Shown: piece after piece, positions 1-64,000 of the stretch | Numbering within the stretch: position 1 is the stretch's first letter | How the letters are laid out: every line of letters begins with the position of its first letter | DNA from: Candidatus Nealsonbacteria bacterium | GTDB lineage: Bacteria; Patescibacteriota; Minisyncoccia; Minisyncoccales; JANBVM01 | Length of the DNA stretch: 64,000 nucleotides | Direction: 5' to 3' | Assembly: GCA_026016225.1 (NCBI GenBank) | Contig: CP061210.1 | Coordinates: 194,000-257,999, forward strand | The notes under the pieces: generated by a model | Database searches by the model: none | What the model saw: the letters and a program-made list of their open reading frames with translations, nothing else | What the model was told of the DNA's origin: nothing | Made by a program: the position numbers and the translations under genes

Positions 1-123
1 AAACATATTCGTAGAGAAAAGGCTCGAATTCGGAGAGAGGTTTTTGATTTTAAAAAAAGAGAAAAATTAATTAAAGAACTGTATCAAAAATTTTTAAAAA
101 AAGACAAAAACTATGAAAATTAA
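1..123 (+). CDS. C-terminal fragment of an unknown gene that runs off the left edge
   Basis: Frame 1 is open from base 1 to TAA at 121-123 (KHIRREKARIRREVFDFKKREKLIKELYQKFLKKDKNYEN*). It overlaps the next ATG at 113. No family recognised. Confidence 0.3.
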   Translation, partial: KHIRREKARIRREVFDFKKREKLIKELYQKFLKKDKNYEN

Positions 124-1063
124 AGAAATTTTTAACTTAGCAATAAATAAAGCAATAGATGCTGATTTCAGGGGAAGGGAAGGAGTGAAGAATCTTTTAA
201 AGAGAAGAAATAAAAAGTACGAAAAGTTATCAGAAGAAGAAAAAAGAAATTTCGATAGAGAAGCATTAAAGAATCCTTATTTGGATTCGAGGGTTTTAAA
301 TGTGGCTGAAGATAAAGAAATAAAAAAGGTTTTAGCGGGAATAGATATTCACCCCGCCGAAATTTTATTGGCCAAAGAGGTAGGTCTTATTGATTTGATT
401 ATCTCTCATCATCCCTTGGGAAAGGCATTAGCTAATCTGTCTGAAGTAATGGAACTTCAGTGTGATGTCCTGAATCAATACGGAGTACCGATAAATATTG
501 CCGAGGGTTTAATGAAAGAAAGGATTTCAGAGGTGGCTAGAGGAGTAAGCAAACTAAACCATCAAAGAACCGTGGATGCTGCAAAGATTCTCAAATTTAA
601 CTTAATGTGTCTTCATACTGTTTGTGATAACTTAGCAGCAAGGTTTTTAAAAGAGGAAATTGAAAAGGAAGGGGATAATATAATGAGGATTGAAGACTTA
701 GTAGAATTTTTAGAGAATATTCAAGAATATAAAAAAGCCAGGGAGTTTGGGTCAGGACCTAAGATTTTTGTTGGAAATAAAGAAAACCGCTGCGGTAAGA
801 TAGCTCTTACGGAAATAACAGGTGGTACAGAAGGTTCCCCAAAACTATACGAAAAAATGGCTATAGCCGGTATTGGAACTATTATCGGAATGCATATTTC
901 AGAGGAGCATAAAAAAGAAGCTGAAGCAGCAAATATAAACGTAGTTATTGCAGGACATATGAGCTCTGATTCTTTGGGCGTTAATTTGTTCTTAGATGAG
1001 CTTGAAAAAAGAGGTATAAAAATCATTCCTTGTTCGGGATTGATTAGGGTTTCCCGCCTCTAA
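113..1063 (+). CDS. NIF3 (YbgI / GTP cyclohydrolase I type 2 homolog) family metal-binding protein
   Basis: 316-aa ORF. GIDIHPAEILLAKEVGLIDLIISHHPL and the C-terminal VVIAGHMSSD blocks look like the conserved His clusters of NIF3-family proteins. Confidence 0.7.
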   Translation: MKIKEIFNLAINKAIDADFRGREGVKNLLKRRNKKYEKLSEEEKRNFDREALKNPYLDSRVLNVAEDKEIKKVLAGIDIHPAEILLAKEVGLIDLIISHHPLGKALANLSEVMELQCDVLNQYGVPINIAEGLMKERISEVARGVSKLNHQRTVDAAKILKFNLMCLHTVCDNLAARFLKEEIEKEGDNIMRIEDLVEFLENIQEYKKAREFGSGPKIFVGNKENRCGKIALTEITGGTEGSPKLYEKMAIAGIGTIIGMHISEEHKKEAEAANINVVIAGHMSSDSLGVNLFLDELEKRGIKIIPCSGLIRVSRL

Positions 1064-1218
1064 AAACACCACGAGAACTGTTTTCGTGGTAAGGTAAAGT
1101 CTAATTAATAAAACTGGCTATGGCTGAGAAGTTAGTTTTTGATACTTTAAAATAATGAAAAGTGGAATCCCAAAGCGAGAAAAGGTCAAAATCCAAAAAA
1201 GATTAATGAGAACAAAAT

Positions 1219-1416
1219 ATGAGTAAAATTTCTGTAAAAAGAAGACGGTTTGAGATAAAAATCAAACGAAAAAGAAAAGAAAAACTTAAAAAGCTAAAAG
1301 AGAAATATTTAAAAACTAAAAACAAAGAAGAAAAAAATAAAATTATAGAAAAAATTCAGAGAATAGCCCCTCATTATCCAATAGAAGAGATTTTAAAACA
1401 AGGAAAAGAAAAGTGA
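1219..1416 (+). CDS. small Lys/Arg-rich protein, unknown function
   Basis: 65-aa ORF (MSKISVKRRRFEIKIKRKRKEKLKKLKEKY...). Its stop overlaps the GTG start of the next gene (GTGA at 1413-1416). In AT-rich DNA it could be a chance low-complexity ORF. Confidence 0.4.
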   Translation: MSKISVKRRRFEIKIKRKRKEKLKKLKEKYLKTKNKEEKNKIIEKIQRIAPHYPIEEILKQGKEK

Positions 1417-2270
1417 AAAAGAAAAAAACAATTTTTTTAAAAAAGTTCTGGAAAATTTTTATTGTTGAATTTTTTTTGTTTTCTCTAACCTTAGTATTAG
1501 GAATTACTACTGCTTTTAAATCTAATAAAATACTTACAATTCAAAAAATAGAGATTCCCCAGATTTCTTTCTGGCGCTTCATTTTCCAATTCTTTTTAGC
1601 CAGCATATTTATTTTTCTTATTATTCGTTTGATAAAAACTAAAAAGAAAAAAAGATTAATCTTTAAAATCCTTTTTGTTTTAACTATTTTTTTAGGGGGA
1701 GTACTAATGCTTAGCGTTTGGATTCCGGATATTATTTCTTTAATTTTAATAAGTGTTTTGATTCTTTGGTGGTGGAAGCAACCCTCGATTTTAATTCAAG
1801 ACCTTTGTATTATTTTGGCAATTGCTGGAGTAGGTAGTATTTTGGGTTTAACTCTTGCACCTGAAATAGTTATGGCTCTTTTAATAATTTTTTCAGTTTA
1901 TGATTTTATAGCAGTTTATAAAACAAAACATATGATTGAGATGGCAAAAGAGATGGTTAAGAGCAGGGCTGTTCTGGGGTTGATTATTCCTCCAAATCTC
2001 TCTGCTTTTTTTGAACCATTAAAAGAAATTAAACCGGGTGGAGAATTTTTAATCTTGGGTGGGGGAGATATAGTTTTTCCTTTGCTTTTCTGTTGTTCTT
2101 TGATTCCTTTTGGAGTTTTAAAATCTTTGATTGTCGGTTTTTTTTCTTTAATCGGGCTTTCAGTTAGTTTTTGGTTTTTTCTTTCACAAAAAAAAAGGCA
2201 GCCCATTCCTGCCCTACCTCCTATTGCTCTATTTTCTATTTTAGGTTATTTAATCACAAAACTTATTTAA
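1413..2270 (+). CDS. presenilin / signal-peptide-peptidase-like GxGD intramembrane aspartyl protease (A22 family homolog)
   Basis: Polytopic membrane protein with ordered YD (SVYDFIAVYKTKHM), GxGD (LGGGDIVFP) and PAL (PIPALPP) motifs. Confidence 0.7.
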   Translation: MKKKKTIFLKKFWKIFIVEFFLFSLTLVLGITTAFKSNKILTIQKIEIPQISFWRFIFQFFLASIFIFLIIRLIKTKKKKRLIFKILFVLTIFLGGVLMLSVWIPDIISLILISVLILWWWKQPSILIQDLCIILAIAGVGSILGLTLAPEIVMALLIIFSVYDFIAVYKTKHMIEMAKEMVKSRAVLGLIIPPNLSAFFEPLKEIKPGGEFLILGGGDIVFPLLFCCSLIPFGVLKSLIVGFFSLIGLSVSFWFFLSQKKRQPIPALPPIALFSILGYLITKLI

Positions 2271-2274
2271 AGTG

Positions 2275-2298
2275 AAAAAGGAGCTCAGCTCCTTTTTT
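2275..2298 (+). terminator. rho-independent terminator after the presenilin-like gene
   Basis: AAAAAGGAGC-tca-GCTCCTTTTTT hairpin followed by a T-run. Confidence 0.7.
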
Positions 2299-2307
2299 AT
2301 TTGTAAT

Positions 2308-2336
2308 TTGACAAAGTTTGGAAAATGAGGCAGAAT
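2308..2336 (+). promoter_or_regulatory. sigma70-type promoter for the 2449 orphan gene
   Basis: TTGACA (2308-2313), 17-nt spacer, CAGAAT (2331-2336). Confidence 0.45.
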
Positions 2337-2448
2337 AGAATAGTTAAATTTAAAATTAAAAAGGTGATGTAAAATAACAGAAAAAGAACCAGAAGAATTA
2401 TCTTTTGAAGAGCCAATCTGTCCCTTTTGCGGAGCGGAATTAAGATTA

Positions 2449-3147
2449 ATGGAGTCATTCTGTGCTTATTGTGGAATAGGATTTGAAGAAATGGACGGAG
2501 AGGCGGCCATTATTGCTCGTCAAAGAAGAGTTCAAAAAATAATGGGCAAAAACTTCTTTGGCGTTGAGGAGGTGGCTAAATATTTCGGCATTCAACTTAC
2601 CAAAGAAGAACTATCAAAAATAGCAGAAATTCCCTTTAGCGACAAGACGCTTCAGGAATGTAAAGACACCCATATTCTCTTTTTAGGTATTAACCGTGAC
2701 AAAGAAGGAAAGCCCCTGACTATCCATCGTTTCAAAGAGATGTTCCCTGAAAATGGTCAACCGAAATTCTATTCATATCAAGGTTCTTGGTATGACAAGG
2801 AAGAATTTGCTAACAAAGAAACACCTGAGCTTCGCTGGTATCTCATGAGAAAGTCGATTCTTGAAGAAAGCAGGTCAAAGACCTACGAACAGCAAGAAAA
2901 GCTTCTCAAGGAGAACGAAGAAAGAGAGCGTGCCATTGTCTACGTCTACGAAATGCTCCTGATGTTCAAGGCTACAGGTGAACGGCTATTTAAGGACGAC
3001 GACTGTGTCTGGTGTAAAGATATTGACGTTGCTGGCTTCCATGTCTATATCGGTGAGTTCGGCTTGGAGGATTTCAGCGTCGGCTACTGGTGGGGCGACG
3101 ACGGCTGGGATAATATGGGTCTCGCTCCCGCTCGGAAATTTGACTGA
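2449..3147 (+). CDS. hypothetical protein; probable N-terminal zinc ribbon, so the true start is likely upstream (about 2374)
   Basis: 232-aa ORF from the track. The same frame is open back to 2368 and encodes CPFC-x10-CAYC, which straddles the annotated Met. Visibly higher GC than the flanks. No family recognised. Confidence 0.6.
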   Translation: MESFCAYCGIGFEEMDGEAAIIARQRRVQKIMGKNFFGVEEVAKYFGIQLTKEELSKIAEIPFSDKTLQECKDTHILFLGINRDKEGKPLTIHRFKEMFPENGQPKFYSYQGSWYDKEEFANKETPELRWYLMRKSILEESRSKTYEQQEKLLKENEERERAIVYVYEMLLMFKATGERLFKDDDCVWCKDIDVAGFHVYIGEFGLEDFSVGYWWGDDGWDNMGLAPARKFD

Positions 3148-3185
3148 GCCTCGACAACTTGGCTACTTGTCTCTTTTGAACCTTA

Positions 3186-3226
3186 AGCCTTCGGCAAAAT
3201 TTTTTCACTGAAGGCTCTTTTTATTT
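3186..3226 (+). terminator. rho-independent terminator after the orphan gene
   Basis: AGCCTTC (3186-3192) pairs with GAAGGCT (3210-3216), followed by CTTTTTATTTT. Confidence 0.6.
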
Positions 3227-3256
3227 TGGCAGCGAGGACACCCCCGCCTCGCCGGA

Positions 3257-3289
3257 AAATGAAAAAGGAGCTTAGATCCCTTTTCATTT
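3257..3289 (-). terminator. terminator for elp3 (minus strand)
   Basis: AAATGAAAAAGG / CCTTTTCATTT hairpin with one bulged A, followed by a T-run on the minus strand. It lies 17 nt downstream of the elp3 stop. Confidence 0.55.
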
Positions 3290-3305
3290 AAGAATAGAGC
3301 TATTT

Positions 3306-4871
3306 CTATTTTAGGGATTTTACCACATAGCTATCTCTTAGCTTATATCCAAACTTGCGGTAATATTCACGGGTTCCGACTGCTGAAATTACAGCTATTT
3401 TATTTAACCCAAATTCTTTTTTAGCTATTTCTTCAGCTTTTTTAATTAATTTTTTTCCTAAACCTCTATGTTGAGGAGCCAATTTTCTTTCTGAAATTGG
3501 CACAAGCTGCCCATAAGTATGGATTTCTCTGATAATAGCAGCGTCCTGTAAAACAGGGAGAAAATGCTTCTTTTGGGTTATTCTTAACCTTAATAAACTG
3601 TAGAGTCTTTCTCTTTTTTTATTTTCAAAAGTTAAAAATGTCTCTTTCCCTTCAGAAGCTTCATAATCTTTTCTATATAAATATAATTTTTCCTCTAAAT
3701 TATATTTGTCTTTAATTTCCCTACAGCGAATACATTTGCATTTCCAACCCTCCTTTTTTATCTCTTTTGCAACAACCTGCCTAAGATTTGATATTTTAGC
3801 AGGCCCTGTAATGATTCTTGGTGAAGGAATGTCTCTTATTATTCTTTCTATTCTGACATAATAAGGGATTTTCTTTTTAGCTTGTTTTATAATATCTATT
3901 AAGGTTTTTTCAGAATAAGGTTTGTATTTTCCTTTTAGATACCATTTATAGAGAGGAGCTTCCTTTAAAAGTGCACAAGGATATATTTTTAAAGAATCTG
4001 GTTTAAAATCAGGGTTTTTGAAAAGTTCCTCGAACATTCTTTTATCTTTTTGTGGGTTTGAACCCGGTAGATTAAGCATCATTTGATACGAAATTTTAAA
4101 CCCCGCATCCTTTAAGAGTTTGGTTGCTTTTATAATGGCTTTTACCTTATGTCCTCTCTGGTTTAAATTCAAAACATCATCATAAATACTCTGGATTCCC
4201 ATTTCCACCTTTGTAATTCCTAATCTTCTCATTCTTTTTATTTCTTTTTCATCAATAAAGTCAGGTCTTGTTTCAATGGAAAAACCTATAATTCTATGTT
4301 TTGTTGTTTCGTTTAATTTTTGAGCTTTTTTTAAATTTTTACTTAGTTTCTTATTACAGCCATCAAAACATCTTTTTACAAACCATGTTTGATATTGTTT
4401 AGGATAATAAGACCAGGTTCCTCCAATAATCCTTAAATCTATTTTGTCGGTGGGATGCCCCTGTATTTTTAACATTTCTACTCTTTTTTTTACCTGTAAA
4501 TAAGGATTATAATTTAAATTTTTTGCTCTTTCTACTGCAGGTTCTCCCGACAAATAACTTTTAGGGATACCCTTTTCTTCCGGACAATAAAGACATCTGC
4601 CAGGGCAAGGATAAGGCTTTGTTAGTACTGAAACGTTGATAATTCCAGAAAGAGAACGGACAGGTCTGGTTTTGAGTAAATTTTCAAGGTTATTACTTTT
4701 TTTTATTCTTTTATCTTTTAATAATTCATGATAAGCTTTTAATAACCAGATATTAGTTGGAAAAGGGATTTTATATTTTTTAGAGATATTTCTTTTAAAA
4801 GAAGTTAAATCAGCCCGGGTCCTAATCCGATTCTTTATTATATCTTTAATAATTAATTTTTGGATTTTCAT
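3306..4871 (-). CDS. elp3: Elp3-family radical SAM / GNAT acetyltransferase (tRNA U34 carboxymethylation enzyme homolog)
   Basis: 521 aa. N-terminal radical-SAM cysteine triad CPGRCLYCP. C-terminal GNAT block QHRGLGKKLIKKAEEIA...VISAVGTREYYRKFGY, typical of Elp3 (COG1243). Confidence 0.8.
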   Translation of the reverse strand: MKIQKLIIKDIIKNRIRTRADLTSFKRNISKKYKIPFPTNIWLLKAYHELLKDKRIKKSNNLENLLKTRPVRSLSGIINVSVLTKPYPCPGRCLYCPEEKGIPKSYLSGEPAVERAKNLNYNPYLQVKKRVEMLKIQGHPTDKIDLRIIGGTWSYYPKQYQTWFVKRCFDGCNKKLSKNLKKAQKLNETTKHRIIGFSIETRPDFIDEKEIKRMRRLGITKVEMGIQSIYDDVLNLNQRGHKVKAIIKATKLLKDAGFKISYQMMLNLPGSNPQKDKRMFEELFKNPDFKPDSLKIYPCALLKEAPLYKWYLKGKYKPYSEKTLIDIIKQAKKKIPYYVRIERIIRDIPSPRIITGPAKISNLRQVVAKEIKKEGWKCKCIRCREIKDKYNLEEKLYLYRKDYEASEGKETFLTFENKKRERLYSLLRLRITQKKHFLPVLQDAAIIREIHTYGQLVPISERKLAPQHRGLGKKLIKKAEEIAKKEFGLNKIAVISAVGTREYYRKFGYKLRDSYVVKSLK

Positions 4872-4913
4872 AAAAGCTTTAAATTAAAAGGAGAAAGTTT
4901 CAATCGTTGGATT

Positions 4914-5618
4914 ATGGAAAGAAAATATGCCAAATCCTTGTTAGAAAAAACTAAACAAGATTATAACTTAATCGCTAAGGATTTTTCAAGAACCAGAAGT
5001 TATCCCTGGCAAGAAATTAAGTTTTTGTTTAATGCCTATTTAAGCCAGAACGAGAAAGTTTTGGATTTGGGTTGCGGAAACGGTAGATACTTCCCATTTT
5101 TTAGGGAAAAACAGGCGGAGTATTTTGGAGTCGATAATTCTGCAGAATTGATTAAAATTGCAAAAAATAAATATCCTGAAGCGAGATTTTCAGTGGAAGA
5201 TGCCTTAAATTTGTCTTTTCCAAATAATTTTTTTGACAAAGTTTACAACATTGCTGTTTTACACCAAATACCCTCAGAGGAATTCCGAACCCGCTTATTA
5301 CAAGAGATAAAAAGAACCTTGAAATTTAAAGGATTATTAATTCTGACTGTCTGGAAATTTCACAGATGGGAAGAATTATCTCTATTATTAAAATATATAA
5401 TTCTAAAGATAATTGGGAAATCAAAACTGGATTGGGGAGATGTTTTTATACCCTGGGGCAGAAAAACTGAAAGATACTATCATTGTTTCTCTAAAAAAGA
5501 ATTAGAGGGTTTAATAAAAAAAGTTGGATTTAAACTTGTAGACTCCGGGATAGCAAAAGACAAAAAAGGAAATAGGCAGAACATATATATAGTAGCACAA
5601 AAGTATCTGGGAGAATAA
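4914..5618 (+). CDS. class I SAM-dependent methyltransferase, Trm9/ALKBH8-MTase-like
   Basis: DYNLIAKDFSRTRSYPWQEI followed by VLDLGCGNGRY matches the Trm9 N-terminal FS.TR..PW block plus SAM motif I. The track start at 4860 overlaps the elp3 start, so ATG 4914 (MERKY...) is preferred. Confidence 0.6.
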   Translation: MERKYAKSLLEKTKQDYNLIAKDFSRTRSYPWQEIKFLFNAYLSQNEKVLDLGCGNGRYFPFFREKQAEYFGVDNSAELIKIAKNKYPEARFSVEDALNLSFPNNFFDKVYNIAVLHQIPSEEFRTRLLQEIKRTLKFKGLLILTVWKFHRWEELSLLLKYIILKIIGKSKLDWGDVFIPWGRKTERYYHCFSKKELEGLIKKVGFKLVDSGIAKDKKGNRQNIYIVAQKYLGE

Positions 5619-5635
5619 TTCATCCTTTATTTTTC

Positions 5636-5708
5636 GTCCCCATAGCTCAACAGGATAGAGTATAGGCTTCCGGAGCCCAAGATATAGGTTCAAATCCTAT
5701 TGGGGACA
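5636..5708 (+). tRNA. tRNA-Arg (anticodon CCG)
   Basis: Hand-folded cloverleaf. Acceptor GTCCCCA/TGGGGAC, D arm GCTC..GAGT, anticodon loop TTCCGGA, T arm ATAGG-TTCAAAT-CCTAT, discriminator A. No encoded CCA. Confidence 0.85.
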
Positions 5709-5744
5709 CAAATAAATATATTTTGAGCCATTTTTTAAACAGAC

Positions 5745-5774
5745 TTGACAATAATATCTCTTTTCACTTAAAAT
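5745..5774 (+). promoter_or_regulatory. sigma70-type promoter driving the candidate sRNA
   Basis: TTGACA (5745-5750), 18-nt spacer, TAAAAT (5769-5774). Confidence 0.5.
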
Positions 5775-5780
5775 TAAAGC

Positions 5781-5943
5781 TTGAAGGGGATACGGAATTG
5801 TTTTCGTAGGACAAGCAGTTTTTTAATGAAGGAGGCTGAAAGGAATTCCCTGGTGTTTGTCCAATCGGGTTTGAGCTTAGGCTGATTTCGGAAAAAATTG
5901 TTCTCTCCTTACTAAAAACGGGACGTTTTATCTTCCCGTTTTT
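5781..5943 (+). ncRNA. candidate small structured RNA, unclassified
   Basis: No ORF. Bounded by a near-consensus promoter and the terminator AAAACGGGA-loop-TCCCGTTTTT (5915-5943). Internal helices include ACGGAA-ttgt-TTTCGT, GGACAA...TTGTCC and the GGAATTCC palindrome. Confidence 0.35.
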
Positions 5944-5998
5944 AGTTTATGAAAAATTATTTTTTAAAAGAATATAAATATTTATAAGATTTTGGAAT

Positions 5999-6027
5999 TT
6001 GCTTTTTAAAGACCGGAAGTGTAAAAT
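5999..6027 (+). promoter_or_regulatory. promoter whose -10 box lies 9 nt from the start codon (leaderless-type)
   Basis: TTGCTT (5999-6004), 17-nt spacer, TAAAAT (6022-6027), ATG at 6037, no SD. Confidence 0.4.
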
Positions 6028-6036
6028 ATATTTATT

Positions 6037-6591
6037 ATGCGATATAAAATTGTAGTATCTGGGGCGGCTCAAATAAAGCATTGTTGTAAAGATATCGAAA
6101 ATATAGCCAAAGAAGTTGGTAGAGAGATTGCCCGTCAAGGATGTATCTTGGTTACAGGAGCTACGACAGGCATTCCCTATTTAGCTGCTTTAGGATTTAA
6201 AGAAATAGATGGAATTTCAATTGGTTTTTCTCCCGCAACCTCTGAGGCTGCTCACTTAAAGACCTATAGACTTCCAATAGATGCTTTTGATGTGATAGTT
6301 TATACCGGAGCTGATTATACTGGTAGAGATGTTATAATGACAAAAGCTGCAGACGGAGTAATTGTAATTTGCGGTCGAATGGGAACCTTACACGAGTTTG
6401 TGACTGCTTTTGAAACTCAAAAACCAATAGGTGTTTTAGAAGGAACAGGTGGAACAGCAGATAAAATAAGATATATAACTAAAGGCCCTTTTAGGGGGGT
6501 GAGAAGAATTATTTATGATAGAGAGCCGAAAAAATTAGTGAGAAGATTAATTAAGCAAATAAAAAAAGAAAAATTAAAGGTCGGAAGATAA
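6037..6591 (+). CDS. TIGR00725 / LOG-SLOG-type Rossmann-fold nucleotide-binding protein
   Basis: 184 aa. ILVTGATTGIP ... ADGVIVICGRMGTLHEF blocks are typical of the LOG/DprA-like (lysine-decarboxylase-like) fold. Confidence 0.55.
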   Translation: MRYKIVVSGAAQIKHCCKDIENIAKEVGREIARQGCILVTGATTGIPYLAALGFKEIDGISIGFSPATSEAAHLKTYRLPIDAFDVIVYTGADYTGRDVIMTKAADGVIVICGRMGTLHEFVTAFETQKPIGVLEGTGGTADKIRYITKGPFRGVRRIIYDREPKKLVRRLIKQIKKEKLKVGR

Positions 6592-6607
6592 TAACATCAA
6601 TTTAGAT

Positions 6608-6880
6608 ATGTCAGATAAACCACCCATACATGAGGAAGGAGAATTAATAGGGAAAATCACTCATTATTTCAGCAAGATTGAAGTGGCTATTATTGAACTG
6701 TCAGATAATTTAAAAGTAGGTGATAATATTAGGATAATAGGTGGAGAAACAGATTTTGAACAAACGATTGAATCAATAGAAATTGACCACAAAAAAGTTA
6801 AAGCAGCTAAAAAGGGCGAAACCATTGGTTTAAAAGTTGAGCAAAAAGTCAGAGAAGGCTATAAAGTCTATAAAATATAG
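6608..6880 (+). CDS. small EF-Tu-domain-2-like beta-barrel protein
   Basis: 90 aa. GKITHYFSKIEVAIIEL...VGDNIRI...KGETIGLKV resembles translation-factor domain II barrels. Confidence 0.35.
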   Translation: MSDKPPIHEEGELIGKITHYFSKIEVAIIELSDNLKVGDNIRIIGGETDFEQTIESIEIDHKKVKAAKKGETIGLKVEQKVREGYKVYKI

Positions 6881-6996
6881 AGAGGAGTAAAGCTATAAAT
6901 CAATAATTAAAGAGTAAGTATACTCCTAATAGACCAACAATATGATAGAGGTCCAATCTATCTACCAGTTGTTTTTATCTATTTTTTTAAAAAATA

Positions 6997-8289
6997 ATGA
7001 AGTTCATTGCCGATTTCCATTTACATTCAAAATATTCAAGGGCTACTTCCCCAAAGATGGATTTGGAAAATCTTGAGGAATGGGCAAAGATAAAAGGAAT
7101 TAAAGTTTTGGGAACAGGAGATTTCACCCACCCTTTTTGGTTTAAAAACTTAAAAGAGAAATTAGAACCTGCAGAAAGCGGGCTTTTTAAGATTAAGAAC
7201 CACGCTTCGCGGAACCTTGATTCTCGCTCCGCTCGAATTAAAAACAGTAATACCGGGATCCGTTTTATTTTAAGCGCTGAAATTAGTTGTATTTATTCCA
7301 AAGGAGGGAAGGTCCGTAAAATTCATATTGTAGTTTTAGCTCCCTCTTTTGATATTGTTGAAAAAATTAATACCCGTTTGGAAGGAATTGGGAATTTATC
7401 TGCTGACGGAAGACCAATATTAGGATTAGATGCAAAAGAATTGTTAAAAATTGTTTTAAACATCTCAACAGATTGTTTGTTTGTTCCCGCCCATGTAATG
7501 ACTCCCTGGTTTTCTATTTTCGGTTCAAAATCTGGGTTTGATTCAATTGAGGAATGTTTTGAAGATTATTCTAAATATATTTTTGTTTTAGAGACTGGGC
7601 TATCGGCTAACCCACCAATGCTCTGGCGCATACCAGATGCTCAAAAAGCAATTTTAATATCAAATTCAGATGCTCACTCACCAGCTAATATTGGTAGAGA
7701 GGCAAATGTTTTTAATACGGAGATTAGTTATCCTGCTATTGTTGAAGCTATAAAATCAAGAGATTCCGAAAAGTTTCTTTATACCATTGAGTTTTTTCCT
7801 CAGGAAGGAAAGTATCATTACGACGGTCATAGAATGTGCGGTATCAGATTAGCTCCCGAGGAATCGAAAAAATATAACAATATTTGTCCTAACTGCGGCA
7901 GACCCTTAACAATCGGAGTTTTAAATAGGATAGAACAATTATCAGTTGAGCCGAAAGGTTTTAAACTAAAAGGAGCTATTCCTTTTAAAAGCTTAGTTCC
8001 TTTGAGAGAAATAATTGCCGAAGTCTTGGGAATGGGTGTTACTACCAAAGGTGTTGAAAAAGAGTATAAGTCTTTAATTGAGAATTTTGGTAATGAGCTT
8101 GAAATTTTGCTTAATACTTCTCATGATGAGTTAGAGAAAGTTACCTTGCCTGAGACTGCAGAAGGAATAATTAGGGTTAGAGAAGGAAAAGTTTTTGTAG
8201 AACCCGGTTATGATGGGGTTTATGGAAAAGTAAGAATTTTTTCTAAAGGAGAACAAGAGTCTTTATCTAAACAAGGAGTCCTTTTTTAA
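6997..8289 (+). CDS. endoQ: PHP-domain endonuclease Q (EndoQ / TIGR00375)-like protein
   Basis: 430 aa. N-terminal PHP motif DFHLHSKYSRATS, GKYHYDGHRMCG, and zinc finger CPNCGRPLTIGVLNRI. Size and layout match the EndoQ family. Confidence 0.55.
   Translation: MKFIADFHLHSKYSRATSPKMDLENLEEWAKIKGIKVLGTGDFTHPFWFKNLKEKLEPAESGLFKIKNHASRNLDSRSARIKNSNTGIRFILSAEISCIYSKGGKVRKIHIVVLAPSFDIVEKINTRLEGIGNLSADGRPILGLDAKELLKIVLNISTDCLFVPAHVMTPWFSIFGSKSGFDSIEECFEDYSKYIFVLETGLSANPPMLWRIPDAQKAILISNSDAHSPANIGREANVFNTEISYPAIVEAIKSRDSEKFLYTIEFFPQEGKYHYDGHRMCGIRLAPEESKKYNNICPNCGRPLTIGVLNRIEQLSVEPKGFKLKGAIPFKSLVPLREIIAEVLGMGVTTKGVEKEYKSLIENFGNELEILLNTSHDELEKVTLPETAEGIIRVREGKVFVEPGYDGVYGKVRIFSKGEQESLSKQGVLF
7191..7244. 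repeat. GC-rich repeat element inserted in frame in the EndoQ-like gene
   Basis: ATTAAGAACCACGCTTCGCGGAACCTTGATTCTCGCTCCGCTCGAATTAAAAAC. It shares ATTAAGAACCA, GAACCTTGATTC and CTCGCTCCGCTCG with the reverse complement of the 14473-14558 tandem units. Flanked by ATTAAGAAC / ATTAAAAAC. Confidence 0.7.
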
Positions 8290-8290
8290 A

Positions 8291-9208
8291 ATGACCATTG
8301 GTATTCCTCGAGCTTTAATACACTGGAAAAGACCCCATTTTTGGGAAGTTTTTTTTCATAATCTCGGTTTTAAGGTTTTACTCTCTCCTTTAACCAATAA
8401 AGAAATCGTGGAGGCAGGAGTAAAAATAGCTGACCCTGAAACTTGTTTTTCTACCAAGGTTTATTGGGGACACTTAGTGTGGTTAGATAATAAATGTGAT
8501 TTAATTTTTGTTCCCAGGTTAAAAACAAACGAAGAAAAACTTGAATACTGTCCTAAACTTTTTGCTTTACCTGATTTAGCAAAACTCTTAGTTAAAACTT
8601 CAATTTTAACTGAGACCTTTGACGAAAGAAAAGAAGAATTTAAAAAAAGCCTTGAGAAGTTGGGAAGAAAAATAAATAAAAAGAAAGGAGAAATAAAGAA
8701 AGCTGCGAAAATTGCTTTTTCAGAGGAGAAAAAATTAAAAGAGAAAGAAAAGCAAGATTTTTTTAAAAAAATAAAATCTAAAAAACCAAAAATTGTTTTA
8801 ATTTCTCATCCCTACAATTTATATGATGAATATGTTAATTTGAGGATAAAGGAGAAATTAGAAAAATTAGGGGTAGAATCAATATTTATTGAAGAAGTTA
8901 CTCTTAGTTCAAAGCTTCAGGCTACTTGTTCTCAACCTATTTTAGGAGTAAGGTTTCACTGGGAGTTTGGAAAAGAAATAATTGAAAAAATCCAAGAAAT
9001 ATTGAAATATGATATTACCGGAGCAATTGAACTCTCTTCTTTTGCTTGCGGCTGCGATGCGGTTTTAAAGGAATTTGTTGAAAAAGAATTTAAAGAAGCA
9101 AAAATCCCCTTTTTGTATTTAATAATTGATGAACATACCGGAGAAGCAGGCTTTCAAACAAGATTAGAAGCTTTTATAGATACCCTTCAGTTAATCATAA
9201 AAACATAA
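8291..9208 (+). CDS. acyl-CoA dehydratase activase-related protein (DUF2229-like)
   Basis: 305 aa. The N-terminal IGIPRAL...W..FF..LGF...S block and conserved Cys residues (ETCFSTK, EYCPK, SFACGCD) resemble the uncharacterised domain fused to BcrAD/BadFG activases. Confidence 0.5.
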   Translation: MTIGIPRALIHWKRPHFWEVFFHNLGFKVLLSPLTNKEIVEAGVKIADPETCFSTKVYWGHLVWLDNKCDLIFVPRLKTNEEKLEYCPKLFALPDLAKLLVKTSILTETFDERKEEFKKSLEKLGRKINKKKGEIKKAAKIAFSEEKKLKEKEKQDFFKKIKSKKPKIVLISHPYNLYDEYVNLRIKEKLEKLGVESIFIEEVTLSSKLQATCSQPILGVRFHWEFGKEIIEKIQEILKYDITGAIELSSFACGCDAVLKEFVEKEFKEAKIPFLYLIIDEHTGEAGFQTRLEAFIDTLQLIIKT

Positions 9209-9269
9209 AAGAATACAAACATAAAACATAGGAGTCTTAATTTATTTATACCCATTCTTAAATGTTTAT

Positions 9270-10349
9270 ATGAAAATACAAAAACCGAAAATAACTTTTG
9301 CTAGATGGGGGAATTATACTATTGCTTTTAAAACTCTCTTTAAGCAACTTGGCTTAGAGGTTATTTCTCCCGAGAAAACAAATTCCCAGACAATTGCTGA
9401 GGGAGCAAAATTAGCTCCCGAGATGTATTGCCTTCCTTTGAAGGTGAACATTGGGAATTATTTAGAGACAATAAGAAGGGGGGCTAACACAATTTTTATG
9501 GTTACTGCTCTTGGTGGTTCTTGTCGCTTGAGATATTATGGTGCAGTTCAAGATAAGGTTTTAAAAGAAGCAGGTTATAAAGTAGATTTCGTTATTTTTG
9601 ACCAGGATCCCAGAAATATTTATTCCAAAATAAAAGAAATTTCCGCAGCTTCTCCCTGGCAAATTTTTAAAGCAGCTAGATTTTTTTTCAAAAAATTGAG
9701 ATTTATTGAAAAACTGGAAAAGATGGTTCAATATTCCAGACCAAGGGAGATAGAAAAGGGAATGACCGATAAGTTATTAATTGAGACTTTTATGGAACTC
9801 GACAGGATAGAAAAAGAGAAAGATTATCCAAAATTTAAGAGAGAAGCTTTAAGAAAATTTTCAGAGATTAAAATTGAAAAAAATAAAGATATCCCAAAGG
9901 TTGGTTTGATTGGGGAAATCTATACGGTTTCTGACCCAATAATTAATTTTGAAGCAGAAAGAAAATTAGGAGAAGAAGGAATAGAAGTTCATCGGGAAAT
10001 GGATTTGACTTATCATTTAAAGAAAAAAATTTTTCCCTGGAAAGATTGGATAATACAAAAGAAAATAAACCCTTATTTAAAATCAACTGTTGGCGGACAC
10101 GGAAGAGATGCAATTTATGAGATGTTAGATTATGTGAAAAAGGGTTTTGATGGAGTAATTCATCTACTCCCGGCATTCTGCATGCCAGAGATAACAGTAA
10201 GGCCAATTTTGGAGAAGATTCACCAAGAAAGCGGTATTCCATTTTTATCATTATCATTAGATGAACAGGTGGCTGAGGCCGGAATAAATACCCGGCTTGA
10301 GGCCTTTGTAGATGTAGTGACAAATCATCACAAAAGCAAAAAATTATGA
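9270..10349 (+). CDS. 2-hydroxyacyl-CoA dehydratase (HgdB / D-component)-like protein
   Basis: 359 aa. EMYCLPLK, GGSCRLRYYG, PAFCMPE and the C-terminal DEQVAEAGINTRLEAF block, paralogous to the end of ORF 8291 (DEHTGEAGFQTRLEAF). Confidence 0.5.
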   Translation: MKIQKPKITFARWGNYTIAFKTLFKQLGLEVISPEKTNSQTIAEGAKLAPEMYCLPLKVNIGNYLETIRRGANTIFMVTALGGSCRLRYYGAVQDKVLKEAGYKVDFVIFDQDPRNIYSKIKEISAASPWQIFKAARFFFKKLRFIEKLEKMVQYSRPREIEKGMTDKLLIETFMELDRIEKEKDYPKFKREALRKFSEIKIEKNKDIPKVGLIGEIYTVSDPIINFEAERKLGEEGIEVHREMDLTYHLKKKIFPWKDWIIQKKINPYLKSTVGGHGRDAIYEMLDYVKKGFDGVIHLLPAFCMPEITVRPILEKIHQESGIPFLSLSLDEQVAEAGINTRLEAFVDVVTNHHKSKKL

Positions 10350-11317
10350 GAACATATTTAGGCATTGATGTAGGTTCCATTTCCACTAAATTGGTTTTAA
10401 TTAATGAAAAAAACCAGATTTTATATCACCTTTATATAAGAACTGAAGGAAACCCGATTTTAGCTGTTCAGAGAGGATTAAAGAACCTGAAAGAATATAT
10501 TAAAGATAATAGTTTAGAAATTGAAATAGCAGGAGTAGGAACTACGGGGTCAGCCCGCTATTTAGCAGGAGTAATTACTGGTGCTGATTTAATTAAGAAT
10601 GAAATTACTGCCCATGCTATGGGGACTTCTTTTTTAACTCCTGATGTTAGAACAATAATTGAAATTGGTGGTCAGGACTCAAAAATTATTATTTTAGAAA
10701 ACGGTGTAGCAGTTGATTTTGCCATGAACTTAATTTGTGCGGCAGGTACCGGGTCTTTTCTTGACGCCCAGGCTTTCCGCTTAAAGATTCCTATTGAGAA
10801 ATTTGGTGACTTAGCTTTGAAGTCAAAAAAGCCGACCAGCATCGGCTCGCGATGCACGGTATTTTGCGAGTCAGATATGATTCACAAACAGCAGATAGGT
10901 CATAAAATAGAAGATATTGTAGCTGGTCTTTGTCAGGGTCTGGCAAGAAACTTTTTAGCTAACGTAGCTAAGGGAAAGAATATTCAGCCCCCAATTATTT
11001 TTCTTGGGGGTGTTTCTGAAAATATGGGAATGAGAAAGGCTTTTGAAGATGCCTTACAACAAAAAATTACTGTTCCGCCATATAATACCGTAATGGGTGC
11101 TTTTGGGGTAGCTCTTTTAATAAAACAAAACCCGTCTCAAAAAACAAAATTTTTAGGTTTTGGAATTTCAAATAAAGATATTAAATGTACCTCATTTCAA
11201 TGCAAGGGTTGTCCTAATCATTGTGAGGTAATTGAGGCAAGAATAGATGGAAAAATCGTTGCTCGTTGGGGAGATAGATGCGGAAAGTGGTCGAATCTAA
11301 GCGTTACAGACTTATAA
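10346..11317 (+). CDS. BcrAD/BadFG-family ATPase (dehydratase activase, HgdC-like) with a C-terminal Cys-rich extension
   Basis: LGIDVGSISTK phosphate-1 motif, EIGGQDSK, CAAGTGSF and SRCTVFCESD cluster-ligand blocks. Extra CTSFQCKGCPNHCEV motif. Start overlaps the previous stop (ATGA). Confidence 0.75.
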   Translation: MRTYLGIDVGSISTKLVLINEKNQILYHLYIRTEGNPILAVQRGLKNLKEYIKDNSLEIEIAGVGTTGSARYLAGVITGADLIKNEITAHAMGTSFLTPDVRTIIEIGGQDSKIIILENGVAVDFAMNLICAAGTGSFLDAQAFRLKIPIEKFGDLALKSKKPTSIGSRCTVFCESDMIHKQQIGHKIEDIVAGLCQGLARNFLANVAKGKNIQPPIIFLGGVSENMGMRKAFEDALQQKITVPPYNTVMGAFGVALLIKQNPSQKTKFLGFGISNKDIKCTSFQCKGCPNHCEVIEARIDGKIVARWGDRCGKWSNLSVTDL

Positions 11318-11365
11318 TGAATCATTTAACTTGTTAAGGACCAAATTCAAAATTTTTCAAACTGA

Positions 11366-11387
11366 AAGCCGCAAAAAAGCGGTTTTT
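11366..11387 (+). terminator. terminator after the activase gene
   Basis: AAGCCGC-aaaaaa-GCGGTTT hairpin with a T-run, immediately followed by TATAAT (11392-11397). Confidence 0.5.
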
Positions 11388-11409
11388 GTTATATAATAGA
11401 AATAGAAAA

Positions 11410-12339
11410 ATGTATCCAAGCTACTTAAATTTATCTAAAGAGGATTTAAATCAGAGGATAGAAAAACTTTTTAAAGTTTTAGAAAATTGTGAGATTTGTC
11501 CAAGGAAATGTTATGTAAATAGGATAAAAGGAGAAAAAGGATATTGTCAATTAGATTTTCTACCAGTAGTTTCTGCTTTTCACCCCCATTTTGGTGAAGA
11601 AAGTCCTTTGGTTGGAAGGTTTGGTCCCGACTCATGGGCGAGTCGAGGCGGGTCTGGAACAATTTTTTTCACTTCTTGTAATCTATCTTGTGTTTACTGC
11701 CAAAATTATGAAATTTCTCAATTAAGAAGAGGAGAAGAAGTTTCTTTTGAAAGATTAGCAAAAATGATGTTAGAACTTCAAAATCGGGGCTGCCACAATA
11801 TTAATTTAGTTACCCCAACTCCTCAGGTTCCCCAGATTTTAAAATCGCTTTCAATAGCAATTAAGCACGGTCTTAAAATTCCTCTTGTTTATAATACCAA
11901 TTCTTATGATTCAATTGAGGTTTTAAAATTATTGGATGGAATTGTCGATATTTATATGCCAGATGTTAAATATTCTGATGATAAGATTGCTTTGAAATAT
12001 TCTAATGCTCCAAAATATTTCGAAATAATGAAAGAGGCTGTTAAAGAGATGCACCGGCAAGTTGGAGATTTGGTTTTAGACGAAGAGGGAATAGCTATAC
12101 GAGGTTTATTAGTCAGGCATTTGGTTTTACCCAATGATTTGGCAGGTTCTGAAAAGATTTTCAATTTTATATCCAAAGAAATTTCAGAAAACACTTTTTT
12201 GAACATTATGGATCAATATAACCCCAATTTTAAAGCGTATCAGTATCCTGAGCTTTCTTGGAGGATTACAGATAAAGAATATCAAATGGCAATAAAATTA
12301 GCCAAAGAAGCAGGCCTTAAAAGGCTTTATAGAAATTAA
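11410..12339 (+). CDS. radical SAM protein, PflX-like (COG1313) activating-enzyme homolog
   Basis: CEICPRKCYVNRIKGEKGYC N-terminal motif and CNLSCVYCQN (CxxxCxxC). ATG 11410 is preferred over the track start at 11386, which lies in the promoter. Confidence 0.7.
   Translation: MYPSYLNLSKEDLNQRIEKLFKVLENCEICPRKCYVNRIKGEKGYCQLDFLPVVSAFHPHFGEESPLVGRFGPDSWASRGGSGTIFFTSCNLSCVYCQNYEISQLRRGEEVSFERLAKMMLELQNRGCHNINLVTPTPQVPQILKSLSIAIKHGLKIPLVYNTNSYDSIEVLKLLDGIVDIYMPDVKYSDDKIALKYSNAPKYFEIMKEAVKEMHRQVGDLVLDEEGIAIRGLLVRHLVLPNDLAGSEKIFNFISKEISENTFLNIMDQYNPNFKAYQYPELSWRITDKEYQMAIKLAKEAGLKRLYRN
11623..11652. repeat. GC-rich hairpin element in frame in the radical SAM gene
   Basis: GGTCCCGACTCATGGGCGAGTCGAGGCGGG. 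Stem CGACTC (11628-11633) / GAGTCG (11640-11645) with a 6-nt loop. Encodes GPDSWASRGG inside the otherwise conserved G-x-GSGTIFF region. Confidence 0.55.
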
Positions 12340-12340
12340 A

Positions 12341-13387
12341 ATGAAAAATTCAAAGGTTAAAAATCAGTACTCCCTCTTTTTATTATTTGTATTATTATTT
12401 TTCTTTTCTATTTATTTTTTTGATTTTAATGCTGAAATAGATAGTCTTTATTTTAGAGTTATCTCTAGCCAATTAATAATACCAAAAAAGCCCTTAAAAA
12501 AACCTATAACTTTAATTTTTGTCGGCGATATAATGTTTGACAGAGGAATAGAACATATAATTTTAAAAGAGGGAAAGGGTGATTACAAATTTCCTTTTTT
12601 GAAAATCGCTGATTATCTAAAGGAGGCAGAAATCTTATTTGGAAATTTTGAAGGACCAATCTCAGACAAAGGAAGAAAAGTGGGCAGTATTTATTCTTTT
12701 AGGTCAAATCCTGAAACTATTAATGGATTAGTTTTTGCCGGCTTTGATGTTTTATCGATGGCTAATAATCATATTTTTGATTATGGAAGAGAAGCAATGG
12801 AAGATACATTTTTAAGATTGAAGAAAGCTGGAATAGATTATGTTGGGGCTGGATTTAATGAAAAAGAGGCTTATTCCCCAATAATAAAAGAAATAAATGG
12901 TTCGACAAACTTACCACAAGATAACACTAAGATTGCTTTTTTAGCCTATACTAATTTAGGTTCAGAATATTGGAAAGCAACAGATGAGAGGTCGGGAATT
13001 TCATGGTTAGAGAAAGAAAGAATGATAGAAGAAATAAAAAAAGCTAAAAATTTAGCTGATATAGTAATTGTTTCTTTTCATTACGGTGAGGAATATTTCT
13101 TAGAACCAACTTCTTTCCAAATCTCTATTAGCCAAACAGCAATTGATGCTGGAGTTGATTTGGTAGTTGGTCATCACCCCCATGTAATTCAGCCAATAAA
13201 GAAATACAAAAGTAGATACATAGCTTACTCTTTAGGAAATTTTATTTTTGACCAGGGATTTTCTGAAAAAACAATGAAAAGTCTCTTATTGAGAGTTATA
13301 ATCGAAGATAATGAAATAAAGGAGGTAACTCCAATTGAAATTAAAATTAACAAATTCTTCCAACCAGAGATTGCAAAAAAGCTTTGA
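12341..13387 (+). CDS. CapA-family (PGA_cap) metallophosphoesterase-like protein with an N-terminal membrane anchor
   Basis: 348 aa. VGDIMFDRG, MANNHIFDYG, VSFHYGEEY and VGHHPHV blocks are typical of the CapA/YwtB family. Confidence 0.7.
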   Translation: MKNSKVKNQYSLFLLFVLLFFFSIYFFDFNAEIDSLYFRVISSQLIIPKKPLKKPITLIFVGDIMFDRGIEHIILKEGKGDYKFPFLKIADYLKEAEILFGNFEGPISDKGRKVGSIYSFRSNPETINGLVFAGFDVLSMANNHIFDYGREAMEDTFLRLKKAGIDYVGAGFNEKEAYSPIIKEINGSTNLPQDNTKIAFLAYTNLGSEYWKATDERSGISWLEKERMIEEIKKAKNLADIVIVSFHYGEEYFLEPTSFQISISQTAIDAGVDLVVGHHPHVIQPIKKYKSRYIAYSLGNFIFDQGFSEKTMKSLLLRVIIEDNEIKEVTPIEIKINKFFQPEIAKKL

Positions 13388-13401
13388 TAGAGAAAAAAGA
13401 A

Positions 13402-14448
13402 TTATTTTGCTGGTAGCCAAACAATCAAATTTTCCTTTGTTTCAAACTTCCCATTAATAAATTTTTCAATTACCCAGATATTAGTTTTACAGTGACTTGT
13501 GATTTCTGAAACTGTAATCTGGGATTTTTTAGGAGATAAGGCTAAGTAGGCTAAAATTTGGTCACCTAAATGTTTATCCAGACAAGCTTTGCTTTTTTCT
13601 TCTTTTAATAATTCCAAAGCTGCTTCTTTACCAACATCTTCTGCTCTTTTTCCCAATTTCCCAAAATTATCAGTTCCAATAATCGTGTTTTCAAATTCGG
13701 CTATTAGAGAAATCTGACTGCCAGGACATTGGGGTTGATAATATTCTACTTTTTCCTCAATAGGCAATTTTAATTTCCCAAAAATTTCTCTTACCCCGGC
13801 AACTTGACGCTCTGCCACTTTTTTATTCCTTAATAATTCTGAAGCCCCGGAAATTACTGAAATTTTTTGAAGTTGACCTCTTTTAATTAAATGGAGTGGT
13901 TTTAATTTCGAAGGATAAATTTTCACCTCAACTTTTGCTCCACCTTCTGGATAGTAGCCTCTTTTTAAAATATTAATTTCTACTTTAACTCCCATTCTTT
14001 CTAATAATTTTAAAAAAACATATTGAAAATAATCAATAGTTGGTGAGAAAAAGGTATCGGTAGCACCACCATTGAAAGTAATTTTTATATATTTGGGAGT
14101 TTGCCCTGGGACTGTCGAATGGGCAAAAATAGAAGGAGGAATTAATGTTTGTAAAAGTAAAGTAATACTTCCTGCTGTTGGAATGTTAATTGAGATATGT
14201 TCTTGATAATTTGAGCCGGGATAGAATTTTATTTCAGTTGACCCTAAATAGTTGCCTTCCAATTTTCCATTACAAAAGTGGGCTAAAGCTTGAAGTCCTA
14301 AAAGATGCTGGTATCTCAAACCGGGCTTTGGTCTTTTTTTTCGAATATTAAAAACACGGCAATTTCTTTTAGTAATTGCTGCTAAAGCAGTTGCCACTCT
14401 CAATATAGCTCCACCGCCTTCATATTTTGAACCATCAAGTTCTAACAT
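13402..14448 (-). CDS. rtcA: RNA 3'-terminal phosphate cyclase
   Basis: 348 aa. MLELDGSKYEGGGAILRVATALAAIT..., RPKPGLRYQHL, and LLQTLIPP...GGATD are characteristic RtcA blocks. Confidence 0.8.
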   Translation of the reverse strand: MLELDGSKYEGGGAILRVATALAAITKRNCRVFNIRKKRPKPGLRYQHLLGLQALAHFCNGKLEGNYLGSTEIKFYPGSNYQEHISINIPTAGSITLLLQTLIPPSIFAHSTVPGQTPKYIKITFNGGATDTFFSPTIDYFQYVFLKLLERMGVKVEINILKRGYYPEGGAKVEVKIYPSKLKPLHLIKRGQLQKISVISGASELLRNKKVAERQVAGVREIFGKLKLPIEEKVEYYQPQCPGSQISLIAEFENTIIGTDNFGKLGKRAEDVGKEAALELLKEEKSKACLDKHLGDQILAYLALSPKKSQITVSEITSHCKTNIWVIEKFINGKFETKENLIVWLPAK

Positions 14449-14472
14449 ATTTCTAATATCTAATTTCCGGAG

Positions 14473-14558
14473 GAATCAAGGTTCTGCCGAGCGGAGCGAG
14501 GCATGGTTCTTAATTCGCAGAATCAAGGTTCTGCCGAGCAGAGCGAGGCAGGTTCTTA
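14473..14558. repeat. two tandem copies of a 47-nt GC-rich unit upstream of rtcA
   Basis: Unit GAATCAAGGTTCTGCCGAGC(G/A)GAGCGAGGCA(T)GGTTCTTA(attcgca). Unit 1 is 14473-14519 and unit 2 is 14520-14558. Each has a CTGCC...GGCAG hairpin flanked by GGTTCT direct repeats. Confidence 0.85.
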
Positions 14559-14612
14559 TATACTATTAGTTAATTTTAAATTAATTTTAAAAAAATAAAA
14601 AGAGAATTTTCT

Positions 14613-14653
14613 TAATTGTAGAACAATTACAAGGAGCGAAGCGACTGGTTTCC
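14613..14653. repeat. partial copy (right half) of the 59192-59261 palindromic element
   Basis: Hairpin TAATTGT-aga-ACAATTA followed by GGAGCGAAGCGACTGGTTTCC. This matches 59242-59261 over 20 nt with one extra T. Confidence 0.7.
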
Positions 14654-14686
14654 TAAAAAGATAATATCTATCGTTAATTGAAAACC

Positions 14687-14714
14687 TTGACAAGAATTCT
14701 CCTTTGGCTATAAT
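14687..14714 (+). promoter_or_regulatory. near-consensus sigma70 promoter
   Basis: TTGACA (14687-14692), 16-nt spacer, TATAAT (14709-14714). Confidence 0.6.
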
Positions 14715-14747
14715 GGAAAAATCCAAAATAGAGAACAAAATTAAAGT

Positions 14748-14900
14748 ATGCAGAAAAATACTAATATTATTGTAATTATAGGAATTGATTTTTTGATACT
14801 AACCGAGGACACTAAAAAGTGTTTGGATTATGGTATTTCCCCTGTTAATTCTAAGGGAGTAAATGAGAGGCTTAGTACGCTAAAGAGAAAACAAAAATAA
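14748..14900 (+). CDS. possible 50-aa small protein (alternatively part of a non-coding transcript)
   Basis: ATG 14748 to TAA 14898-14900. Sequence MQKNTNIIVIIGIDFLILTEDTKKCLDYGISPVNSKGVNERLSTLKRKQK. It lies between a strong promoter and a terminator. No obvious SD. Confidence 0.25.
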   Translation: MQKNTNIIVIIGIDFLILTEDTKKCLDYGISPVNSKGVNERLSTLKRKQK

Positions 14901-14930
14901 TAAATAATAAATAATAATATAGACTACTAG

Positions 14931-14957
14931 ACCTCTCTATAAAAGAGGTTATTTTTA
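14931..14957 (+). terminator. rho-independent terminator
   Basis: ACCTCT-ctataaa-AGAGGT followed by TATTTTTA. Confidence 0.6.
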
Positions 14958-14978
14958 TCTAATATTTCGATATTTAAT

Positions 14979-15452
14979 ATGACAGATAAATTCTATTTAA
15001 CTAAAAAAGGTTTAGAAAAAATAAAAAAAGAATATCAGGATTTAAAAAGAATTAAGACAGCTAAAACAAAAGGAGAATCACCTAAGGTTTTACATTCCGA
15101 AGATTTAAACCCGGAATATCTTTCTTTTAGAGAAGACCTCAGTTTTTTGGAAACAAGAATAGCTGAACTTGACTATATTTTAAAAAACGTTGAGTTAATC
15201 AGACTTCCTCAGAAAAGAAAAAGAAATATTGTAAGTTTAGGAGCTACTGTTACTCTGGAAGAGGCAGGTGGTCGAATAAATGAGTTTATGATTGTCGGTA
15301 CCTTAGAAGCTAATCCGAGTGAAGGAAAGATATCTTCAGAATCCCCGATAGGTAAGACTCTTTTGGGGCATAAAATAGGTGATGAAATAGTGACTGTTTC
15401 TCCAATTAAAGTAGTTTATAATATCAAAAAGATTAAATATAAATTATCTTGA
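14979..15452 (+). CDS. greA: transcription elongation factor GreA
   Basis: 157 aa. N-terminal coiled coil (LTKKGLEKIKKEYQDL...) and C-terminal domain (SLGATVTL...ISSESPIGKTLLGHKIGDEI) typical of GreA. Confidence 0.8.
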   Translation: MTDKFYLTKKGLEKIKKEYQDLKRIKTAKTKGESPKVLHSEDLNPEYLSFREDLSFLETRIAELDYILKNVELIRLPQKRKRNIVSLGATVTLEEAGGRINEFMIVGTLEANPSEGKISSESPIGKTLLGHKIGDEIVTVSPIKVVYNIKKIKYKLS

Positions 15453-15468
15453 TAGTTACATTAAAGAT

Positions 15469-16230
15469 GTGAATATAAAGAAATTAATTTGTATTTCTTT
15501 TTCAGTGGCATTTTTGGTTCTTCTTTTTTTCCCGGGGGACTTCCCTGATAACTCTAAATTTAGAGAGCTCTTAGATTCTGCTTCTCCTGATAAAGTTATC
15601 ATCGTTTTTAACTCTGGCGGTTGGGGAAATACTCCGTTAGAGAAAGCAAAAGATTTTTATCCTATTATAGAAGGTATTGAAAAAACCCTAAATGATTTAG
15701 GTTATAAATCAATAATTGTGCCTTACAGGAGGACAGAAGATAGTTTCTTGGGTAAGGTTGAAGGCATAAGAGAATTTTTGACTTCTTTTAAAAATCAATC
15801 TACAAAATTAACTCATGAGATTGAGTATTTTCAGGAATGCAATCCCGATAGTAAAATAGTTATAGCAGGATTATCTAGTGGGGCAGCATTCGTTGATAAA
15901 GTAATGGAAAAGATATCAGAAAAAGAAATAAAAAATGTTTTTGCCATTGAGGCAGGCATTCCTTTTTGGGAAAAAGCTTTAAATTCTGAAAATGTTCTTC
16001 TATTAGATAATGAAGGTAGAGATTCGCTTTCCAAAAAAGAAATAAAGACCTTGTTTTTTTCTTTATTTGAAGCTCCTTTTAAATTAGTTTTAGCTAAAAT
16101 CTCCGGCGGAAATCTTCCTTTTTCACATGCCTTTCGTGTTCCCGGTCATGACTATTTTTGGAATTCATCCTCTACCGGTTCTAAAATTGCAACTTTTCTT
16201 GAAGATAAATTTGCTCTTCAAGATTTTTAA
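15469..16230 (+). CDS. membrane-anchored hypothetical protein, possible alpha/beta-hydrolase fold
   Basis: 253 aa with a GTG start. N-terminal hydrophobic anchor. IAGLSSGAAF resembles a GxSxG nucleophile elbow. Confidence 0.4.
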   Translation: MNIKKLICISFSVAFLVLLFFPGDFPDNSKFRELLDSASPDKVIIVFNSGGWGNTPLEKAKDFYPIIEGIEKTLNDLGYKSIIVPYRRTEDSFLGKVEGIREFLTSFKNQSTKLTHEIEYFQECNPDSKIVIAGLSSGAAFVDKVMEKISEKEIKNVFAIEAGIPFWEKALNSENVLLLDNEGRDSLSKKEIKTLFFSLFEAPFKLVLAKISGGNLPFSHAFRVPGHDYFWNSSSTGSKIATFLEDKFALQDF

Positions 16231-16238
16231 TTCTAAAG

Positions 16239-17252
16239 ATGATAATTACATCTGCTCCAGGTAAGGTTATTTTATTTGGGGAACATGCTGTTGTCTATGA
16301 TAAATTAGGGATTGTTTGCAGTATTGATAAAAGATGTAATGTTAAGATTTTATCTACTAAAGAAAACAGGATTTTTATTAGGTCTGAAAAACTTGGTTTA
16401 GCAAAAGTTTTAAATAAAAAAGAACTATTTAGCTTTTTTAATACAATTAATAATTTAAGAAGTAAAGATAAATTTGATGGGACAAAAGAGGTTTTTGAAA
16501 AAGATAAGTTAGCTCCTATCTTTTTTGTTATTGCTAATATTTTTAAAAAATACGACTTTAAGGGTTTGAGGGTAGAGATTGACTCAGAGATTCCCAAGGG
16601 CCTGGGTTCAAGTTCTGCTGTTTTTTCAGCCATTGCACTTGGGGTTCTGAAGTTTTTGGGAAAAATTCCTTCTAAAAAAGAAATCTCTGATTTTGCCTAT
16701 CAAGGAGACTTAATAGCTCATGGCGGAACTCCATCAGGTATAGATAATGCAGCTGTTACTTACGGAGGTTATTTAAAATACAGAAAATCAATAGGGATTG
16801 AGCCTTTAGAAATTGATTTTGAAATTCCCCTATTAGTTGTTGAGAGCGGCGAAGAAGCAAAAACAGCAGAAACTGTTTCTTATGTAAGAAAAAATAAAAA
16901 AGAGAATCCCGAATTTGTAAACCCTATTTTAAATTCCCTAAATAGTATTTCTGAGAAAGCGTTAGAAGCTTTAATTTTTCAAAAATTAGATGATTTAGGA
17001 AGGTTGATGTTTAAATACTATCAAGAATTAAAAAGACTTAATATTTCAACTGAGAAATTAGACAAAATTATTGAAATTGCTTTACAGAATAGTGTCTTGG
17101 GAGCAAAACCCACCGGCGGCTGGGGTGGAGGTTGTTGTTTAATTTTGGCAAAAAATGAAAAAAGAATAGATAATTTAATGAAAGTTTTTAAAAAAAATGG
17201 TTTTAAATCTTTTCGAGTTAAGATTGGAGTAGAAGGAGTAAAATTAATTTAG
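16239..17252 (+). CDS. mvk: mevalonate kinase (GHMP kinase family)
   Basis: SAPGKVILFGEHAVVY N-terminus, GHMP motif PKGLGSSSAV, and KPTGGWGGGC near the C-terminus. Confidence 0.8.
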   Translation: MIITSAPGKVILFGEHAVVYDKLGIVCSIDKRCNVKILSTKENRIFIRSEKLGLAKVLNKKELFSFFNTINNLRSKDKFDGTKEVFEKDKLAPIFFVIANIFKKYDFKGLRVEIDSEIPKGLGSSSAVFSAIALGVLKFLGKIPSKKEISDFAYQGDLIAHGGTPSGIDNAAVTYGGYLKYRKSIGIEPLEIDFEIPLLVVESGEEAKTAETVSYVRKNKKENPEFVNPILNSLNSISEKALEALIFQKLDDLGRLMFKYYQELKRLNISTEKLDKIIEIALQNSVLGAKPTGGWGGGCCLILAKNEKRIDNLMKVFKKNGFKSFRVKIGVEGVKLI

Positions 17253-17275
17253 TAAAAGTAATCTTTCTTATACTC

Positions 17276-17311
17276 AATCCTCACCAAAAAATCTGGTGCG
17301 GATTTTATTTT
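17276..17311 (+). terminator. terminator after mvk
   Basis: AATCCTCACCA-aaaaatc-TGGTGCGGATT hairpin (one mismatch) followed by TTTATTTT. Confidence 0.6.
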
Positions 17312-17344
17312 GAGAACTAAAAAAGCTATAATTAAGCTAACAAT

Positions 17345-18361
17345 ATGATAAAGAAGATTTTACTTTTTCTTTTTTCTCTTTTTTTAGGTATAGGACTTTT
17401 TATCTGGATTATTAATTTTGTTGGTTGGCAGGAAATTAAGAATGCTTTTTTAGTTTTTACCGGTTGGCAGGGGGGAGTAATTTTTATTCTGACGCTATTG
17501 ATGATGATAATTGGAAATTGGAAATGGAAAGAAATCCTAAAAGGAGAAGGAACAGAAGTTTCTTTTTGGAAGCTGTTTAAGCCTTATTTGGCTGGTTTTG
17601 GTATAATGTTTTTGGCGCCAATTCTCCTTGGATTAGGAGAGATTTTCCGGAGTTATGAGATAAGAAGAAAAACTCATATTTCCTGGCCAAAAGCCACGGC
17701 TTCAGTAATAATAGATAGGATTTTAGAGTGGACTGTTAATTTAATAATCATTTTTATAGGGGTATTAATTTTTCTTTATAAAATTGGTCTCCCACCCAAA
17801 AATCTAATAATAGTTTTTGGCGGAGTATTTTTACTTTTTGTTATTGGAATTTTTATTTTTTATTTCAAAACCTTTAAAAGAGAAAGTATAGCAAAAACAT
17901 TTGGAAGAATTTTTAATGGAAAATTAGATAAAGAACCTTTCGATACTGAAAAAGAAATATTTAATTTTTTTAAATTCCAAAATAAATCAATGTGGACAAG
18001 TTTTACTTTTTCTTTCCTTAGAGTGGGTGTAATGTATTTAAGAACTTGGTTTTTAATAAATTTTTTAGGAAAAGAAATTTCTGCTTTATCTACTTTATCT
18101 ATTCTTGGCTTTACTTATTTAGCAGCAATAATACCTATTCCAACCTCTTTAGGTTCCCATGAAGCAATTCAAACCTTTGCTTTTAAATCTTTGGGTTTGG
18201 GGATTTCTTCAGCTACCGCTTTTACTATGATTATTAGAGCGGCTGAGCTTTTATTTGCTTTAGCGGGAGTTATAATTTTGCTTAGACTGGGAGTGATATT
18301 TTTGAAAAGCCTCCTTTTTAAAAGCATCGAGAAATTAACCAATGTTAAAAATAATTTATAA
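17345..18361 (+). CDS. flippase-like / lysylphosphatidylglycerol-synthase-TM-region (TIGR00374, UPF0104) membrane protein
   Basis: 338 aa with about 8 predicted TM segments. The layout is typical of the UPF0104 family. The call rests on general resemblance only. Confidence 0.45.
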   Translation: MIKKILLFLFSLFLGIGLFIWIINFVGWQEIKNAFLVFTGWQGGVIFILTLLMMIIGNWKWKEILKGEGTEVSFWKLFKPYLAGFGIMFLAPILLGLGEIFRSYEIRRKTHISWPKATASVIIDRILEWTVNLIIIFIGVLIFLYKIGLPPKNLIIVFGGVFLLFVIGIFIFYFKTFKRESIAKTFGRIFNGKLDKEPFDTEKEIFNFFKFQNKSMWTSFTFSFLRVGVMYLRTWFLINFLGKEISALSTLSILGFTYLAAIIPIPTSLGSHEAIQTFAFKSLGLGISSATAFTMIIRAAELLFALAGVIILLRLGVIFLKSLLFKSIEKLTNVKNNL

Positions 18362-18363
18362 TT

Positions 18364-18768
18364 ATGAGATTTTCAATTAGTACAAAAGGGTTTACTGATA
18401 TTATTGATATAACCTCAAAGGTTTCTGAGTTTGTGAAAAAATCTGGTGTAAAAGAAGGAATTTGTTTGATATCCTGTCCCGGTTCAACCTGCGGAATAAC
18501 AACTATTGAGTACGAATCAGGGTTGATTGAGGATTTGAAAAGAGTTTTAGAAAAAATTGCGCCAATGTCAAAGGATTACGAACACTGTAAAAAATGGGGA
18601 GATTGCAATGGTTATGCTCATATTCGTTCAGCCTTAATGAAGCCATTTTTAGCTGTCTCTATTGAGGAAGGGAAATTAGTTTTGGGTACGTGGCAAAACC
18701 TCGTTTTTATTGACTTCGATAACAGACCTAGAGAGCGGAAGGTGATAATTAAAATTATTGCGGGATAA
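18364..18768 (+). CDS. yjbQ: YjbQ-family (UPF0047, secondary thiamine-phosphate synthase) protein
   Basis: 134 aa. DITSKV..., CPGSTCGITTIEYE and GYAHIRSALM...GTWQ blocks are characteristic of YjbQ. Confidence 0.7.
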   Translation: MRFSISTKGFTDIIDITSKVSEFVKKSGVKEGICLISCPGSTCGITTIEYESGLIEDLKRVLEKIAPMSKDYEHCKKWGDCNGYAHIRSALMKPFLAVSIEEGKLVLGTWQNLVFIDFDNRPRERKVIIKIIAG

Positions 18769-19897
18769 GTTGATATTTAAATCGCGAACCTTTCTTATAC
18801 TTTTTAACTTTATTTTGTTTCATTAACATTTGTAAATGATGGTAAACTGTCCATAAATTTATATTAGCTATTTCCCGTAACTCAAAAGCAGTTTTAGATT
18901 CCGCTTTTAAAGCGTTTAATATTATTCTTTTGGTTTCAAATTTCTTCCTTTGTTTCCAACTCCTGTGTTTGAATTTTATTATATTACCAATCTCGTTTAA
19001 TTTTCTTCCGATGCCTAAGTTAGGATATTTAAAAATTAATTCATTGCAGCCTTGAAAGAATTTTTCTACAGATTCATAACTTAATAATAATGAGTAATGT
19101 TCTCTTGTCATTTTACCTCTCCATTTGAAAGTAGAAATACTACATTTATATCCCAGCGATTCAACTATATTTCTCAAATCCATAATGAATTTTTTATTAG
19201 AAGATAGAAACCTTACACTCCCAGAGACATTTCCATCATCGTGCAAAAACGCTAGCAAAGTTGCAATTTTATTTTCTTTATCTCCTTTTAGTACCTTGGG
19301 AGGAATTCTACATTTAGCACTTAGATAGGTGGGAATATTGAAATAGTTTGTTACGATAACTGAAAATATAGCTGGAAAATAATGCGCTCTTTTATATTTT
19401 TTAATTCTATATTTCCCGAAAACATTAGAAGTTATTTTTTCAAATCTTTTCAAGCCACTTTCTTCTTTTTGGTAATATATAAAATTATTTCTATTAATAC
19501 ATCCATCGCACATCATATGAATTGCAATAGACGTGAACTCGGGTGTAATCTTTATCGGTAACTGTGGTCTGAAAATATAAAGTCTTCCATAAGTAGAAAC
19601 ATAACCCTGTATGTTTCTTTCAACTTCTAATAGTGTGACCTTTATCTTCTTTGAAATCTCATATATAGCCCATGCTGGGATATACTTTGCTTTTTTATGG
19701 TATTGCCATACAATTCTATAGTCAGTGGTAATATTTTTGTTATATAATTTTGATTTCCTCTGTAAAAATAAAGCTAATTTCTTCACGGATTTGAAATCTT
19801 TCTTGGTTTTTTCAAAAAACTTTTCTTTAAAATCTGAATTTAACTTAATAGACATTAAATAAAGCGGAAATTGCCACCAATGAATACTTTTCTGCAT
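18755..19897 (-). CDS. free-standing double-motif LAGLIDADG homing-endonuclease-like protein with a C-terminal winged-helix domain
   Basis: 380 aa. Motif 1 is SIAIHMMCDGCI (Asp131) and motif 2 is LLAFLHDDGNVSG (Asp220/221), about 90 aa apart. The C-terminal ELREIANINLWTVYHHLQMLMKQNKV is HTH-like. The 3' end overlaps yjbQ by 14 nt. Confidence 0.6.
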   Translation of the reverse strand: MQKSIHWWQFPLYLMSIKLNSDFKEKFFEKTKKDFKSVKKLALFLQRKSKLYNKNITTDYRIVWQYHKKAKYIPAWAIYEISKKIKVTLLEVERNIQGYVSTYGRLYIFRPQLPIKITPEFTSIAIHMMCDGCINRNNFIYYQKEESGLKRFEKITSNVFGKYRIKKYKRAHYFPAIFSVIVTNYFNIPTYLSAKCRIPPKVLKGDKENKIATLLAFLHDDGNVSGSVRFLSSNKKFIMDLRNIVESLGYKCSISTFKWRGKMTREHYSLLLSYESVEKFFQGCNELIFKYPNLGIGRKLNEIGNIIKFKHRSWKQRKKFETKRIILNALKAESKTAFELREIANINLWTVYHHLQMLMKQNKVKKYKKGSRFKYQLIPQ

Positions 19898-19946
19898 ATT
19901 ATATAATTATAATTTATTTGCACGATTTTGATAATAGATCAAAACC

Positions 19947-19974
19947 TTGCTAAAAACGAAGCTTATTCTAAAAT
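19947..19974 (+). promoter_or_regulatory. promoter whose -10 box lies 9 nt from the ATG (leaderless-type)
   Basis: TTGCTA (19947-19952), 16-nt spacer, TAAAAT (19969-19974), ATG at 19984. Confidence 0.45.
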
Positions 19975-19983
19975 AAAGTAACA

Positions 19984-20613
19984 ATGTCAAAAGCTATTAA
20001 TAAAGTTATTAAGACTTTGATATTTAGCGATTTTGTTTTGAACAGCGCTTGGGGTTTTCTCGCTCCCATTTTCGCTATCTTTATAGTTAAGAACATTACG
20101 TTTGGAAATTTGGCAGAAGGAGCTAAGATAGCAGGCTTTGCCACTTTAGTGTATTGGATTGTTAAATCTATACTTCAGATTCCAATAGGTAGACGTCTTG
20201 ATAGAGACCATGGAGAAAAAGACGACTTCCGATTTATGGTATTAGGCATATTCTTAACCGGTCTGGTTCCTTTTGGGTTTATGATTTCCTTTTTGGCTTG
20301 GCATATTTATGTTTTTCAAATTTTACATGCCGTTGGTATGGCAATGGCAGTACCTTCCTGGTTAGCTATTTTCACCAGACATATTGATAGGGGGAAAGAG
20401 GCTTATGAGTGGAGTTTAGAAAGTACTTCTTTGGGATTTGGGGCTGGAATTGCAGGAGCTATAGGAGGATTTATGGTTGCACTCTATGGATTTAATATTA
20501 TATTTATTTTAGTAGGATTTTTTACTATTGTTTCTGCTCTTTTACTTTTATTAATTCATGAAGAAATTGTTTCTAAAAATCATATTTTTCCTAAACTCCC
20601 TTATTCTTTTTAG
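19984..20613 (+). CDS. half-size (6-TM) MFS-like membrane protein
   Basis: 209 aa with six hydrophobic segments. MFS motif-A-like GRRLDRDHGEKDD lies between TM2 and TM3. The C-terminal six-helix half is absent. Confidence 0.5.
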   Translation: MSKAINKVIKTLIFSDFVLNSAWGFLAPIFAIFIVKNITFGNLAEGAKIAGFATLVYWIVKSILQIPIGRRLDRDHGEKDDFRFMVLGIFLTGLVPFGFMISFLAWHIYVFQILHAVGMAMAVPSWLAIFTRHIDRGKEAYEWSLESTSLGFGAGIAGAIGGFMVALYGFNIIFILVGFFTIVSALLLLLIHEEIVSKNHIFPKLPYSF

Positions 20614-20616
20614 ATT

Positions 20617-22398
20617 ATGAACAATCTCAAAATTGCCAAAATATTTTATATGATTGCAGAATATTTGGAAATGGAAGAAGACCCTTTTAGACCCCAAGCT
20701 TATAAAAAAGCAGCTTTTACTTTAGAGAACATGGAAGAAGATGTTGGAGAGATTTACAAAAGAGAGGGGACAAAGGGACTGAAAAAAATCCCCGGAGTAG
20801 GAGAAGGAATTGCTTCAAAAATTGTAGAATACTTAAAAGTTGGAAAAGTAAAATACTATGAAAAACTGAAGAAAAAAGCCCCGGTTGATGTGGAAGAACT
20901 TACTGCTGTTGAGGGAATGGGACCAAAGAGAATTAAGATATTGTATAAAGAGTTAGGAATCAGAAACATCAAAGATTTAGAGAAAGCAGTCAAATTACAT
21001 AAAATTGCTCCATTATTTGGCTTTGGTGAGAAAACCGAGAGAAATATTTTAGAAGGAATTGAGTTTTTAAAAAAAAGTAAAGGTAGATTTTTATTGGGAG
21101 AGATTTTACCTGCAGCAAAAGAGATTTACGAGAAATTGAAAAATTTAAAAGAGGTTGAAAAAATTACTATTGTAGGTTCTTTAAGAAGAATGAAAGAAAC
21201 TATTGGTGATATTGATTTTTTAATCACTGTTAAAGGATCTAAAAAATCCGCCTTAGCTAAAGCTTCAGCAAATAAGATAATGGATTTTTTTGTTTCTCTG
21301 CCAGATATTGTCAAGCTCTGGGGGAAAGGACCTACAAAATCATCTGTAAGAATGAGGCAAGGTTTTGATGTGGATATCAGGGTTATTCCGGCTGAAAGCT
21401 ATGGAGCAGCTCTTCAGTATTTTACAGGCTCAAAAGAACATAATATTATTACAAGAAAAATTGCTATTGCTAAGGGTTTAAAATTGAATGAATATGGGTT
21501 GTTTCGGGGTTCTAAAATGCTCGCTGGAAAAAATGAAGAAAAGATATATGAAATCTTGGGTATGCAATGGATTCCACCTGAATTGAGGGAAGACCGGGGA
21601 GAAATTGAAGCAGCTCTTAAAGGAAAATTACCTGTATTAATTGAAAAAAAAGATATCAGAGGTGATTTGCATTGTCATTCAAATTGGGATGGAGGAGAAC
21701 ATTCAATTTTAGAAATGGCAAAAAAAGCAATGGAAATGCATTATGACTATTTAGGGATTTCAGACCATACAAAATTTTTAAGGATAGAAAATGGTTTGAA
21801 TGAAAAACAGTTATCCCAGCAAAGAAAAGAAATTGATGAATTAAATTCAAAATTCAAAATCAACCCTACGGGGAGTCGTAGGCGACAACAAAATTCAAAA
21901 TTTAGAATATTACAGGGAGCAGAAACAAATATTTTAAACGATGGCTCAATTGATATTAATGATACTGCTTTAAAGAAATTGGATTATGCTATTGCTGGAA
22001 TTCACTCCAATTTTAAGATGACAAAAGCAAAAATGACAGAGAGAATAATTCGGGCAATGAAAAACCCAAATATTAATATTATTTCTCATCCTACGGGAAG
22101 ATTGTTAAAGAGAAGAGAAGAATACCAGATTGATTTTGATAAAATCTTGAGGGCAGCTAAGGAATTTAGTGTTGTCTTAGAAATCAATTCTTTTCCTTTA
22201 AGATTAGATTTAAATGACCAGCATATTAGGCGATGCAAGGAGGCGGGAGTAAAAATGGTAATTAATACTGATTCCCATCATAAAAACCAGATGAGATATA
22301 TAGAATTAGGAGTAGCTCAAGCGCGCCGGGGCTGGGCTGAGAAAAAAGATATTATTAATACTCAATCTATAGATAAATTATTAAAATATTTTAAATAG
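20617..22398 (+). CDS. polX: family X DNA polymerase with a C-terminal PHP domain (PolX)
   Basis: 593 aa. HhH motifs (IPGVGEGIASKI, VEGMGPKRI), the Pol-beta-like core GSLRRMKETIGDIDFL, and a PHP domain (DLHCHSNWDGGEH ... NTDSHH). Confidence 0.8.
   Translation: MNNLKIAKIFYMIAEYLEMEEDPFRPQAYKKAAFTLENMEEDVGEIYKREGTKGLKKIPGVGEGIASKIVEYLKVGKVKYYEKLKKKAPVDVEELTAVEGMGPKRIKILYKELGIRNIKDLEKAVKLHKIAPLFGFGEKTERNILEGIEFLKKSKGRFLLGEILPAAKEIYEKLKNLKEVEKITIVGSLRRMKETIGDIDFLITVKGSKKSALAKASANKIMDFFVSLPDIVKLWGKGPTKSSVRMRQGFDVDIRVIPAESYGAALQYFTGSKEHNIITRKIAIAKGLKLNEYGLFRGSKMLAGKNEEKIYEILGMQWIPPELREDRGEIEAALKGKLPVLIEKKDIRGDLHCHSNWDGGEHSILEMAKKAMEMHYDYLGISDHTKFLRIENGLNEKQLSQQRKEIDELNSKFKINPTGSRRRQQNSKFRILQGAETNILNDGSIDINDTALKKLDYAIAGIHSNFKMTKAKMTERIIRAMKNPNINIISHPTGRLLKRREEYQIDFDKILRAAKEFSVVLEINSFPLRLDLNDQHIRRCKEAGVKMVINTDSHHKNQMRYIELGVAQARRGWAEKKDIINTQSIDKLLKYFK
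21848..21901. repeat. GC-rich hairpin insert flanked by 13-bp direct repeats, in frame in polX
   Basis: CAAAATTCAAAAT (21848-21860) and an identical copy (21889-21901) flank caaCCCTACGgggagtCGTAGGcgacaa. Stem CCTACG (21865-21870) / CGTAGG (21877-21882). Confidence 0.65.
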
Positions 22399-22399
22399 T

Positions 22400-22453
22400 A
22401 TGTTTTTGGAAAGATCGGCAGGAGCTGTAGTTTTTAGAAAAGAAAAAAAGGTA
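22400..22453 (+). pseudogene. possible N-terminal remnant of a Nudix hydrolase gene
   Basis: ATG at 22400, right after the polX stop, encodes MFLERSAGAVVFRKEKKV. E.SAGAVVFR is a common Nudix N-terminus. The frame then runs through a terminator and antisense into rplT without a Nudix box. Confidence 0.2.
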
Positions 22454-22461
22454 AAAAACCC

Positions 22462-22496
22462 CAAAAAGCCATCTTTTAAATGGCTATTTTTTTTAA
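22462..22496. terminator. bidirectional terminator between polX and rplT
   Basis: AGCCAT-cttttaa-ATGGCT hairpin with an A-run upstream and a T-run downstream. Confidence 0.65.
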
Positions 22497-22507
22497 GAAA
22501 AAGTCTT

Positions 22508-22855
22508 TTAACTTTTTACCTTCTCGAGAATTTTTTCAAAGATTTTAGGATGTTTCCTTGCCAATTCTGACAAAACCTTTCTATCAAGCTCAATTTTATT
22601 TTTCTTTAAACTATTAATAAACCTACTATAAGAGATTCCTTTTTCCCGGCAGGCGGCATTAATCTGTATTTGCCAGAGAGCTCTAAAATTTCTTTTTTTC
22701 TTTTTTCTATCTACATAAGCGTGAGCCCAGGCATGAAACAAAGCATCTTTTGCCAAGCGATACTTTGATTTTCTTCCCCACATGAATCCTTTTGTTAGCT
22801 TCAGAATCCTTTTTCTTTTTTTATGAGAGGTTGTGCCTCGCTTTACTCTAACCAT
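22508..22855 (-). CDS. rplT: 50S ribosomal protein L20
   Basis: MVRVKRGTTSHKKRKRILKLTKGF...YVDRKKKKRNFRALWQIQINAA is a canonical L20 sequence. Confidence 0.95.
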   Translation of the reverse strand: MVRVKRGTTSHKKRKRILKLTKGFMWGRKSKYRLAKDALFHAWAHAYVDRKKKKRNFRALWQIQINAACREKGISYSRFINSLKKNKIELDRKVLSELARKHPKIFEKILEKVKS

Positions 22856-22871
22856 AAATTTCTATGAGTTT

Positions 22872-23057
22872 CTAAGAACGTAGTAACTTTTTTATTTTTT
22901 TTGCTTCAGGTTTTGATAATTCAACCAATTTTCGTTTTTTTCTTTTCGTTTTCCCTGATTTTTTTGCCAAGTAATGGTCAATACCGGTCTGTCGTCTTAA
23001 GACCTTGCCTGTCCTGGTTATTTTGAAACGTTTTTGAATAGATTTTCTTATTCCCAT
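22872..23057 (-). CDS. rpmI: 50S ribosomal protein L35
   Basis: 61 aa. KRFKITRTGKVLRRQTG..H.L.KKS is the L35 pattern. It sits in the conserved infC-rpmI-rplT order. Confidence 0.9.
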   Translation of the reverse strand: MGIRKSIQKRFKITRTGKVLRRQTGIDHYLAKKSGKTKRKKRKLVELSKPEAKKIKKLLRS

Positions 23058-23065
23058 ATTTTCCT

Positions 23066-23584
23066 TTATTTGTTTTCTTCTTTACTGATGGAAATAATTA
23101 CTATGAATCCATTTACTTTTCTCTTTATTTCACTTTCAGTTTTTATTGAAATTCTTTTTCCTAAATCCTCAATGAACTTTTTTAATTTTTCTTTTGCAAA
23201 TCCAGAGAGTCTTTTTTCTCTACCCCTTAAAATCATTTCTATTTTTACCTTATTTCCTTTCTTTAAAAATTTCTCTGCCTGAAGAATTCTTGTTTCCAAA
23301 TCGTGTGGGGATATATTAAATCTTAACCTTATTCCTTTTATTTCGATAGTTTTTTTAACCCCCTTTTCCTTTTTCTGCAAGCGGTAGAGATATTTTCCAT
23401 AATTCAATATTTTACAAACAGGTGGATCTATTTTTTCTGTAACCTGGATTAAATCTAAATTACGCTCCCTTGCCATCTGGAGCGCTTTTTCTAAATCAAT
23501 AATCCCTATCTGCTTCCCGGCATCATCAATCAATCTGACTTTTTGAGCTCTTATTCGATTGTTGATTAATGGTTTTTTTATCAA
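23066..23584 (-). CDS. infC: translation initiation factor IF-3 (non-AUG start)
   Basis: INNRIRAQKVRLIDDAGKQIGIIDLEKALQMARERNLDLIQV is a canonical IF3 N-domain. The only available start codons are TTG (23582-23584) or ATA (23579-23581). Confidence 0.9.
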   Translation of the reverse strand: MIKKPLINNRIRAQKVRLIDDAGKQIGIIDLEKALQMARERNLDLIQVTEKIDPPVCKILNYGKYLYRLQKKEKGVKKTIEIKGIRLRFNISPHDLETRILQAEKFLKKGNKVKIEMILRGREKRLSGFAKEKLKKFIEDLGKRISIKTESEIKRKVNGFIVIISISKEENK

Positions 23585-23591
23585 GTTTTTG

Positions 23592-23929
23592 TGGAGGTGG
23601 CGAGCGCGAACTCGCGTCCAAAAATTGTTTCTAAGATAATTCTACAAGCTTATTCCAATTAAAGAATAACAGAAAATTCAAATTGGACAAAACTTTTCTG
23701 TGTTTGGTCTGTTTTTTTTCGATAGTTTCTTTAGACCTTAAAAACTATCTATCTCGATATATGACACCTACCTTATTTATCGAGAATCAGTAAAGCAGAT
23801 GGCATTAAGCGTAAGCTAATGCAGGTTCTTGAAATAAGTTGGCACTTATTTTTCTCTCAAAGTTTACGAGATTTGAGAATACTCGACTTGCCTATCTTAG
23901 TTAAATTTCTGTCGAAACTTTTCACCCCC
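23592..23929 (-). ncRNA. ssrA: tmRNA (SsrA)
   Basis: 5' end GGGGGTGAAAAGTTTCGACAG. 3' end GGACGCGAGTTCGCGCTCGCCACCTCCA. The 7-bp acceptor stem includes G3:U. Tag ORF is GCC AAC TTA TTT CAA GAA CCT GCA TTA GCT TAC GCT TAA, giving ANLFQEPALAYA (plus-strand 23805-23843). CCA is not encoded. Confidence 0.85.
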
Positions 23930-24365
23930 GCAGAGTTCTCCTTATTTCTCTTTCAACTTCTCTTTTTTTAATTAACTCTCTTTTATCAAACTTTTTCTTT
24001 CCTTTAGCGATAGCAATCTCCAATTTTATTTTTCCCCTTATACTATAAACCCTTAGAGGCACAATTGTCAAACCCTTTTGTTTTGTTTTTCCAATTAAAT
24101 ACTTAATTTCAGACTTTTTAAGTAAAAGCTTTCTTGTTCTTTCAGGATTATAATCTTTAGGCGCATTTTTTGGTTGATAAGGAGGAATATTAGCTCCAAT
24201 TAAAAAAACCTCTTCATCTTTCAATACCACATAGGTCCCCTGAAGACTTATTCTTCCTGATTTTATTGATTTTACTTCCTGTCCAATCAAAGAAATGCCA
24301 GCTCTAAACCTTTCTAAGATTTCATAGTTAAAGTAAGCCTTTTTGTTTTTAGTAATCTCTTTCAT
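23922..24365 (-). CDS. smpB: SsrA-binding protein SmpB
   Basis: 147 aa. NKKAYFNYEILERFRAGISLIGQEVKSI... and the C-terminal basic tail are canonical SmpB. Confidence 0.9.
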   Translation of the reverse strand: MKEITKNKKAYFNYEILERFRAGISLIGQEVKSIKSGRISLQGTYVVLKDEEVFLIGANIPPYQPKNAPKDYNPERTRKLLLKKSEIKYLIGKTKQKGLTIVPLRVYSIRGKIKLEIAIAKGKKKFDKRELIKKREVEREIRRTLRG

Positions 24366-24404
24366 TCTTTGATTTTAGCAGAAAAATTAGATAAGCTAAA
24401 ACTA

Positions 24405-25685
24405 ATGAGAAAAAATAGCAGAATTCCAGAATTTTTCAAGTTAAAGAGAAAAGGAAAAATCAAAATTGTAAAAAATTTCGCTAATTTAACTGATAAAGAA
24501 ATTAAAATAATTGAGAAAGGATTTTTAGAGCCAGAAATAAGAGATAAAATAATAGAAAACGTTATTGGGACATTTCCTCTTCCATACGCTATTGCTGTAA
24601 ACTTTTTAATTAACCAGAAAGATTATCTTGTGCCAATGGTTATTGAAGAACCTTCTGTAGTAGCTGCCGCTTGTTATGGAGCAAGATTAACAAGAGAAAG
24701 CGGGGGAATATTTGCCAAAAGTTTAGGAAATTTGATGATAGGTCAAATTTATATAATTGATCTAAAAAATCCTCAAAGAGCTAAAAAAAAGATATTAAAA
24801 GAAAAAAAAGAAATTTTAAAAATTGCCAATAGACAAAACCCCATTTTGACAGAATTGGGAGGAGGGGCAAAGGATTTAGAAACAAAAATATTTAAAAAAA
24901 CAAAAATCGGTCCAATTCTAAGAATTCATCTATTAATTGATACTAAAGATGCCATGGGAGCTAATACGGTGGATACGATGGTTGAACAAACAGCTCCCTT
25001 TATTGAAAAAATTATAGGCGAGAAAGTTCTTTTGAAAATAGTTTCCAATTTAGCTGAAAAAAGATTGGTGGAGGTAAAGACAATAGTAACAAAAAAAGCT
25101 TTAAAAAAAGAAGGTTTTCCTCCTGAAGAAACAATTCAAAAAATTGTCAAAGCTCAAGTTTTAGCCGAAACTGATATTTACCGGGCAGTGACTAATAATA
25201 AAGGAATTTTAAACGGGATGGGAGCAGTAGCTTTGGCTACTGGAAATGACTGGCGAGCGCTTGAAGCCGGAGCTCACGGTTTTGCAGCAAAATCAGGAAA
25301 ATATAAACCTCTGGCTGTCTGGAGAAAAAATAAAGAAGGAAATTTAACTGGCAAAATGACAGTTCCCATAGCAGTTGGTATAGTAGGAGGTATAACCCAG
25401 GTTCATCCAACAGCCAGAATTTCCTTAAAGATTTTAAAAGTAAAATCAGCTCAAGAATTAGCCCAGGTAATAGCTTCTGTAGGTTTGGTTCAAAATTTGG
25501 CAGCTTTAAGAGCTTTGGTTTCAGAAGGAATTCAGTCAGGCCATATGAAATTGCATGTCAGGAACATAGCCATGGCAGTGGGAGCTAAAGGGAAAACAGT
25601 TGATAAAATAGCTAAACAGATGGTTAAAGAGAAAAAAATCAACATTGAAAGAGCTAAGGAGATTTTTGAGCAATTTAAGAAATAA
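24405..25685 (+). CDS. mvaA: hydroxymethylglutaryl-CoA reductase, class II
   Basis: EEPSVVAAACYGARL, DAMGANTVDTM and GHMKLHVRN blocks fit a class II HMGR of about 426 aa. ATG 24405 (MRKNSRIPEFFKL) is preferred. The track start TTG 24369 is only 4 nt from the smpB start. Confidence 0.8.
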   Translation: MRKNSRIPEFFKLKRKGKIKIVKNFANLTDKEIKIIEKGFLEPEIRDKIIENVIGTFPLPYAIAVNFLINQKDYLVPMVIEEPSVVAAACYGARLTRESGGIFAKSLGNLMIGQIYIIDLKNPQRAKKKILKEKKEILKIANRQNPILTELGGGAKDLETKIFKKTKIGPILRIHLLIDTKDAMGANTVDTMVEQTAPFIEKIIGEKVLLKIVSNLAEKRLVEVKTIVTKKALKKEGFPPEETIQKIVKAQVLAETDIYRAVTNNKGILNGMGAVALATGNDWRALEAGAHGFAAKSGKYKPLAVWRKNKEGNLTGKMTVPIAVGIVGGITQVHPTARISLKILKVKSAQELAQVIASVGLVQNLAALRALVSEGIQSGHMKLHVRNIAMAVGAKGKTVDKIAKQMVKEKKINIERAKEIFEQFKK

Positions 25686-25689
25686 ATTT

Positions 25690-27291
25690 ATGGTGAGAAA
25701 AAAACTAATAAATTTAATTAAGAAATCAATAAAGAATCTTCAAAAAGAGGGAGTTTTTCCAAAATTTGATATTCTTGAAATTCAAATTGAACATCCGGAA
25801 AAGAGAATTTATGGTGATTATGCAACAAGTGTTGCTTTAAAAATTGGAAAAATTTTGAAAAAAAAGCCAATGGAAACAGCAGAAAATCTTAAATCTCAAA
25901 TTCTAAATCTCAAACCTGATTTATTAAAAAAGATTGAAGCAGTTAGACCAGGATTTATTAATTTTTTTCTTTCTGATAAATATCTACAAGAACAAGTCGG
26001 TAAAATTTTAAAAGAAAAAGAAAAGTTTGGGGAATTAAAAATAGGTAGAAATAAAAAAGTTCAGGTAGAATTTATTTCTGCTAATCCAACAGGACCTTTA
26101 ACTTTAGGAAATGGTCGAGGGGGATTTTGTGGAGATGTTTTAGCAAATGTTTTGACCAAAACAGGATACAAAGTAGAACGGGAATATTATATCAATGATA
26201 TTGGAGAACAAATAAAAAAATTAGGACACTCAGTTATCGGCGACCCCGAAGGAGTATATAAAGGTAAATATATTGATAATTTAAGAGGAAAGATAAAAGG
26301 AAATAATCCGTATGAGGTTGGACAGAAAGCAGCGAAAATTATTTTAAAAGAGATGATAAAACCTTCGGTTAAAAAAATGGGAATAAAATTTGATGTCTGG
26401 TTTTCGGAGAAAAGTTTAGAGAAGAATAAAGAGATAGATAAAGCCTTAAAATTGCTAAAAAAGAAGAAATTCACTTATGAAAAAGATGGGGCTTTATGGT
26501 TTAAATCAAGTAAATTTGGCGATGATAAAGATAGGGTTTTAGTAAGGTCAAACAATGAAAAAACCTATTTTGCTTCTGATATATCTTATTTAAAAAATAA
26601 ATTTAAGAGAAAATTTAATTATATTATTTATTTTTGGGGAGCTGACCATTATGGTTATGTTAACAGAATAAAAGCAGCAGCTGAAGCTTTAGGTTATAAA
26701 AAAGAGCAGGTGAAAATTATTATCATGCAGATGGTAAAACTTTTTAAGGGAGGCAAAGAGATTAGAATGTCTAAGAGAACAGGTACTTATGTTGTTTTAG
26801 ATGAATTAATTGATGAGGTAGGATTAGATGCAGCCAGGTTTTTCTTCTTAGAGAGAAATCCAGAAAGTCATTTGAATTTTGATTTGAGTTTAGCAAAAGA
26901 ACAATCAGAGAAAAACCCGGTTTATTATATTCAATATGCTCACGCCAGAATATGTAGCATTATGAGAAAGTTAAAAGTTAAAAGTTTAAAATTAAAAATT
27001 AAAAATCAGGATTTAAAACTATTAAGTCATCCAAGCGAATTAGCTTTAATTAAGCAACTCATTCGTTTTCCAGAAATTATTGAAGACACTGCAAAAGATT
27101 ATCAAGTACAAAGGATACCCCAATATGCTGTTGAGTTAGCTTCAGTCTTTCATCGATTTTATCGAGATTGTAAGGTAATAGTGGAAGATGATGATTTAAA
27201 GAAAGCAAGAATTTCTTTGATTACAGCCACTAAGATTGTCTTGAAAAATACTTTAGATTTAATGGGAATTTCAGCGCCAGAAAAGATGTAA
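25690..27291 (+). CDS. argS: arginyl-tRNA synthetase
   Basis: Class I signatures SANPTGPLTLGNGRG (HIGH-equivalent) and MSKRTG (KMSK), plus a C-terminal DALR-type anticodon-binding domain. ATG 25690 is preferred over the overlapping track start at 25645. Confidence 0.9.
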   Translation: MVRKKLINLIKKSIKNLQKEGVFPKFDILEIQIEHPEKRIYGDYATSVALKIGKILKKKPMETAENLKSQILNLKPDLLKKIEAVRPGFINFFLSDKYLQEQVGKILKEKEKFGELKIGRNKKVQVEFISANPTGPLTLGNGRGGFCGDVLANVLTKTGYKVEREYYINDIGEQIKKLGHSVIGDPEGVYKGKYIDNLRGKIKGNNPYEVGQKAAKIILKEMIKPSVKKMGIKFDVWFSEKSLEKNKEIDKALKLLKKKKFTYEKDGALWFKSSKFGDDKDRVLVRSNNEKTYFASDISYLKNKFKRKFNYIIYFWGADHYGYVNRIKAAAEALGYKKEQVKIIIMQMVKLFKGGKEIRMSKRTGTYVVLDELIDEVGLDAARFFFLERNPESHLNFDLSLAKEQSEKNPVYYIQYAHARICSIMRKLKVKSLKLKIKNQDLKLLSHPSELALIKQLIRFPEIIEDTAKDYQVQRIPQYAVELASVFHRFYRDCKVIVEDDDLKKARISLITATKIVLKNTLDLMGISAPEKM

Positions 27292-27292
27292 C

Positions 27293-27368
27293 CCAGTAGA
27301 AGAATTTTGACAAAGTTTTCTGAAAGAAAACTTAATTTCCGCAAAGCGAGTCAAAATTTCTCTACTGG
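27293..27368 (+). terminator. long imperfect palindrome; probable argS terminator or structured element
   Basis: CCAGTAGAAGAATTTTGAC ... GTCAAAATTTCTACTGG encloses an inner hairpin AAGTTTTC-tgaaa-GAAAACTT and is followed by ATTTTATTT. Confidence 0.45.
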
Positions 27369-27413
27369 ATTTTATTTGAAAGAACTGAATTAAAATGATA
27401 TTTTAAATATATT

Positions 27414-30400
27414 ATGAAAATTAATTTTCCAAAAACAGAAAAAAGAGTTCTGAAGTTTTGGAAAAAAAACAAAATATTTGGGAAAAGTTTAAAAAAGAGA
27501 AAAAATAGGCCAAGATTTGTTTTTTATGAAGGCCCACCTTATGCCAACGGTAGACCTGGTATTCATCATCTTTTAGCTCGTGCTTTTAAAGACATTATCT
27601 GTCGTTATAAAACCATGCAGGGATTTTTTGTTGCAAGAAAGGCTGGTTGGGATACTCATGGTTTACCTACTGAAATAGAAGCTGAGAAAAAATTAGGAAT
27701 TAAGAGTAAAAAAGAAATTAAGAAATTAGGTATTGAGAAGTTTATTAAAGAATGTAAAAGAAACGTTTTTACTTATAAAAAAGAATGGGAAGAATTTACT
27801 GAAAGAATTGGATATTGGCTTGATTTAAAAAATGCCTATATTACCTGTAGTAATAATTATATTGAATCAATCTGGTGGATTTTAAAAGAAGTTTATAAAA
27901 AAGGACTTTTATACCAAGACTTTAAAGTTGTTCATTATTGTCCAAGATGTGGAACTTCTCTTTCCACTCATGAGGTAGCTCAGGGCTACAAAAAAATAAA
28001 AGAACCTTCAATTTTCATAAAACTGAGGATAAAAAATTTAGAATTTAAGGGTTCTTACCTGTTGGTCTGGACAACAACACCCTGGACATTGCCGGGTAAT
28101 GTAGCTGTTGCTGTAAATCCTAATTTTACTTATGCAAAAGTAAAGATTGGTAATGAGTACTTAATATTAGCCAAAGACAGAATTTCAGCTTCTGGCATAA
28201 AAGGGGAGATTGTAGAAGAATTTAAAGGAAAGGATTTGATTGATTTAAGATATGAGGGTCTATATCCGATAGATTATGAGACTTCAAAGAATGCCTACAG
28301 AGTAATTTTAGGAGATTTCGTTTCTTTAGAAGAAGGGACAGGATTAGTTCATTTAGCTCCTGCTTTTGGAGAAGAAGACATGGAAGTGATTAGAACTCAG
28401 AATAAAAAACATAAAACTAAAAATATTCCTGAAATTCCGATTTTGTTAACAATTAACGAAGAAGGGAGATTTAATCTTAACGTTAAAAAATGGGCCGGAA
28501 TGTATTTTAAGGATGCCGACCCTTTAATAATTGAAGACTTAAAACAAAAAAACCTTTTATTCAAAGAGGAATTATGTGAACATGATTATCCTTTTTGTTG
28601 GAGATGCAAAAACCCTTTACTTTATTATGCAAAAAAGAGCTGGTTCATTAAGATGAAGAGAGTTAAGCAGGATTTAATTAAAAACAATAAAAAAATTAAT
28701 TGGGTTCCAGCTTATTTAAAAGAAGGCAGATTCGGAGAGTGGTTGAGAGAAGTTAAAGATTGGGCACTTTCTCGGGAAAGATATTGGGGGACTCCTTTAC
28801 CTGTTTGGAAATGCAAAACCTGTCTAAATTCAGAAGTTATAGGCGGTAAACAAGACCTTTTGAAACAAAAATTTAGTACCAATAAATATCTTATTTTACG
28901 GCATGGAGAAACAATTTATGTAGAAGGACTTAAAGAAATAATTTATTCTAAATCAGATAATTCTTCGCTTGGTTTAACGAAAAAAGGAAAAAAACAAATA
29001 AACACTTTAGCTAAAAAACTCAAAAAATCCAAGATTGATTTAATTTTTTCTTCAGATTATTTAAGGACAAGAAAAACTGCAGATATTATTGCTAAAGAAC
29101 TCGGTCTTAAAGTAAATTTTGATAGAAGATTGAGAGATATAAATTTAGGGATTTATAAAGGAAAAAGAAAAGAAGAACTTTATAAAGCTTTTTTAAACAT
29201 AAAAGAAAGGTTTTACAAAAAACCAAAAAACGGAGAAGATTGGTTGAGTTGCAGGAGAAGGATGATTAGTTTCATAAAAGAAATTGATAGAAAATATCAA
29301 AATCAAACCATTTTAATTATTAGCCATGGAGACCCCTTATGGATTTTGGAAGGAACTCTTAGGGGATTATCTCAGGAAGAATTTGTTAAACAAAAAATTC
29401 AGAAAAAAACAATAAAACCAGGAGAGCTAAGAAGAATCAGATTTAATTTATTGCCTCTTAACAAAAAAGGAGAATTTGATTTTCACAGGCCTTATATTGA
29501 TGAAGTGAAGTTTTCCTGCCAAAGATGTGGGGGTTTGATGGAAAGAGTTCCTGAACTAATTGATTGTTGGTTTGATTCAGGCTCAATGCCTTTTGCCCAA
29601 TACCACTATCCTTTTGAAAATAAAAAGATTATTGACCAAAGAAAGCAGTTTCCGGCAGATTTTATTTCAGAAGGAGTGGACCAGACCAGGGGTTGGTTTT
29701 ATACTCTACTTGCAATTTCTACTTTAGTTGGGAAAGGTCCAAGTTATAAAAATGTTGTTTCTTTAGGACATATTTTAGATGAAAAGGGTGAAAAAATGTC
29801 GAAATCAAAAGGAAATGTGGTTAACCCCTGGTATATTGCTGAAAAATATGGCGTAGATGCTGTCCGTTGGTACTTTTATACTGTCAATCAGCCAGGTGAT
29901 TCAAAATTATTTTCAGAAAAAGATGTACAAGAGCGTCTAAAAAAATTTATTATGAATTTCTGGAATTGTTTTTGTTTTTTCACAACATATATTCCTGTAA
30001 ACTATTCCCCGTTCTCTAATAGAAAAAGAAGCTTACCAAAAAGCAAAAACATTTTAGATAAGTGGATTATATCTAAGTTAAACAAACTAATTTTAGATAC
30101 AACAAAATTATTAGATAAATACGATATTACAGCTGCTGCTCGTTTACTTGAAAACTTTGTCGTTAATAATCTGTCTTTATGGTACATAAGAAGGTCAAGA
30201 AAAAGATTTCAAAGACCGGAAACAAAGAGAGAGTTAAAAGAAGCTTCCCAAACTTTGGGTTTTGTGCTTTTAACTTTAACTAAATTAACAGCTCCCTTTA
30301 TTCCTTTTTTGAGTGAAGCAATTTATCAAAAGGTTCAAGATTCAAGATTCAAGATTCAAGGTTTTAAAAGTGTTCATTTAGAAGACTGGCCGAAGATAGA

Positions 30401-30923
30401 AAAGAAAAAGATTAATAAAAAATTGAATAAAAAAATGGAAGAAGTTAGAAAGATAGTAGGTTTAGCTTTAGCTGAAAGAGTAAAGGCTGGTTTGAAAGTG
30501 AAACAACCTTTACAAGAATTAAAAATTAAGAATCAAGATTTAAGGAAAGAAAAAGAATTATTAGAACTGATTAAAGAAGAAGTTAATGTTAAGAAAATCA
30601 CCTTTGGTAAAACTTTAAAATTAGATACAAAAATTAGTCCTGAGTTAAAAAAAGAAGGTATCTTAAGAGAAGTTATTAGAAATTTGCAGCAAATGAGAAA
30701 AGAAGCCAGCTGTACTCCAAAAGATATTATCCTAATTCAGTTTAAGGGAGAAGAAAAGATTACTCGATTTTTATTAAAAAATAGAGAAGAAATTATTAGA
30801 AAAACAAAAGCAAAAGATTTGATAGAAAGTAAAAAAAGAAAATTTAAAATGGAAAAAGAGCTTGATATTGAGGGAGAAAAGTTAAAGTTATCTATTAAGA
30901 AAATTAGAAGGGCAAAAGTTTAA
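27414..30923 (+). CDS. ileS: isoleucyl-tRNA synthetase (type 2) with an inserted histidine-phosphatase domain
   Basis: 1169-aa uninterrupted ORF. PPYANGRPGIHHLLAR, the editing domain (WTTTPWTLPGN), KMSKSKGN, and zinc knuckles CKTC / CQRCGG. Residues ~491-685 carry His_Phos_1-type motifs (LRHGET, SSDYLRTRKTA, ISHGD). Confidence 0.9.
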   Translation: MKINFPKTEKRVLKFWKKNKIFGKSLKKRKNRPRFVFYEGPPYANGRPGIHHLLARAFKDIICRYKTMQGFFVARKAGWDTHGLPTEIEAEKKLGIKSKKEIKKLGIEKFIKECKRNVFTYKKEWEEFTERIGYWLDLKNAYITCSNNYIESIWWILKEVYKKGLLYQDFKVVHYCPRCGTSLSTHEVAQGYKKIKEPSIFIKLRIKNLEFKGSYLLVWTTTPWTLPGNVAVAVNPNFTYAKVKIGNEYLILAKDRISASGIKGEIVEEFKGKDLIDLRYEGLYPIDYETSKNAYRVILGDFVSLEEGTGLVHLAPAFGEEDMEVIRTQNKKHKTKNIPEIPILLTINEEGRFNLNVKKWAGMYFKDADPLIIEDLKQKNLLFKEELCEHDYPFCWRCKNPLLYYAKKSWFIKMKRVKQDLIKNNKKINWVPAYLKEGRFGEWLREVKDWALSRERYWGTPLPVWKCKTCLNSEVIGGKQDLLKQKFSTNKYLILRHGETIYVEGLKEIIYSKSDNSSLGLTKKGKKQINTLAKKLKKSKIDLIFSSDYLRTRKTADIIAKELGLKVNFDRRLRDINLGIYKGKRKEELYKAFLNIKERFYKKPKNGEDWLSCRRRMISFIKEIDRKYQNQTILIISHGDPLWILEGTLRGLSQEEFVKQKIQKKTIKPGELRRIRFNLLPLNKKGEFDFHRPYIDEVKFSCQRCGGLMERVPELIDCWFDSGSMPFAQYHYPFENKKIIDQRKQFPADFISEGVDQTRGWFYTLLAISTLVGKGPSYKNVVSLGHILDEKGEKMSKSKGNVVNPWYIAEKYGVDAVRWYFYTVNQPGDSKLFSEKDVQERLKKFIMNFWNCFCFFTTYIPVNYSPFSNRKRSLPKSKNILDKWIISKLNKLILDTTKLLDKYDITAAARLLENFVVNNLSLWYIRRSRKRFQRPETKRELKEASQTLGFVLLTLTKLTAPFIPFLSEAIYQKVQDSRFKIQGFKSVHLEDWPKIEKKKINKKLNKKMEEVRKIVGLALAERVKAGLKVKQPLQELKIKNQDLRKEKELLELIKEEVNVKKITFGKTLKLDTKISPELKKEGILREVIRNLQQMRKEASCTPKDIILIQFKGEEKITRFLLKNREEIIRKTKAKDLIESKKRKFKMEKELDIEGEKLKLSIKKIRRAKV
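30334..30361. repeat. heptanucleotide microsatellite inside ileS
   Basis: TTCAAGA x3 followed by TTCAAGG, preceded by AAGGTTC. Encodes VQDSRFKIQGFK. Confidence 0.8.
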
Positions 30924-31017
30924 ACCTGAAATCTTAAAGAAGAAGAGGTAACTACTGGAGTTAGATTGCTAAAACATCGTAGAGTTAAAAAAGCAAAGAA
31001 GATAAATAGAAATTTAG

Positions 31018-31734
31018 ATGTTTGTTCATTATCGAACAAAAGGAATAATTTTAAAAAAAGTTGATCGCAAAGAAGCAGATCAATTATTTACTCTTTATAC
31101 AAAGGATTTTGGAAAATTAAAGATTTTAGGAAAAGCTATACGTAAGATTTCTTCAAAATTAAGGTCAGGGATGGAAATTTTTTATTTATCTGAGATTGAA
31201 TTTATCCAGGGTAAAGCTTATAAAACCTTAACAGACGCAATAGTGATTGAAAAATTCGAGAATTTAAGAAAAGATTTAGGAAAACTGACCGTAGCTGTTA
31301 AAATCTCAGAAGCTTTAGATAATTTGATTCTGGGCCAAGAACCGGATAAGAGAATTTGGAATTTATTATTAAGAGTTTTTAAAGAATTAGATAGGGTTGA
31401 TTTTAAAATTAAAAACTTAGAACTCATTTATTACTATTTTTTCTGGAAACTTCTTTCAATATTAGGTTATCAGCCCGAACTCTATCAATGTTCTATCTGT
31501 CAAAAAAAATTAAAACCTGAAAAACTCTATTTTAGTAAAAAAGAAGGAGGAATTATCTGCCAAAACTGTTTTTTGAAAGAAAAATCAGGCAGAGAGATTA
31601 CCCCCGATGCAGTTAAGATACTAAGAATTATACTTGATAAAAACAATCAAATTATATTTAGATTAAAGGTCAAAAGGGAACAACTTAGGTTACTCGAAAA
31701 CATCTCAAAAGAGTATTTCAGAGAAGAGAACTAA
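31018..31734 (+). CDS. recO: DNA repair protein RecO
   Basis: 238 aa. N-terminal OB-fold block (TKGIILKKVDRKEADQLFTLYTKDFGKL) and zinc motif CSICQKK...CQNC. Confidence 0.8.
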   Translation: MFVHYRTKGIILKKVDRKEADQLFTLYTKDFGKLKILGKAIRKISSKLRSGMEIFYLSEIEFIQGKAYKTLTDAIVIEKFENLRKDLGKLTVAVKISEALDNLILGQEPDKRIWNLLLRVFKELDRVDFKIKNLELIYYYFFWKLLSILGYQPELYQCSICQKKLKPEKLYFSKKEGGIICQNCFLKEKSGREITPDAVKILRIILDKNNQIIFRLKVKREQLRLLENISKEYFREEN

Positions 31735-31751
31735 TTTGATATACTAAATAT

Positions 31752-33419
31752 ATGAATAAGACTTTTACTTTTTTAATTATTTTAACAGTTATTGTCGGGA
31801 TAGCTGGTTTTTATTGGAACTGGAGGGAAAATATTTACTCAAAAGAAATTTTGAGATTGGAGATTTTAGGACCTTCTGAGATTACCCTTGGTCAGGAAGT
31901 GGAGTACATTGTTAAATATAAAAACAATGGCAACTTTCGTTTGGATAATCCGGTGCTTGTGTTTGAACCGCCTGAACATTCTTTAAAAGATGAAGAAATT
32001 TTTACAAGACAGATTTTGGATTCAGAAAAATTAGGAGGGGCAATTTACCCCGGAGAAGAAAGAAGTTTTCCTTTTAAGATGAGATTATTAGGAAAAGAAG
32101 GAGAGGTAAAAATAGCCAGAGCTTTTTTAACTTATAAACTAAAAGATTTGAAAGCTCAATATGAATCGTCTTCAAGCTTTACTACACAAATAAAATCAGT
32201 ACATTTAACTTTTGATTTTGATTTACCTTCAAGGGTTGGGGCTGATAAAGAATTTACTTTCAGACTTAATTACTTTTCTAATATAGATTACCCTTTAACC
32301 GATTTAAGATGTCAGATAGATTACCCTTTTGGTTTTGAGTTTAATAAATCTAACCCAAAATCTATTGAAAAAACAGAGTGGGAAATACCAGTTTTAAATA
32401 AATCAAAAGGAGGAAGGATTGAAATTACCGGTAAAATTTCAGGAGAGATTGGAACAGCTAAGATTTTTAAAGCCAGATTAGGGATGTGGAAAAAGGGCGA
32501 ATTTATTTTATTAAAAGAGGTAACAAAGGGAGTAGAAATTATAGAGCCCTCTCTTTATCTCAGGCAGGAAATTAACAGCAACCCTCAATATGTGGCTTTG
32601 CCTGGCGATTGGTTGCATTACGAAATCTATTTTAAAAACATAGGTAATGATGATTTAAATAATCTATTTATGGTTAGTAAGCTTGATGGGGAAGCTTTTG
32701 ACTTTCAAACCATAAAGTCAGATTACGGCAACTATCAAACAGGTGATAATTCTATAGTTTTTGATTGGAGAAGGGTTCCAAAACTACAATATTTAGCCCC
32801 CTTGGAAGAAGGAAGGGTTGATTTTTGGATAAAACTAAAAGATGATTTAGGAAGTATTAAAAATCCAATTCTAAAAAATAAAATCTTTATTGGTCAAGTA
32901 AAAGAAGAATTTGTTACCAAGATAAGCTCAAAGATAGAATTAGTTCAAAAAGGATATTTTCAAGACGAGGTTTTTGGCAATTCTGGCCCCCTTCCGCCAG
33001 AAGTTGGAAAAACTACTACCTATACCATAATGTGGCAGGTTAAGAATTATTATTCTGATGTTAAGAATGTAAAAGTAAAAGCTGTTTTGCCCGAGGGCGT
33101 AGAATTAACCGGAGAGATTTTTCCCGAAGAAGAACTTTCAAGATTTACCTTTGATTCTCAATCAAGAGAAATTGTTTGGTCAGTAGGAGATTTAGAAAGG
33201 GGTATTGGTGTCACAAAACAGGGATTGACTTTAGCTTTTCAGATTGCTTTTACCCCAAGCGAATCTCAGCGCTTTCAAATTCCAGAGATTATTAACCAGG
33301 CTAATATAATGGGCGAAGATAGCTGGACAGAAATGACTATACAATCTTCAGCATCTGGTATTAACACTTTTTTGCCGGATGACCCAACCGTAACAGATGA
33401 GATGGGACTTGTTAAATAA
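31752..33419 (+). CDS. membrane-anchored surface protein with repeated DUF11/CARDB-like beta-sandwich modules
   Basis: 555 aa. N-terminal TM helix. Recurrent pattern P..I..G..V.Y...YKN.GN..L.N (for example EITLGQEVEYIVKYKNNGNFRLDN and GDWLHYEIYFKNIGNDDLNN). Confidence 0.45.
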   Translation: MNKTFTFLIILTVIVGIAGFYWNWRENIYSKEILRLEILGPSEITLGQEVEYIVKYKNNGNFRLDNPVLVFEPPEHSLKDEEIFTRQILDSEKLGGAIYPGEERSFPFKMRLLGKEGEVKIARAFLTYKLKDLKAQYESSSSFTTQIKSVHLTFDFDLPSRVGADKEFTFRLNYFSNIDYPLTDLRCQIDYPFGFEFNKSNPKSIEKTEWEIPVLNKSKGGRIEITGKISGEIGTAKIFKARLGMWKKGEFILLKEVTKGVEIIEPSLYLRQEINSNPQYVALPGDWLHYEIYFKNIGNDDLNNLFMVSKLDGEAFDFQTIKSDYGNYQTGDNSIVFDWRRVPKLQYLAPLEEGRVDFWIKLKDDLGSIKNPILKNKIFIGQVKEEFVTKISSKIELVQKGYFQDEVFGNSGPLPPEVGKTTTYTIMWQVKNYYSDVKNVKVKAVLPEGVELTGEIFPEEELSRFTFDSQSREIVWSVGDLERGIGVTKQGLTLAFQIAFTPSESQRFQIPEIINQANIMGEDSWTEMTIQSSASGINTFLPDDPTVTDEMGLVK

Positions 33420-33424
33420 TTAAG

Positions 33425-34789
33425 ATGAAAGATTTTACTTCAAAAATTATATCTTTAGCTAAAAGGCGGGGATTTATTTTTCAGTCCTCGGAAATTTATG
33501 GTGGCTTTGCTTCAAGCTATGATTTTGGACCCCTGGGCGTTTTAATGAAAAATAATATTAAAAGGGTTTGGTGGGATGAGATGATTAAAAATCATGAAAA
33601 TATTGTTGGTCTAGATACAGCAATTTTAATGAATCCCAAAGTTTGGCAGGCTTCAGGTCATTTAACTGCTGGTTTTGCTGATTCATTACTAGAATGTAAA
33701 TCTTGTCATAAAAGGTTTAAAGAAGAAGAAATAAAAGAAAATCGTTGCCCAGAATGTGGAGGAGAATTAACTAATCCTAAAAAATTTAATTTAATGATGA
33801 AAACTTTTGTTGGTTCTGTAGAAGAGGAAGCTTCCACTACTTATTTGAGAGCAGAGACCTGCCAGGGGATTTATATGAATTTTGAAAACGTCTTAAAATC
33901 AATGAGGATGAAAATACCCTTTGGTATTGTCCAAATTGGGAAATCTTTCCGTAATGAAATCAATCCCAAAAATTTTATTTTTAGAACCCGGGAGTTTGAA
34001 CAAATGGAAATGCAATGGTTTTGTCACCCTAAAGAAGCTAATAAATGGTTTGAATTTTGGAAAAAGGAACGCATAGATTGGTATTCTAATTTAGGAATTA
34101 AAAAAGAAAGTTTGAGAGCTAAAGAAATTCCAGCTAAAGAAAGGGCTCATTACGCAAAAAGACAAGTGGACATTGAATATCGTTTTCCTTTTGGTTGGGG
34201 GGAAATTGAGGGAGTTCATAATCGGGGGGATTGGGACCTTTCCAATCATTCAAAATATAGCGGAAAAGACTTAAGGTATTTTGATGAAGAAACCAAGGAG
34301 AAATATTTTCCCCATATCATTGAAACCTCAATTGGGGTAGAAAGATATCTTTTTGCTTTTTTATGCAATGCTTATCAAGAAATAAAAGGAGGGAGAACAA
34401 AAACCACAAAAGCTACAAAAGAAGTTGAGATTTTACTGAAACTAAACAAAAAAATTGCTCCAATTAAAGTGGCGGTTTTGCCTTTAGTAAGAAATAAACC
34501 AGATTTAGTCAAGAAGGCAAAGCAAATTTACAAATTACTGAAAAATCATTTTGTTTGTCAGTATGATGAAACAGGTTCAATTGGGAGGAGATATCGGAGG
34601 ACAGACGAGATTGGAGTCGTTCTATCAGCAACGGTGGATTTCCAAACCTTAGGCGATAACACCGTAACTTTAAGAGATAGAGATACTATGATGCAAATAA
34701 GAGTTAAAACATCAGAATTAAAAGAGGTTATTAAAAAGATACTTTCAGGTGAAGAATTCTTAAAATTAGGAAAAATTATTAAAGGATAA
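33425..34789 (+). CDS. glyQS: glycyl-tRNA synthetase (dimeric GlyQS type)
   Basis: RRGFIFQSSEIYGGFASSYDFGPLG, class II motifs (FRNEINP..., GVERY) and a C-terminal anticodon-binding domain. Confidence 0.9.
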   Translation: MKDFTSKIISLAKRRGFIFQSSEIYGGFASSYDFGPLGVLMKNNIKRVWWDEMIKNHENIVGLDTAILMNPKVWQASGHLTAGFADSLLECKSCHKRFKEEEIKENRCPECGGELTNPKKFNLMMKTFVGSVEEEASTTYLRAETCQGIYMNFENVLKSMRMKIPFGIVQIGKSFRNEINPKNFIFRTREFEQMEMQWFCHPKEANKWFEFWKKERIDWYSNLGIKKESLRAKEIPAKERAHYAKRQVDIEYRFPFGWGEIEGVHNRGDWDLSNHSKYSGKDLRYFDEETKEKYFPHIIETSIGVERYLFAFLCNAYQEIKGGRTKTTKATKEVEILLKLNKKIAPIKVAVLPLVRNKPDLVKKAKQIYKLLKNHFVCQYDETGSIGRRYRRTDEIGVVLSATVDFQTLGDNTVTLRDRDTMMQIRVKTSELKEVIKKILSGEEFLKLGKIIKG

Positions 34790-36054
34790 TGTATAAAAAA
34801 ACTATCTTTAAAAACGGACTAAGATTAATAACCATTCCTCAGAAAAACACTCAAGCTGTAACGATTTTGATATTAGTCGGGACCGGTTCAAAATATGAGA
34901 CAAAAGAGCTCAATGGGATTTCTCATTTTTTAGAACATATGTACTTTAAAGGAACAAAAAAAAGACCTTCATCTATAGAGGTTAGCGAGACCTTAGATAG
35001 AATAGGCGGAATTTATAATGCTTTTACTTCAGAAGAATATACGGGATATTTTGCCAAGGTAGCCTTTACTCATCTTGAAATTGCTTTAGACTGGGCTTCT
35101 GATATTTTTTTAAACTCTACTTTACCTGAAAAAGAGATAGAAAAAGAAAAAGGAGTAATTATTGAGGAGATTAATATGAGGTATGACCATCCTATGTCTT
35201 ATATTCAGATTTTATGGCAAAAGCTTTTATACGGGGACCAACCAGCTGGTTGGGATATTGCAGGAACAAAAGAAAGCGTAAATAATATTAACAGAAAAAA
35301 GCTAATTGATTATATGAAAAGACAATATGTAGCTTCAAATACAATTGTTTGTGTGGCAGGTAGAATAAACGCTTCTTTAGTAGTTAAAAAGATAAAGAAA
35401 TATTTTTCTAAAATAAAAAAATTTCAATCTTTAAAAAAATCTCCTGTAATTGAAAAACAATCGGAGCCTAATTTGCTTCTACATACAAAGGAAACCGACC
35501 AAGCTCATTTATATTTAGGAACAAGAGCATATAATCTTTTTCATCCCCAAAAATATAGCCAGAAATTATTAGCAGTAATTTTAGGAGGAATGATGAGCTC
35601 GAGATTATTCGTAAAAATAAGAGAGGAAATGGGAGCTGCTTATTATATCAGTACAGAATCTGTTTCATATCCTGATAGTGGATATTTTACTACCGGGGCT
35701 GGAGTGGATAATAAAAAAATAGAAAAGGTGATTTTAGCCATATTGAAAGAATATAAAAACATTTCTCGAAAAAAAGTTCCTCAAAAAGAATTAAAAAAAG
35801 CTAAAGATTGTATAAAAGGAAAAACAGCTCTTTTGTTAGAGTCTTCTAATGTTCAAGCTTCTTTTTATGCTAACCAGGAGCTTTTGGAAAAAAAGATTTT
35901 AACCCCGGAGCAAATATTTAAAAAAATTGACAAAGTTACCACAACAGATATTTTAAAAGTAGCGAAAGATATTTTTCAACCCCAAAAGTTAAATTTGGCT
36001 ATAATTGGGCCATTTAAGAATAAAAAAAGGTTCAGGAAATTGTTAAAAATTTAA
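34789..36054 (+). CDS. M16-family (pitrilysin/insulinase-like) zinc peptidase
   Basis: Inverted zinc motif HFLEHMYFKGT. About 420 aa with a two-domain layout. Confidence 0.8.
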   Translation: MYKKTIFKNGLRLITIPQKNTQAVTILILVGTGSKYETKELNGISHFLEHMYFKGTKKRPSSIEVSETLDRIGGIYNAFTSEEYTGYFAKVAFTHLEIALDWASDIFLNSTLPEKEIEKEKGVIIEEINMRYDHPMSYIQILWQKLLYGDQPAGWDIAGTKESVNNINRKKLIDYMKRQYVASNTIVCVAGRINASLVVKKIKKYFSKIKKFQSLKKSPVIEKQSEPNLLLHTKETDQAHLYLGTRAYNLFHPQKYSQKLLAVILGGMMSSRLFVKIREEMGAAYYISTESVSYPDSGYFTTGAGVDNKKIEKVILAILKEYKNISRKKVPQKELKKAKDCIKGKTALLLESSNVQASFYANQELLEKKILTPEQIFKKIDKVTTTDILKVAKDIFQPQKLNLAIIGPFKNKKRFRKLLKI

Positions 36055-36064
36055 TTTTCAAACT

Positions 36065-37093
36065 ATGGATGAAGAAAGAGTTTTAGATATATCTTGGGGA
36101 ACATTCCTTAAAATTGCTATTGTTTTTCTCGGTTTTTATATTCTTTACTCAATAAAAGATATTTTACTCTGGATTTTATTTGGCTTTATTATCTCAATTT
36201 TATTCAACCCGGCAATTAATTTTTTACAAAGAAGAAGAGTCCCTCGTACAATAGCTACAATTTTTGTTTATGTTACTGTTTTTGCAATTTTAACCGCTAT
36301 TTTCTATTGGACCATTCCGATATTTATTTTTGAAATCCAACAATTCACCCAGCTCTTTCCTCAATATTTTGAGAAATTAGCTCCACCTTTAAGAGGTTTA
36401 AATATTGAGGAATTTGAAAGCTTTGAGACCTTTACCCAAGCACTTCAAGATTGGTTGATTAGAGCTTCTTCCAGTATCTTTGGAGCTGTTATTTCTATTT
36501 TTGGAGGAATTTTTTCTACCGTAACAATCTTTGCTATAGCCATCTTTTTTTCAATAGAAGAGAAAGAGGTAAAACGGGTAATGGAACTTTTAGCTCCTAA
36601 AAGAAACGAAGCTTTCTTTTTAGATTTATGGGAAAGGTGTCAAACTAAAACAGCTTCCTGGTTTGGAGCCAGAGCTTTAAGCAGTCTTTTTGTGGGTTTG
36701 ATTACTTATATTACTCTCAGAATTTTTGGTATAGAGTATGCTTTTGTTTTAGGTTTGTTTGCTGGTATTATGGATATTATTCCGGTTTTAGGACCTATTT
36801 TTTCAGGATTGATAATTATTATTTTAGTCGCCTTAAATTATCCGCCAAAAGCATTTCTTATTTTAATTGCTCTTGTTTTAATTCAGCAGATAGAAGGAAA
36901 TGTTATAACTCCTGTGTTGACAAAAAAAATGGTAGGGTTGCCGGCAATTTTGGTTTTAATAGCTTTATTGATTGGGGGTAAATTATGGGGATTTTTAGGA
37001 GCAATTTTGACTATCCCCTTAACAGGAGTAATTTACGAATTTTTAAGAGACTTTTTAAAGAAAAGGAAAGAGGAGCAGGCAACGATGCTTTAA
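36065..37093 (+). CDS. AI-2E family transporter (PerM / UPF0118)
   Basis: 342 aa, about 8 TM segments. Conserved C-terminal blocks IIPVLGP ... IQQIEGNVITP. Confidence 0.7.
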   Translation: MDEERVLDISWGTFLKIAIVFLGFYILYSIKDILLWILFGFIISILFNPAINFLQRRRVPRTIATIFVYVTVFAILTAIFYWTIPIFIFEIQQFTQLFPQYFEKLAPPLRGLNIEEFESFETFTQALQDWLIRASSSIFGAVISIFGGIFSTVTIFAIAIFFSIEEKEVKRVMELLAPKRNEAFFLDLWERCQTKTASWFGARALSSLFVGLITYITLRIFGIEYAFVLGLFAGIMDIIPVLGPIFSGLIIIILVALNYPPKAFLILIALVLIQQIEGNVITPVLTKKMVGLPAILVLIALLIGGKLWGFLGAILTIPLTGVIYEFLRDFLKKRKEEQATML

Positions 37094-37096
37094 AAT

Positions 37097-38581
37097 ATGG
37101 CAAAAAAGAAATTTTATATTACAACCAGTATAGCTTATACTAATGCTCCTCCACATATAGGTTTTGCTTTGGAAGTTATTCAGGCTGATGTTTTAGCACG
37201 TTATCACCGGTTTTTAGGTGAGGATGTTTTTTTTCTGACGGGAACTGATGAACATGGTACAAAAATTGCAAAGGCAGCTTGTGAAGCAGGAAAGAAACCA
37301 AGAGAATTTGTTGATGATATTTCAAAAAAATTTCAGAACCTAAAAACAGTTTTAAATTTATCCAATGATGATTTTATTCGAACCACTGATGAAAAGCGAC
37401 ATCGACCGGCAGTAGAAAAAGTTTGGCGAAAGTTAAAAGAAAATAACGATATTTATAAAAAGAAATATCGAGGATTGTATTGTGTGGGTTGTGAGTCTTT
37501 TATTTCCAAAAAAGATTTGGTAGACGGAAAATGTCCCTATCATCAAAAGAAACCCGAAGTAATTAAAGAAGAAAATTACTTTTTTAAACTTTCAAAATAT
37601 TCAAAAAAGATTGGAAAGATTATAGAAAGAGATGAGATAAAGATTATTTCCAAAGCAAGAAAAAATGAAATTTTAAGCTTAATTAAACAGGGAATAGAAG
37701 ATATAAGTTGCTCCAGATTAAAAGAAAGATTACTATGGGGAATACCGGTCCCCGATGATAATACCCAGACAATTTATGTCTGGGTAGAGGCTTTAATTAA
37801 TTATATTTCGGCTTTAGGATATGCCAAAGAAGGTAATAAATTTAAAAAATTTTGGCCGGCTGATATTCACTGTATAGGAAAAGATATAATCAAATTTCAT
37901 TCTCTATTATGGCCAGCCATATTAATTTCCCTTGATTTAGAATTACCGAAAACAATATTTATTCATGGTTTTATTACGGTTGGTGGCCAGAAAATGTCAA
38001 AAAGTTTAGGAACTTTTATTGATCCCTTTGAACTTGTCAAACAATATGGAGCAGATGCTATTAGGTATTTCCTTTTAAGAGAGATTCTTCCCACCGAAGA
38101 CGGTGATTTTACTTATGAGAAACTGGAAGATAGGTATAATGCAGATTTGGCAAAAGGAATTGGGAATTTGGTGTCCAGAGTACTTACTTTGGCAGAGAAA
38201 TCTGGATTTAAATTAGAAAGTCTAAAGATTAAGCAAATTCAAGATAGTGAATTCCAAACAGAAATAGATAAAACCTGGCAAAAACATAATAAAGCTTTGA
38301 ATGAATTTAAATTTAATACAGCCTTAATTTCCATTTGGGAACTGATTGCTTTTTGTGACCAATACATTGAAAAAGAGAAACTCTGGGAGAAGAAAGGACA
38401 AAAAGAAGATATCTTATATTTACTGTATACCCTGGAAAATATTGCCCGGATGCTGAAACCTTTTATACCAGAGACATCAGAAAAAATATTATGTCAACTT
38501 GGAATAAAATCTAATGACAAAGAATATGTTTTTAATGTAGAAAAAAAAGAACCCCTTTTTCCAAAATTAAATTCTAAATAA
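37097..38581 (+). CDS. metG: methionyl-tRNA synthetase
   Basis: TSIAYTNAPPHIGFA (HIGH-type), zinc knuckles CVGCESF / CPYH, and KMSKSLGT. Confidence 0.9.
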   Translation: MAKKKFYITTSIAYTNAPPHIGFALEVIQADVLARYHRFLGEDVFFLTGTDEHGTKIAKAACEAGKKPREFVDDISKKFQNLKTVLNLSNDDFIRTTDEKRHRPAVEKVWRKLKENNDIYKKKYRGLYCVGCESFISKKDLVDGKCPYHQKKPEVIKEENYFFKLSKYSKKIGKIIERDEIKIISKARKNEILSLIKQGIEDISCSRLKERLLWGIPVPDDNTQTIYVWVEALINYISALGYAKEGNKFKKFWPADIHCIGKDIIKFHSLLWPAILISLDLELPKTIFIHGFITVGGQKMSKSLGTFIDPFELVKQYGADAIRYFLLREILPTEDGDFTYEKLEDRYNADLAKGIGNLVSRVLTLAEKSGFKLESLKIKQIQDSEFQTEIDKTWQKHNKALNEFKFNTALISIWELIAFCDQYIEKEKLWEKKGQKEDILYLLYTLENIARMLKPFIPETSEKILCQLGIKSNDKEYVFNVEKKEPLFPKLNSK

Positions 38582-38728
38582 CTTTTTTTAAAAAAAAATG
38601 GTAAAGGATTAATATATTAAAGTAGTTTTATACTGTTCTTGACTTTTTAAAAGGATGTGATACTGTAAAAATATTATTAAATATAGTAGATTAAAAAAAA
38701 CAAAAAATGGAATGAAGTGATATAGAAA

Positions 38729-39307
38729 ATGAGAATATTGACAGGAAGGTTTCATCTCACGTTTTATAAACCCGAAAGATTTGTTAATGCATTAGGGATT
38801 TGTTACTTAGGTGATAAAGTGAAGAGGTGTCGGGCATTTATTCCCGACGAGGATAGTTTGTATGTCATCCAGCCCTCAAAATCTACCGAGAGACTCAATA
38901 TTTTGGTTCTAGAAAATATCGATGAAGTAGATAAAAAGGTTAGAGAAGACATAAAAGCGATCCTAAGGCAGGAGAAGATAGAAATAATATGGTGTGCTTA
39001 TATCAGGCGACCACCGCAAGCAAAGGGATTTATAGTGGGATTTCGTAAACCCGGAAGATTTGTTAATGCACTGACAATATTATATCTCGGTGAGAAAACG
39101 AAGAGATGTCGAGTAATTACTCCTGATGGAGGCGATTTGCTGATTATACAGCCGAAGCCATCAACCCCAGAACTTAATACACTGATCTTAGAAGATTTTG
39201 ATAAAATAGGAGAAGAAGAAAAAGAAAAAATAGAAACGGCGATTAAAGGGCTTGAAATAATAGAATGCGCTTATGTCGGGGGAGCAGAGAAAACTAGTAA
39301 TTACTAA
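38729..39307 (+). CDS. orphan protein made of two tandem ~93-aa repeats
   Basis: 192 aa. The halves align (F.KPERFVNAL.I.YLG.K.KRCR...PD...L.IQP..ST..LN.L.LE..D...IE..CAY.). A 24-nt near-identical stretch occurs at 38768-38791 and 39047-39070. GC is higher than the flanks. Confidence 0.55.
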   Translation: MRILTGRFHLTFYKPERFVNALGICYLGDKVKRCRAFIPDEDSLYVIQPSKSTERLNILVLENIDEVDKKVREDIKAILRQEKIEIIWCAYIRRPPQAKGFIVGFRKPGRFVNALTILYLGEKTKRCRVITPDGGDLLIIQPKPSTPELNTLILEDFDKIGEEEKEKIETAIKGLEIIECAYVGGAEKTSNY

Positions 39308-39331
39308 TCTCAAGGGAAAAAGATGTTCAAA

Positions 39332-39370
39332 CCTCAACTCTATCTTTTATAGATGTTGAGGCTTTTTTTT
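39332..39370 (+). terminator. terminator after the orphan repeat protein
   Basis: CCTCAAC ... GTTGAGG hairpin followed by CTTTTTTTT. Confidence 0.65.
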
Positions 39371-39399
39371 ATCTTTTTAAAAAGATAGAATGAAATATT

Positions 39400-40236
39400 A
39401 TGTTAATTGATACCCACGCCCATTTGAATTTTAAAGCTTTTGAAAAAGACAGAAAAAAAGTAATCAAACGATGTTTAAAAAATGATGTTTGGGTGATAAA
39501 TGTCGGAACTAATTTTGAAACTTCAAAAAAAGCAGTAGAAATTGCCAAAAGTTCTGAAAAAGGAATTTTTGCTGCAATTGGTCTTCATCCTATAAACTTA
39601 GATACAGGATTGGTAAAGAGAAAGATTGATAAATTAGAGGGAGAAAGCTTTGAAAAAGAGTTTGATTACGAAAGCTACAAACGGTTAGCTGGTTTTGAAA
39701 AAGTGATAGCTATTGGTGAAGTTGGCTTAGATTATTATTGGAAACCAAAAACTACCAGAAAAAAAGAATTGTTTAAGCAAAAACAAAAAGAGCTTCTTTT
39801 AAAAGAATTGAGTCTGGCAAAAGAATTAAATCTACCTGTAATCTTTCACTGCCGGATGGCTCATCAGGATTTGATTGAATTTTTATTAGAAAATCCAATG
39901 GTAAGGCCTAAAAAAGCTGTAGCTCACAGCTTTGTTGGAGGTTTAAATGAGCTTGAAAACTTTTTGAATTTCGGCTTTTATATTGGATTTACTGGGATAA
40001 TCTTCAAAAAGATAGAGGGAATAAATTTTGAAAAAAATATTAAAAATACTCCTTTAGATAAGCTCTTGATTGAGACAGATTGTCCTTATTTGGTACCGGC
40101 TGGGCTGGAAGCTGAACGTAACGAACCAATTTTTGTAAAATATATTGCAAAAGCTATAGCTGATATAAAAAAAGTGAGTCTTGATAGGCTCGCTGAAATT
40201 ACAACAGAAAACGCAAGAAAACTTTTTAATATATAA
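39400..40236 (+). CDS. tatD: TatD-family metal-dependent hydrolase/DNase
   Basis: MLIDTHAHLNF, GEVGLDYY, IFHCR and ETDCPYL motifs. Confidence 0.85.
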   Translation: MLIDTHAHLNFKAFEKDRKKVIKRCLKNDVWVINVGTNFETSKKAVEIAKSSEKGIFAAIGLHPINLDTGLVKRKIDKLEGESFEKEFDYESYKRLAGFEKVIAIGEVGLDYYWKPKTTRKKELFKQKQKELLLKELSLAKELNLPVIFHCRMAHQDLIEFLLENPMVRPKKAVAHSFVGGLNELENFLNFGFYIGFTGIIFKKIEGINFEKNIKNTPLDKLLIETDCPYLVPAGLEAERNEPIFVKYIAKAIADIKKVSLDRLAEITTENARKLFNI

Positions 40237-41334
40237 TTACTTAAAACACTTCCAGTAGTCTTTTAGATAATTTTTAATCTCTTTTACTGTTTCTTTTATT
40301 TCTCTTGACTTAAAATCTTTAGGAAAGATTGGTTTTTGAGGTTCTTTCAATTTCATTTTTAAATCTAAAAGGCCTGAAATTAAAGAAAGCCAGGCAGAAG
40401 GCAGAATCTTTTGATTATAACCTGAGGCAATAAGGTCAATTTCTTTTCCTCCACAAATTTTTGCAGCCAACATTCTTACTTTTTCCCCGATTATTCTAAA
40501 TCCATCTAAGGTTAAACCTAAATTAGTCAAGCCGTCAGCAAAATAAGGGTCAGAACCACCATTCCTGATAATTATTTCTGGTTTAAATTCTTCAGCTATT
40601 GGAAAGATAATTTTTTCAAATACATATTGATAAGATTTATCACTAGCTCCCGGAGAAAGAGGAATATTAATTGTAAAACCTTGTCCTTTTCCTGTGCCAA
40701 TTTCATTTATAAAGCCTGTCCCAGGATATAAAGTCGCTGGGTTTTGATGAATGTCAATAAATAAGACCTGATTTTCGTCATAAAAAGCTTCAGATGTTCC
40801 ATTTCCTGCATGGGCATCTGTGTCTAAAATCAAAATTCTTTTCAAACCTTTTTTGAGTAGTGTTTTAGCACAAATGGCAACATCATTATATATGCAAAAA
40901 CCTTCTCCTTTTTCTCTTTTTGCATGATGAAGCCCGCCACCCAAAGAAATTGCCTTTTTGAATTTACCTTTAAAAACCAACTCAGCAGCTTTTAAAGAAG
41001 TACCTACAGCCATTCTTGCAGCTTTGTCAATTCCTTTTGGTAGATAACCTGTTGAAGGGTCAAAATTATCTGTCGTAGTATATCTTAATATATCAGGTAA
41101 AATAATTCCTTCAGATGCCCTTGATATTACATCAATATATTTTTGGCTATGAATTAATTTTAAATCTTTTGCTGAAGCAAGTTCAGGAATAATTTGTTCA
41201 AAAATATCTTTGAAATTTGGTAATTTCTCTTTTGCAAAATTAATAAAGTTTTCAAACCTTTCACTTGTAAAAGGATGCCCTTTTCCAAAACTATAATTTT
41301 TAATCTCTGGATTATAAACCAAAGCAGTTTTCAT
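40237..41334 (-). CDS. histone deacetylase-family amidohydrolase (AcuC / acetylpolyamine amidohydrolase-like)
   Basis: GGLHHAKREKGEGFCIYNDVA, LDTDAHAGNGT and GGSDPYFADGL are classical HDAC-fold metal/catalytic blocks. Confidence 0.8.
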   Translation of the reverse strand: MKTALVYNPEIKNYSFGKGHPFTSERFENFINFAKEKLPNFKDIFEQIIPELASAKDLKLIHSQKYIDVISRASEGIILPDILRYTTTDNFDPSTGYLPKGIDKAARMAVGTSLKAAELVFKGKFKKAISLGGGLHHAKREKGEGFCIYNDVAICAKTLLKKGLKRILILDTDAHAGNGTSEAFYDENQVLFIDIHQNPATLYPGTGFINEIGTGKGQGFTINIPLSPGASDKSYQYVFEKIIFPIAEEFKPEIIIRNGGSDPYFADGLTNLGLTLDGFRIIGEKVRMLAAKICGGKEIDLIASGYNQKILPSAWLSLISGLLDLKMKLKEPQKPIFPKDFKSREIKETVKEIKNYLKDYWKCFK

Positions 41335-41425
41335 AGGTTAATTATGGCGCACACAGTGAGATATATCAAACATAGCTCAATATAACAGGTTTACAAATCA
41401 AAATTTAAAAGATAATATTAAAAAT

Positions 41426-43822
41426 ATGAAATATGGACCCCAAAAAATAGAGCCAAAATGGCAGAAGTTTTGGGAGGGAAATGGTTTTTATCAAGCTAAG
41501 GACTTCTCAAAAAAACCAAAAAAATATATTCTCATTGAGTTTCCCTATCCTTCAGGTCAAGGGCTTCATGTAGGTCATTGTAGAAGCTATTCTGCAATGG
41601 ATGCAATAGCCAGAAAAAAAAGAATGGAAGGTTTTAATGTTTTATTCCCAATAGGTTGGGATGCTTTTGGTTTACCAACAGAAAATTATGCTATTAAAAC
41701 AGGAATTCATCCTGAAATAGCTACTGAGAAAAACGTAAATAACTATAAAAGGCAATCAAAAAGCTTGGGTTTTTCTTTTGATTGGAATAGAGAAATTAAT
41801 ACTACTGACCCAAAATACTATAAATGGACTCAGTGGATTTTTTTAAAGCTTTTTGAAAATGGATTAGCATATCAGGCTAAAATTCCTATTAACTGGTGTC
41901 CTTCTTGTAAGATTGGACTAGCGAACGAAGAAGTAGTTGATGGAAAATGTGAAAGATGTAAGGCAAAAGTAACTCAAAAAGAACTCAAACAATGGATGTT
42001 AAAAATTACAGAATATGCTGACAGATTAATTGAGGATTTAGACAAGGTTGATTATTTAGAAAAAATAAAAGTTCAACAGATTGATTGGATTGGTAGAAGT
42101 TACGGCGTAGATATAGATTTTAGAGTAGAGAATTTAGATAAAGTGATTAAAGTTTTTACTACTAGGGCTGATACTATTTTTGGAGTAACAGCAATTGTTA
42201 TAGCCCCCGAGCATTCTCTGGTTGAAAAATTGGTTGCCAAAGAGCACTTAATTGAAGTTAAAAAGTATATTAAGGAATCACGAGAGAAATCAGAGTTTGA
42301 GAGGACAAAATTAGAAAAAGAAAAAACAGGAGTATTTACAGGAGGTTTTTGTATAAACCCCGTTAATAACGAGAAGATTCCTATTTGGATTGGAGATTAT
42401 GTGGTAGCAACTTATGGAGGAGGAGCTGTGATGGTTGTTCCTGCTCATGATAAAAGAGATTATGATTTTGCAAAACGTTATGGATTAGAAATTAGAGAAG
42501 TTATTAAAGGCGGAGATATTTCAAAAGAAGCCTTTATTGAATACGGAACTTTAGTTAATTCAGGTCCATTTAATGGTTTATCTTCAAAAGAAGCAATTGA
42601 GAGAATTACAGAATGGTTAGAAAAAAATAATCTTGGTAAAAAAAGAGTTCAGTATAAACTAAGAGATTGGGTCTTTTCACGCCAGCATTATTGGGGAGAA
42701 CCAATACCAATTATTCACTGTAAAAAGTGCGGTGTAGTGCCAGTACCTGAGAAAGATTTGCCGGTTGAACTCCCTTATGTTGAAAGATATCAACCAACTG
42801 AGACAGGTGAATCACCTTTGGCTGCTGTTGCTGATTGGGTGAATGTAAAATGTCCTAAATGCGGGAGTAAAGCCAAAAGAGAAACAGATACCATGCCAAA
42901 CTGGGCAGGCTCAAATTGGTATTATTTAAGATATTGCGACCCAAAGAATGAAAAAGAGATAGTTGATAGAAAGAAGGCAGAATACTGGATGCCGGTTGAC
43001 TGGTACAATGGTGGCATGGAACACACAACCTTGCATTTATTGTATTCTCGCTTTATTTACAAATTTCTTTTTGATATTGGAATAGTTCCCCAGCCAGAGC
43101 CCTATCAAAAAAGAACCTCTCATGGGATGGTTTTGGCTGAAGATGGTCGTAAGATGTCAAAGTCTTTTGGTAATGTGATAAACCCTGATGATATTGTAGC
43201 AAATTATGGTGCTGATACTCTCAGGGTTTACGAAATGTTTATGGGTCCTTTTGACCAGACTATTAGCTGGAGCAGTAAAGGAGTAAAAGGAGTTCACAGA
43301 TTTTTAAACAGGGTCTGGAAGCTGGTTTTAGAATGTTCTGAGAATAAAAAGAGTGGCAAAGAAGCTGTAAAAGAAGTTCATAAATTAAATAGAAAAGTAG
43401 AAGAGGATTTAGAAGCTACAAAATTTAATACGGCCGTTGCAGCTTTTATGGAATTTATTAACTATTGTTATAAAAACAAAAAAGATGTTGGAAAAGATGT
43501 AATACAAAGAATGTTAATTTTATTAGCTCCTTTTGCTCCTCATATTAGTGAAGAACTTTGGCAGTACTTAGGAAACAAAGGTTCAGTTCATGAGCAATCT
43601 TGGCCTAAATACGACTCAAAATTAGTCAAAGAAAAAACTATTACTCTTATTATTCAAATAAATGGCAAGGTTCGGGATAAGGTTGAGGTTAAAGCAGACA
43701 TTTCTGAAGAGGAAGCTAAAGAATTGACATTAAATAGAGAGAAGATTAAAAAAAGAATATATAACAAAAAGATTAAAAAGATTATTTTTGTTCCGGGAAA
43801 ATTAATTAATATAGTTATATAA
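41426..43822 (+). CDS. leuS: leucyl-tRNA synthetase
   Basis: FPYPSGQGLHVGHCRSY (HIGH), the CP1 editing domain (TTRADTIFGVTA), and KMSKSFGN. Confidence 0.95.
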   Translation: MKYGPQKIEPKWQKFWEGNGFYQAKDFSKKPKKYILIEFPYPSGQGLHVGHCRSYSAMDAIARKKRMEGFNVLFPIGWDAFGLPTENYAIKTGIHPEIATEKNVNNYKRQSKSLGFSFDWNREINTTDPKYYKWTQWIFLKLFENGLAYQAKIPINWCPSCKIGLANEEVVDGKCERCKAKVTQKELKQWMLKITEYADRLIEDLDKVDYLEKIKVQQIDWIGRSYGVDIDFRVENLDKVIKVFTTRADTIFGVTAIVIAPEHSLVEKLVAKEHLIEVKKYIKESREKSEFERTKLEKEKTGVFTGGFCINPVNNEKIPIWIGDYVVATYGGGAVMVVPAHDKRDYDFAKRYGLEIREVIKGGDISKEAFIEYGTLVNSGPFNGLSSKEAIERITEWLEKNNLGKKRVQYKLRDWVFSRQHYWGEPIPIIHCKKCGVVPVPEKDLPVELPYVERYQPTETGESPLAAVADWVNVKCPKCGSKAKRETDTMPNWAGSNWYYLRYCDPKNEKEIVDRKKAEYWMPVDWYNGGMEHTTLHLLYSRFIYKFLFDIGIVPQPEPYQKRTSHGMVLAEDGRKMSKSFGNVINPDDIVANYGADTLRVYEMFMGPFDQTISWSSKGVKGVHRFLNRVWKLVLECSENKKSGKEAVKEVHKLNRKVEEDLEATKFNTAVAAFMEFINYCYKNKKDVGKDVIQRMLILLAPFAPHISEELWQYLGNKGSVHEQSWPKYDSKLVKEKTITLIIQINGKVRDKVEVKADISEEEAKELTLNREKIKKRIYNKKIKKIIFVPGKLINIVI

Positions 43823-43844
43823 TTTTTAATTTGGTGAAACGCTT

Positions 43845-45653
43845 ATGTGTAGAGTTTCAGGTTACATTGGTAAAAAAGATGCCCTCCCAATTATAATGGA
43901 TGGATTAAGACGTCAAAGTTACGGCGGCTATGATTCGAGTGGTGTTTTAATAGGAAAAGAAACAGAAATATCTTTGGTAAAAGCTGTAGGAAAATTAGAG
44001 AATTTAGAAAAAAAGTTAGAGAATCAAAAGTTAGAAGGAGACTGGGGAATAGGACATATAAGGTGGGCAACTCATGGAGCAGTGACAGAAATTAATACCC
44101 ACCCTCATTCTGACTGCACTAAAAATATCTGGGTAGTTCATAACGGCATCATTGAAAACTACCGGGAATTAAAAGAAGAGTTAATAAGAGAAGGTCATAA
44201 ATTTACTTCTGAAACTGATACAGAAGTAATAGCTCACTTAATTGAGAAATTTTTCAAAGAGAACTTAGAAGAAGCAACAAGAAGGGCTCTAAAATTGATT
44301 AAAGGAACTTATGGTTTATTAATTATTAGTAAACAAAACCCTCAAAAGATTGTTGCTGCCCGTCTTTCTAGCCCTCTTTTAATTGGAATAAACGAAGATG
44401 AATATATTTTAGCTTCTGATCCAATCGCTATTGCTCCTTATGCCAGGAAAATCATTCAACTTGATGATTATGAAATAGCGACAGTGACTCCTAAAGACAT
44501 TTTTATTATAAAAGAAAAAATTCCCCAGATTCTGGAATTAGATATTGAGGAGACAGAAAAGGGTAAATACCCCCATTTTATGCTAAAAGAGATAATAGAA
44601 GAACCAACAGCTGTTGAAAATGCAATCAGAGGGAGATTAATACCAGAAGAGGGAACAGTAAAATTAGGAGGTTTGGATAATGTATCTGAAAAGTTGAAAA
44701 AAGTAAATCAATTGGCTTTGGTTGCCTGCGGAACTGCAAATTATGCAGCCAGAGTGGGAAAATATATGTTAGAAGAGTATGCTGGTATTCCAACAGATGT
44801 AGATATAGGTTCTGAGTTCCGCTACAGGAAGCCAATAGTTGATAAAAATAATGCTGCTGTTTTTGTTTCCCAATCTGGAGAGACAGCTGATACTTTAGCC
44901 GGTCTCAGAGAAATGAAAAAGAAAGGTATTTTAACTATAGGAATTACAAACGTTGTAGGTTCTACCCAGGCAAGAGAAACAACAGCAGGTGTTTACATAA
45001 GAGCAGGACCTGAGATTGCCGTAGCTTCTACCAAAGCATTTTTGGGACAATTAGCCATATTAACGATGCTTACTGTGCATTTAGGCAGGCAAAGAAATAT
45101 GTCTTTGGTAATGGGAAGGAGGATTGTTACAGAGCTTTCAAAACTTCCTCAATTAGCCAGAGAGATTTTAAAGAAAGCTCCGGAAGTAAAAAAATTGGCA
45201 GAAAAATACAAGGATTTTAAAAACTTTTGGTTTATAGGAAGAAAATATAATTTTCCTGTGGCTTTAGAGGGAGCTCTAAAATTAAAAGAGATTTCTTATT
45301 TACATGCTGAGGGAGGTGCAGGAGGAGAATTAAAACATGGTCCTTTAGCTCTGATTGATAAAAACTTTCCCACAATAGCTATTTGTCCTTCAGATTCGGT
45401 TTATAATAAAATGATTTCGAATGTGGAAGAAGTAAAAGCAAGACGCGGTCCTGTTATTGCTATTACCACAGAAGGAAATGAAAGAATAAAAGAATTGGTA
45501 GATGATATAATTTATATTCCAAAAACTCTAGAGATGTTAACTCCAATGCTTTCAATCATTCCTCTCCATCTTTTTGCCTATTATATGGCAGTTTTACTTG
45601 GGCATGATGTGGATAAACCAAGAAACCTGGCAAAATCAGTAACAGTAGAGTAA
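43845..45653 (+). CDS. glmS: glutamine--fructose-6-phosphate aminotransferase
   Basis: N-terminal nucleophile Cys2 (MCRVSGYIG), two SIS domains, and the canonical C-terminus PRNLAKSVTVE. Confidence 0.9.
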   Translation: MCRVSGYIGKKDALPIIMDGLRRQSYGGYDSSGVLIGKETEISLVKAVGKLENLEKKLENQKLEGDWGIGHIRWATHGAVTEINTHPHSDCTKNIWVVHNGIIENYRELKEELIREGHKFTSETDTEVIAHLIEKFFKENLEEATRRALKLIKGTYGLLIISKQNPQKIVAARLSSPLLIGINEDEYILASDPIAIAPYARKIIQLDDYEIATVTPKDIFIIKEKIPQILELDIEETEKGKYPHFMLKEIIEEPTAVENAIRGRLIPEEGTVKLGGLDNVSEKLKKVNQLALVACGTANYAARVGKYMLEEYAGIPTDVDIGSEFRYRKPIVDKNNAAVFVSQSGETADTLAGLREMKKKGILTIGITNVVGSTQARETTAGVYIRAGPEIAVASTKAFLGQLAILTMLTVHLGRQRNMSLVMGRRIVTELSKLPQLAREILKKAPEVKKLAEKYKDFKNFWFIGRKYNFPVALEGALKLKEISYLHAEGGAGGELKHGPLALIDKNFPTIAICPSDSVYNKMISNVEEVKARRGPVIAITTEGNERIKELVDDIIYIPKTLEMLTPMLSIIPLHLFAYYMAVLLGHDVDKPRNLAKSVTVE

Positions 45654-45665
45654 AGTTTTAAAAAA

Positions 45666-47309
45666 ATGGAAAAAACAATTTTAATCGGAGGAAAAGCAGG
45701 TCAGGGCACAGCCGTGACTTCACATTTTATAGGAAAAGTATTTTGTGCTCTGGGCTATTATGTTTTTAACTATCGTGATTATCCTTCTCTTATAAGAGGA
45801 GGTCATAATTTTAATGTTTTGAGAATTTCTGACAAACCTGTTTATTCTCATAAAGATAAATACGATATAATTTTAGCTTTTGACCAAAAAACAATAAATT
45901 TACATCAAAAAAATTTAAAAAGAGAAGGTTTTATTTTAGGAGATAAAACTTTAAAAACAAAGAGGTTGCAAAAAATTGATATTCAGCCTATTTTAAGTAA
46001 ATTAAAAGCCCCCAAAATTATAGAAAATGATATTTTAATAGGGTGGCTTTTTAAATATTTTGGAGTTGATAAAAACTTCTTATTAAAAGAGGCAGAAAAA
46101 GTTTTTAAAGGAAAAAAAACAGGATTAATAAAAAAAGCTATAGAAAAAGGATATAGTTTAGCCCCAAAAAAAGAAAGATTAAAGAGGGTAGGTTCGAAGA
46201 AATATTTCATTTCAGGAAGTCAAGGAATAGGAATTGGGGCTTTAAATTCAGGAATTGATATTTATATTGCTTATCCAATGACACCAGCTACTCCTGTTTT
46301 GCACTTTTTAGCAGGAAAACAATTAAAAGATAATATTTTAGTCTTACAATTAGAAAATGAGATTTCAGTAATAAATTCAGCTTTAGGAGCTTCTTTTGCC
46401 GGAGCTAAAACAATGGTGGGAACTTCTGGAGGAGGCTTTGCCTTAATGACAGAAGCTATGAGTTTAGCAAGTATCTCAGAACTGCCTTTGGTGGTTTATT
46501 TAGCTCAAAGAACAGGGCCTGCTACGGGTGTTCCAACTTATACAGCTCAAAGTGATTTAAAATTTGCAGTTAATGCCGGGCACGGAGAATTTCCAAGAAT
46601 TGTTGTAGCTCCCGGAGATTCACAAGAAGCAATATTAAGAACCCAGGAAGCTTTTTATCTCTCTTTGAAATACCGAACCTTAGCGATAATTATAGGGGAT
46701 AAACATGTAGCAGAATCAGATTATAGTTTTGATACGTTGAAAGTATCTCCTTTAACCAATCAAAAATTTATTTTAAAGAATCCTCCTAAAAATTACAAAA
46801 GCTATAAAATAACAAAAAATGGAGTTTCTCCACGAGCTGTACCCGGTCAAGAGCCCGTGATTCGAGCTACCAGTTATGGACACAACGAATACGGAAATAC
46901 AATCGAAGATGCAAAATGGACAATTAAAATGAACGATAAAAGATTTAAAAAAGTAAGATATTTAGAAAAAGAAATAAGTAAACTAAATCCTGTCTCTATT
47001 TATGGTAAGGGGAAAAACCTAATAATTGCTTGGGGTTCAACCAAAGGAGCCATATTAGATTCATTACCAGAACTTAAAAGTTTTAGATTTTTGCAAGTTT
47101 CCTACATCAGTCCCTTTCCCAAAAAAGTTATAGAAAACGAAATTAAAAAATCTAAAAGAGTGGTTTTAGTTGAGAATAATGCTACAGGTTTATTAGGAGA
47201 TATAATTGCTGAAAAAACAGGATTTATTATTAAAGAGAAAATTTTAAAATACGATGCCAGACCGTTTGTTTCTGACTATATAATTAATAAAGTAAAGAAA
47301 AAAAAGTGA
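45666..47309 (+). CDS. korA: 2-oxoacid:ferredoxin oxidoreductase, fused gamma-alpha subunit
   Basis: N-terminal gamma-type block (GGKAGQGTAVTSHFIGK...YPSLIRGGHN) followed by the alpha domain (AYPMTPATP...). Confidence 0.75.
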   Translation: MEKTILIGGKAGQGTAVTSHFIGKVFCALGYYVFNYRDYPSLIRGGHNFNVLRISDKPVYSHKDKYDIILAFDQKTINLHQKNLKREGFILGDKTLKTKRLQKIDIQPILSKLKAPKIIENDILIGWLFKYFGVDKNFLLKEAEKVFKGKKTGLIKKAIEKGYSLAPKKERLKRVGSKKYFISGSQGIGIGALNSGIDIYIAYPMTPATPVLHFLAGKQLKDNILVLQLENEISVINSALGASFAGAKTMVGTSGGGFALMTEAMSLASISELPLVVYLAQRTGPATGVPTYTAQSDLKFAVNAGHGEFPRIVVAPGDSQEAILRTQEAFYLSLKYRTLAIIIGDKHVAESDYSFDTLKVSPLTNQKFILKNPPKNYKSYKITKNGVSPRAVPGQEPVIRATSYGHNEYGNTIEDAKWTIKMNDKRFKKVRYLEKEISKLNPVSIYGKGKNLIIAWGSTKGAILDSLPELKSFRFLQVSYISPFPKKVIENEIKKSKRVVLVENNATGLLGDIIAEKTGFIIKEKILKYDARPFVSDYIINKVKKKK

Positions 47310-47313
47310 AACT

Positions 47314-48183
47314 ATGAAATCTCAATATTTTGGTACAAAAGAAGAAAATACATGGTGTCCTGGTTGTCCAAACTTTGGAATTTTACAGGCTTTTAAAAAT
47401 GCCTTAGCTGATTTGGTTAATGAAAAGAAGATTAAAGCTAAAAATATTGTCATCGCCAGCGGTATTGGTTGTCACGCCAAGATATTTGATTATTTAAACG
47501 TAAATGGTTTTTATGGGCTTCATGGCAGGGTTTTGCCACTTTGTTTTGGAATGAAGGTTTCAAATCCAGAATTAACAGTAATTGGATTTGGCGGAGATGG
47601 TGATACTTATGCAGAGGGTATTTCCCATTTTGTTCACAATTGCCGCTATAATGCTGATATAACAATGCTCGTTCATAATAATAAGGTTTTTGCCCTGACA
47701 ACCGGGCAGGCCACCCCTACATCAGAAAAAGGATTTGTGGGACGTTCTACGCCTTTGGGAGTAAAAGATAAACCATTAAATCCGATAGCTTCAGCTATTG
47801 TTAATGGAGCTACTTTTGTAGCCAGGGGTTCTGCTTTGAATACAAATCATCTTAAAGAGCTTATAAGAGAAGCAATAAAGCATAAAGGTTTTTCTTTTAT
47901 CGATATTTTGCAGCCTTGTTTAACATTTAATAATTTTAGTCCCTATCTCCAAAAACATATTTATAAATTAGACAAAAATCACAAAGTTACAGATTTTAGA
48001 CAAGCTTTTAGGAAGAGTATGGAGTGGGATTATTCTTTTAAAGAAAAAGATAAGATTCCAATTGGTATTTTCTATAAAATAAAAAAGCCCACTTTCGGAG
48101 AACAGTGGCCTCAATTAAAGAAATCCTGGTATAAAGTAAAAAGAAAAATTAATTTTAAGAAAACCGTTGAAGAGTTTAAATAA
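47314..48183 (+). CDS. korB: 2-oxoacid:ferredoxin oxidoreductase, beta (TPP-binding) subunit
   Basis: WCPGCPNFGIL, and GFGGDGDTYAEG (TPP motif GDG). Confidence 0.8.
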   Translation: MKSQYFGTKEENTWCPGCPNFGILQAFKNALADLVNEKKIKAKNIVIASGIGCHAKIFDYLNVNGFYGLHGRVLPLCFGMKVSNPELTVIGFGGDGDTYAEGISHFVHNCRYNADITMLVHNNKVFALTTGQATPTSEKGFVGRSTPLGVKDKPLNPIASAIVNGATFVARGSALNTNHLKELIREAIKHKGFSFIDILQPCLTFNNFSPYLQKHIYKLDKNHKVTDFRQAFRKSMEWDYSFKEKDKIPIGIFYKIKKPTFGEQWPQLKKSWYKVKRKINFKKTVEEFK

Positions 48184-48185
48184 GG

Positions 48186-49448
48186 TCAAACCCTTTTAAT
48201 TTCAGCTCCTAATTTTCGTAGTTTTTCATCAAGTTTTTCATAACCCCTGTCAATCTGATAAACATTCTCAATAAGACTTTGTCCTTTTGCGATTAAGCTC
48301 GCCAATATCAATGCCGCACCCGCCCTGATATCCGGGGCGTTTATTTTATTTCCAATTAGTTTTGTTTTCCCGAATACTAAAGCTCTATGAGGATCCGTAA
48401 TTTCAATGTCAGCCCCCATTTTTCTTAATTCGTGAAGGTGGTTGAAACGACTCTCATATAAGGGGTCATGAATTAAAGATTTTCCTTTAGCTTGTGTTAA
48501 TAATACCGAAGTTTCAGGTTGTAAATCAGTAGGAAAGCCAGGATAAGGAAGAATTTGAATTTTACTTGGTGATATTTTTTTTGATTTTTTGACCAAAATT
48601 TTGTTTTTCTTAATTTCGAGATTTACTCCAATTTCTTTCATTTTTTCTAAAAAGAAAGATAAATGCTCTGGATTTACATTTTTTATTTTTCCTTCTCCAC
48701 CTGTTATTGCAAAAGCAATAACAAAAGTTCCAGCTTCTGTAGGGTCAGGAGAGATTGAAAATTCAGCTCCCTGTAATTTATTTTTCCCTTCAACTTCAAT
48801 TGTATGGGTTCCAATCCCTTTAATGCCCACCCCCATTTTTTCTAAAAATTTTCCTAAGTCTTGAATCTGTGGTTCACAGGCAGCAATTTCAATCTTGGTT
48901 TTTCCCTTGGCTTTGGCAGCTAACATCAGGATATTTTCTGTAGCAGTAACTGAAAACTCTTTTAAGACGATATTCTTACCCTTTATTTCTTTTGGGGCTT
49001 TAAAATAATAAAATTCATTTCCTTGCTTAACTTTTACTCCGAAACTTTTTAAAGCTTCCAGGTGGGCAGAAATTGGTCTTAATCCAATTTTGTCTCCGCT
49101 TGGATGGGGAACCTTGAATTTTTTAAATCTTGTCAAAAGGGGACCAATTAACAAAACCGAAACTCTCATTTTCTCAAAAAGCCCAGATGGGATTTTATTT
49201 GGGTTGATATTTTTAGGATTTATTTTAACCTTTTTTGGACCCATCCATTCAACCTTAGCCCCCATTTCTTTTAAAATTTCAATTAAGTTTAGAACATCCA
49301 AACAATGTGGTAAATTGTCTATTACTGAAGCTTTTTCAGAAAGCAAAGAAGCTGCCAATACAGCACCGGCTGAATTTTTATATCCAGAAATTTTAACTTC
49401 ACCTCTTAATGGCTTTCCGCCTTTAATTAAGAAGAAATTTTTAGCCAT
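48186..49448 (-). CDS. murA: UDP-N-acetylglucosamine 1-carboxyvinyltransferase (Asp in place of the fosfomycin-target Cys)
   Basis: 420 aa. GGKPLRGEVKISGYKNSA start. The active-site loop reads PSGDKIGLRPI rather than the usual GGC.IG.RP. YPGFPTDLQ is also present. Confidence 0.9.
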   Translation of the reverse strand: MAKNFFLIKGGKPLRGEVKISGYKNSAGAVLAASLLSEKASVIDNLPHCLDVLNLIEILKEMGAKVEWMGPKKVKINPKNINPNKIPSGLFEKMRVSVLLIGPLLTRFKKFKVPHPSGDKIGLRPISAHLEALKSFGVKVKQGNEFYYFKAPKEIKGKNIVLKEFSVTATENILMLAAKAKGKTKIEIAACEPQIQDLGKFLEKMGVGIKGIGTHTIEVEGKNKLQGAEFSISPDPTEAGTFVIAFAITGGEGKIKNVNPEHLSFFLEKMKEIGVNLEIKKNKILVKKSKKISPSKIQILPYPGFPTDLQPETSVLLTQAKGKSLIHDPLYESRFNHLHELRKMGADIEITDPHRALVFGKTKLIGNKINAPDIRAGAALILASLIAKGQSLIENVYQIDRGYEKLDEKLRKLGAEIKRV

Positions 49449-49573
49449 AATTAGTTATTATAGATTAAATTTTATTTTTTGGCAAATTTTTAAAGATTAT
49501 TGAAATAAAAAAAATACGCTTCGATTTTGTAAAATATAAAAAAAATAAAAAATGAAGCGTTTTAATTTAGAAT

Positions 49574-50239
49574 TTAAAGGTTGGAGATTTTTTCTTCAAC
49601 CTTATCTATGTGAAATTTAGCACTTTCGCCACTTTCTTTCTCGTATTTTTTATAAAGTTTCAGAGCTTCTTGATAGTCTTTCTTTGCTTCACCTAATTTA
49701 CCAAGTTCTTTCAGCGCATCGGCCCTATTGTGCTTGCCGTGACCGGCTGTTCGGAAATCTTTTTTCTTTATGGCCGTCTCATAAACTTTCTCGCAGATCT
49801 TTACACTTTCTTCGAAATCTTTTGCCCACCGATAGAGAATGGCTCTTATATTCCAGATAGAAGGTTCTTGGGGAAATTTTTCCGTAGCTTTAAGACTTTC
49901 TATTTTTGCTTCTTCTTTCTTTCCTAGAATCCACAAAGATAATGCCAGCCCGTTTTTTGCTGAGACTTCTGTATCTTTTGCTTTTTCTTTCTCTGAAAGT
50001 AACAACTTTCTCAGAAGTGACAATGCTATCTTAAAACTATTTACTGCATTTTGTATATTTATGTTTTTCTCTTCTTCTGGCCCCTTTATTCCTTTATAAT
50101 AGTAACTCCATCCTTTTATTCTGTTGGCTTCTGCGATATCATTATCCTCAAAACTTACAAAAAATGTATCAATGATATTAATTACTTCATTCCATTTTCC
50201 CTTATTATATAATTCTTTTGCTGATTTCAATATTTCCAT
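49574..50239 (-). CDS. TPR-repeat protein
   Basis: 221 aa with recurrent W..A...Y..AL/G.Y..A 34-residue patterns. Visibly higher GC than neighbouring genes. Confidence 0.6.
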   Translation of the reverse strand: MEILKSAKELYNKGKWNEVINIIDTFFVSFEDNDIAEANRIKGWSYYYKGIKGPEEEKNINIQNAVNSFKIALSLLRKLLLSEKEKAKDTEVSAKNGLALSLWILGKKEEAKIESLKATEKFPQEPSIWNIRAILYRWAKDFEESVKICEKVYETAIKKKDFRTAGHGKHNRADALKELGKLGEAKKDYQEALKLYKKYEKESGESAKFHIDKVEEKISNL

Positions 50240-50308
50240 TTTTATAACCTATTTAATTTTTAAAGATCATCGAATTAGCTTTTTAGCCAACCCTCACTTT
50301 GTGCTAAA

Positions 50309-50337
50309 AATATAACAGAATTTTCAATTTTCGTCAA
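50309..50337 (-). promoter_or_regulatory. promoter of the TPR gene
   Basis: Minus strand: TTGACG (plus 50332-50337), 17-nt spacer, TATATT (plus 50309-50314). 23/29 identity to the promoter block at 50952-50980. Confidence 0.5.
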
Positions 50338-50348
50338 ATTTTTGAATA

Positions 50349-50379
50349 AAAAATTCCCGAGAATTATTTTTGCTCGGGA
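50349..50379 (-). terminator. terminator after the phosphatase-fold gene
   Basis: TCCCGAG (50355-50361) / CTCGGGA (50373-50379) hairpin followed by a T-run on the minus strand. Confidence 0.65.
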
Positions 50380-50892
50380 CTAAATACTTTTGAATTCTTT
50401 TATCTTAAGTTCCCCTTCCTCCGTCAGCCATATACGATATATACAAGCTGACTTTGCTTCTTGGCGTGGAACTCCAGCAGCAATCACCACAATACGTCCT
50501 CCTATTATGAGGATATTTCCTAGTTCTGATTGGCTCAAAATTTTTTTAAGCCAATTCAATGTTTCTTTCAAAGCATCTTTGTATTGAGAAAGTAGTTTAG
50601 TAAAAGGAACTTTCGTCCCGTCAGGAAAAATTATTTTTCCATCTGGTGCCATAACTTCTTTCTTTCCTGCAAAATCAGACATAATATCAGGTTTCCTACC
50701 GGCGAACTCAAGACACGCATCTAAATGCCTGTTTCCTGTTCCCGAAATCAAAAAGCATTCTTCTAAGTTAAATTGAGCAGAGAGTTGATATTTTGATTCT
50801 TTCATTTGTTGTTTTCCATTTGGGGTTAACCCGGGATCAGCTAAGTTCTTCTCGTAATCTCCATGAGTTATTACTAAATATATCCTTTCCAA
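50380..50892 (-). CDS. histidine-phosphatase-fold-like protein with degenerate catalytic motifs
   Basis: 170 aa. TTG start preceded by an AGGTGA SD. LVITHGD..GLTPNGKQQ resembles the RHG...LT..G..Q block but has Thr for Arg. ILIIGGR replaces the usual SHG. Confidence 0.4.
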   Translation of the reverse strand: MERIYLVITHGDYEKNLADPGLTPNGKQQMKESKYQLSAQFNLEECFLISGTGNRHLDACLEFAGRKPDIMSDFAGKKEVMAPDGKIIFPDGTKVPFTKLLSQYKDALKETLNWLKKILSQSELGNILIIGGRIVVIAAGVPRQEAKSACIYRIWLTEEGELKIKEFKSI

Positions 50893-50949
50893 ACTTTTTC
50901 ACCTATTCAATTTTTAAAGAGAATATTTTTAATTAAATTTTGTGTTTAA

Positions 50950-50978
50950 ATCGTAACAGACTTTTTAATTTTTGTCAA
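50950..50978 (-). promoter_or_regulatory. promoter of the phosphatase-fold gene
   Basis: Minus strand: TTGACA (plus 50973-50978), 17-nt spacer, TACGAT (plus 50950-50955). Confidence 0.45.
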
Positions 50979-51047
50979 ATCCTTAGTATATTTAATATAG
51001 TATTCTGATATTGATTTAGTTTAATTTTATGATATAAAAATGAGAGT

Positions 51048-51677
51048 ATGGAAATTCTAAAAGCCAAAACTAAAAATTTGGTTGTAGCCATAAACATTAT
51101 TAAAAAAGGAGGAGTTGTGGTTTGTCCCACAGATACTGTTTATGGTTTAATAGCAGATGCTAAAAACAAAAATGCTGTTAAAAAGATTTTTAAAATTAAA
51201 AAAAGAGTTTTGAAAAAACCGCTCCCTGTTTTCGTTAAAGATTTAAAAATGGCAAGAAGTTTGGCAGATATCAATAAAACTCAAGAAAAGATTCTAAAAA
51301 AAGTTTGGCCTGGAAAAGTAACAGCGGTTTTAAAGGCAAAATCTACAAATCTTCCAATTGGCATCTTGAGTAAAGACAAAAAAATTGGGTTGAGAATGCC
51401 AAGATACAAACTATTGAATTTGTTATTAGAAAAACTAAATTATCCTCTTGCGCAAACCTCAGCTAATATTTCAAGGAAAAAGGCGTCGACAAAAATAAGA
51501 GAGATTGTGAAACAATTTAAAAAAGAAAAATATCAACCCGATTTGATTTTAGATGCAGGGAATCTTAAACCTTCTTTATCTTCAACTGTAATTGATTTGA
51601 CAAACTTTAAAATCTTAAGGAAAGGACAAATTCAAAAAGAAGAAATTTCCCAGATTTTTAATAATTTGATAAAATAA
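51048..51677 (+). CDS. tsaC: L-threonylcarbamoyladenylate synthase (TsaC/YrdC/Sua5 N-domain type)
   Basis: GGVVVCPTDTVYGLIADA, RKKPLPV and LAQTSANIS blocks. Confidence 0.8.
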   Translation: MEILKAKTKNLVVAINIIKKGGVVVCPTDTVYGLIADAKNKNAVKKIFKIKKRVLKKPLPVFVKDLKMARSLADINKTQEKILKKVWPGKVTAVLKAKSTNLPIGILSKDKKIGLRMPRYKLLNLLLEKLNYPLAQTSANISRKKASTKIREIVKQFKKEKYQPDLILDAGNLKPSLSSTVIDLTNFKILRKGQIQKEEISQIFNNLIK

Positions 51678-51687
51678 GATTAATAAT

Positions 51688-52683
51688 ATGAAGAAAAATT
51701 CTCAAAAGAAAAGGATTGTTTGCTTGGGCGGAGGAACAGGAAACTTTATTGTTCTGTCTGGCTTGAAGAAATATCCGGTCAAGCTTTCAGCTGTTGTCGC
51801 GATGACTGACGACGGTGGTTCAAGTGGAATTTTAAGGGACGAGTTAGGTATTTTGCCTCCGGGCGATATCAGACAATGCCTGGTTGCTCTTTCTGGTGAA
51901 GATTTGACCTTGAGAAAACTTTTTAATTATCGCTTTGCTAACGGAACCTTTAAAGGCCACAATTTTGGCAACCTTTTTATGGTGGCTTTGGAAAAGATTA
52001 CCGGTTCTTTCAACAAATCAGTAGAAAAGGCAAGTAAAGTTCTAAATGTCCATGGAAAAGTTATTCCCGTAACCTTAGATAAGGGTTGGCTGATGGCTAG
52101 ACTAAAAAACAACCGTCTCTTAAAAGGCGAACATACAATTAGTGAATCTAAGATTCTCTCTAAATGCAAGGTTAAGAAGTTATTTATAAAGCCAAAAGCT
52201 AGGGCTAATCCAGAAGCAATTTCGGCTATCAAAAAAGCCGATTTAATCGTTATTGGACCGGGAGATCTTTACTGTAGTATTTTACCTGTTTTTTTGGTTG
52301 AAGGGATTTCTGAAGCAATTAGAAAAGCGAGGGCAAAAAAAGTTTATAACTGTAATTTAATGACCGAACGCGGCCATACAGATGGTTTTAAGGTAGAAGA
52401 TTTTGTTGATGTAATTGAAAGTTATCTTGGTAAGGGGGTAATAGATTATGTTACCTTCAATACTAAAAAACCCTCGCCTTACTTTCTTAAGAAATATTCA
52501 GAAGAAGGAGCAAAACTGGTTAAGTTTAGTAAAAAAACTTTGAAGGAAAAAGGATACATCGGAGCCAATTTTATTAATCCTAAAATTTATAAAAAAGATC
52601 CAGCCGACATATTTTTACAAAGAACTCCTATTCGTCATCGTCCAAATAAAATTGCCAAGGTTTTAATGAGTCTTTTAAAATAA
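51688..52683 (+). CDS. yvcK: YvcK / CofD-family (UPF0052, gluconeogenesis factor) protein
   Basis: IVCLGGGTGNFIVLSGLK, VVAMTDDGGSSG, PPGDIRQCLVAL and IGPGDLYCSILP. Confidence 0.8.
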   Translation: MKKNSQKKRIVCLGGGTGNFIVLSGLKKYPVKLSAVVAMTDDGGSSGILRDELGILPPGDIRQCLVALSGEDLTLRKLFNYRFANGTFKGHNFGNLFMVALEKITGSFNKSVEKASKVLNVHGKVIPVTLDKGWLMARLKNNRLLKGEHTISESKILSKCKVKKLFIKPKARANPEAISAIKKADLIVIGPGDLYCSILPVFLVEGISEAIRKARAKKVYNCNLMTERGHTDGFKVEDFVDVIESYLGKGVIDYVTFNTKKPSPYFLKKYSEEGAKLVKFSKKTLKEKGYIGANFINPKIYKKDPADIFLQRTPIRHRPNKIAKVLMSLLK

Positions 52684-52684
52684 T

Positions 52685-53926
52685 ATGCAAGCCGTAATTT
52701 TAGCTGCGGGCGAGTCTTCTCGTTTTTGGCCCTTCAATTACCAACACAAATCTCTTTTCAAAATCATGGGCCGTTCTTTGATTTGGTATACTATAGAAAA
52801 CCTACGAAAAAATGGGATAAAGGATGTTATTGTTGTCCAGGGGGTTAAAAGGGATGTTGAAAGAGAGCTCAAAAAATATCAGACTAAAGCCAAGATAAGA
52901 TATGTTATTCAGTCAAAACCAAAAGGCACTGGTAATGCCATTTACCAGGCCAAAAAATTGATAAAAGAGAATTTTATTGTTTTGGGCCCCCATAAAATTG
53001 ATTTAGACAGCTATCTTCCCCTTCTCTTAAAAAAGTTTAAAAAAAATCCTCATAAAGTAATTCTTCTGGGGGTAAAAACTACTCAACCTTGGGACTTTGG
53101 AATTTTAAAATTTAAAAAAAGGAAAGTTTTAAAAATTGAGGAAAATCCTTCAAAAGGAAGGGAGCCTTCAGATATTAAGGCTACCGAAACATATATTTTT
53201 CCTCGCATTTTTTTTGATTACTACCAAAGAGTGCAAAAGAGGGAAGAAAGTCTTATAGACGTCATAAATCTTTTAATTAAAGAAAAGGGAATAGAATTAG
53301 TTTTATTAAAAGAAGAAGCAACTTCTCTAAAATACCCCTGGGAACTTTTAAACGCTAATGAGTATTTGTTAAAAAAGATTAAAACAGAATTGAAGGGAAA
53401 AATTGAGAAAAATTGTAAGATTTCAAGGCCTTCAATAATTAGAAAAGAAAGTTTATTAAAAAGCGGAACTTATATTAAAGGCCCTGTCTATATTGGGAAA
53501 AATTGTCAGATTGGACCCAATTGTTATATAAGAGGTTTCACTAGTATTGGAGATAATTGCCAAATTGGGAATGGAGTTGAAATTAAAAATTCAATTATTG
53601 GAAATAATACAGATGTTTCCCATTTAAGCTATATTGGAGATTCAGTTATAGGCCAGAATTGTAATTTGGGAGCAGGAACCATTACAGCCAATTTTCGTTT
53701 TGATAAAAAATCAATTGCTTCTACAGTTAAGAAAAAATTAATTGACACCAAAAAAAGAAAATTTGGTTGCGTTTTAGGAAATAATACTAAAACAGGAATT
53801 AATGTTTCTTTGATGCCGGGAATATTAATTGGTTCTAATTGTATTATTGGACCCGGTTCTTTGGTAATGGAAAACGTTGAAGATAATACAATTTTTTATA
53901 CGAAGTTTAAAGGAATTAAAAAATGA
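52685..53926 (+). CDS. bifunctional sugar-1-phosphate nucleotidyltransferase / left-handed beta-helix acetyltransferase (GlmU-like)
   Basis: MQAVILAAGESSRFWP nucleotidyltransferase start. C-terminal hexapeptide repeats (IGDNCQIGNGVEIKNSIIGNNTDV...). Confidence 0.7.
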   Translation: MQAVILAAGESSRFWPFNYQHKSLFKIMGRSLIWYTIENLRKNGIKDVIVVQGVKRDVERELKKYQTKAKIRYVIQSKPKGTGNAIYQAKKLIKENFIVLGPHKIDLDSYLPLLLKKFKKNPHKVILLGVKTTQPWDFGILKFKKRKVLKIEENPSKGREPSDIKATETYIFPRIFFDYYQRVQKREESLIDVINLLIKEKGIELVLLKEEATSLKYPWELLNANEYLLKKIKTELKGKIEKNCKISRPSIIRKESLLKSGTYIKGPVYIGKNCQIGPNCYIRGFTSIGDNCQIGNGVEIKNSIIGNNTDVSHLSYIGDSVIGQNCNLGAGTITANFRFDKKSIASTVKKKLIDTKKRKFGCVLGNNTKTGINVSLMPGILIGSNCIIGPGSLVMENVEDNTIFYTKFKGIKK

Positions 53927-54918
53927 AGACCAAAAAACAAAAATCTAGTCCTGAGAAAGAGAAACAAATCAAAGGAGCTTGTTTTGAGCGAGTAAAGCGA
54001 GTCGAAGGATATGTAATTGGAGTCGATGGAGGAGGAACAAAAACAATTGCTGTTTTAGCTAATTTAGAGGGAAGGATTTTAAAAATTGCAAGAGCAGGTT
54101 CTTCAAGCCCGAGAAATGTGGGAATTAAAAAAGCAACAGACAACGTTGCTAAAGCAATAAATAAACTTTTAAAACAAAAAAAAGATGCAAAAATTATTTC
54201 TACTTTTATTGGATTACCTGCTGTAGCCGAGGAATTTAAATCTAAAAAGAAAGAAATAAAAAAAGAAATTTCAAAGAAAGTTCCAGAAATTTTTAAAGGA
54301 AAAGTAGAAATTGGTTCTGACCAGGAAGTAGCTTTCAGATCGGGTAGCGACCAAAAAGATGGGGTTTTGGTAATTGCAGGTACTGGTTGCGTTGCTCGAG
54401 GTTGGAGAGGAAAAAAGCAAGCCCATTCAAGCGCATGGGGATGGTTGGCAGATGAGGGTTCAGCTTTTTTTGTGGGACAGAAGACATTTCAGGTAATTTT
54501 TAAAGACCTGGATGGTAGGGGGCCTAAAACATTATTGACAAAATTAACTTTTAAAGAGTTAAAACTAAGAAAAAAAGAAGATTTAGTGGATTTTATTTAT
54601 TCTAAAAACCCAACTGTGACTGTTCCCCTTTTATCCATTATTTGTGATAAAGCTAGCAAAAGAGGAGATAAAATTGCCAAAAAAATAATGGTTGAGGCAG
54701 GACAAGAACTGGTTTTAGCTGCAGAGCCGGTTATTAAAAAATTAAAATTAGAATCTTTGAAATTTCCTTTGGTTTTAGTGGGAGGAATATTTAAATCAAA
54801 GATTGTATTAAATAGAGTTAAAAAAGAAATTAAAAAAATAGCCCCTAAAGTTAAATTTATTAGGCCAAAAGAAGAACCCGTAGTGGGCGCAGTAAAATTA
54901 GCCATTGAGAGAATGTAA
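53923..54918 (+). CDS. BadF/BadG/BcrA/BcrD-type ATPase, N-acetylglucosamine-kinase-like
   Basis: IGVDGGGTKT phosphate-1 motif, VIAGTGCVA, and DEGSAFFVG. Confidence 0.7.
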   Translation: MKTKKQKSSPEKEKQIKGACFERVKRVEGYVIGVDGGGTKTIAVLANLEGRILKIARAGSSSPRNVGIKKATDNVAKAINKLLKQKKDAKIISTFIGLPAVAEEFKSKKKEIKKEISKKVPEIFKGKVEIGSDQEVAFRSGSDQKDGVLVIAGTGCVARGWRGKKQAHSSAWGWLADEGSAFFVGQKTFQVIFKDLDGRGPKTLLTKLTFKELKLRKKEDLVDFIYSKNPTVTVPLLSIICDKASKRGDKIAKKIMVEAGQELVLAAEPVIKKLKLESLKFPLVLVGGIFKSKIVLNRVKKEIKKIAPKVKFIRPKEEPVVGAVKLAIERM

Positions 54919-54936
54919 TAAGAGACATTAAGAAAA

Positions 54937-54966
54937 ACAAAAAATCGCTTCAAAAGGCGGTTTTTT
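54937..54966. terminator. bidirectional terminator
   Basis: AAAAATCGC-ttcaaaag-GCGGTTTTTT hairpin flanked by A and T runs. Confidence 0.55.
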
Positions 54967-55004
54967 GTCGTCTACGCGACTTGAATCTTAGCCGAAATTA
55001 AAAG

Positions 55005-55088
55005 TGCCGAAGGTGGGACTCGAACCCACAAGCCCTTGCGGGCAGTAGATTTTGAATCTACCGCGTATACCAGCTCCGCCACTTCGGC
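55005..55088 (-). tRNA. tRNA-Leu (anticodon CAA), long variable arm
   Basis: Minus strand: GCCGAAG acceptor, anticodon arm GTAGA-TTCAAAA-TCTAC, variable arm GCCC-gcaa-GGGC, T arm GTGGG-TTCGAGT-CCCAC, discriminator A. Confidence 0.9.
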
Positions 55089-55133
55089 AATTCCTTTTTA
55101 AATTATCAACTTTTAAGCTAATCGTCAATCTGA

Positions 55134-57203
55134 TTATTCTCTGTAATCGCAGTCTTTATTTGAGCATTTTATTTGTTTTCTTTTTGTTTCAATTAAAGGA
55201 AAATTACATTTTGGGCAAATCTTTCCTGTTGGTTTATACCATGTAGCAAAATCACAATTTGGCCAATTTGAACAACCGTAAAATATTTTCCCTTTCTTAG
55301 TTCTTTTTTCAACGATTTCTCCTTTTTTACATTTAGGGCATTTTATTCCCAAAGTATTTTTTTTCAAAGGCTCTGTATATTTACATTTTGGGAAATTGGA
55401 ACAAGCATAAAACTTTCCATATCTACCAAGCTTTATAATAATAGAACCCCCGCACTTTGGACATTTTTTACTGGTTTTTTCATAAGTTAATTTTTTATCA
55501 GGGATTTCTTTTTCTTTTTTCTTTAAGTTTTCTTCAAAAGGTATGTAAAATTCTCTTATTACTGGAACCCATTTTTTTTCACCTTTGGCAATTTCGTCTA
55601 AATCTTCTTCCATCTTTGCTGTAAAATTAACATCAACAATTTTTGGAAAGTGATTTACCAAAAGGTTATTAACCACTATTCCAATTTCTGTAGGACAAAA
55701 CCGTTTTTTCTCGTCTTTTTCAATATAATTTCTTTCTTGAATTGTAGATATTATTGGGGCATAAGTTGATGGACGGCCGATTCCATTTTCTTCCAACACT
55801 TTAATCAGGGTGGCTTCAGTATATCTCGGAGGAGCTTGGGTAAAATGTTGGGATGGAATTAATTTTATCAACTCCAAAATTTCATTTTTTGTTAAGAAAG
55901 GTAATTTATTTTCTTCAAACTTTATAAGGTAAACTTTTAGAAATCCGTCAAATTTTAAGGTTTGTCCGTTAGCTCTGAAAGTGTACTTTTTAGCTCCAAT
56001 ATTTACTTTAACTGAATCAAAAACAGCAGGAGCCATTTGACAAGCAATAAATCTTTTCCAGATTAATTCATACAGTTTTAAAACGTTACGATTTAATTTT
56101 GCTTCCTTTTCCAACTTCTCAGGCGTTTTACTTAAATACGTTGGTCTTATTGCTTCATGGGCCTCTTGGGCGGTTTTGCTTTTTGTTTTGTATTTTCTTA
56201 AAAATCCTGCCCAATAATTTTTCCCGTAATTTTCAATAATAAATCTTTTAGCACCAAATAAAGCTAAATTAGAAAGATTCAAAGAATCACTTCTGTGATA
56301 GGTGATTAAACCCCTTTCGTAGAGATTTTGAGCTATCCGCATTGTTAGTTTTGCAGGAAAGCGGAATCTCCCCCATGACTCTTGTTGAAGAGTAGAAGTC
56401 ATAAAAGGAGGTAAGGGGTTTTTTTTGGTTTCTTTTTTTTCAATATCAACAACCCTGTATTCAGTCCCTTTTAAATCCTTTATTATTTCTGTTGCTTGTT
56501 TTTTTGTTTTAATTTCTAATTTTGGAATTGTTTTTCCATCTTTTTTAACTAAAAGAGCTTTAAACTCTTTTTGTTCTTTGTTCTCTGTTTTTTGTTTATC
56601 CTGAGCGAAGCCGAAGGATTTTTTAAGTAATGCTTCAATACTCCAGTATTCTTGAGGGACAAAACTTTCGATTTCTTTTTCTCTTTCTACCACCAATCTT
56701 ACCGTTACTGATTGTACTCTCCCTGCTGATAATCTTCTCACTACTTTTTTCCATAAAAAAGGGGATAACTTATAACCAACGATTCTATCTAAGATTCTCC
56801 TTGTTTGCTGGGCGTCAACCAATTGCATATCAATATCCCTCGGGTTTTTAAGAGCTTCTTTAATGGCTGATTTCGTAATTTCATGAAAAACAATTCTTTT
56901 AAGTCCTTTTTTCTTTAGTATTTCACTAAGATGCCAGGCAATAGCTTCTCCCTCTCTATCAAAATCCATGCCTAAATAAATCCTTTCAGCTTCTGCGGCC
57001 AATTTTTTGAGTTGGGTAATTGTAGCTTTTCTCTTGGGAATAACTATATATTTTGGGGTAAAATCTTTATCTATATCAATACCAAAACTTTTCTCCGGTA
57101 AATCACGAATGTGTCCCATGGTAGCGGCAACTTGATAATCTTTACCTAAAAACCTTTTAAGAGTTCTCGATTTTGTTGGACTTTCTACTACTATTAATTT
57201 CAT
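55134..57203 (-). CDS. topA: DNA topoisomerase I with C-terminal zinc ribbons
   Basis: Toprim start MKLIVVESPTKSRT, active-site region ITYHRSDS, and three C4 ribbons (CPKCGG...CSNFPKC and others). ATG 57201-57203 is preferred over the track start at 57239. Confidence 0.9.
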   Translation of the reverse strand: MKLIVVESPTKSRTLKRFLGKDYQVAATMGHIRDLPEKSFGIDIDKDFTPKYIVIPKRKATITQLKKLAAEAERIYLGMDFDREGEAIAWHLSEILKKKGLKRIVFHEITKSAIKEALKNPRDIDMQLVDAQQTRRILDRIVGYKLSPFLWKKVVRRLSAGRVQSVTVRLVVEREKEIESFVPQEYWSIEALLKKSFGFAQDKQKTENKEQKEFKALLVKKDGKTIPKLEIKTKKQATEIIKDLKGTEYRVVDIEKKETKKNPLPPFMTSTLQQESWGRFRFPAKLTMRIAQNLYERGLITYHRSDSLNLSNLALFGAKRFIIENYGKNYWAGFLRKYKTKSKTAQEAHEAIRPTYLSKTPEKLEKEAKLNRNVLKLYELIWKRFIACQMAPAVFDSVKVNIGAKKYTFRANGQTLKFDGFLKVYLIKFEENKLPFLTKNEILELIKLIPSQHFTQAPPRYTEATLIKVLEENGIGRPSTYAPIISTIQERNYIEKDEKKRFCPTEIGIVVNNLLVNHFPKIVDVNFTAKMEEDLDEIAKGEKKWVPVIREFYIPFEENLKKKEKEIPDKKLTYEKTSKKCPKCGGSIIIKLGRYGKFYACSNFPKCKYTEPLKKNTLGIKCPKCKKGEIVEKRTKKGKIFYGCSNWPNCDFATWYKPTGKICPKCNFPLIETKRKQIKCSNKDCDYRE
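56598..56619. repeat. GC-rich hairpin in frame in topA
   Basis: ATCCT-GAGCGAAGCCGA-AGGAT. The loop carries the GAGCGAAGC core also seen at 14634 and 59243. It encodes part of SFGFAQDKQ on the minus strand. Confidence 0.5.
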
Positions 57204-57248
57204 AGAACATAGAACATGAAATTTATTTAAAAATTTCAAGTTTCAAGA

Positions 57249-58115
57249 TTAGCGAATAAGTGCGAAGGTATTGCCTCCAAGATTTCTTACTTTATTTTTT
57301 ATTTCCAATACAGAAACAGTACTGGCTGTTGAGGAAGCGGAAAGTTTTGTCTTTTCAATGATTTTATCAATGTATAGGGGTCCCTCTTTTAAAACCTCTA
57401 AAATTAAAGTTTCCTCTTCATTTTCTCCCTCAACGAGAACAGTTCTCGTTGATTTTTGGGGAAGTTTTAATTCTTTTAAGATATCATTAGCATTTTCAGT
57501 CAATTTTGCTCCTTTTTTGATTAAATAATGGCATCCCTTTGAATTTGATGAATGGACAGGACCTGGTATGGCAAAAACTTTTTTCCCTTGTTTTTTTGTC
57601 CACATAGCTGTAATTAAAGCGCCTGATTTTTGTTTAGCTTCAATGACTAAAACTCCCAAGGACATTCCGGCTATAATTCTATTCCTTTCAGGAAAAGTAA
57701 ATTTTGTACCATGAGTTCCCGGAGGATATTCAGAAATTAAGCAACCCCCTATTTCTAAAATCTTTTTAATTAATTTTAGGTTTGATTGAGGATAAGTTGA
57801 TTTTTCATCAAGTCCTGTTCCTAAAACAGCGATTGTTCTTCTTCCTCTTTCCACAGCTGCTAAATGAGAAAAGGTATCTATACCTGTAGCTAAGCCAGAA
57901 ACAATGGTTAAACCAGCTGTTGCTAAATCTCCTCCGATTTCTAAAGCTATCTGCTTTCCATAATTAGAGCAAAGCCTTGTTCCAACAATAGCAAAACAAT
58001 TTTCCTTTGGCAAAAGTTTTCCCTTAAAATAAAGTTTTTCTGGCGGTTCTGAAATTTTCTTTAAGAGTTCTGGATATTCTTTATCTTGTATAGTAATTTT
58101 TTCAATTCTGTACAT
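57249..58115 (-). CDS. dprA: DNA-processing protein DprA (Smf)
   Basis: 288 aa. IVGTRLCSNYG, IVSGLATGIDT.SH and RNRIIAGMS blocks, plus a C-terminal winged-helix-like tail. Confidence 0.85.
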   Translation of the reverse strand: MYRIEKITIQDKEYPELLKKISEPPEKLYFKGKLLPKENCFAIVGTRLCSNYGKQIALEIGGDLATAGLTIVSGLATGIDTFSHLAAVERGRRTIAVLGTGLDEKSTYPQSNLKLIKKILEIGGCLISEYPPGTHGTKFTFPERNRIIAGMSLGVLVIEAKQKSGALITAMWTKKQGKKVFAIPGPVHSSNSKGCHYLIKKGAKLTENANDILKELKLPQKSTRTVLVEGENEEETLILEVLKEGPLYIDKIIEKTKLSASSTASTVSVLEIKNKVRNLGGNTFALIR

Positions 58116-58252
58116 AATAGATAATTATTAAACTATAACAACAATCTTAAAAATTTTAAAATATTTGACTTTTTTTACAAGGTGTTTTATTCTATAAAAG
58201 TGAGTTAATTTTAAAATTAAATAAAATAGAAATGAAAAAATAGTTGGTTGAA

Positions 58253-58423
58253 ATGTTAGGAAAATTGCTTACAGGTATTTTAATGACAGGTTTTGTTTTA
58301 TTTACAGCAGGGGTTTATACAGCTGTTGAAACTGTAAAGACTATCAGTGGGCCAGCCATAGTAATTGGAACTTATGGATTGATAGAATTTCTAGACGCTT
58401 GGGACGCTATTCACGATCCTTAA
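58253..58423 (+). CDS. possible 56-aa small membrane protein
   Basis: MLGKLLTGILMTGFVLFTAGVYTAVETVKTISGPAIVIGTYGLIEFLDAWDAIHDP has two hydrophobic segments. It is followed by its own terminator and has TTGACT upstream (58164-58169). Below the ORF-track cutoff. Confidence 0.3.
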   Translation: MLGKLLTGILMTGFVLFTAGVYTAVETVKTISGPAIVIGTYGLIEFLDAWDAIHDP

Positions 58424-58445
58424 ATATTTTATATTAATCCCTAAT

Positions 58446-58470
58446 AAGGTCCTTTGCGGCCTTTTTTTTA
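58446..58470 (+). terminator. terminator after the small ORF
   Basis: AAGG(T)CC-tttgc-GGCCTT hairpin followed by a T-run. Confidence 0.6.
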
Positions 58471-58480
58471 TTTTTTCAAA

Positions 58481-58512
58481 CCAAAAATTACCCCTTTTTA
58501 GGAAATAGGGGG
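58481..58512 (-). terminator. terminator for pth
   Basis: CCCCT / AGGGG hairpin, followed on the minus strand by TAATTTTTGG. Confidence 0.45.
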
Positions 58513-58584
58513 TGATGCCTGCAATAACAATTCTGTTTAAACCTATTTTTCGTTCCATTTTAAACCATAATCTATAAAAATTAT

Positions 58585-59166
58585 TTAATTAAATTCATTC
58601 ATTGCTTTTTCTATTCCTTGTTTTAAACTAATTTCAATTGCTTTAAGGCAGTTTTTAATAACTTTATTTATAAGCTTTTTTTCTGTTTTTGTAAATTTCT
58701 GAAGAACAAAAGCTTCCATAGATAAATGGCTAAATGGTTTTATTGATTTATAGTCAGGATTTATTCCGATGCGAAAACGAATAAAGTTTTTTGTCCTTAT
58801 TCCATCAATTATAGACTGAACTCCTTTATGTCCCGCTGCTCTTTTATTTTTTACAATTTTGATTTTTCCCAACTCAAGATCAATATCGTCATGAATTACC
58901 CAAAGACTTGCAGCTGGTATTTTGTAGTTTGTAACCAGTATTCTGGCTGCTTTCCCGGAATTATTCATAAAAGTTTGAGGTTTTGCCAAAATAACCCTTT
59001 TTCTATTCAAAGAGCCCTTTGAGATTAAAGATTTGAATTTTTTTGAAGACTTAAATTCAGGGAAGTAATTCTTCTCAGAAAATCTATCTAAAACCCTGAA
59101 ACCAAGGTTGTGTCGCGTAAATTTATATTTTTTATCCGGGTTTCCTAAACCAATAATTAATATCAT
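58585..59166 (-). CDS. pth: peptidyl-tRNA hydrolase
   Basis: MILIIGLGNPDKKYKFTRHNLGF, NNSG and VIHDDIDL..G..K are canonical bacterial Pth. Confidence 0.9.
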   Translation of the reverse strand: MILIIGLGNPDKKYKFTRHNLGFRVLDRFSEKNYFPEFKSSKKFKSLISKGSLNRKRVILAKPQTFMNNSGKAARILVTNYKIPAASLWVIHDDIDLELGKIKIVKNKRAAGHKGVQSIIDGIRTKNFIRFRIGINPDYKSIKPFSHLSMEAFVLQKFTKTEKKLINKVIKNCLKAIEISLKQGIEKAMNEFN

Positions 59167-59191
59167 ACTTTTTTAATTGAGAAACAATTAC

Positions 59192-59261
59192 GGAACCAGT
59201 CGGGGCTATGCCCCTCCTTGTCATTGCTTCGCAATGAATGAGGAGCGAAGCGACTGGTTCC
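59192..59261. repeat. 70-nt GC-rich palindromic (three-way-junction) element
   Basis: Perfect 11-bp terminal inverted repeats GGAACCAGTCG / CGACTGGTTCC enclose the hairpins GGGC-tat-GCCC and CTCCT..CATTGC-ttc-GCAATG..AGGAG. Confidence 0.8.
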
Positions 59262-59298
59262 TTTATTATATCATTAAACATTCTGAGAGAAGAAGGGC

Positions 59299-59326
59299 TT
59301 GCCAAAAAGAAAAAAACTGGTAAAAT
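59299..59326 (+). promoter_or_regulatory. promoter whose -10 box lies 8 nt from the lepB ATG (leaderless-type)
   Basis: TTGCCA (59299-59304), 16-nt spacer, TAAAAT (59321-59326), ATG at 59335. Confidence 0.4.
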
Positions 59327-59334
59327 AAGAAGAT

Positions 59335-59919
59335 ATGAAAAAGTTTTTTTCTTTTAATTCTATAACTAAATTTCTTGCTGAAGGTAAAAGTCTTTTGTTT
59401 GAAGTGATAAAGATAGCGATATTGGTTGCTGTAATTGTACTTCCTGTTCGTTATTTTCTTTTTCAGCCTTTTTTTGTTCAAGGCATTTCAATGGAGCCCA
59501 ATTTTGAAAATGGAGATTATTTAATTATTGATGAAATTTCTTACAGATTTACAGAGCCGGAGAGAGGAGAGATAATTGTTTTTAAATATCCTAAAAACCC
59601 TTCTCAACGTTATATCAAAAGAATCATTGGACTTCCAGGGGAAACAGTAGAGATTAAAGATGGTAAAATTATAATTATCAATGGAAAAGAGAGTCAAATA
59701 TTAAATGAATCAAAATATTTACCTCAAAACATAGAAACTTCAGGAAATATAAGAGTTTCTCTTTCAGAAAATGAATATTTTGTTTTAGGAGACAATAGAG
59801 ATTTTTCTTTGGACTCAAGACGCTGGGGAGTTTTGCCAAAACAATATATTATTGGGAAGGTATATTTTAGAGCCTGGCCATTTACAACTTTAGCTAAATT
59901 TGAAGCTCCGGCTTATTAG
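59335..59919 (+). CDS. lepB: signal peptidase I
   Basis: N-terminal TM helix. Catalytic Ser box GISMEPNF, Lys box YIKRIIGLPGE, and GDNRDFSLDSR. Confidence 0.9.
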   Translation: MKKFFSFNSITKFLAEGKSLLFEVIKIAILVAVIVLPVRYFLFQPFFVQGISMEPNFENGDYLIIDEISYRFTEPERGEIIVFKYPKNPSQRYIKRIIGLPGETVEIKDGKIIIINGKESQILNESKYLPQNIETSGNIRVSLSENEYFVLGDNRDFSLDSRRWGVLPKQYIIGKVYFRAWPFTTLAKFEAPAY

Positions 59920-59930
59920 CAACAATTATT

Positions 59931-61259
59931 ATGAAGCTTAAATTTCAATCGCCAACCGGAATGCATGATATTTTGGAGGAAGACCAGAAATATTTTAAAA
60001 AGATTTACGATGTAGTTAATGAAATTGTCAGTTTTTATAATTTTCAAAAAATAGAAACCCCGATTTTAGAAGAAACAGAACTTTTTTCAAAAGGGATTGG
60101 CTTGGCTACAGAGGTGGTTCAAAAGCAAATGTTTTCTTTCAGAACGAGAGGAGGTGACCACTTATCCTTAAGACCTGAAGGAACAGCCTCTATAGTAAGG
60201 GCATATATTCAAAATGGGATGCAGAGTTTTCCAAAGCCAGTAAAACTTTGGTATTTCGGACCTTTCTTTCGATATGAAAAACCTCAGCTGGGAAGATTTC
60301 GTCAGTTTTGGCAATTTGGTGCAGAAACTATAGGAGAGGAAAGTCCGATAAGAGATGCGGAAATTGTTCAGATTTTTTACAACATTTTAAAGAAGCTTAG
60401 ACTAAAAAATTTACTTGTAGAAGTAAATAGTATTGGGGCTAAATGTTGTCGGCCTTATTATAAGAAACTCTTAACGAGCTATTTTAAATCAAGAGTTAAT
60501 AGTTTATGTATCAATTGTAGGCGGAGATTGAAAGCAAGTCCCTTAGGAATCTTGGATTGCAAAGAAGAAAAGTGCCAAAGAATAATTTCTCAAGCCCCAC
60601 AGGCAATAGACCATCTTTGTCAGAAATGTCATCAGCATTTCAAAGGGTTCCTTGAATTCTTAGATGAGCTTGAAGTGCCTTATCATTTAAACCCTTATTT
60701 GGTAAGAGGATTAGATTATTACACAAGGACTGTTTTTGAAATTTTTCCTACTGGAGAGCAGCAAAAACAGAACAAAGAAGAAAAGGAAGCAAAGAAAGAA
60801 AAAGATTCTGCAGAAATGCCAAAGAGCGCTTTAGCAGGTGGAGGTAGATATGATAATTTAGTTAAGATTTTAGGAGGGAAGGATACTCCGGCCGTAGGAG
60901 CAGCAGCAGGTATTGATAGAATTGTGTGGCTGATGAAAAAAGAATCAGTAAAGCTCCCGCAAGAAGCAGAAACTCAAATTTTTTTAGCTCAGTTGGGTAA
61001 TTTAGCAAAGAGGAAGTCCTTAAAATTAATAGAAGAATTTAGAAAAGCGAAAATTCCAATTTTAGAATCTCTTGGTCGAGATTCTTTAAGAGCTCAGTTA
61101 GCAATAGCAGATAAAGAAGGTGTAAAATATACTTTGATTTTAGGTCAAAAAGAAGCTTTACAGGAAACGATAATAATTAGACGTATGACAAGCGGAGAAC
61201 AAAAGGAGGTAAAATTAGAAAAGCTGATAAAAGAGGTGAAAAAAATTTTAAAGAGATAG
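59931..61259 (+). CDS. hisS: histidyl-tRNA synthetase
   Basis: PTGMHDILEED, class II motifs (LRPEGT, FRYEKPQLGRFRQFWQ, GGGRYD) and a C-terminal anticodon-binding domain. Confidence 0.9.
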   Translation: MKLKFQSPTGMHDILEEDQKYFKKIYDVVNEIVSFYNFQKIETPILEETELFSKGIGLATEVVQKQMFSFRTRGGDHLSLRPEGTASIVRAYIQNGMQSFPKPVKLWYFGPFFRYEKPQLGRFRQFWQFGAETIGEESPIRDAEIVQIFYNILKKLRLKNLLVEVNSIGAKCCRPYYKKLLTSYFKSRVNSLCINCRRRLKASPLGILDCKEEKCQRIISQAPQAIDHLCQKCHQHFKGFLEFLDELEVPYHLNPYLVRGLDYYTRTVFEIFPTGEQQKQNKEEKEAKKEKDSAEMPKSALAGGGRYDNLVKILGGKDTPAVGAAAGIDRIVWLMKKESVKLPQEAETQIFLAQLGNLAKRKSLKLIEEFRKAKIPILESLGRDSLRAQLAIADKEGVKYTLILGQKEALQETIIIRRMTSGEQKEVKLEKLIKEVKKILKR

Positions 61260-61260
61260 A

Positions 61261-61620
61261 ATGAAACAATGTATATTTTGTAAAATTATAAAAGGAGAGA
61301 TTCCAGCTGAAGTGATTTATAGCGATAGGAATTTTATTGTTTTTAAAGACATTAAACCTAAAGCCCCCATTCACATTTTAATTGTTCCCAAAAAACATAT
61401 AATTTCAATTAACCATTTAGAAGATGGAGACAAAGAACTAATTGGAGAATTATTTTTGATGGCAGGAAAAATGGCAGAAGAGGTAGGATTAAAAGAAAAA
61501 GGTTATAAATTGGTATTTAATGTTGGTAAAGGAGGAGGTCAAATAATAGACCATTTGCATTTACACCTTTTAGGAGGATGGAAAAGTGGAGAAAAAAGAG
61601 ACATCCCGGGAATGCCATAA
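61261..61620 (+). CDS. HIT-family (HinT-like) nucleotide hydrolase
   Basis: CIFCKII.GEIPA start and the histidine triad HLHLHLLGG. Confidence 0.85.
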   Translation: MKQCIFCKIIKGEIPAEVIYSDRNFIVFKDIKPKAPIHILIVPKKHIISINHLEDGDKELIGELFLMAGKMAEEVGLKEKGYKLVFNVGKGGGQIIDHLHLHLLGGWKSGEKRDIPGMP

Positions 61621-61652
61621 AATAAATAAATACCTGATTAGGTATTACCACT

Positions 61653-61886
61653 ATGGTTTTAGAAGTAAAAAAGAAAGAAAAAGAGACTTCACAGAGTTTA
61701 GTTCGTCGCTTTAACAAAAGACTTAAACAAAGCGGGCTTTTGCTTAGGGCAAGGAAAAGATCCTTTAAAAAAAGAAAAAAATCAAGACAATTAAAAAAGA
61801 GAGCTGCTTTAAGAAGAGAAGAAAAAAGAAAAGAATATAAAAGAAGGGAAAAACTCAGTCAAGTTATTAAGCGATATAGGCGATAA
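61653..61886 (+). CDS. rpsU: 30S ribosomal protein S21
   Basis: 77 aa, basic. SLVRRFNKRLKQSGLLLRARKRSFKKRKKSRQLKKRAA fits the S21 pattern. Confidence 0.8.
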   Translation: MVLEVKKKEKETSQSLVRRFNKRLKQSGLLLRARKRSFKKRKKSRQLKKRAALRREEKRKEYKRREKLSQVIKRYRR

Positions 61887-61906
61887 CCTTAATTCTTCTA
61901 CGTGAT

Positions 61907-62401
61907 ATGTTAAAAAAGAAAATTGAAACAGATTTTAAGCAAGCTTTAAAAAAAAAGAGAGAAATTGAGCTTTCTGTTTTAAGGATGTTGAAAGCTGAAA
62001 TTTTAAATAGAGAAAAAGAAAAAAGATATAGTTTAAGTAAAGAAAAACCAGACTTAAGCTGTGAAGAATTAGAGAAACAAAGCGTTTTAGCTGACGAGGA
62101 GATTTTAAAAGTTATCCTTTCAAAGATCAAAAAGAGTAGAGAAGCAATTTCTGAGTTTGAAAAAGGCGAGAGGGAAGATTTAGTGAAAAAAGAGAAAGAG
62201 GAAATTAAAATTTTTAAAAATTATCTCCCCGGCCAGCTTTCTGAAAAAGAGCTAAAGAGGATGGGAAAAAAGATTATTGAAAAAACTGGAGCAAAAGATA
62301 TCAAAGACATGGGAAGAGTGATGTCTGAATTAATGCCGAAAATAAAAGGAAGAGCAGAAGGAGTTTTAGTTTCAAGAATTATTAAGGAGTTATTAAGTTG
62401 A
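61907..62401 (+). CDS. yqeY: GatB/YqeY-domain protein
   Basis: 164 aa. LSVLRMLKAEILNREKE ... DMGRVMSELMPKIKGRAEG is typical of YqeY. Confidence 0.75.
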   Translation: MLKKKIETDFKQALKKKREIELSVLRMLKAEILNREKEKRYSLSKEKPDLSCEELEKQSVLADEEILKVILSKIKKSREAISEFEKGEREDLVKKEKEEIKIFKNYLPGQLSEKELKRMGKKIIEKTGAKDIKDMGRVMSELMPKIKGRAEGVLVSRIIKELLS

Positions 62402-62402
62402 T

Positions 62403-62822
62403 ATGATTGAAGTTAAGAATTTAACTTTTACTCCGGTTGATGAAATTTTTTTAAAAAAAGCAGCCGAGAATGTTTTAAAAGGAGAGAGAAAGAAGAAATT
62501 TTATTTATCTATTGCGTTAATTGGGCGTTCGAGAATGAAAGAATTAAATAAAAAGTATTTGAAGAGAAATTATGCAACAGATGTCCTGGCTTTTCCAGAG
62601 ACAGAAAAACACCCTAAAATTAATATCTTAGGAGAGGTTATAATTTGCCCCCAAGTAATTAAGAATAATGCTAAAAAATTTAATTTTGTTTTTAAAAAAG
62701 AACTGTGCAAAGTTTTGATTCATGGGATTTTACATCTTTTAGGATATGGCCATAAAAAATCAGCCAAAGAGGCTGAAAAAATGGAAAGAAAAGAAAATTA
62801 TTATTTAAAAAAGATGTTTTGA
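62403..62822 (+). CDS. ybeY: rRNA maturation endoribonuclease YbeY
   Basis: TDVLAFP, and the zinc motif HGILHLLGYGH. Confidence 0.85.
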   Translation: MIEVKNLTFTPVDEIFLKKAAENVLKGERKKKFYLSIALIGRSRMKELNKKYLKRNYATDVLAFPETEKHPKINILGEVIICPQVIKNNAKKFNFVFKKELCKVLIHGILHLLGYGHKKSAKEAEKMERKENYYLKKMF

Positions 62823-62873
62823 TATTTTTGATTTCTGACTTAAAATAAAACAAATCTTCGAAAAGCATATAAA

Positions 62874-64000
62874 ATGGCAAAAGAAAGATTCATAACAGGT
62901 TTAGATATTGGAACATCGAATATAAGAACTCTAACAGTTAAACAAAAGCCAAAAGAGGAAAATTTAGAGTTAGTTTTAAAAACTTCAGAAACTTCAGAAG
63001 GAATCAGAAAAGGGATAGTAGTTAATGTCGAAAAGGTTTCTTCCATTTTCAAAGACATTTTTTTGAAAAATTCACAGGATTCAGGCCAAAATATTAATTC
63101 AGTATACATTAACCTTAGTGGAAGCCATCTTTTTTCTATTCCCTCTCGCGGTTTAATTTCTGTTTCTCGAGCAGACCAAAAAATTTCTGAAGAAGATATC
63201 CAAAGGGTCTTACAGGAAGCTCGGACGATAAATCTTTCTTCTAATAAAGAAATATTTGATGTTTTTGCCAGAGAATATATTGTTGATGGTGTAAAGGGAA
63301 TAAAAGAGCCCCTTGGACTTCAAGGGGTGAAGTTAGAGGTAGAAGTCTTGGCTTTGGGAGGTTTTTCTCCCTATTTGCAGAACATTAAACAGGCAGTTTT
63401 AAATTCAGATTTGGAAATTTTAGATATGATTCCTTCTCCAATAGCGGCAGCCCGTGCAGTTCTGACAGAAAAACAAAAAGAGTTAGGAGTTGGTCTTTTA
63501 GATATAGGGGCTGGCATTACAAGTTTAGCTGTTTTTGAAGAAGGAAGCTTAATACATTTGGTAATCTTACCTATGGGGTCTGCTAATATCACCAATGATA
63601 TTGCTATTGGTTTAAAAATAGACATCGATATAGCAGAGAGAATAAAGATTGAATATGGCTCTTGCTTTTTAAGAGGAAGGGATGTCAAAAGAAAAATAAA
63701 TATTGGTGGAGATGAACCCTTAGTTTTTTCCCAGAAATTTTTAGTAAAAATTATTTCAGATAGAATTTCAGAAATTTTCGAAGAAGTTAATAAGGAGTTA
63801 AAAAAGATTTCCAAAGAAAAACTTTTACCAGCCGGTATAATTTTAACTGGTGGCGGAGCAAAAATGCACAAAATCGTAGAATTAGCCAAGAATAAACTTC
63901 ATTTACCCGTTCGTTTAGGAATACCTGAAGGGATTTTGGGAATAGATGGAGATTTAAGTATGGCTACTGCTTGCGGTTTAGTTTTAATGGGTGCTGATGC
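62874..64000 (+). CDS. ftsA: cell division protein FtsA (3' end beyond the window)
   Basis: The frame opens at ATG 62874 and stays open to the window edge. GLDIGTSNIRTL, LLDIGAGITSLAVF, GSANITNDIAIGL and ILTGGGAK are actin-fold FtsA blocks. It is missing from the ORF track because there is no stop in the window. Confidence 0.85.
   Translation, partial: MAKERFITGLDIGTSNIRTLTVKQKPKEENLELVLKTSETSEGIRKGIVVNVEKVSSIFKDIFLKNSQDSGQNINSVYINLSGSHLFSIPSRGLISVSRADQKISEEDIQRVLQEARTINLSSNKEIFDVFAREYIVDGVKGIKEPLGLQGVKLEVEVLALGGFSPYLQNIKQAVLNSDLEILDMIPSPIAAARAVLTEKQKELGVGLLDIGAGITSLAVFEEGSLIHLVILPMGSANITNDIAIGLKIDIDIAERIKIEYGSCFLRGRDVKRKINIGGDEPLVFSQKFLVKIISDRISEIFEEVNKELKKISKEKLLPAGIILTGGGAKMHKIVELAKNKLHLPVRLGIPEGILGIDGDLSMATACGLVLMGAD

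Follow-up and report, generated by a model that had tools for sequence, protein, structure and literature searches.

Accurate decoding of split codon boxes requires xm5U34 modifications, and the route by which these are made is treated as a domain-level marker, with MnmE/MnmG (MnmEG) assigned to bacteria and Elp3/Elongator to archaea and eukaryotes. In eukaryotes, the six-subunit Elongator (Elp1-6) works together with Trm9 or ALKBH8, each paired with Trm112, to give mcm5U or mcm5s2U. In archaea such as Methanocaldococcus infernus, Haloferax and Sulfolobus, Elp3 stands alone, in the absence of Elp1/2/4-6, and is combined with Trm9-Trm112. In Sulfolobus (S. solfataricus) the genes for Elp3 and Trm9 lie in a cluster (PMC2584109), and the Trm9 (HVO_1032)-Trm112 pair of Haloferax volcanii makes mcm5U (PMC6144793). 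Both eukaryotic and Haloferax Trm9 require Trm112.

As for bacteria, a 2020 review from the Elp3 structural field confines Elp3 to Dehalococcoides and holds that direct evidence for xcm5U34 in bacteria is absent (PMC7663514). The Dehalococcoides mccartyi enzyme, DmcElp3 (PDB 5l7j), is the only bacterial Elp3 studied structurally; its tRNA binding and its activity in vitro are described as weak (PMC7663514). In bacterial, archaeal and eukaryotic Elp3 alike, tRNA is the only trigger of acetyl-CoA hydrolysis (PMC6367351). The searchable literature holds no description of a bacterial Trm9 (Glatt et al. [quoted passage not shown]

Here we describe a locus of a tiny-genome bacterium of the Patescibacteria (CPR) in which an Elp3 gene lies head to head with a gene for a Trm9-like methyltransferase, located in a 64-kb stretch of DNA that was analyzed as a whole (the window). 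Elp3 is encoded at 3306..4871 on the minus strand (521 aa), and the methyltransferase, a class I SAM-dependent enzyme, at 4914..5618 on the plus strand (234 aa). The original prediction, which saw in this pair a possible eukaryote- or archaeal-type U34 pathway in a bacterium, relied on short motifs that were all found as quoted and where it had placed them: CPGRCLYCP, QHRGLGKKL and VISAVGTREYYRKFGY in ORF 3306-4871, and DYNLIAKDFSRTRSYPWQEI and DLGCGNGRY in the plus-strand ORF. A mechanical call places the start of the methyltransferase ORF at a TTG at 4860, from which it would run into Elp3; in an alignment of 28 homologues, however, the proteins begin (consensus MxxEYA...) where the window has the ATG at 4914, so that the gene likely spans 4914-5618. 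The start codons, predicted to be about 40 bp apart, are separated by an AT-rich spacer of 42 bp (4872..4913, read directly; the Elp3 ATG ends at 4871), and neither gene of the pair is preceded by a Shine-Dalgarno sequence at canonical spacing. That the host is a bacterium was borne out by a tmRNA at 23589-23929 (133.5 bits) and by ORFs of the SmpB, IF3/L20 and TopA types in the window, and the methyltransferase is 100% identical to a protein listed by NCBI under 'Candidatus Nealsonbacteria bacterium'.

The identification of the minus-strand ORF as Elp3 was confirmed by its match to TIGR01211, which at 569.8 bits (E 4.9e-171) exceeds the cutoff of 350 bits and takes in residues 7-520 of the 521-aa protein and positions 2-522 of the 522 in the model. 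Its best-scoring structure was the archaeal MinElp3 (PDB 6iaz; 6e-137, residues 49-519), ahead of the bacterial DmcElp3 (7e-118, residues 71-520; 460 versus 397 bits), and yeast and human Elp3 structures were matched at about 1e-100. Among Pfam families, Radical_SAM (E 1.3e-17), Radical_SAM_C (E 7.4e-21), Acetyltransf_1 and Acetyltransf_10 were above cutoff, and ELP3_N, at 23.9 bits, was under its cutoff of 27. In the radical SAM cluster motif, C89-x3-C93-x2-C96 (CPGRCLYC), the cysteines match those of the MinElp3 and DmcElp3 clusters in the alignment, and the spacing is the Cx3Cx2C of DmcElp3 ('CPGKCIYC'), whereas the motif of MinElp3 is one residue longer ('CPHGKCIFC'). The CxCxxC zinc motif in the linker (KCKCIRCRE) and two stretches of the C-terminal GNAT/KAT domain (QHRGLGKKL and YYRKFGY) align with their DmcElp3 counterparts ('KCRCIRCRE', 'QHRGLGRKL' and 'YYRSLGY'), and the Q-x-x-G-x-G acetyl-CoA motif is present. 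The protein further begins with a basic N-terminal extension of about residues 1-70, as in archaeal Elp3, while DmcElp3 lacks this extension of ~70 residues and aligns from query residue 71. Judged by these matches, which like those of the methyltransferase below go far beyond chance, ORF 3306-4871 is a full-length Elp3 with its cofactor motifs intact.

The methyltransferase had been called Trm9-like, a claim that needed more than a hit to a generic family. Pfam returned generic families only (Methyltransf_11, E 1.6e-18) and NCBIfam nothing above cutoff, with UbiE/MenG, BioC and CpaM all far under theirs and CmoB sub-threshold at 21 bits against 275; this is because neither collection contains a Trm9-specific curated HMM that could be applied. 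In sequence searches of the PDB, Yarrowia Trm9 (5cm2_Z) ranked first three times: with the single sequence (4.7e-16, 62 bits; next match 49.5), with profile A1 (4.3e-21, 78.6 bits; next 67.8) and with profile A2 (3.2e-28, 101.7 bits; next 91.6). Among the PDB matches seen, it alone aligned into the C-terminal substrate-binding half, up to the last strand. An AF2 model of the protein (pLDDT 95.9) displayed a seven-strand Rossmann-type topology, and Foldseek placed Trm9 second in the PDB (3.2e-17, TM 0.84), just below an uncharacterised Methanosarcina methyltransferase (3sm3), with several small-molecule methyltransferases among the structural neighbors. As 3sm3 outranks Trm9 and Foldseek fails to separate class I methyltransferases, the identity rests on the sequence profiles and the functional residues. 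JGI gives the names 'TRM9' or 'ALKBH8' to many homologues of 60-65% identity, and 'UbiE' to some homologues. Overall, ORF 4914-5618 appears closer to Trm9 than to other characterised methyltransferases, by a modest margin over the other PDB entries, and with the conserved essential residues described below this upholds the claim.

The most likely function of the pair, and one that we consider probable, is that of a two-enzyme U34 module, in which Elp3 would make cm5U34 and the methyltransferase would convert it to mcm5U34. Elp3 would work alone, as in archaea, without Elp1/2/4-6, and would bind tRNA via its basic N-terminal extension. SAM would be cleaved at the [4Fe-4S] cluster to give a 5'-deoxyadenosyl radical, and an acetyl group from acetyl-CoA, bound in the GNAT domain, would be put on C5 of U34 to give cm5U, whose carboxyl the Trm9-like enzyme would then methyl-esterify with SAM; the product may be mcm5s2U if a thiolase is encoded elsewhere in the genome. 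This order, cm5U and then mcm5U, is the one we expect in vivo. By analogy, the substrates would be the Lys-UUU, Glu-UUC, Gln-UUG, Arg-UCU and Gly-UCC tRNAs, and a pyruvate/2-oxoacid:ferredoxin oxidoreductase encoded at 45666-48183 could be the source of acetyl-CoA and reduced ferredoxin.

The module shares with the eukaryotic pathway both catalytic folds and the predicted order of reactions, and differs from it in that no accessory Elongator subunits or Trm112 were seen here and in that the methyltransferase is compact, without the insertions of yeast Trm9 or the extra domains of ALKBH8. With the archaeal systems it has in common a stand-alone Elp3 carrying the basic extended N-terminus and CxCxxC zinc motif, a Trm9-type methyltransferase and a precedent for gene clustering; unlike them, it resides in a bacterium with no Trm112 gene detected nearby, and only in these bacteria is the order divergent and head-to-head, in many cases to the point where the start codons overlap. 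The MnmE/MnmG(/MnmC) pathway to cmnm5U/mnm5U34 uses unrelated enzymes (a GTPase and an FAD/folate enzyme) and builds a different side chain; it and the module are both expected to act on C5 of U34, and on one and the same set of split-box tRNAs, which would give the two a common physiological role. A further parallel is the CmoA/CmoB/CmoM pathway of Gram-negatives (cmo5U to mcmo5U), in which a class I methyltransferase likewise methyl-esterifies a carboxyl on the wobble-uridine C5 side chain, though the upstream chemistry there is hydroxylation and carboxy-SAM, and the best PDB match here was Trm9 and no CmoM-type entry.

In yeast Trm9, alanine mutants of R29, D72, H116, W145, W168, R241, Y243 and N271 are without function, that of H115 is less active and a K31 mutant behaves as wild type, and Y18 is modelled as contacting the cm5U carboxylate (PMC4678810). 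The window protein harbors an N-terminal motif Y17-x-x-IA-x-x-F-S-x-x-R28-x-x-P-W32, a SAM motif I of D51-LGCGNG, and further key residues H117-Q118, W147, P-W181, R187-Y-Y189-H and N223. Seven of the eight essential residues are therein identical (R28, D51, W147, W181, R187, Y189 and N223), H116 being replaced by Q118, and the equivalents of Y18 (Y17) and H115 (H117) are kept as well. Across 59 diverse relatives, the essential R and D are each found in 58, the W145 equivalent in all 59 and the N in 55, while the position of K31, tolerant to mutation in yeast, varies.

The H116 replacement, and an insertion of 6 residues that precedes the N223 strand when the protein is compared with Yarrowia Trm9, are also what would be expected if the two genes were coupled but the methyltransferase product were not mcm5U. 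The enzyme would then methylate another atom, either in the Elp3 product or elsewhere in those tRNAs, or would act on a lineage-specific cm5U derivative, and a different xm5U-type nucleoside would result. This alternative gains from the fact that Trm112 was not found: a motif scan revealed no Trm112-like ORF in the 64-kb window (its zinc ribbons lie inside aminoacyl-tRNA synthetases, TopA and similar proteins, with one more upstream of, and in frame with, ORF 2449-3147), E. coli YcaR as a tblastn query matched nothing in the window or the related loci (1.38 Mb), and none of the annotated neighborhoods examined contains a PF03966 gene. It gains, too, from Haloferax, which without Trm9 turns cm5U into other, unidentified species (PMC6144793), meaning that the pathway does not end in one product in all lineages. 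Against it stand the residues modelled as holding the cm5U carboxylate and uracil ring (the Y18, R241, H115, N271 and W145 equivalents), which are all kept, and the H116 position itself, which is H in most family members (54 of the 59 diverse relatives). As the Q is common to a subclade (14 of the 29 close relatives), the enzyme probably tolerates it, though activity may change. We therefore regard a product other than mcm5U as unlikely, yet the most serious of the alternatives, and mcm5U as the favored product of an enzyme that may work without Trm112.

To see how the pair fares beyond this genome, we turned to two sets of loci. Conserved synteny in relatives had been set beforehand as a check on the prediction, and it was evident in both. 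The methyltransferase-anchored set comprised 80 species-level Patescibacteria genomes, with methyltransferase identity down to 34%, with Elp3 present at the locus in 71 of them and lying next to the methyltransferase, in divergent orientation, in 63, whereas the remaining neighbors in the window recur in just 0-21 of the 80. The Elp3-anchored set comprised 80 metagenome loci, about 70 of them informative: the methyltransferase is divergent and adjacent at 64 (64/~70 informative) and ~2 kb off at 4 more, and at 10 of the 12 loci without a match the upstream sequence is shorter than 300 nt. The pair is also present in a cultivated Patescibacterium, Ca. Microsyncoccus archaeolyticus PMX.50. Given these counts and those of the other neighbors, the Elp3-methyltransferase pairing is no chance, and the complete Elp3 + Trm9-like module has been conserved throughout Patescibacteria, a very large radiation. 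We also weighed a functional tie to the tRNA-Arg(CCG) lying downstream and rejected it, as this tRNA has C34 and is missing from more distant genomes in which the pair persists.

Two other parts of the original prediction fared less well. Bacterial Elp3 homologues, which it had called rare, turned out to be widespread in Patescibacteria and Dehalococcoidia, and the suggestion that the genes share a regulatory region found no backing. A promoter scan of 3100-6100 yielded 10 sites, compared to 11.4 +/- 3.1 expected from shuffling, and many relatives lack the intergenic DNA altogether, their spacers being reduced to 0 bp or their start codons overlapping (CATG); a dedicated shared regulatory region is thus no conserved feature.

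The pair recurs in Dehalococcoidia, at 4 of 5 informative loci: D. mccartyi and 3 other members carry a Methyltransf_11 gene of 216-224 aa divergent from Elp3, in a gene neighborhood different from that of Patescibacteria. DmcElp3 is thereby another bacterial stand-alone Elp3 with a divergent Trm9-like methyltransferase, in this case a 224-aa protein (locus L089) encoded 43 bp upstream, which matches the window protein with an E of 8e-23 and 29% identity. This protein and its counterpart at a second locus (L090) were read, and both keep the HH, TVW, VPW, RYY and RN motifs, the N-terminal motif of the D. mccartyi protein being degenerate (F-D-R-IA...R). A conserved zinc-ribbon ORF of 72-75 aa near the Dehalococcoidia methyltransferase, Trm112-like by eye (C-x-x-C-x-x-x-Y-x-I), was rejected, having no match to PF03966 or to Trm112 in the PDB.

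The conservation of the pair also weighs against a second alternative, namely that the enzyme is unrelated to Trm9 and, like UbiE or BioC, methylates small molecules, or else proteins, lying beside Elp3 through inherited gene order in compact genomes. The generic or sub-threshold Pfam and NCBIfam matches, the 'UbiE' names given by JGI and the small-molecule methyltransferases among the structural neighbors would all suit such an enzyme. Set against these, the pair is kept far more often (63/80 and 64/~70 loci) than any other neighbor (<=21/80), it recurs in Chloroflexota in other surroundings, Trm9 heads each of the PDB sequence searches, and the residues that contact tRNA and cm5U are conserved, leaving this alternative improbable. 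Least plausible of all, and to our minds barely credible, is that Elp3 acetylates proteins (on lysine) or is some other kind of radical-SAM enzyme, with the methyltransferase as its partner there, a notion owed to a historical histone acetyltransferase annotation still found on PDB entries and countered by the tRNA-triggered acetyl-CoA hydrolysis of Elp3 (PMC6367351), the end-to-end alignment with tRNA-acting Elp3s and the presence of the N-terminal extension needed for tRNA binding.

Returning to the U34 module, we searched the window and the 1.38 Mb of related loci for MnmE/MnmG using E. coli queries and tblastn and found neither, a weak negative, and the module may be substituting for them. 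More broadly, we tentatively suggest that Patescibacteria and, independently or by transfer, Dehalococcoidia might make xm5U by Elp3 and a Trm112-independent Trm9 instead of MnmE/MnmG, an idea about which we are doubtful enough not to press it. If true, mcm5U(s2) would be a genuine bacterial tRNA nucleoside, made by a cassette that was inherited or moved as a unit and is packed so tightly that the divergent start codons overlap (CATG) in many genomes.

The gene pair leads to a concrete prediction, the occurrence in bacteria of the tRNA modification mcm5U. It would also account for what follows bacterial Elp3, the model organism for which carries the same partner next door. As the enzymes are small, stand-alone and possibly Trm112-independent, the whole pathway may be reconstitutable in vitro or in E. 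coli, and the module is also relevant to the features that CPR bacteria share with archaea and to the question whether it was spread horizontally.

The DNA examined (window G+C ~32%) carries a tmRNA (23589-23929, 133.5 bits) together with ORFs of the SmpB, IF3, L20 and TopA types, features that mark it as bacterial. Elp3 is encoded on the minus strand (3306-4871, 521 aa) and the Trm9-like methyltransferase divergently on the plus strand, and every motif quoted for the two proteins in the original prediction was found in these ORFs. The mechanical methyltransferase ORF starts at a TTG at 4860 and ends at 5618; since the N-termini of 28 homologues (M-x-x-E-Y-A) align to the ATG at 4914, we set the gene at 4914-5618 (234 aa), with its start codon 42 bp from that of Elp3.

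The Elp3 assignment was borne out by an end-to-end match to NCBIfam TIGR01211 (ELP3; 569.8 bits, cutoff 350) and by alignment to crystallised Elp3 enzymes, with which the cluster cysteines (CPGRCLYC), the CxCxxC zinc motif (KCKCIRC) and the acetyl-CoA motif (QHRGLGKKL) were in register. Pfam identified Radical_SAM, Radical_SAM_C and GNAT domains, along with a weak ELP3_N match under the cutoff (23.9 bits). The top PDB match was the archaeal Methanocaldococcus infernus enzyme, MinElp3 (6e-137, residues 49-519), followed by Dehalococcoides mccartyi DmcElp3 (7e-118, residues 71-520) and then by eukaryotic Elp3s (~1e-100). Unlike DmcElp3, the window protein has a lysine/arginine-rich N-terminal extension of ~70 residues; the N-terminal extension of MinElp3 has been tied to tRNA binding and higher activity (PMC6367351; PMC7663514).

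For the methyltransferase, Pfam and NCBIfam returned generic class I methyltransferase matches, none over any NCBIfam cutoff, and no Trm9-specific model. Its top match among all PDB sequences was 5cm2_Z, the Yarrowia lipolytica Trm9 chain of a Trm9-Trm112 complex, whether the query was the single sequence (4.7e-16) or a profile built from either 29 close (4.3e-21) or 59 diverse homologues (3.2e-28, 101.7 bits; runner-up 91.6), and in those alignments that were inspected the Trm9 match covers the C-terminal half as far as the final strand. An AlphaFold2 model was confident (pLDDT 95.9), and a Foldseek search with it placed Trm9 second (3.2e-17, TM 0.84), slightly behind an uncharacterised Methanosarcina methyltransferase, so that the fold alone cannot discriminate. 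The family is large, comprising 329 clusters (50% identity, E <= 1e-30), and JGI automated annotation names many of the 60-65% identical homologues 'TRM9' or 'ALKBH8'.

Alanine mutants of eight residues abolish the function of yeast Trm9 (Létoquart et al., PMC4678810). Seven are identical in the window protein, namely R29 (R28 in the window), D72 (D51), W145 (W147), W168 (W181), R241 (R187), Y243 (Y189) and N271 (N223), the eighth, H116, being replaced by Q118; together with the three PDB searches, this agreement supports the description of the protein as Trm9-like. Conserved as well are Y17, the counterpart of yeast Y18, for which modelling gave a contact with the cm5U carboxylate, and H117, the counterpart of H115, whose alanine mutant has lowered activity (PMC4678810). 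Among the 59 diverse relatives, R and D were each found in 58/59 at essential Trm9 positions, N in 55/59, H at the H116 position in 54/59 and W at the W145 position in all 59, while the position equivalent to K31, whose yeast mutant is like the wild type (PMC4678810), varies. Q118 is common to one subclade (14/29 close relatives), making it a lineage variant rather than a lesion, and it might alter activity.

We then assessed the conservation of the pair by taking the family alignment of the methyltransferase as query against a GTDB set that holds a single genome for each species. The best 80 loci carry Patescibacteria-type labels (including Parcubacteria/Paceibacterota, Portnoy-, Kuenen-, Kerfeld-, Falkow-, Magasanik-, Moran-, Lloyd-, Gracili- and Peregrinibacteria, and Ca. 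Microsyncoccus), save a handful of questionable MAG labels (Gammaproteobacteria, Bdellovibrionales and one Pacearchaeota), and their methyltransferases are as little as 34% identical to the window protein. Elp3 was detected by tblastn with the window protein within 71 of these loci. In 63 it is divergent from the methyltransferase, the two starts being no more than a few hundred bp apart (median gap ~26 bp), and in one, L062, the two genes form a co-directional operon. Other window neighbours were kept in only 0-21 of the 80, among them NIF3 (16), the SLOG protein (17), the PHP/MJ0043_C protein (18) and a small EF-Tu-domain-2-like protein (21). A reverse search of metagenome contigs with Elp3 yielded 80 loci (53-76% identity), the methyltransferase being divergent and adjacent in 64 and ~2 kb upstream in four; the 12 loci with no methyltransferase match include ten with <300 nt upstream and two with 326-498 nt. 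Both sets thus show the opposite of the lack of conserved synteny that would have counted against the original prediction, which supports the claim that the pairing is meaningful. One of the best 80 methyltransferase loci, L025 (DAOPTN010000030.1), bears the label of a DPANN archaeon ('Candidatus Pacearchaeota archaeon'); its methyltransferase and Elp3 share 47% and 60% identity, respectively, with those of the window. Either this is a CPR contig that was mis-binned, or the locus hints at CPR-DPANN exchange of the pair.

Searching with a DmcElp3 query rebuilt from its PDB alignment, we found in D. mccartyi (CP019867) a 224-aa Methyltransf_11 gene divergent from Elp3 and 43 bp away, its product sharing 29% identity with the window methyltransferase (E 8e-23). 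Three other Dehalococcoidia contigs have the same arrangement, one lacks it and one was uninformative. The HH, TVW, VPW, RYY and RN motifs are kept in the methyltransferases of D. mccartyi and of a related locus, L090, the N-terminal motif being weaker. The pair thus spans at least two bacterial phyla, with differing gene neighbourhoods. Archaea offer a precedent: Elp3 and Trm9 genes are clustered in Sulfolobus solfataricus (PMC2584109), and Haloferax Trm9-Trm112 makes mcm5U (PMC6144793).

In many relatives the divergent start codons overlap as a CATG palindrome, which we read directly in 13 loci (5000-5003 in L011, L014, L016, L018, L029 and L072; 3000-3003 in L098, L103, L104, L111, L114, L144 and L147), and in L001 they abut as CATATG (5998-6003). 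Such starts leave no room between the genes for a promoter or ribosome-binding site, so that either these elements must be embedded in the coding sequence of the partner gene or the mRNAs are leaderless. Several Elp3 starts have a TATTNT-like sequence at -12 to -7, whose bases also encode a conserved methyltransferase N-terminal Q-Y. A promoter-like site in the window (4960-4989, minus strand; TTGAAA, 18-nt spacer, TATAAT; 11/12 matches) lies within the methyltransferase coding region, upstream of Elp3 by ~90 nt from its start; promoter-like sites around the pair showed no excess over the shuffled expectation (10 vs 11.4).

A tRNA-Arg(CCG) gene (5636-5709, plus strand) begins 18 nt past the methyltransferase stop codon, and lies directly downstream of the methyltransferase in 17/58 related Patescibacterial loci (L001, at 6690-6762, L007, L009, L010, L012, L013, L016-L024, L026 and L056), some copies overlapping its 3' end. 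Having C34, this tRNA is not an expected Elp3/Trm9 substrate, and since it is missing from more distant loci that retain the pair, the linkage probably reflects clade-level synteny or co-transcription. Further downstream on the plus strand are the SLOG/LDcluster4 (TIGR00725-like) protein (6037-6591), the EF-Tu-domain-2-like protein (6608-6880, 90 aa) and the PHP/MJ0043_C protein (6997-8289). A plus-strand cluster (8291-12339) of two DUF2229/HGD-D proteins, a BcrAD/BadFG-type activase ATPase and a further radical SAM protein resembles a 2-hydroxyacyl-CoA dehydratase-like system and, among the related loci, is nearly confined to this genome (1/80). Convergent with Elp3 is a 232-aa ORF (2449-3147, plus strand) with no Pfam or NCBIfam family and conserved in 0/80 related genome loci; a CPFC...CAYC zinc ribbon (2419-2472) straddles its annotated ATG, with in-frame sequence upstream (2371-2448), suggesting an earlier, non-ATG start. 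Elsewhere in the window, genes for a presenilin-type signal-peptide peptidase (PF06550; 1413-2270), RNA 3'-phosphate cyclase RtcA (13402-14448) and HMG-CoA reductase (16239-17252), and an ORF with a mevalonate kinase-looking N-terminus (24369-25685), are archaeal/eukaryotic in flavour, in keeping with the archaeal-like genes known from CPR bacteria.

The analysis shows that the proteins belong to these families, that their catalytic motifs are intact and that the gene pair is conserved, and as the best-supported reading we infer that in vivo Elp3 would use radical SAM chemistry and acetyl-CoA to carboxymethylate U34 at C5, and that the Trm9-like enzyme would then turn this product into mcm5U by methyl-esterification. 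Acetyl-CoA and low-potential reductant could both come from a pyruvate/2-oxoacid:ferredoxin oxidoreductase encoded in the window (45666-48183). We also infer the set of target tRNAs, any replacement of MnmEG, and independence from Trm112, the last as a hypothesis: a search for Trm112-like genes had no result in the 64-kb window, 1.38 Mb of related loci or any annotated neighbourhood. MnmE and MnmG likewise gave no tblastn match in the window and the 1.38 Mb, a weak negative because this material covers a small part of each genome. In Dehalococcoidia, a 72-75 aa minus-strand ORF (3423-3650 in the D. mccartyi locus L089, 3387-3605 in L090, 1967-2185 in L174, 1691-1909 in L175) lies one or two genes past the methyltransferase, also near a gene for QueH (tRNA epoxyqueuosine reductase). 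Its copies in L089, L174 and L090 carry a CPxC...CWKC-x-x-LY-x-I zinc-ribbon motif, read or matched; by eye it resembles the Trm112 zinc knuckle, and it was rejected as evidence for a Trm112, having no PF03966 or Trm112 PDB match.

Workers on Elp3 state that direct evidence for xcm5U in bacteria is lacking and that DmcElp3 is weakly active, and a 2020 review limited bacterial Elp3 to Dehalococcoides (PMC7663514); a 2026 paper places Elp3 in 'numerous bacteria', with bacterial Trm9 unmentioned. In full-text literature searches, no paper combined Elp3 with 'Candidate Phyla Radiation' or MnmG with Patescibacteria, co-mentions of Elp3 with Patescibacteria and of Dehalococcoides with Trm9 were incidental, and no title or abstract found addressed a bacterial Trm9. 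As both enzyme families are known, and the pathway is known from the two other domains, the novelty lies in its bacterial occurrence, and the finding is of value because Elp3 and the methyltransferase are so widely and tightly associated and because it makes a prediction, bacterial mcm5U, that can be tested.

Follow-up and report, generated by a model that had tools for sequence, protein, structure and literature searches.

The window analysed here, the whole stretch of 64,000 nucleotides from a Candidatus Nealsonbacteria genome, contains a gene of the endonuclease Q (EndoQ) family in which a short GC-rich segment lies in frame. The locus raises the question of what this segment is and how it came to lie in a conserved gene. 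The EndoQ protein was identical (100%) to P0001, named ‘endonuclease Q family protein, Candidatus Nealsonbacteria’, and matched the crystal-structure sequence of PfuEndoQ (5zb8) with E = 4e-51. Positions 7192-7245 read ATTAAGAACC-A-CGCTTCGCG-GAACCTTGATTC-TCGCTCCGCTCGA-ATTAAAAAC, in frame in the ORF, and are translated as KIKNHASRNLDSRSARIKN. The nearest orthologues, P0002-P0009 (77-80% identity), had 415 aa compared to 430 aa in the window, with a gap exactly at the segment, and the Pyrococcus EndoQ (5zb8) showed a 19-residue gap at the same position. An earlier note on this DNA had proposed an insertion of whole codons without a stop, to be checked by the absence of the added residues from orthologues, and the alignment bore this out: the insert measured exactly 45 nt and its 15 extra residues fall within NHASRNLDSRSARIK. 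Because ATTAA is repeated at both borders, the insert can be placed in two equivalent ways. The positions of all features are collected in Table 1.

Table 1. Position and strand of the EndoQ insert, its modules and the related units upstream of rtcA in the window.
Feature	Position	Strand	Evidence
Host gene, endonuclease Q (EndoQ) family protein, 430 aa	6997..8289	+	P0001 and PfuEndoQ matches
EndoQ insert, 45 nt = 15 codons	7197..7241 (equivalently 7192-7236)	+	Gapped in orthologues
A box AAGAACC; with the preceding T, TAAGAACC	7195..7201	+	Model R1 match
Hairpin slot ACGCTTCGCG, core CGC-TTC-GCG; atypically short for the family	7202..7211	+	
B box GAACCTTGATTC, read N-L-D-S	7212..7223	+	
Linker module TCGCTCCGCTC = TCGCT-NN-GCTC motif	7224..7234	+	
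Partial second A box GAATTAAAAAC = right border, holds the second ATTAA/TAA	7235..7245	+	Single AATTAAAAAA in the empty site
rtcA (RNA 3'-phosphate cyclase), downstream of the tandem units	13402..14448	-	L004 orthologue PF01137/PF05189
rtcA-proximal unit GAATTAAGAACC-A-TGCCTCGCTCCGCTCGGCA-GAACCTTGATTC	14473..14516	-	Model R1, E = 1e-7
rtcA-distal unit TATAAGAACC-TGCCTCGCTCTGCTCGGCA-GAACCTTGATTC, then linker TGC	14520..14562	-	Model R1, E = 3e-9

The site was then found in both states among relatives. The syntenic relative L004 carries the empty site AAAATTAA|AAAAAATAAC; the insert was missing in L004 and L005 (AAAATTAA|AAAAAAT) and present in L001-L003. The window and L001 copies were identical at 46/50 nt (92%), compared to 72% in the remainder of the gene. 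In the EndoQ tree, the window sequence was nested among empty-site orthologues. Nearly all of the ~110 orthologues examined across the tree were without the insert, including 6/6 relatives in the window's own clade. Among 80 further EndoQ loci from JGI the element was found in none, and 70/70 readable loci had no insert. No metagenome sequence matched the exact empty allele of the window strain (CTTTTTAAGATTAAAAACAGTAATACC) when this was scanned for. These results show that the EndoQ insert is a secondary gain, acquired after the lineage split from its nearest sequenced relatives. The earlier note had held that the same residues conserved in unrelated orthologues would speak against an insertion. 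P0011, from a distant EndoQ clade, carries the same element at the same codon. The copy in P0011 needs a second insertion or a short-patch transfer.

The element landed at the TAA of ATTAAAAAA, which by alignment to 5zb8 belongs to a turn connecting two PHP-domain strands. A structure prediction of EndoQ from a 31-sequence alignment had a mean pLDDT of 46 and was unusable for mapping the loop or its surface exposure. The loop is hypervariable: at the insert codon, orthologues show heptamers in tandem or palindromes of unrelated sequence. ATTAA/TAA occurs once in the empty EndoQ site (L004) and twice in the filled site of the window; likewise, TAA at ribosomal protein L18 occurs once in the empty L116 and twice in the filled L076. 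With n = 2 clean empty/filled pairs (the others were too diverged), the border repeat is compatible with the target duplication suspected earlier, and it could be microhomology instead.

The relationship of the insert to the tandem units upstream of rtcA, which the earlier note had claimed, was confirmed. The reverse complement of 14473-14562 contains two units, 47 nt apart, that share the 11-mer, the 12-mer and the 13-mer (14488-14500) of the EndoQ insert in the opposite orientation, and the A box, the B box and the linker are common to both loci. A covariance model (R1) was built from 21 copies in other genomes and none from the window. In the window, R1 recognised three sites, the two tandem units and the EndoQ insert (E = 1.5e-7), and the next match had E = 0.2. 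The B-box string had three exact occurrences in the window, all in these three units, compared to 0.48 expected from shuffles allowing one mismatch. The proximal unit has the orientation of rtcA, and its B box ends 24 nt ahead of the rtcA ATG. The hairpin slot of the distal unit is identical to that of copies in L014 and L061, and the syntenic intergenic region of L004 has no distal unit.

Further copies were found in numbers: a scan gave at least 120 loci of the family, and about 85% of those listed were in CPR MAGs. The family occurs widely among CPR genomes of the Nealsonbacteria/Paceibacteria type, and ~590 kb of loci chosen regardless of the element contained 13 matches. Each unit, 45-66 bp long, consists of (T)AAGAACC, a variable GC hairpin, GAACCTTGATTC, a linker and GAATTAA. 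The EndoQ segment probably represents a single period of the short form, which lacks the promoter. The A box is invariant in the family alignment A2 because the scan required it. Between the two boxes, the slot held 95 different GC hairpins across the family, with 96% of cells paired, and compensatory double changes numbered 25 compared to 6.9 in shuffles. The TCGCT-NN-GCTC motif of the EndoQ linker occupies the hairpin slot in other copies, and the EndoQ linker together with GAATTAAAAA is also found in the L18 insert of L076. Moreover, subfamilies with identical hairpins are common to different species-level genomes.

The conserved palindromy of the family is a short central hairpin of 3-9 bp. 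An imperfect inverted repeat, GAATTAAG/CTTGATTC, lies within the unit on either side of this hairpin, and the insert borders TAA|GAACC... and ...GAAT|TAA have no complementarity and form no terminal inverted repeats. As palindromes, the window copies were poor: DNA folding was no better than that of shuffles for the EndoQ insert (z +0.4 to +0.8) and for the tandem units (z about 0). Two matches in viral contigs were rejected as chance, having about 50% GC, no hairpin and no family flanks; no other family copy was found in viral contigs. A CRISPR-array reading of the 60-66-nt tandem arrays was also rejected, as what recurs in L071 and L114 is the entire period together with the ‘spacer’, which is the conserved promoter segment. 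Rfam found only the tmRNA and two tRNAs in the whole window at the gathering threshold, and its E-value mode gave no family match in 14400-14720 or in the long-form array of L071. Literature on palindromic elements, MITEs and RPEs in CPR, Patescibacteria, Parcubacteria and Nealsonbacteria, and on the B-box string, gave no description of the family. In agreement with the earlier note, the family is apparently undescribed.

In the long form of the unit, GCTAAGGTATAAATATATAATCTT takes the place of the linker and yields TTGATT-N16/17-TATAAT, the -35-like hexamer TTGATT being contained in the B box. An ATG-led ORF of at least 80 aa started 8-38 nt after the -10 element in 21/51 terminal units (41%); random positions gave 6.6%, and TATAAT sites outside the family 10%. 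In L172, a family unit is present in four successive intergenic spacers, the last of them directly ahead of its EndoQ gene. A -35/-10 pair of the sigma-70 type before gene starts, its 16/17-nt spacing falling within the 16-18 nt expected of such promoters, was present in other genomes and absent from the three window copies. An nhmmer profile found no long, promoter-bearing copy in the window, and a promoter scan of 14473-14562 found none either. The promoter role is drawn entirely from the sequences of other genomes. The long form is a putative portable intergenic cassette, combining a hairpin with a predicted promoter for leaderless or short-leader mRNAs, and the short forms would be its promoter-less derivatives. 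Furthermore, arrays began on the TAA stop codon of the upstream ORF in 20/100 cases, compared to 2.3% of control TAAG sites (~nine-fold).

The short form was found in frame in ten unrelated conserved, Pfam-confirmed genes, always co-oriented with the gene: those of TatD, TGT, a MurF-like ligase, a histidine kinase, a HemK-like methyltransferase, a MinD-like ATPase, ribosomal protein L18, a Xer-like integrase, GvpL/F and EndoQ. Besides EndoQ, four of these copies are gaps in orthologues from other loci (five with EndoQ), the window's own TatD being one of the orthologues without the insert. All in-gene copies terminate in GAATTAAA-like sequence. The family is small, non-coding, multi-copy and polymorphic for presence and absence at orthologous sites, traits that it shares with MITEs. 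Only one frame of the element is free of stops, since the TAA at its left end and the TGA in the B box close the others. With the element in this frame and comprising whole codons, EndoQ stays open and gains 15 hydrophilic residues.

Taken jointly, the EndoQ segment is probably a short-form period of a dispersed, modular CPR repeat family, gained at a TAA and kept as a tolerated passenger. The insert would then have no function of its own. The family may have spread by a process that is specific to one strand and attaches the element at TAA; our preferred guess is an enzyme supplied in trans that acts on a hairpinned single strand. Selection would then retain a copy only where it lies at a stop codon, in an intergenic region or in frame in a tolerant loop. 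Several observations count against this explanation. The element has no terminal inverted repeats, the Pfam scan found no transposase, integrase or HUH (Y1) gene among the ~58 window ORFs, and no autonomous parent element was seen. In addition, the window copies fold no better than shuffles, and P0011 shares the element at the same codon.

The same family could also have reached EndoQ without transposition, either through microhomology-mediated template switching or through gene conversion of short patches. At an A-box-like site, a nascent strand whose end reads ATTAA(A/G)AA would switch to a short-form array elsewhere, copy one period of it and return. The insert is indeed exactly one circularly permuted array period (TAA|GAACC...GATTC-linker-GAAT|TAA) and is not bounded by its inverted repeats. 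The targets in EndoQ (AATTAAAAAA), L18 (GATAAAAAAA) and TGT (ATTAGAAC) are A-box-like, and the ancestral EndoQ loop AAATTAAAAAATTCTGATTC looks like fused A and B boxes. The near-identical inserts at the same codon in two non-sister lineages, the missing terminal repeats and the lack of a transposase in the window point the same way. However, the exact placement of 20% of arrays on TAA stops, about nine-fold over control, speaks against template switching, as do the identical-hairpin subfamilies in different species-level genomes. Moreover, an active site-specific process accounts more easily for entry into at least ten unrelated genes of many genomes with strict co-orientation. We regard template switching as possible but rather unlikely.

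It is improbable that the 15 residues, or an in-gene RNA or DNA hairpin, form a selected functional module, whether a regulatory site, a binding site for an RNase or another protein, or a useful peptide. N-L-D-S is the reading of the B box in 10/10 in-gene copies, all of them co-oriented, the insert is far better conserved than the remaining gene between the window and L001, and the A and B boxes are kept across species, all of which would suit such a module. But the single frame follows, as reasoned from the sequences, from the stops in the other frames; these leave one open frame per hairpin-length class, and the N-L-D-S frame was rejected as evidence of peptide selection. Furthermore, the host genes are functionally unrelated, most EndoQ orthologues, the nearest included, do without the insert, and the same EndoQ loop takes unrelated inserts and heptamer expansions.

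An insert ancestral to the EndoQ clade and precisely deleted in P0002-P0009 would explain why the distant P0011 is filled at the same codon. This history is very improbable, as it meets the empty sites of nearly all ~110 orthologues, including the window's clade, the readable JGI loci and Pyrococcus, and an insert that is much less diverged than the gene. Local slippage or quasi-palindrome mutagenesis in the loop, with a coincidental or locally copied likeness to the rtcA units, could draw on the heptamer repeats and unrelated palindromes at this codon, but it was effectively refuted by the family matches in other genomes, with the same A box, B box and linker in L18, TatD, TGT and others, by the recognition of the insert by a model from other genomes, and by a 12-mer count far above chance.

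The repeat family reading can be carried further, to a self-propagating cassette of Nealsonbacteria/Paceibacteria-type CPR that leads from a stop codon to the next start, delivers promoters and has a loop-colonising derivative; as a whole we consider this extension unlikely. In it, a mobile unit of 60-66 nt would integrate at TAA, stop codons included, through a hairpinned single-stranded intermediate and an enzyme, and would supply a hairpin and a leaderless-mRNA promoter to the next gene. A derivative without the promoter would settle in surface loops of housekeeping proteins, L18 among them, and the same machinery would have produced the many other GC-rich in-frame palindromes of these genomes. 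If this holds, a large share of the promoters in these minimal genomes would be copies of one mobile element.

The earlier note had likened the insert to Rickettsia palindromic elements. RPE-1 to RPE-10 (Ogata et al., summarised in PMC10969869) are long palindromes of ~100-150 bp that can fold into a stable hairpin, encode 30-50 residues and belong to one alphaproteobacterial genus. The likeness stood for behaviour: both are short dispersed repeats, intergenic and in frame in unrelated conserved genes, that add a peptide and leave the gene unbroken, have no known transposase and occur in small genomes of host-dependent bacteria. Several defining features of RPEs were not shared. The CPR family has units of 45-66 bp that are modular, often tandem and promoter-bearing in the long form, its window copy is barely palindromic, its hosts are CPR, and no sequence relationship was seen, the RPEs being compared by description. 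The CPR family is a case of RPE-like behaviour in a new phylum, not a member of the RPEs.

Correia elements are about 100-155 bp long, with 26-bp terminal inverted repeats and a duplicated TA. In Neisseria, these elements (CREE/NEMIS) are abundant upstream of genes, carry sigma-70-type promoters and have hairpin potential, and their length is given as 204 bp (PMC10969869). The CPR family resembles them as small repeats just upstream of genes, with sigma-70-type promoters (here predicted) and hairpin potential, but differs in its missing terminal inverted repeats, its TAA/ATTAA border and its units of 45-66 bp. REPs lie outside genes, carry a GTAG-type head and are found in genomes with a RAYT gene, whose IS200/IS605-like HUH transposase mobilises them. 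REPs, BIMEs and REPINs share with the CPR family imperfect palindromes of ~35 nt, stems that vary by compensatory change beside a conserved short head, arrays with defined linkers, and strand asymmetry. In contrast to REPs, CPR copies occur within genes and have AAGAACC and GAACCTTGATTC as their conserved boxes, and the window gave no HUH match. The TTC/GAA triloops, which correspond to a GCGAAGC-type DNA mini-hairpin on the complementary strand, would be in keeping with a mechanism that uses a single-strand hairpin.

The BOX modules of S. pneumoniae (boxA, repeated boxB, boxC) measure 45-59 bp each. We know of no BOX copies as in-frame inserts in housekeeping genes or as promoters of leaderless genes. 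A variable middle module between conserved ends, tandem modules and hairpin potential are common to BOX and the CPR family (partly PMC10969869), but the two have no sequence similarity. Putative mobile promoters are near-identical promoter segments reused before unrelated genes, both in one genome and across genomes; the concept comes from similarity searches of upstream regions and specifies no element structure (PMC3488235). By contrast, the CPR promoter would be part of a structured repeat with a hairpin, adjoining stop codons, and the family has a promoter-less derivative that enters coding regions.

CPR/Patescibacteria have tiny, streamlined genomes, and since most of these organisms are uncultured, almost nothing is known of their regulatory sequences. 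The family offers a testable, clade-wide promoter model with a conserved -35/-10 pair and gene starts 8-38 nt downstream, a distance that implies leaderless or near-leaderless mRNAs. The in-frame entry of repeats, famous from RPEs, extends to a deeply divergent phylum and even to L18 and TGT. The family also explains odd inserts of 15-20 residues of the KNL...NLDS...IK type in otherwise conserved CPR proteins, which can disturb alignments, phylogenies and structure prediction, and the presence or absence of inserts may serve as markers for strain typing. Furthermore, an element that is associated with TAA, has GAA/TTC triloop hairpins and lacks terminal inverted repeats gives a lead to an uncharacterised mobilisation system.

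The window also contains other GC-rich hairpins, at 11623, 14100, 21861, 56598, 3229, 14613 and 59192, which had been grouped with the EndoQ insert earlier. None of them matched model R1, and they were rejected as family members. Those at 11623 and 14100 are genuine lineage-specific in-frame inserts outside the family. The pair at 14613 and 59192 forms a second, separate repeat. When second-family motifs (AACCAG...CTGGTT, GAGCGAAGCGACTGG) were searched in 970 kb of other CPR loci, the only match besides the window copies was the EndoQ insert of L007.

The window (G+C 32%), which contains a bacterial-type tmRNA, comes from Candidatus Nealsonbacteria of the CPR/Patescibacteria, and the product of ORF 6997..8289 was 100% identical to 'endonuclease Q family protein [Candidatus Nealsonbacteria bacterium]'. 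The sequence given in the earlier note for the repeat in this EndoQ gene (7192-7245) was exact and in frame. The reverse complement of 14473-14562, upstream of rtcA, held two units 47 nt apart carrying the 11-mer, 12-mer and 13-mer of the EndoQ insert. The copies consist of an A box (AAGAACC) and a B box (GAACCTTGATTC) separated by a variable GC hairpin. GAACCTTGATTC occurred three times in the window, always within these copies; with one mismatch allowed, shuffles gave 0.48 matches.

Bacteria and archaea, with one genome per species, were scanned for AAGAACC-N8-22-GAACCTTGATTC, which yielded at least 151 matches in at least 120 loci. About 15 of the matched loci listed were chance hits: they had no hairpin, and either their record titles pointed outside the CPR or their flanks were GC-rich. 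The other loci listed belonged to Nealsonbacteria, Paceibacteria, Minisyncoccales, Parcubacteria or unclassified CPR MAGs. In nearly every case the slot separating the two boxes was a GC hairpin (95 different sequences among the matches listed), with a loop that was mostly TTC, or GAA on the opposite strand. Among the matches listed, 61% of slots could form an outer stem of 3 bp or more, versus 5% of shuffles. Within the 13-nt slot class, 96% of cells were paired, compared with 30-50% when the partners were slid, and double-sided changes numbered 25 versus 6.9 in shuffles. These results showed that the hairpin is under structural constraint. A covariance model built from 21 copies, excluding those of the window, recovered all three window sites (E = 3e-9, 1e-7 and 1.5e-7; next match E = 0.2), so that the proposed homology of the EndoQ insert and the units upstream of rtcA was borne out and all three are family members. 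Applied to ~590 kb of loci picked solely for EndoQ, the model found 13 copies, confined to 5 of 80 loci. The family thus has a patchy distribution, at a density of about one copy per 20-45 kb where it occurs. It was not found in IMG/VR viral contigs, and no Rfam entry matched.

The EndoQ segment proved to be a secondary insertion. The closest orthologues (P0002-P0009, 77-80% identity) have 415 aa versus 430 aa, and their gap falls exactly at the insert. In Pyrococcus furiosus EndoQ (5zb8), 19 residues are missing at this point, between ...TFEV and NGVKFIL.... In the syntenic relative L004, with the same gene order (EndoQ, DUF2229 twice, BcrAD, radical SAM, rtcA), the empty site is TTTTTAAAATTAA followed directly by AAAAAATAAC, versus TTTTTAAGATTAA(GAACC...CTCGAATTAA)AAACAGT in the window, which gives an insert of 45 nt. 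ATTAA is single in the empty site and stands at both borders of the filled one. The tandem units upstream of rtcA are also missing from L004. In a neighbour-joining tree the window EndoQ was nested among six empty-site orthologues, and among 80 further metagenome EndoQ loci the element was present in 0 of the 70 with a readable loop. At the same codon, a distant orthologue, P0011 (L001-L003, three different samples), carries the same element, identical to that of the window at 46 of 50 nt, with 72% identity over the remaining gene. The two copies arose by two separate gains or by short-patch transfer; relative to the EndoQ gene, the insert is either of more recent origin or under tighter constraint. 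We infer that EndoQ carries its copy as a neutral passenger. An MgtC-family gene lies between a 90-aa ORF and EndoQ in L001, L002 and L004; it is absent from the window (6880-6997), where this gap is only 116 nt.

The family was also shown to be associated with TAA. Among the matches listed, in 20 of 100 arrays or single copies the TAA with which the element begins (T/AAGAACC) also serves as the stop codon ending an upstream ORF of 80 aa or more, compared with 2.3% of control TAAG sites. When a same-strand ORF ended within 200 nt, it ended exactly at the element's TAA in 21 of 28 cases, and six family units spanned the entire spacer between a stop codon and the next ATG. Moreover, ten copies among the matches listed lay inside long open frames, all co-oriented with the host gene. 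Pfam assigned the hosts as EndoQ, TatD DNase, tRNA-guanine transglycosylase (TGT), Mur ligase, histidine kinase, HemK-like methyltransferase, MinD/ParA-like ATPase, ribosomal protein L18, Xer-like integrase and GvpL/F. For TatD, TGT, Mur ligase and L18, orthologues in other loci were gapped at the element, the window's own TatD (39400..40236) among them. The L18 pair is clean: the site is GATAAAAAAACA when empty and GATAA(GAACC...CGAATTAA)AAAAACA when filled; in L18 and EndoQ alike, TAA occurs once in the empty and twice in the filled site. The element is evidently tolerated in many proteins. The inserted peptides read KN...KNLDS...IK or IRT...QNLDS.... Their constant N-L-D-S frame is due to the element's own stops: TAA (left end) closes one frame and TGA (B box) another, which leaves exactly one open frame per hairpin-length class. 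The frame is not taken as a sign of peptide selection.

A long form, AAGAACC-hairpin-GAACCTTGATTC-GCTAAGGTATAAATATATAATCTTGAATTAAG, made up 68 of the matches listed and holds TTGATT and TATAAT with a 16-17-nt spacer. Identical 60-66-nt units form arrays in L071, L114 and L116, and a promoter scanner found one TTGATT/TATAAT-type site per unit of the L071 array. In 21 of 51 terminal units among the matches listed, an ATG-initiated ORF of 80 aa or more started within 8-38 nt after the -10, compared with 6.6% at random positions and 10% at other TATAAT sites. In L172, each of four successive intergenic spacers has one unit, the last directly before EndoQ. The promoter-like sequence is correctly positioned before genes, and judged from sequence the long form would function as a promoter cassette. 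In the short form, the type in the window, a short linker (e.g. TGC, CTTCG, TCGCTTCGCTC) takes the place of the 24-nt promoter segment; short-form units measure 41-51 nt, single or tandem, and presumably derive from the long form, of which none was found in the window. ATG followed TATAAT by 8-14 nt in long-form units of L010, L011, L031, L034, L047, L066, L091, L114 and others, which implies that many genes of these CPR genomes may have leaderless mRNAs without Shine-Dalgarno sequences. GC palindromes with GCGAAGC cores were nested in long-form units of L172 (~3800-3850) and L137 (6697-6761), one within the -35/-10 spacer and the other enlarging the hairpin slot; they hint at a separate general process inserting or generating mini-hairpins.

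Terminal inverted repeats were absent from the insert borders. The insert corresponds to a circularly permuted period of an array, TAA/GAACC...GATTC-linker-GAAT/TAA, and the target sites resemble the A box. Genes for a transposase, an integrase or a HUH enzyme are absent from the window. We favour an enzyme that would act on a hairpinned single strand and join the element at TAA, because the element meets stop codons precisely, keeps a strict orientation and has GAA/TTC triloops; the likelihood of this reading is somewhat short of even. Spread of copies from arrays via microhomology-mediated template switching is rather unlikely. An IS605 OrfB/TnpB-type gene lies ~6 kb from EndoQ in a Nealsonbacteria contig (L006, 17156-18286), and IS200/IS605-family elements therefore exist in the clade. 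The only window ORF that hinted at a homing-endonuclease-like fold (18758-19897, minus strand, 380 aa) had weak, sub-threshold matches to LAGLIDADG_3 and ArsR-type HTH.

Among known systems, the resemblance to Rickettsia palindromic elements (RPE) noted earlier holds for the in-frame copies, here in ten genes, but not for RPE size and palindromy. Correia elements or 'mobile promoters' are nearest in behaviour for promoter-bearing copies, as are REP/BIME or BOX for modular hairpin arrays and RPE for in-frame copies (PMC10969869, PMC3488235). However, the family lacks the TIRs of MITEs and Correia elements, and the head motif and extragenic location of REPs. No description of the family from CPR bacteria turned up in the literature, searched also with the B-box string, or in a 2024 review of prokaryotic MITEs, in agreement with the earlier statement that no equivalent was known for such genomes. 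The A/B-box repeat is classed here as a new family within an already known type of element; the original observation was confirmed and its interpretation was essentially right.

The other hairpins regarded as related fared differently: none matched the family model, and those at 11623 and 14100 were in-frame inserts. Both are GC-rich, hairpin-forming and lineage-specific, and unrelated to the A/B-box family. The PolX segment coincides with ~10-aa gaps of Thermus PolX (3au2) and the topoisomerase I segment with a 14-aa gap in 6ozw, both homologues with solved structures; the two segments are probably further in-frame inserts.

Other inserts and repeats in the window and in EndoQ loops of other loci
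Feature	Coordinates	Strand	Description
Insert in radical SAM gene	11623-11649	+	+9 aa GPDSWASRG; absent from L004
Insert in rtcA (RtcA)	14101-14127	-	+9 aa FAHSTVPGQ; absent from L004
PolX segment	21844-21908	+	AAATTCA heptamer repeats either side of hairpin CCTACGGGGAGTCGTAGG
Topoisomerase I segment	56571-56618	-	ATCCTTCGGCTTCGCTCAGGAT plus Lys/Gln-rich stretch
Second repeat, full copy	59181-59261	+	81-nt multi-hairpin palindrome between pth and lepB
Second repeat, truncated copy	14621-14653	+	Shares GAACAATTAC, AGGAGCGAAGCGACTGGTT; ~30 nt upstream of perfect promoter
EndoQ loop expansion, L006	10195-10235
EndoQ loop expansion, L007	1975-2050
EndoQ loop expansions, L008	1150-1215; 1725-1760

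The second repeat is different from, and unrelated to, the A/B-box family. Its full copy reads GGAACCAGTCG...CGACTGGTTCC with inner hairpins GGGGCTATGCCCC and CATTGCTTCGCAATG, its DNA folds far better than shuffles (z -5.8 and -6.5), and a search of 970 kb of other CPR loci did not recover it. The EndoQ loop codon is a hot spot across orthologues: unrelated GC palindromes lie there in L006, L007 and L176, and 7-nt tandem repeats in L008, L143, L158, L191, L193 and L208, with GAAATTC, CAAATTC, GCAACAA, GGCAAAA and AAATCTC in three copies each in different lineages. Short GC-rich in-frame insertions are therefore a general trait of these genomes, and a dispersed repeat is demonstrated for the AAGAACC/GAACCTTGATTC family only. 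The L007 loop insert has the architecture of the 81-nt palindrome (AACCAG, two hairpins, CTGGTT), and the common ancestral EndoQ loop DNA, AAATTAAAAAATTCTGATTC, looks like fused A and B boxes.

In addition, a perfect TTGACA-16-TATAAT promoter (14687-14714), a 50-codon ORF (14748-14900) and an intrinsic terminator (14930-14950) lie upstream of a greA-like gene. The layout in L004 is alike with a different small ORF, and the set could encode a small protein or an sRNA. In the isoleucyl-tRNA synthetase (27414-30923, plus strand, 1169 aa), the class I catalytic domain is interrupted by an inserted histidine-phosphatase domain (His_Phos_1, residues 493-664).

Follow-up and report, generated by a model that had tools for sequence, protein, structure and literature searches.

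A hairpin block upstream of rtcA in a Candidatus Nealsonbacteria genome and its probable origin from a dispersed modular palindromic repeat

Layout of the block upstream of rtcA

The window, i.e., the whole stretch of 64,000 nt that was analysed, originates from a Candidatus Nealsonbacteria genome and has a G+C content of 32%. According to the ORF list, rtcA (RNA 3'-terminal phosphate cyclase) is located at 13402..14448 on the minus strand; its homologues carry the domains PF01137 and PF05189. In the divergent spacer between greA and rtcA lies a block of 102 nt (14462..14563, plus strand, 51% G+C), which is composed of a 5' hairpin, unit 1, a linker hairpin, unit 2 and a tail of 5 nt (TATAC). 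The plus strand at this locus is the forward strand (GAATCAAGG...) of the element described below, and rtcA is encoded on the opposite strand.

Unit 1 (14473-14512, plus strand; GAATCAAGGTTCTGCCGAGCGGAGCGAGGCATGGTTCTTA) consists of the core GAATCAAGGTTC, the hairpin HP1 at 14485-14503 (TGCC-GA-GC-GGA-GC-GA-GGCA, plus strand), an extra T and the sequence GGTTCTTA. Unit 2 (14520-14558, plus strand; GAATCAAGGTTCTGCCGAGCAGAGCGAGGCAGGTTCTTA) contains the core, the hairpin HP1' at 14532-14550 (TGCC-GA-GC-AGA-GC-GA-GGCA, plus strand) and again GGTTCTTA. The units follow each other with a period of 47 nt and differ by one substitution and the extra T. The start codon of rtcA (ATG at 14448, minus strand) is located 13 nt past the end of the block and 25 nt from the start of unit 1. 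An earlier note, made from the sequence alone, had reported two near-identical, GC-rich units at this distance and period, and the sequence is as described there. Regarding the extent, the two units stand, but the inserted block is larger (14462-14563) and includes the 5' hairpin and the tail. The 5' hairpin, of the type termed HP2 (14465..14475, plus strand, TTCC-GGA-GGAA), shares the first three bases of unit 1, and the linker hairpin between the units (14510..14526, plus strand, TTAATTC-GCA-GAATCAA) has one A/C mismatch; both were read from the sequence. The arrangement AATTCC-GRA-GGAATCAAGG of the 5' hairpin recurs in three other loci (L001, L074 and L091), and the position of the linker hairpin matches HP2 hairpins (TTAATTC-GAGCGAAGCGA-GAATCAA) in tandem arrays of other genomes.

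The unit block forms an island of about 55% G+C in AT-rich DNA, and each unit folds as the proposed hairpin between GGTTCT direct repeats, with -10.9 kcal/mol (z = -0.97) for unit 1 and -14.7 kcal/mol (z = -2.70) for unit 2. The 17-nt centre of the unit occurs twice compared to 0.02 expected occurrences, and for the full unit the expectation is 0.00 occurrences; since these counts are far above expectation, chance does not explain the repeat. The pair was not reported by Tandem Repeats Finder at its thresholds. With Rfam, only the tmRNA and two tRNAs were found in the window at the gathering threshold, and a search of 14300-15100 at E <= 10 resulted in two chance-level hits only, none of them relevant.

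A covariance model, R1, was built solely from copies in other genomes. It detects unit 1 with 33.3 bits (E = 7.8e-5) and unit 2 with 38.6 bits (E = 7.8e-6), and a third copy inside the EndoQ gene with 33.2 bits (7194-7223, minus strand), a score in the range of the two rtcA units, which confirms the proposed kinship between the units and an in-frame EndoQ insert. These three copies are the only ones that R1 finds in the window, so the idea that the units are unique to rtcA and EndoQ and do not vary holds for the window; across genomes it is false, as the exact pattern is found many times elsewhere. An identical 39-nt copy of unit 2 is located inside a ParA/Mrp-like ORF of another genome (L048). 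A possible decayed older copy at 14627..14655 (plus strand, TTACAAGG-AGCGAAGCGAC-TGGTTTCCTA) resembles the element by eye and is assigned with low confidence; it gave no match with R1 at E <= 10 and is unchanged in the sister contig.

Presence and absence in a near-identical genome

The sister contig (L121) was reached by a homologue search with RtcA; an exact look-up of the RtcA protein of the window returned no identical protein on record. Over 14 kb, window and sister contig share 97.2-97.9% nucleotide identity, and the only large indels are two element copies. The block upstream of rtcA is absent from the sister contig, and its deletion in silico (14462-14563) yields a 60-nt string that is present there exactly; the flanks are otherwise identical. 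A metagenome scan with the 22-nt rtcA flank for other alleles gave no match.

The second indel is the EndoQ copy at 7201..7245 (minus strand, which is the forward strand of the element here). It represents one period of 45 nt (HP2, core, HP1), lies in frame and adds the residues IKNHASRNLDSRSAR, so that EndoQ has 430 aa in the window and 415 aa in both the sister contig and a further contig (L123), with a clean gap of 15 residues. The suggestion that the rtcA spacer is a landing site for a small mobile repeat is thus borne out by the absence of both copies from a contig that is 97-98% identical. Mobility is nevertheless deduced from presence and absence, and a precise deletion in the sister lineage would look alike.

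Two empty sites are available in all, and target-site duplication was judged on these two. Neither a donor copy nor a transposase or an excision product was observed. At the rtcA junction, which is unambiguous, no target-site duplication was found, and the ends of the 102-nt insert (AATTTCC... and ...TTATATAC) do not form terminal inverted repeats. The EndoQ insert is flanked by ATTAAGAAC and ATTAAAAAC. Because the EndoQ target already read ATTAAGAAC, which equals the element's own unit junction, this junction fits a homology-guided event better than a staggered cut. If such copying takes place, recurrent microhomology to TTAAGAAC would be expected at empty sites.

A dedicated 5'-UTR structure of rtcA, or an operator for a regulator of RNA repair, had also been proposed for the block. 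Its location in a divergent spacer, immediately before rtcA, would suit this, and if the promoter were farther from rtcA than the block, the leader would contain both hairpins, where the antisense strand of 14449-14590 folds with -28.9 kcal/mol (z = -2.25). Against it, all four other orthologous greA-rtcA spacers are free of the block, including that of the 97-98% identical genome, with no element copy in the 32 kb of these loci; the same element is found beside unrelated genes and within ORFs, and Rfam gives no match even at E <= 10. From these comparative data, regulation specific to rtcA seems largely refuted and is very improbable. The block may nonetheless belong to the transcribed leader of rtcA, or it may have changed the rtcA promoter; its insertion point is within a hexamer, TAAGAT, whose end is 9 nt upstream of the ATG.

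A dispersed family in CPR/Patescibacteria

By an exact-pattern scan, at least 120 stretches were matched. At least 117 loci with at least 157 copies originate from about 60 species-level CPR/Patescibacteria assemblies; these loci were chosen by the exact core pattern, and diverged copies and true per-genome copy numbers lie outside the counts. The occurrence of the same element beside unrelated genes in at least about 60 other CPR genomes is in line with the mobile repeat that had been suggested. Judged from these matches, the family is widespread in CPR/Patescibacteria and comprises copies in Nealsonbacteria, Paceibacteria and relatives. As the copies occur in MAGs of many studies and in one closed genome (CP179887.1, 689 kb), they are unlikely to be assembly artefacts. 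Three matches outside the CPR (L043, L045 and L075), with hairpin centres that do not fold, are best taken as chance hits, and likewise two matches on viral contigs, with loci of about 50% G+C and no hairpin evident by eye.

The family has a conserved, non-palindromic frame, composed of GAATCAAGGTTC, a variable hairpin and GGTTCTTA(ATTC). The GGTTC repeats of this frame are direct and not inverted, and in all 157 listed CPR copies GGTTC(T) is present on either side of the stem. HP1 keeps its structure and varies widely in sequence: among the at least 157 copies, 110 different hairpin centres occur, nearly all of which fold alike. In 87 distinct sequences, 97.6% of the cells pair (74.1% after shuffling), 90 cells are changed on both sides of the pair (29.9 after shuffling) and the covariation score is 0.360 (0.072 after shuffling); not one of 500 shuffles attained any of these values, and the pairing collapses when the partner is slid. 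The inner stems contain 23 G.T and 15 A.C mismatches, a difference that is not decisive for assigning a functional strand from wobble pairs. The better folding of the forward strand is mainly due to the invariant AAGG/UUCUU outer pairs.

Units have a size of 27-45 nt, and in EndoQ the period is 45 nt. Between units lies either HP2, a second short hairpin, or an AT-rich linker of 27 nt (type A). Most clusters are solitary (106 of 126 among the matches listed); tandem units with periods of 41-68 nt occur in some genomes, with arrays of up to five identical promoter units. One orthologous array has two units in one genome and four in another, so that copy number varies between orthologous loci. 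At another site, which is shared between two genomes (L099 and L109), the hairpin is wholly different.

The tandem units, the variable palindromes and the conserved short motifs around them recall guide-RNA arrays or other small-RNA gene clusters. The Tas-associated TIGR arrays are tandem units with short conserved motifs in CPR bacteria, and their stems are reported as "variable but consistently palindromic" (PMC12045711). In the element, however, the sequence between the hairpins is the same in about 60 species and the units within an array are identical, leaving no variable spacers or spacer pairs; the copies are mostly solitary and dispersed, some lie in frame inside genes, and neither an adjacent Tas gene nor any recurrent neighbour protein could be found by all-against-all clustering of the 906 ORFs of the 117 loci, which gave housekeeping families only. 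A CRISPR-like or TIGR-like array is therefore extremely improbable.

Several other candidates were rejected. Integron attC sites have the inverse cores RYYYAAC and GTTRRRY, and the GGTTC motifs of the element are direct. The TTAATTCGA-GC...GCGA linker recalls the helix-31 region of 16S rRNA, but the halves that match a 16S rRNA or a tRNA T-arm are on opposite strands of the element, and the likeness was treated as a coincidence. Of an IHF site (WATCAANNNNTTR), the element has the WATCAA half only.

The copies are strongly oriented relative to their surrounding genes, which were called crudely as ORFs of at least 80-90 aa. With tandem arrays counted once, the forward strand is antisense to the flanking gene in 35 versus 4 cases for type A copies and in 27 versus 9 cases for other copies (p = 0.004), and copies deep inside ORFs are antisense in 9 versus 0 cases. 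The in-frame coding copies all read (KN|RT)-x-NLDS and are located in genes for TatD, Tgt, a PrmC-like methyltransferase, a ParA/Mrp-like protein, ribosomal protein L18 and a Xer-type integrase. Besides EndoQ, seven ORFs hold the element in the NLDS frame, and the six that were scanned all match Pfam families.

On the strand opposite to the forward strand, type A copies contain TTGATT, a spacer of 16 nt, TATAAT and CTTGAATT, often followed by ATG. The spacer has 16 nt in 54 of 88 copies, and the -10 hexamers are TATAAT (49), TATATT (13), TATAGT (9) and CATAAT (6). In 25 of 56 solitary type A copies, an ORF starts 3-23 nt past the element. The putative promoter ends about 8 nt before the ATG, which predicts a leaderless message. 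In 26 cases the terminal TAA of the element is the stop codon of the upstream gene, and copies are found between the genes of conserved operons, e.g., rplE/rpsN and rpmE/prfA. On the rtcA strand, the last TTGATT is located 25 nt before the rtcA ATG; no -10 hexamer was found 15-18 nt from it, the best candidate (GATATT) having a spacer of 13 nt, and a promoter scan of the minus strand at 14449-14900 gave no result. The sigma-70-like -35/-10 pair is confined to type A copies in other genomes, and the copies of the window are without this module. In the window, Shine-Dalgarno motifs were found at 5 of 53 starts. The hexamer TAnnnT, which is commonplace by chance in AT-rich DNA, precedes the ATG by 4-12 nt at 22 of the 53 starts and would fit leaderless starts. 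A general AACCTTGA context of the -35 box in this genome was rejected, as only the greA-side promoter has AACCTTGA.

These features raise the question of a host-kept cassette that serves as intergenic punctuation, in which the hairpin, read on the mRNA strand directly behind a stop codon, would shield or set the 3' end of the preceding mRNA and the core would provide the -35 box (TTGATT), forming a full promoter for a leaderless downstream message together with the type A linker. The copy at rtcA would then be a promoter-proximal element that gives a -35 box or insulates the gene against transcription coming from upstream, as the TTGATT upstream of its ATG could indicate. The near-consensus -35 and -10 boxes of type A at a spacing of 16 nt and followed by ATG, the coincidence with stop codons, the location between operon genes, the few Shine-Dalgarno motifs together with the TAnnnT hexamers, and the exact core in about 60 species speak for such a domestication. 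Against it, the rtcA copy has no -10 box at a workable distance, the sister genome does without the block, and copies in frame in ORFs as well as arrays of up to five identical promoter units are hard to reconcile with a host function; moreover, selfish elements such as Correia also hold promoters inside MITEs (PMC10969869). Host-kept punctuation is considered unlikely.

Relation to known repeats, mode of spread and meaning

According to these data, the block upstream of rtcA is likely to consist of two units of a modular palindromic repeat that is dispersed and non-autonomous, and to have been gained or lost in the greA-rtcA spacer after the split from the sister lineage. The copy is probably a neutral or mildly disruptive passenger in the leader or promoter region of rtcA and not a regulator. 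By analogy, the best reading is an element that resembles REP, RPE and MITE elements. A literature search that included the core sequences as text revealed no earlier description, and as far as this search reaches, the family appears not to have been described before.

Like the CPR element, short palindromic G+C clusters form islands in the AT-rich mitochondrial DNA of yeast, where they occur in spacers and coding sequences and are polymorphic between strains; they belong to a eukaryotic organelle and are unrelated in sequence. To our knowledge, no transposase has been assigned to these clusters, as for the CPR element.

RPEs (Rickettsia palindromic elements) are palindromic repeats of about 100-150 bp that are reported to end in a CGTC tag (PMC3733652) and insert in frame into unrelated housekeeping genes (PMC10969869). 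They share with the CPR element the reduced AT-rich genomes of host-dependent bacteria and the in-frame insertion of a conserved peptide, here ..NLDS.. in TatD, Tgt, L18, EndoQ and others, and a dedicated transposase is known for neither. By description, the CPR element is set apart from RPEs by its units of 27-45 nt without a CGTC tag, the non-palindromic frame around a hypervariable hairpin, the tandem mosaics, the promoter-bearing variant and another host phylum.

REP sequences are G+C-rich stem-loops of 20-40 nt that occur alone or in mosaic clusters and vary in abundance between strains (PMC3733652; PMC3116915), and their stems have at one foot an unpaired tetranucleotide tag, GTAG or CGTC (PMC3733652). 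The CPR element resembles REPs, BIMEs and REPINs in its short G+C-rich stem-loops, solitary or in mosaic clusters with defined linkers, and, as in REPs, there are sub-families that differ in complementary bases of the stem, and copies occasionally lie within genes. In contrast to REPs, neither a GTAG nor a CGTC tag is present at the stem foot in any of the 157 listed CPR copies. Whereas REP dimers are mostly inverted (head-to-head or tail-to-tail) and REPs are mostly located downstream of genes, the CPR units are arranged head-to-tail and also abut start codons. REPs flank a RAYT gene (IS200/IS605-type tyrosine transposase) somewhere in the genome. In the 8-kb stretches around the CPR copies, neither a RAYT gene nor any other recurring transposase-like neighbour was found, in a search of low sensitivity for RAYT.

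The Correia or NEMIS elements are small non-autonomous repeats with sigma-70-like promoters that are often located directly upstream of genes (PMC10969869), and the reuse of promoters across unrelated genes has been described as "mobile promoters" (PMC3575422). Type A copies would likewise carry a promoter on a small non-autonomous repeat (TTGATT, 16 nt, TATAAT). Correia elements differ in having inverted repeats at their termini and a TA duplication, whereas the CPR element has no inverted ends and no duplication at its unambiguous junction; the putative CPR promoter ends about 8 nt before the ATG (leaderless), and the window copies are without the promoter module.

Since terminal inverted repeats and a duplication at the one unambiguous junction are absent, the element would have spread without a classical cut-and-paste (DDE) transposase. 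It would most likely have done so either by a strand-specific chemistry of single-stranded hairpins, of the kind known from IS200/IS605 and RAYT elements, or by a switch of template at short homologies. Selection would then retain only copies with the forward strand antisense to transcription, likely because the forward RNA would fold into a longer, G.U-extended stem with a U-rich tail and thus be terminator-like. The forward strand continues into GGUUCUUA and an often T-rich flank, the reverse strand into AGAACCUUGAUUC; a simple terminator scan of the window gave no support for a terminator-like forward strand, with neither unit called in 14000-15400.

The exact conservation of the 12-nt core in about 60 species exceeds what is expected for a decaying selfish element and could point to a function or to a trans-acting factor that is conserved. 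A more far-reaching and rather unlikely reading is that the 12-nt frame is recognised by a conserved enzyme of the host or the element, which would install or exchange hypervariable hairpin cassettes, copy units without terminal repeats or target duplications, and distribute portable promoters of leaderless messages and short peptide inserts across the minimal genomes of the episymbiotic CPR bacteria; the family would then be a new kind of mobile DNA. An exact core in about 60 species and the replaced hairpin at the site shared by L099 and L109 would be expected in this case.

At the rtcA locus, the outcome is negative, as the hairpins are no evidence of RNA-repair regulation. Differences in presence and unit number between near-identical genomes could make the element a strain-level marker, ORFs extended or interrupted by it are a warning for gene callers, and type A copies would be a natural source of promoter sequences for genetically intractable organisms. 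The genomes of CPR/Patescibacteria are tiny and gene-dense and are usually called repeat-poor. Into these genomes, the element enters ribosomal-protein operons, provides essential enzymes, ribosomal protein L18 and Tgt among them, with additional peptides, and abuts stop and start codons exactly, with one variant carrying a ready-made putative promoter for leaderless messages. Together, these features would make the element a significant and so far overlooked contributor to change in the genomes and the regulation of CPR bacteria.

Tandem units upstream of rtcA and their empty counterpart

Upstream of rtcA, two tandem units (14473-14512 and 14520-14558, both on the + strand) were confirmed with the sequences and the 47-nt period given in the earlier note. 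A G/A substitution in the loop and an additional T distinguish them, and unit 1 starts 25 nt from the rtcA ATG (14448, minus strand), an ORF whose homologues contain RTC domains. The 17-nt centre occurs twice against an expectation of 0.02, a repetition that is not explained by chance. The hairpin between GGTTCT direct repeats was verified by folding for each unit, the GC island by a G + C content of up to 55% versus a window average of 32%, and the divergent spacer by greA and a 50-codon ORF on the + strand, which are faced by a perfect promoter sequence (TTGACA, 16 nt, TATAAT; 14687-14714, +).

A covariance model trained only on copies from other genomes was run unfiltered over all 64 kb of the window and detected exactly three copies, the rtcA units (+, 38.6 and 33.3 bits) and one in EndoQ (7194-7223, minus strand, 33.2 bits), so that the proposed link between the two loci proved correct. 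The next-best match reached 12.8 bits.

The syntenic sister contig L121, which stems from a different sample and carries the closest RtcA homologue (98% identity), is 97.2-97.9% identical to the window over 14 kb, and the two element sites are the only breaks in the alignment. In front of rtcA, the window carries exactly 102 additional bases (14462-14563), in the order AATTTCC-GGA-GG, unit 1, linker ATTC-GCA, unit 2 and TATAC, and in silico removal of this block yields a 60-nt string present exactly in L121. The junction is unambiguous and shows no target duplication. The window EndoQ has 430 aa, compared with 415 aa for that of L121 and for a 74%-identical orthologue; its 15 additional residues (IKNHASRNLDSRSAR) are encoded by 45 nt (7201-7245). 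This insert is exactly one period long and terminates in ATTAAAAAC, and its target in L121, GATTAAGAAC|AGT, is already like the unit junction GAATTAAGAACC of the element.

A stretch at 14627-14655 (+; TTACAAGG-AGCGAAGCGAC-TGGTTTCCTA), identical in L121, resembles a decayed unit by eye and has the same GC-GAA-GC tip as the units. It was not detected by the covariance model in the run on all 64 kb and, judged by eye, may be an old decayed copy. The −35 context of the greA-side promoter (14680-14714, +), GAAAACCTTGACAAG, has the 8-mer AACCTTGA in common with the element core, which reads AGAACCTTGATTC on the gene strand; at none of the other CCTTGA sites in the window does a −10 hexamer follow, and the common 8-mer could be a coincidence or a relic of an old promoter-bearing copy. 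A 60-codon ORF (14556-14738, −) without a Pfam match overlaps this promoter and is probably spurious; it ends on a TAA made by the element end and illustrates how ORFs are closed by this terminal TAA. The tmRNA gene (23589-23929, −, 133.5 bits), tRNA-Arg(CCG) (5636-5709, +) and tRNA-Leu(CAA) (55004-55088, −) are ordinary and unrelated to the element.

Family members and modular architecture

Searching one genome per species for the pattern GAATCAAGGTTC-N(5-30)-GGTTCTTA revealed at least 120 stretches. Among the 120 listed (median G + C content 35.5%), 117 belong to about 60 assemblies whose records name Nealsonbacteria, Paceibacteria, Parcubacteria, Minisyncoccales or Patescibacteria or bear a generic label. 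The remaining three, from Flavobacterium, Microbacteriaceae and Acidobacteriota, lack a centre that folds and are most likely chance matches. Neither copies in viral contigs nor an Rfam family for the element could be found. The records of several element-bearing contigs (L034, L051, L057, L065, L069, L092, L103) and of many 'uncultured Saccharibacteria' loci give Gammaproteobacteria or Saccharibacteria as the source, yet the element in them is the one found in Nealsonbacteria and Paceibacteria MAGs. The G + C content is 35-36% at five of the six Gammaproteobacteria-labelled loci checked and 44-45% at L069 and L065, which belong to one assembly. These labels look unreliable.

Among the matches listed, 157 CPR copies contain 110 different centres, nearly all making the same hairpin. 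In a model-guided alignment of 87 distinct sequences, for which an ungapped subset was also run, 97.6% of the cells were paired (74.1% when shuffled) and 90 were changed on both sides of a pair (29.9 when shuffled), values that 0 of 500 shuffles reached; sliding the partner column makes the pairing collapse. Many stems, including those of the window units, have a tandem G.A/A.G step and a GC-RRA-GC tip.

Units are joined directly, via a second short hairpin, HP2 (TTAATTC-GAGCGAAGCGA-GAATCAA or TTCC-GRA-GGAA), or via a 27-nt AT-rich 'type A' linker. Both HP2 forms are found in the window, TTCC-GRA-GGAA at 14465-14475 and a minimal TTAATTC-GCA-GAATCAA at 14510-14526. Arrays contain up to five units, and single units account for 106 of the 126 clusters among the matches listed. 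At three loci (L055:2819-3119, L093:3612-3825, L095:110-262), type A arrays consist of 3-5 identical promoter-bearing units with a period of 60-66 nt; in L055 one frame is open throughout (LRTSSLRSENLDSLRNKTHNLE repeated), which would mislead gene callers. Contig L049 (minus strand, offsets 3525-3563 of the reverse complement) contains two rare units without the inner hairpin (GAATCAAGGTTCTTAATT). Because of these units and the GGTTCT direct repeats flanking every hairpin, it is possible that the hairpin itself was inserted into a pre-existing frame.

Unit number and hairpins vary between related loci. An orthologous array with a 44-nt period has two units in L104:5403-5475 and four in L116:3175-3335, a difference of exactly 88 nt, at about 94% identity over the shared ~3.9-kb stretch. 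In L099:2010-2042 and L109:4018-4054, from two species, the element occupies one shared site with identical junctions, and the inner hairpins are completely different (TCACCAAAGATGA versus TGCGAGCGAAGCGAGCA) within flanks about 88% identical; here the hairpin seems to turn over more quickly than the flanks accumulate mutations. Among the matches listed, identical hairpin variants reappear at unrelated loci in different species, and window unit 2 is identical to a copy within an ORF of contig L048.

Orientation, gene context and a putative promoter module

Orientation was counted with crude gene calls (long ORFs only) and each tandem array taken once. Among the matches listed, flanking genes lie mostly opposite the forward (GAATCAAGG) strand: 35 opposite against 4 on the same strand for type A, 27 against 9 for the remaining copies (p = 0.004), and 9 against 0 where the copy sits deep within an ORF; both window loci follow this antisense rule. 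In at least 26 cases the stop codon of the upstream gene is the TAA made by the element end, as between rplE and rpsN (spc ribosomal operon) and between rpmE and prfA. Non-type A copies often end 1-13 nt ahead of a start codon, rtcA likewise. All copies in long ORFs among the matches listed use a single reading frame, (KN or RT)-x(3-8)-NLDS. Pfam matches were obtained for the six host ORFs scanned (TatD, Tgt, a PrmC-like methyltransferase, a ParA/Mrp-like protein, ribosomal protein L18, and a Xer-type integrase), and the insert splits those of Tgt and L18.

On the gene strand, type A reads TTGATT (in the core), a spacer, a −10-like hexamer, CTTGAATT and often ATG. Among the matches listed, 54 of 88 copies have a 16-nt spacer, with 15 nt in 12 others and 17 nt in another 9, the −10-like hexamer is TATAAT in 49, TATATT in 13, TATAGT in 9 and CATAAT in 6, and a long ORF begins 3-23 nt past the element at 25 of 56 solitary copies. 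Judged from sequence and position, type A is a putative portable promoter. The window copies lack this module, with no −10 hexamer 15-18 nt after TTGATT on the rtcA strand. Of 53 ORF starts in the window, 5 have Shine-Dalgarno-like motifs and 22 a TAnnnT hexamer 4-12 nt upstream of the ATG, a motif that is common by chance in AT-rich DNA; this pattern suggests that many messages of the organism are leaderless or have short leaders.

Proposed spread of the element, possible effect on rtcA, and related systems

The observations on mobility comprise presence/absence at two loci in near-identical genomes, variation in unit number and a dispersed distribution; the first and the last support the earlier reading as a small mobile repeat. 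No terminal inverted repeats were found, the 906 ORFs next to the matches listed include no recurrent partner gene, and we infer that the element is non-autonomous. Copying could proceed via a hairpin-recognising single-strand enzyme, as in IS200/IS605 and RAYT/REP elements, or via template switching at short stretches of homology; if the switch entered and left an array at ATTAAGAAC, the product would be exactly the EndoQ event. Forward RNA would gain four to five additional pairs (AAGG.U / UUCUU, with G.U) followed by a U-rich stretch, and its fold is 3-8 kcal/mol more stable than that of the reverse strand. The orientation bias would be explained most simply by selection against copies transcribed in the forward orientation, an explanation that stays speculative because a simple terminator scan does not call the element.

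The alternative reading as an rtcA regulator is unsupported, as the element is absent from four orthologous rtcA loci (32 kb), and the block is probably a passenger. In the empty allele of L121, a −10-like TAAGAT ends 9 nt upstream of the start codon of rtcA. The 102-nt block splits this hexamer as TA|AGAT (window 14449-14461 side), so the native rtcA promoter may be weakened or replaced; the insertion may have disrupted this promoter rather than added a regulator.

In behaviour, Rickettsia palindromic elements are closest, with in-frame insertions common to both, although size and architecture differ (PMC10969869). REP/BIME mosaics are likewise built from linkers and from stem-loops that fall into complementary sub-families (PMC3733652, PMC3116915), but the GTAG/CGTC tag that defines REP is missing. 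The element resembles promoter-bearing MITEs such as Correia (PMC10969869) and 'mobile promoters' generally (PMC10969869, PMC3575422), yet lacks the terminal inverted repeats of a MITE and, at the one unambiguous junction, a target-site duplication. With the TIGR stem arrays of CPR bacteria it has variable palindromes in common; these arrays require variable spacers and a Tas gene (PMC12045711), neither of which is present. The literature searched, with incomplete coverage and including the core sequence as text, contained no description of the element.

Within the small palindromic repeat class, the family appears to form a previously undescribed variant. Its unusual traits appear to be a non-palindromic frame that is conserved while the hairpin it encloses is hypervariable, mosaics of head-to-tail units, ends that exactly abut stop and start codons, and a fixed reading frame in proteins, to which a candidate portable promoter for leaderless messages may be added. 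The finding is relevant to CPR genomics and mobile-element biology rather than to the regulation of RNA repair.
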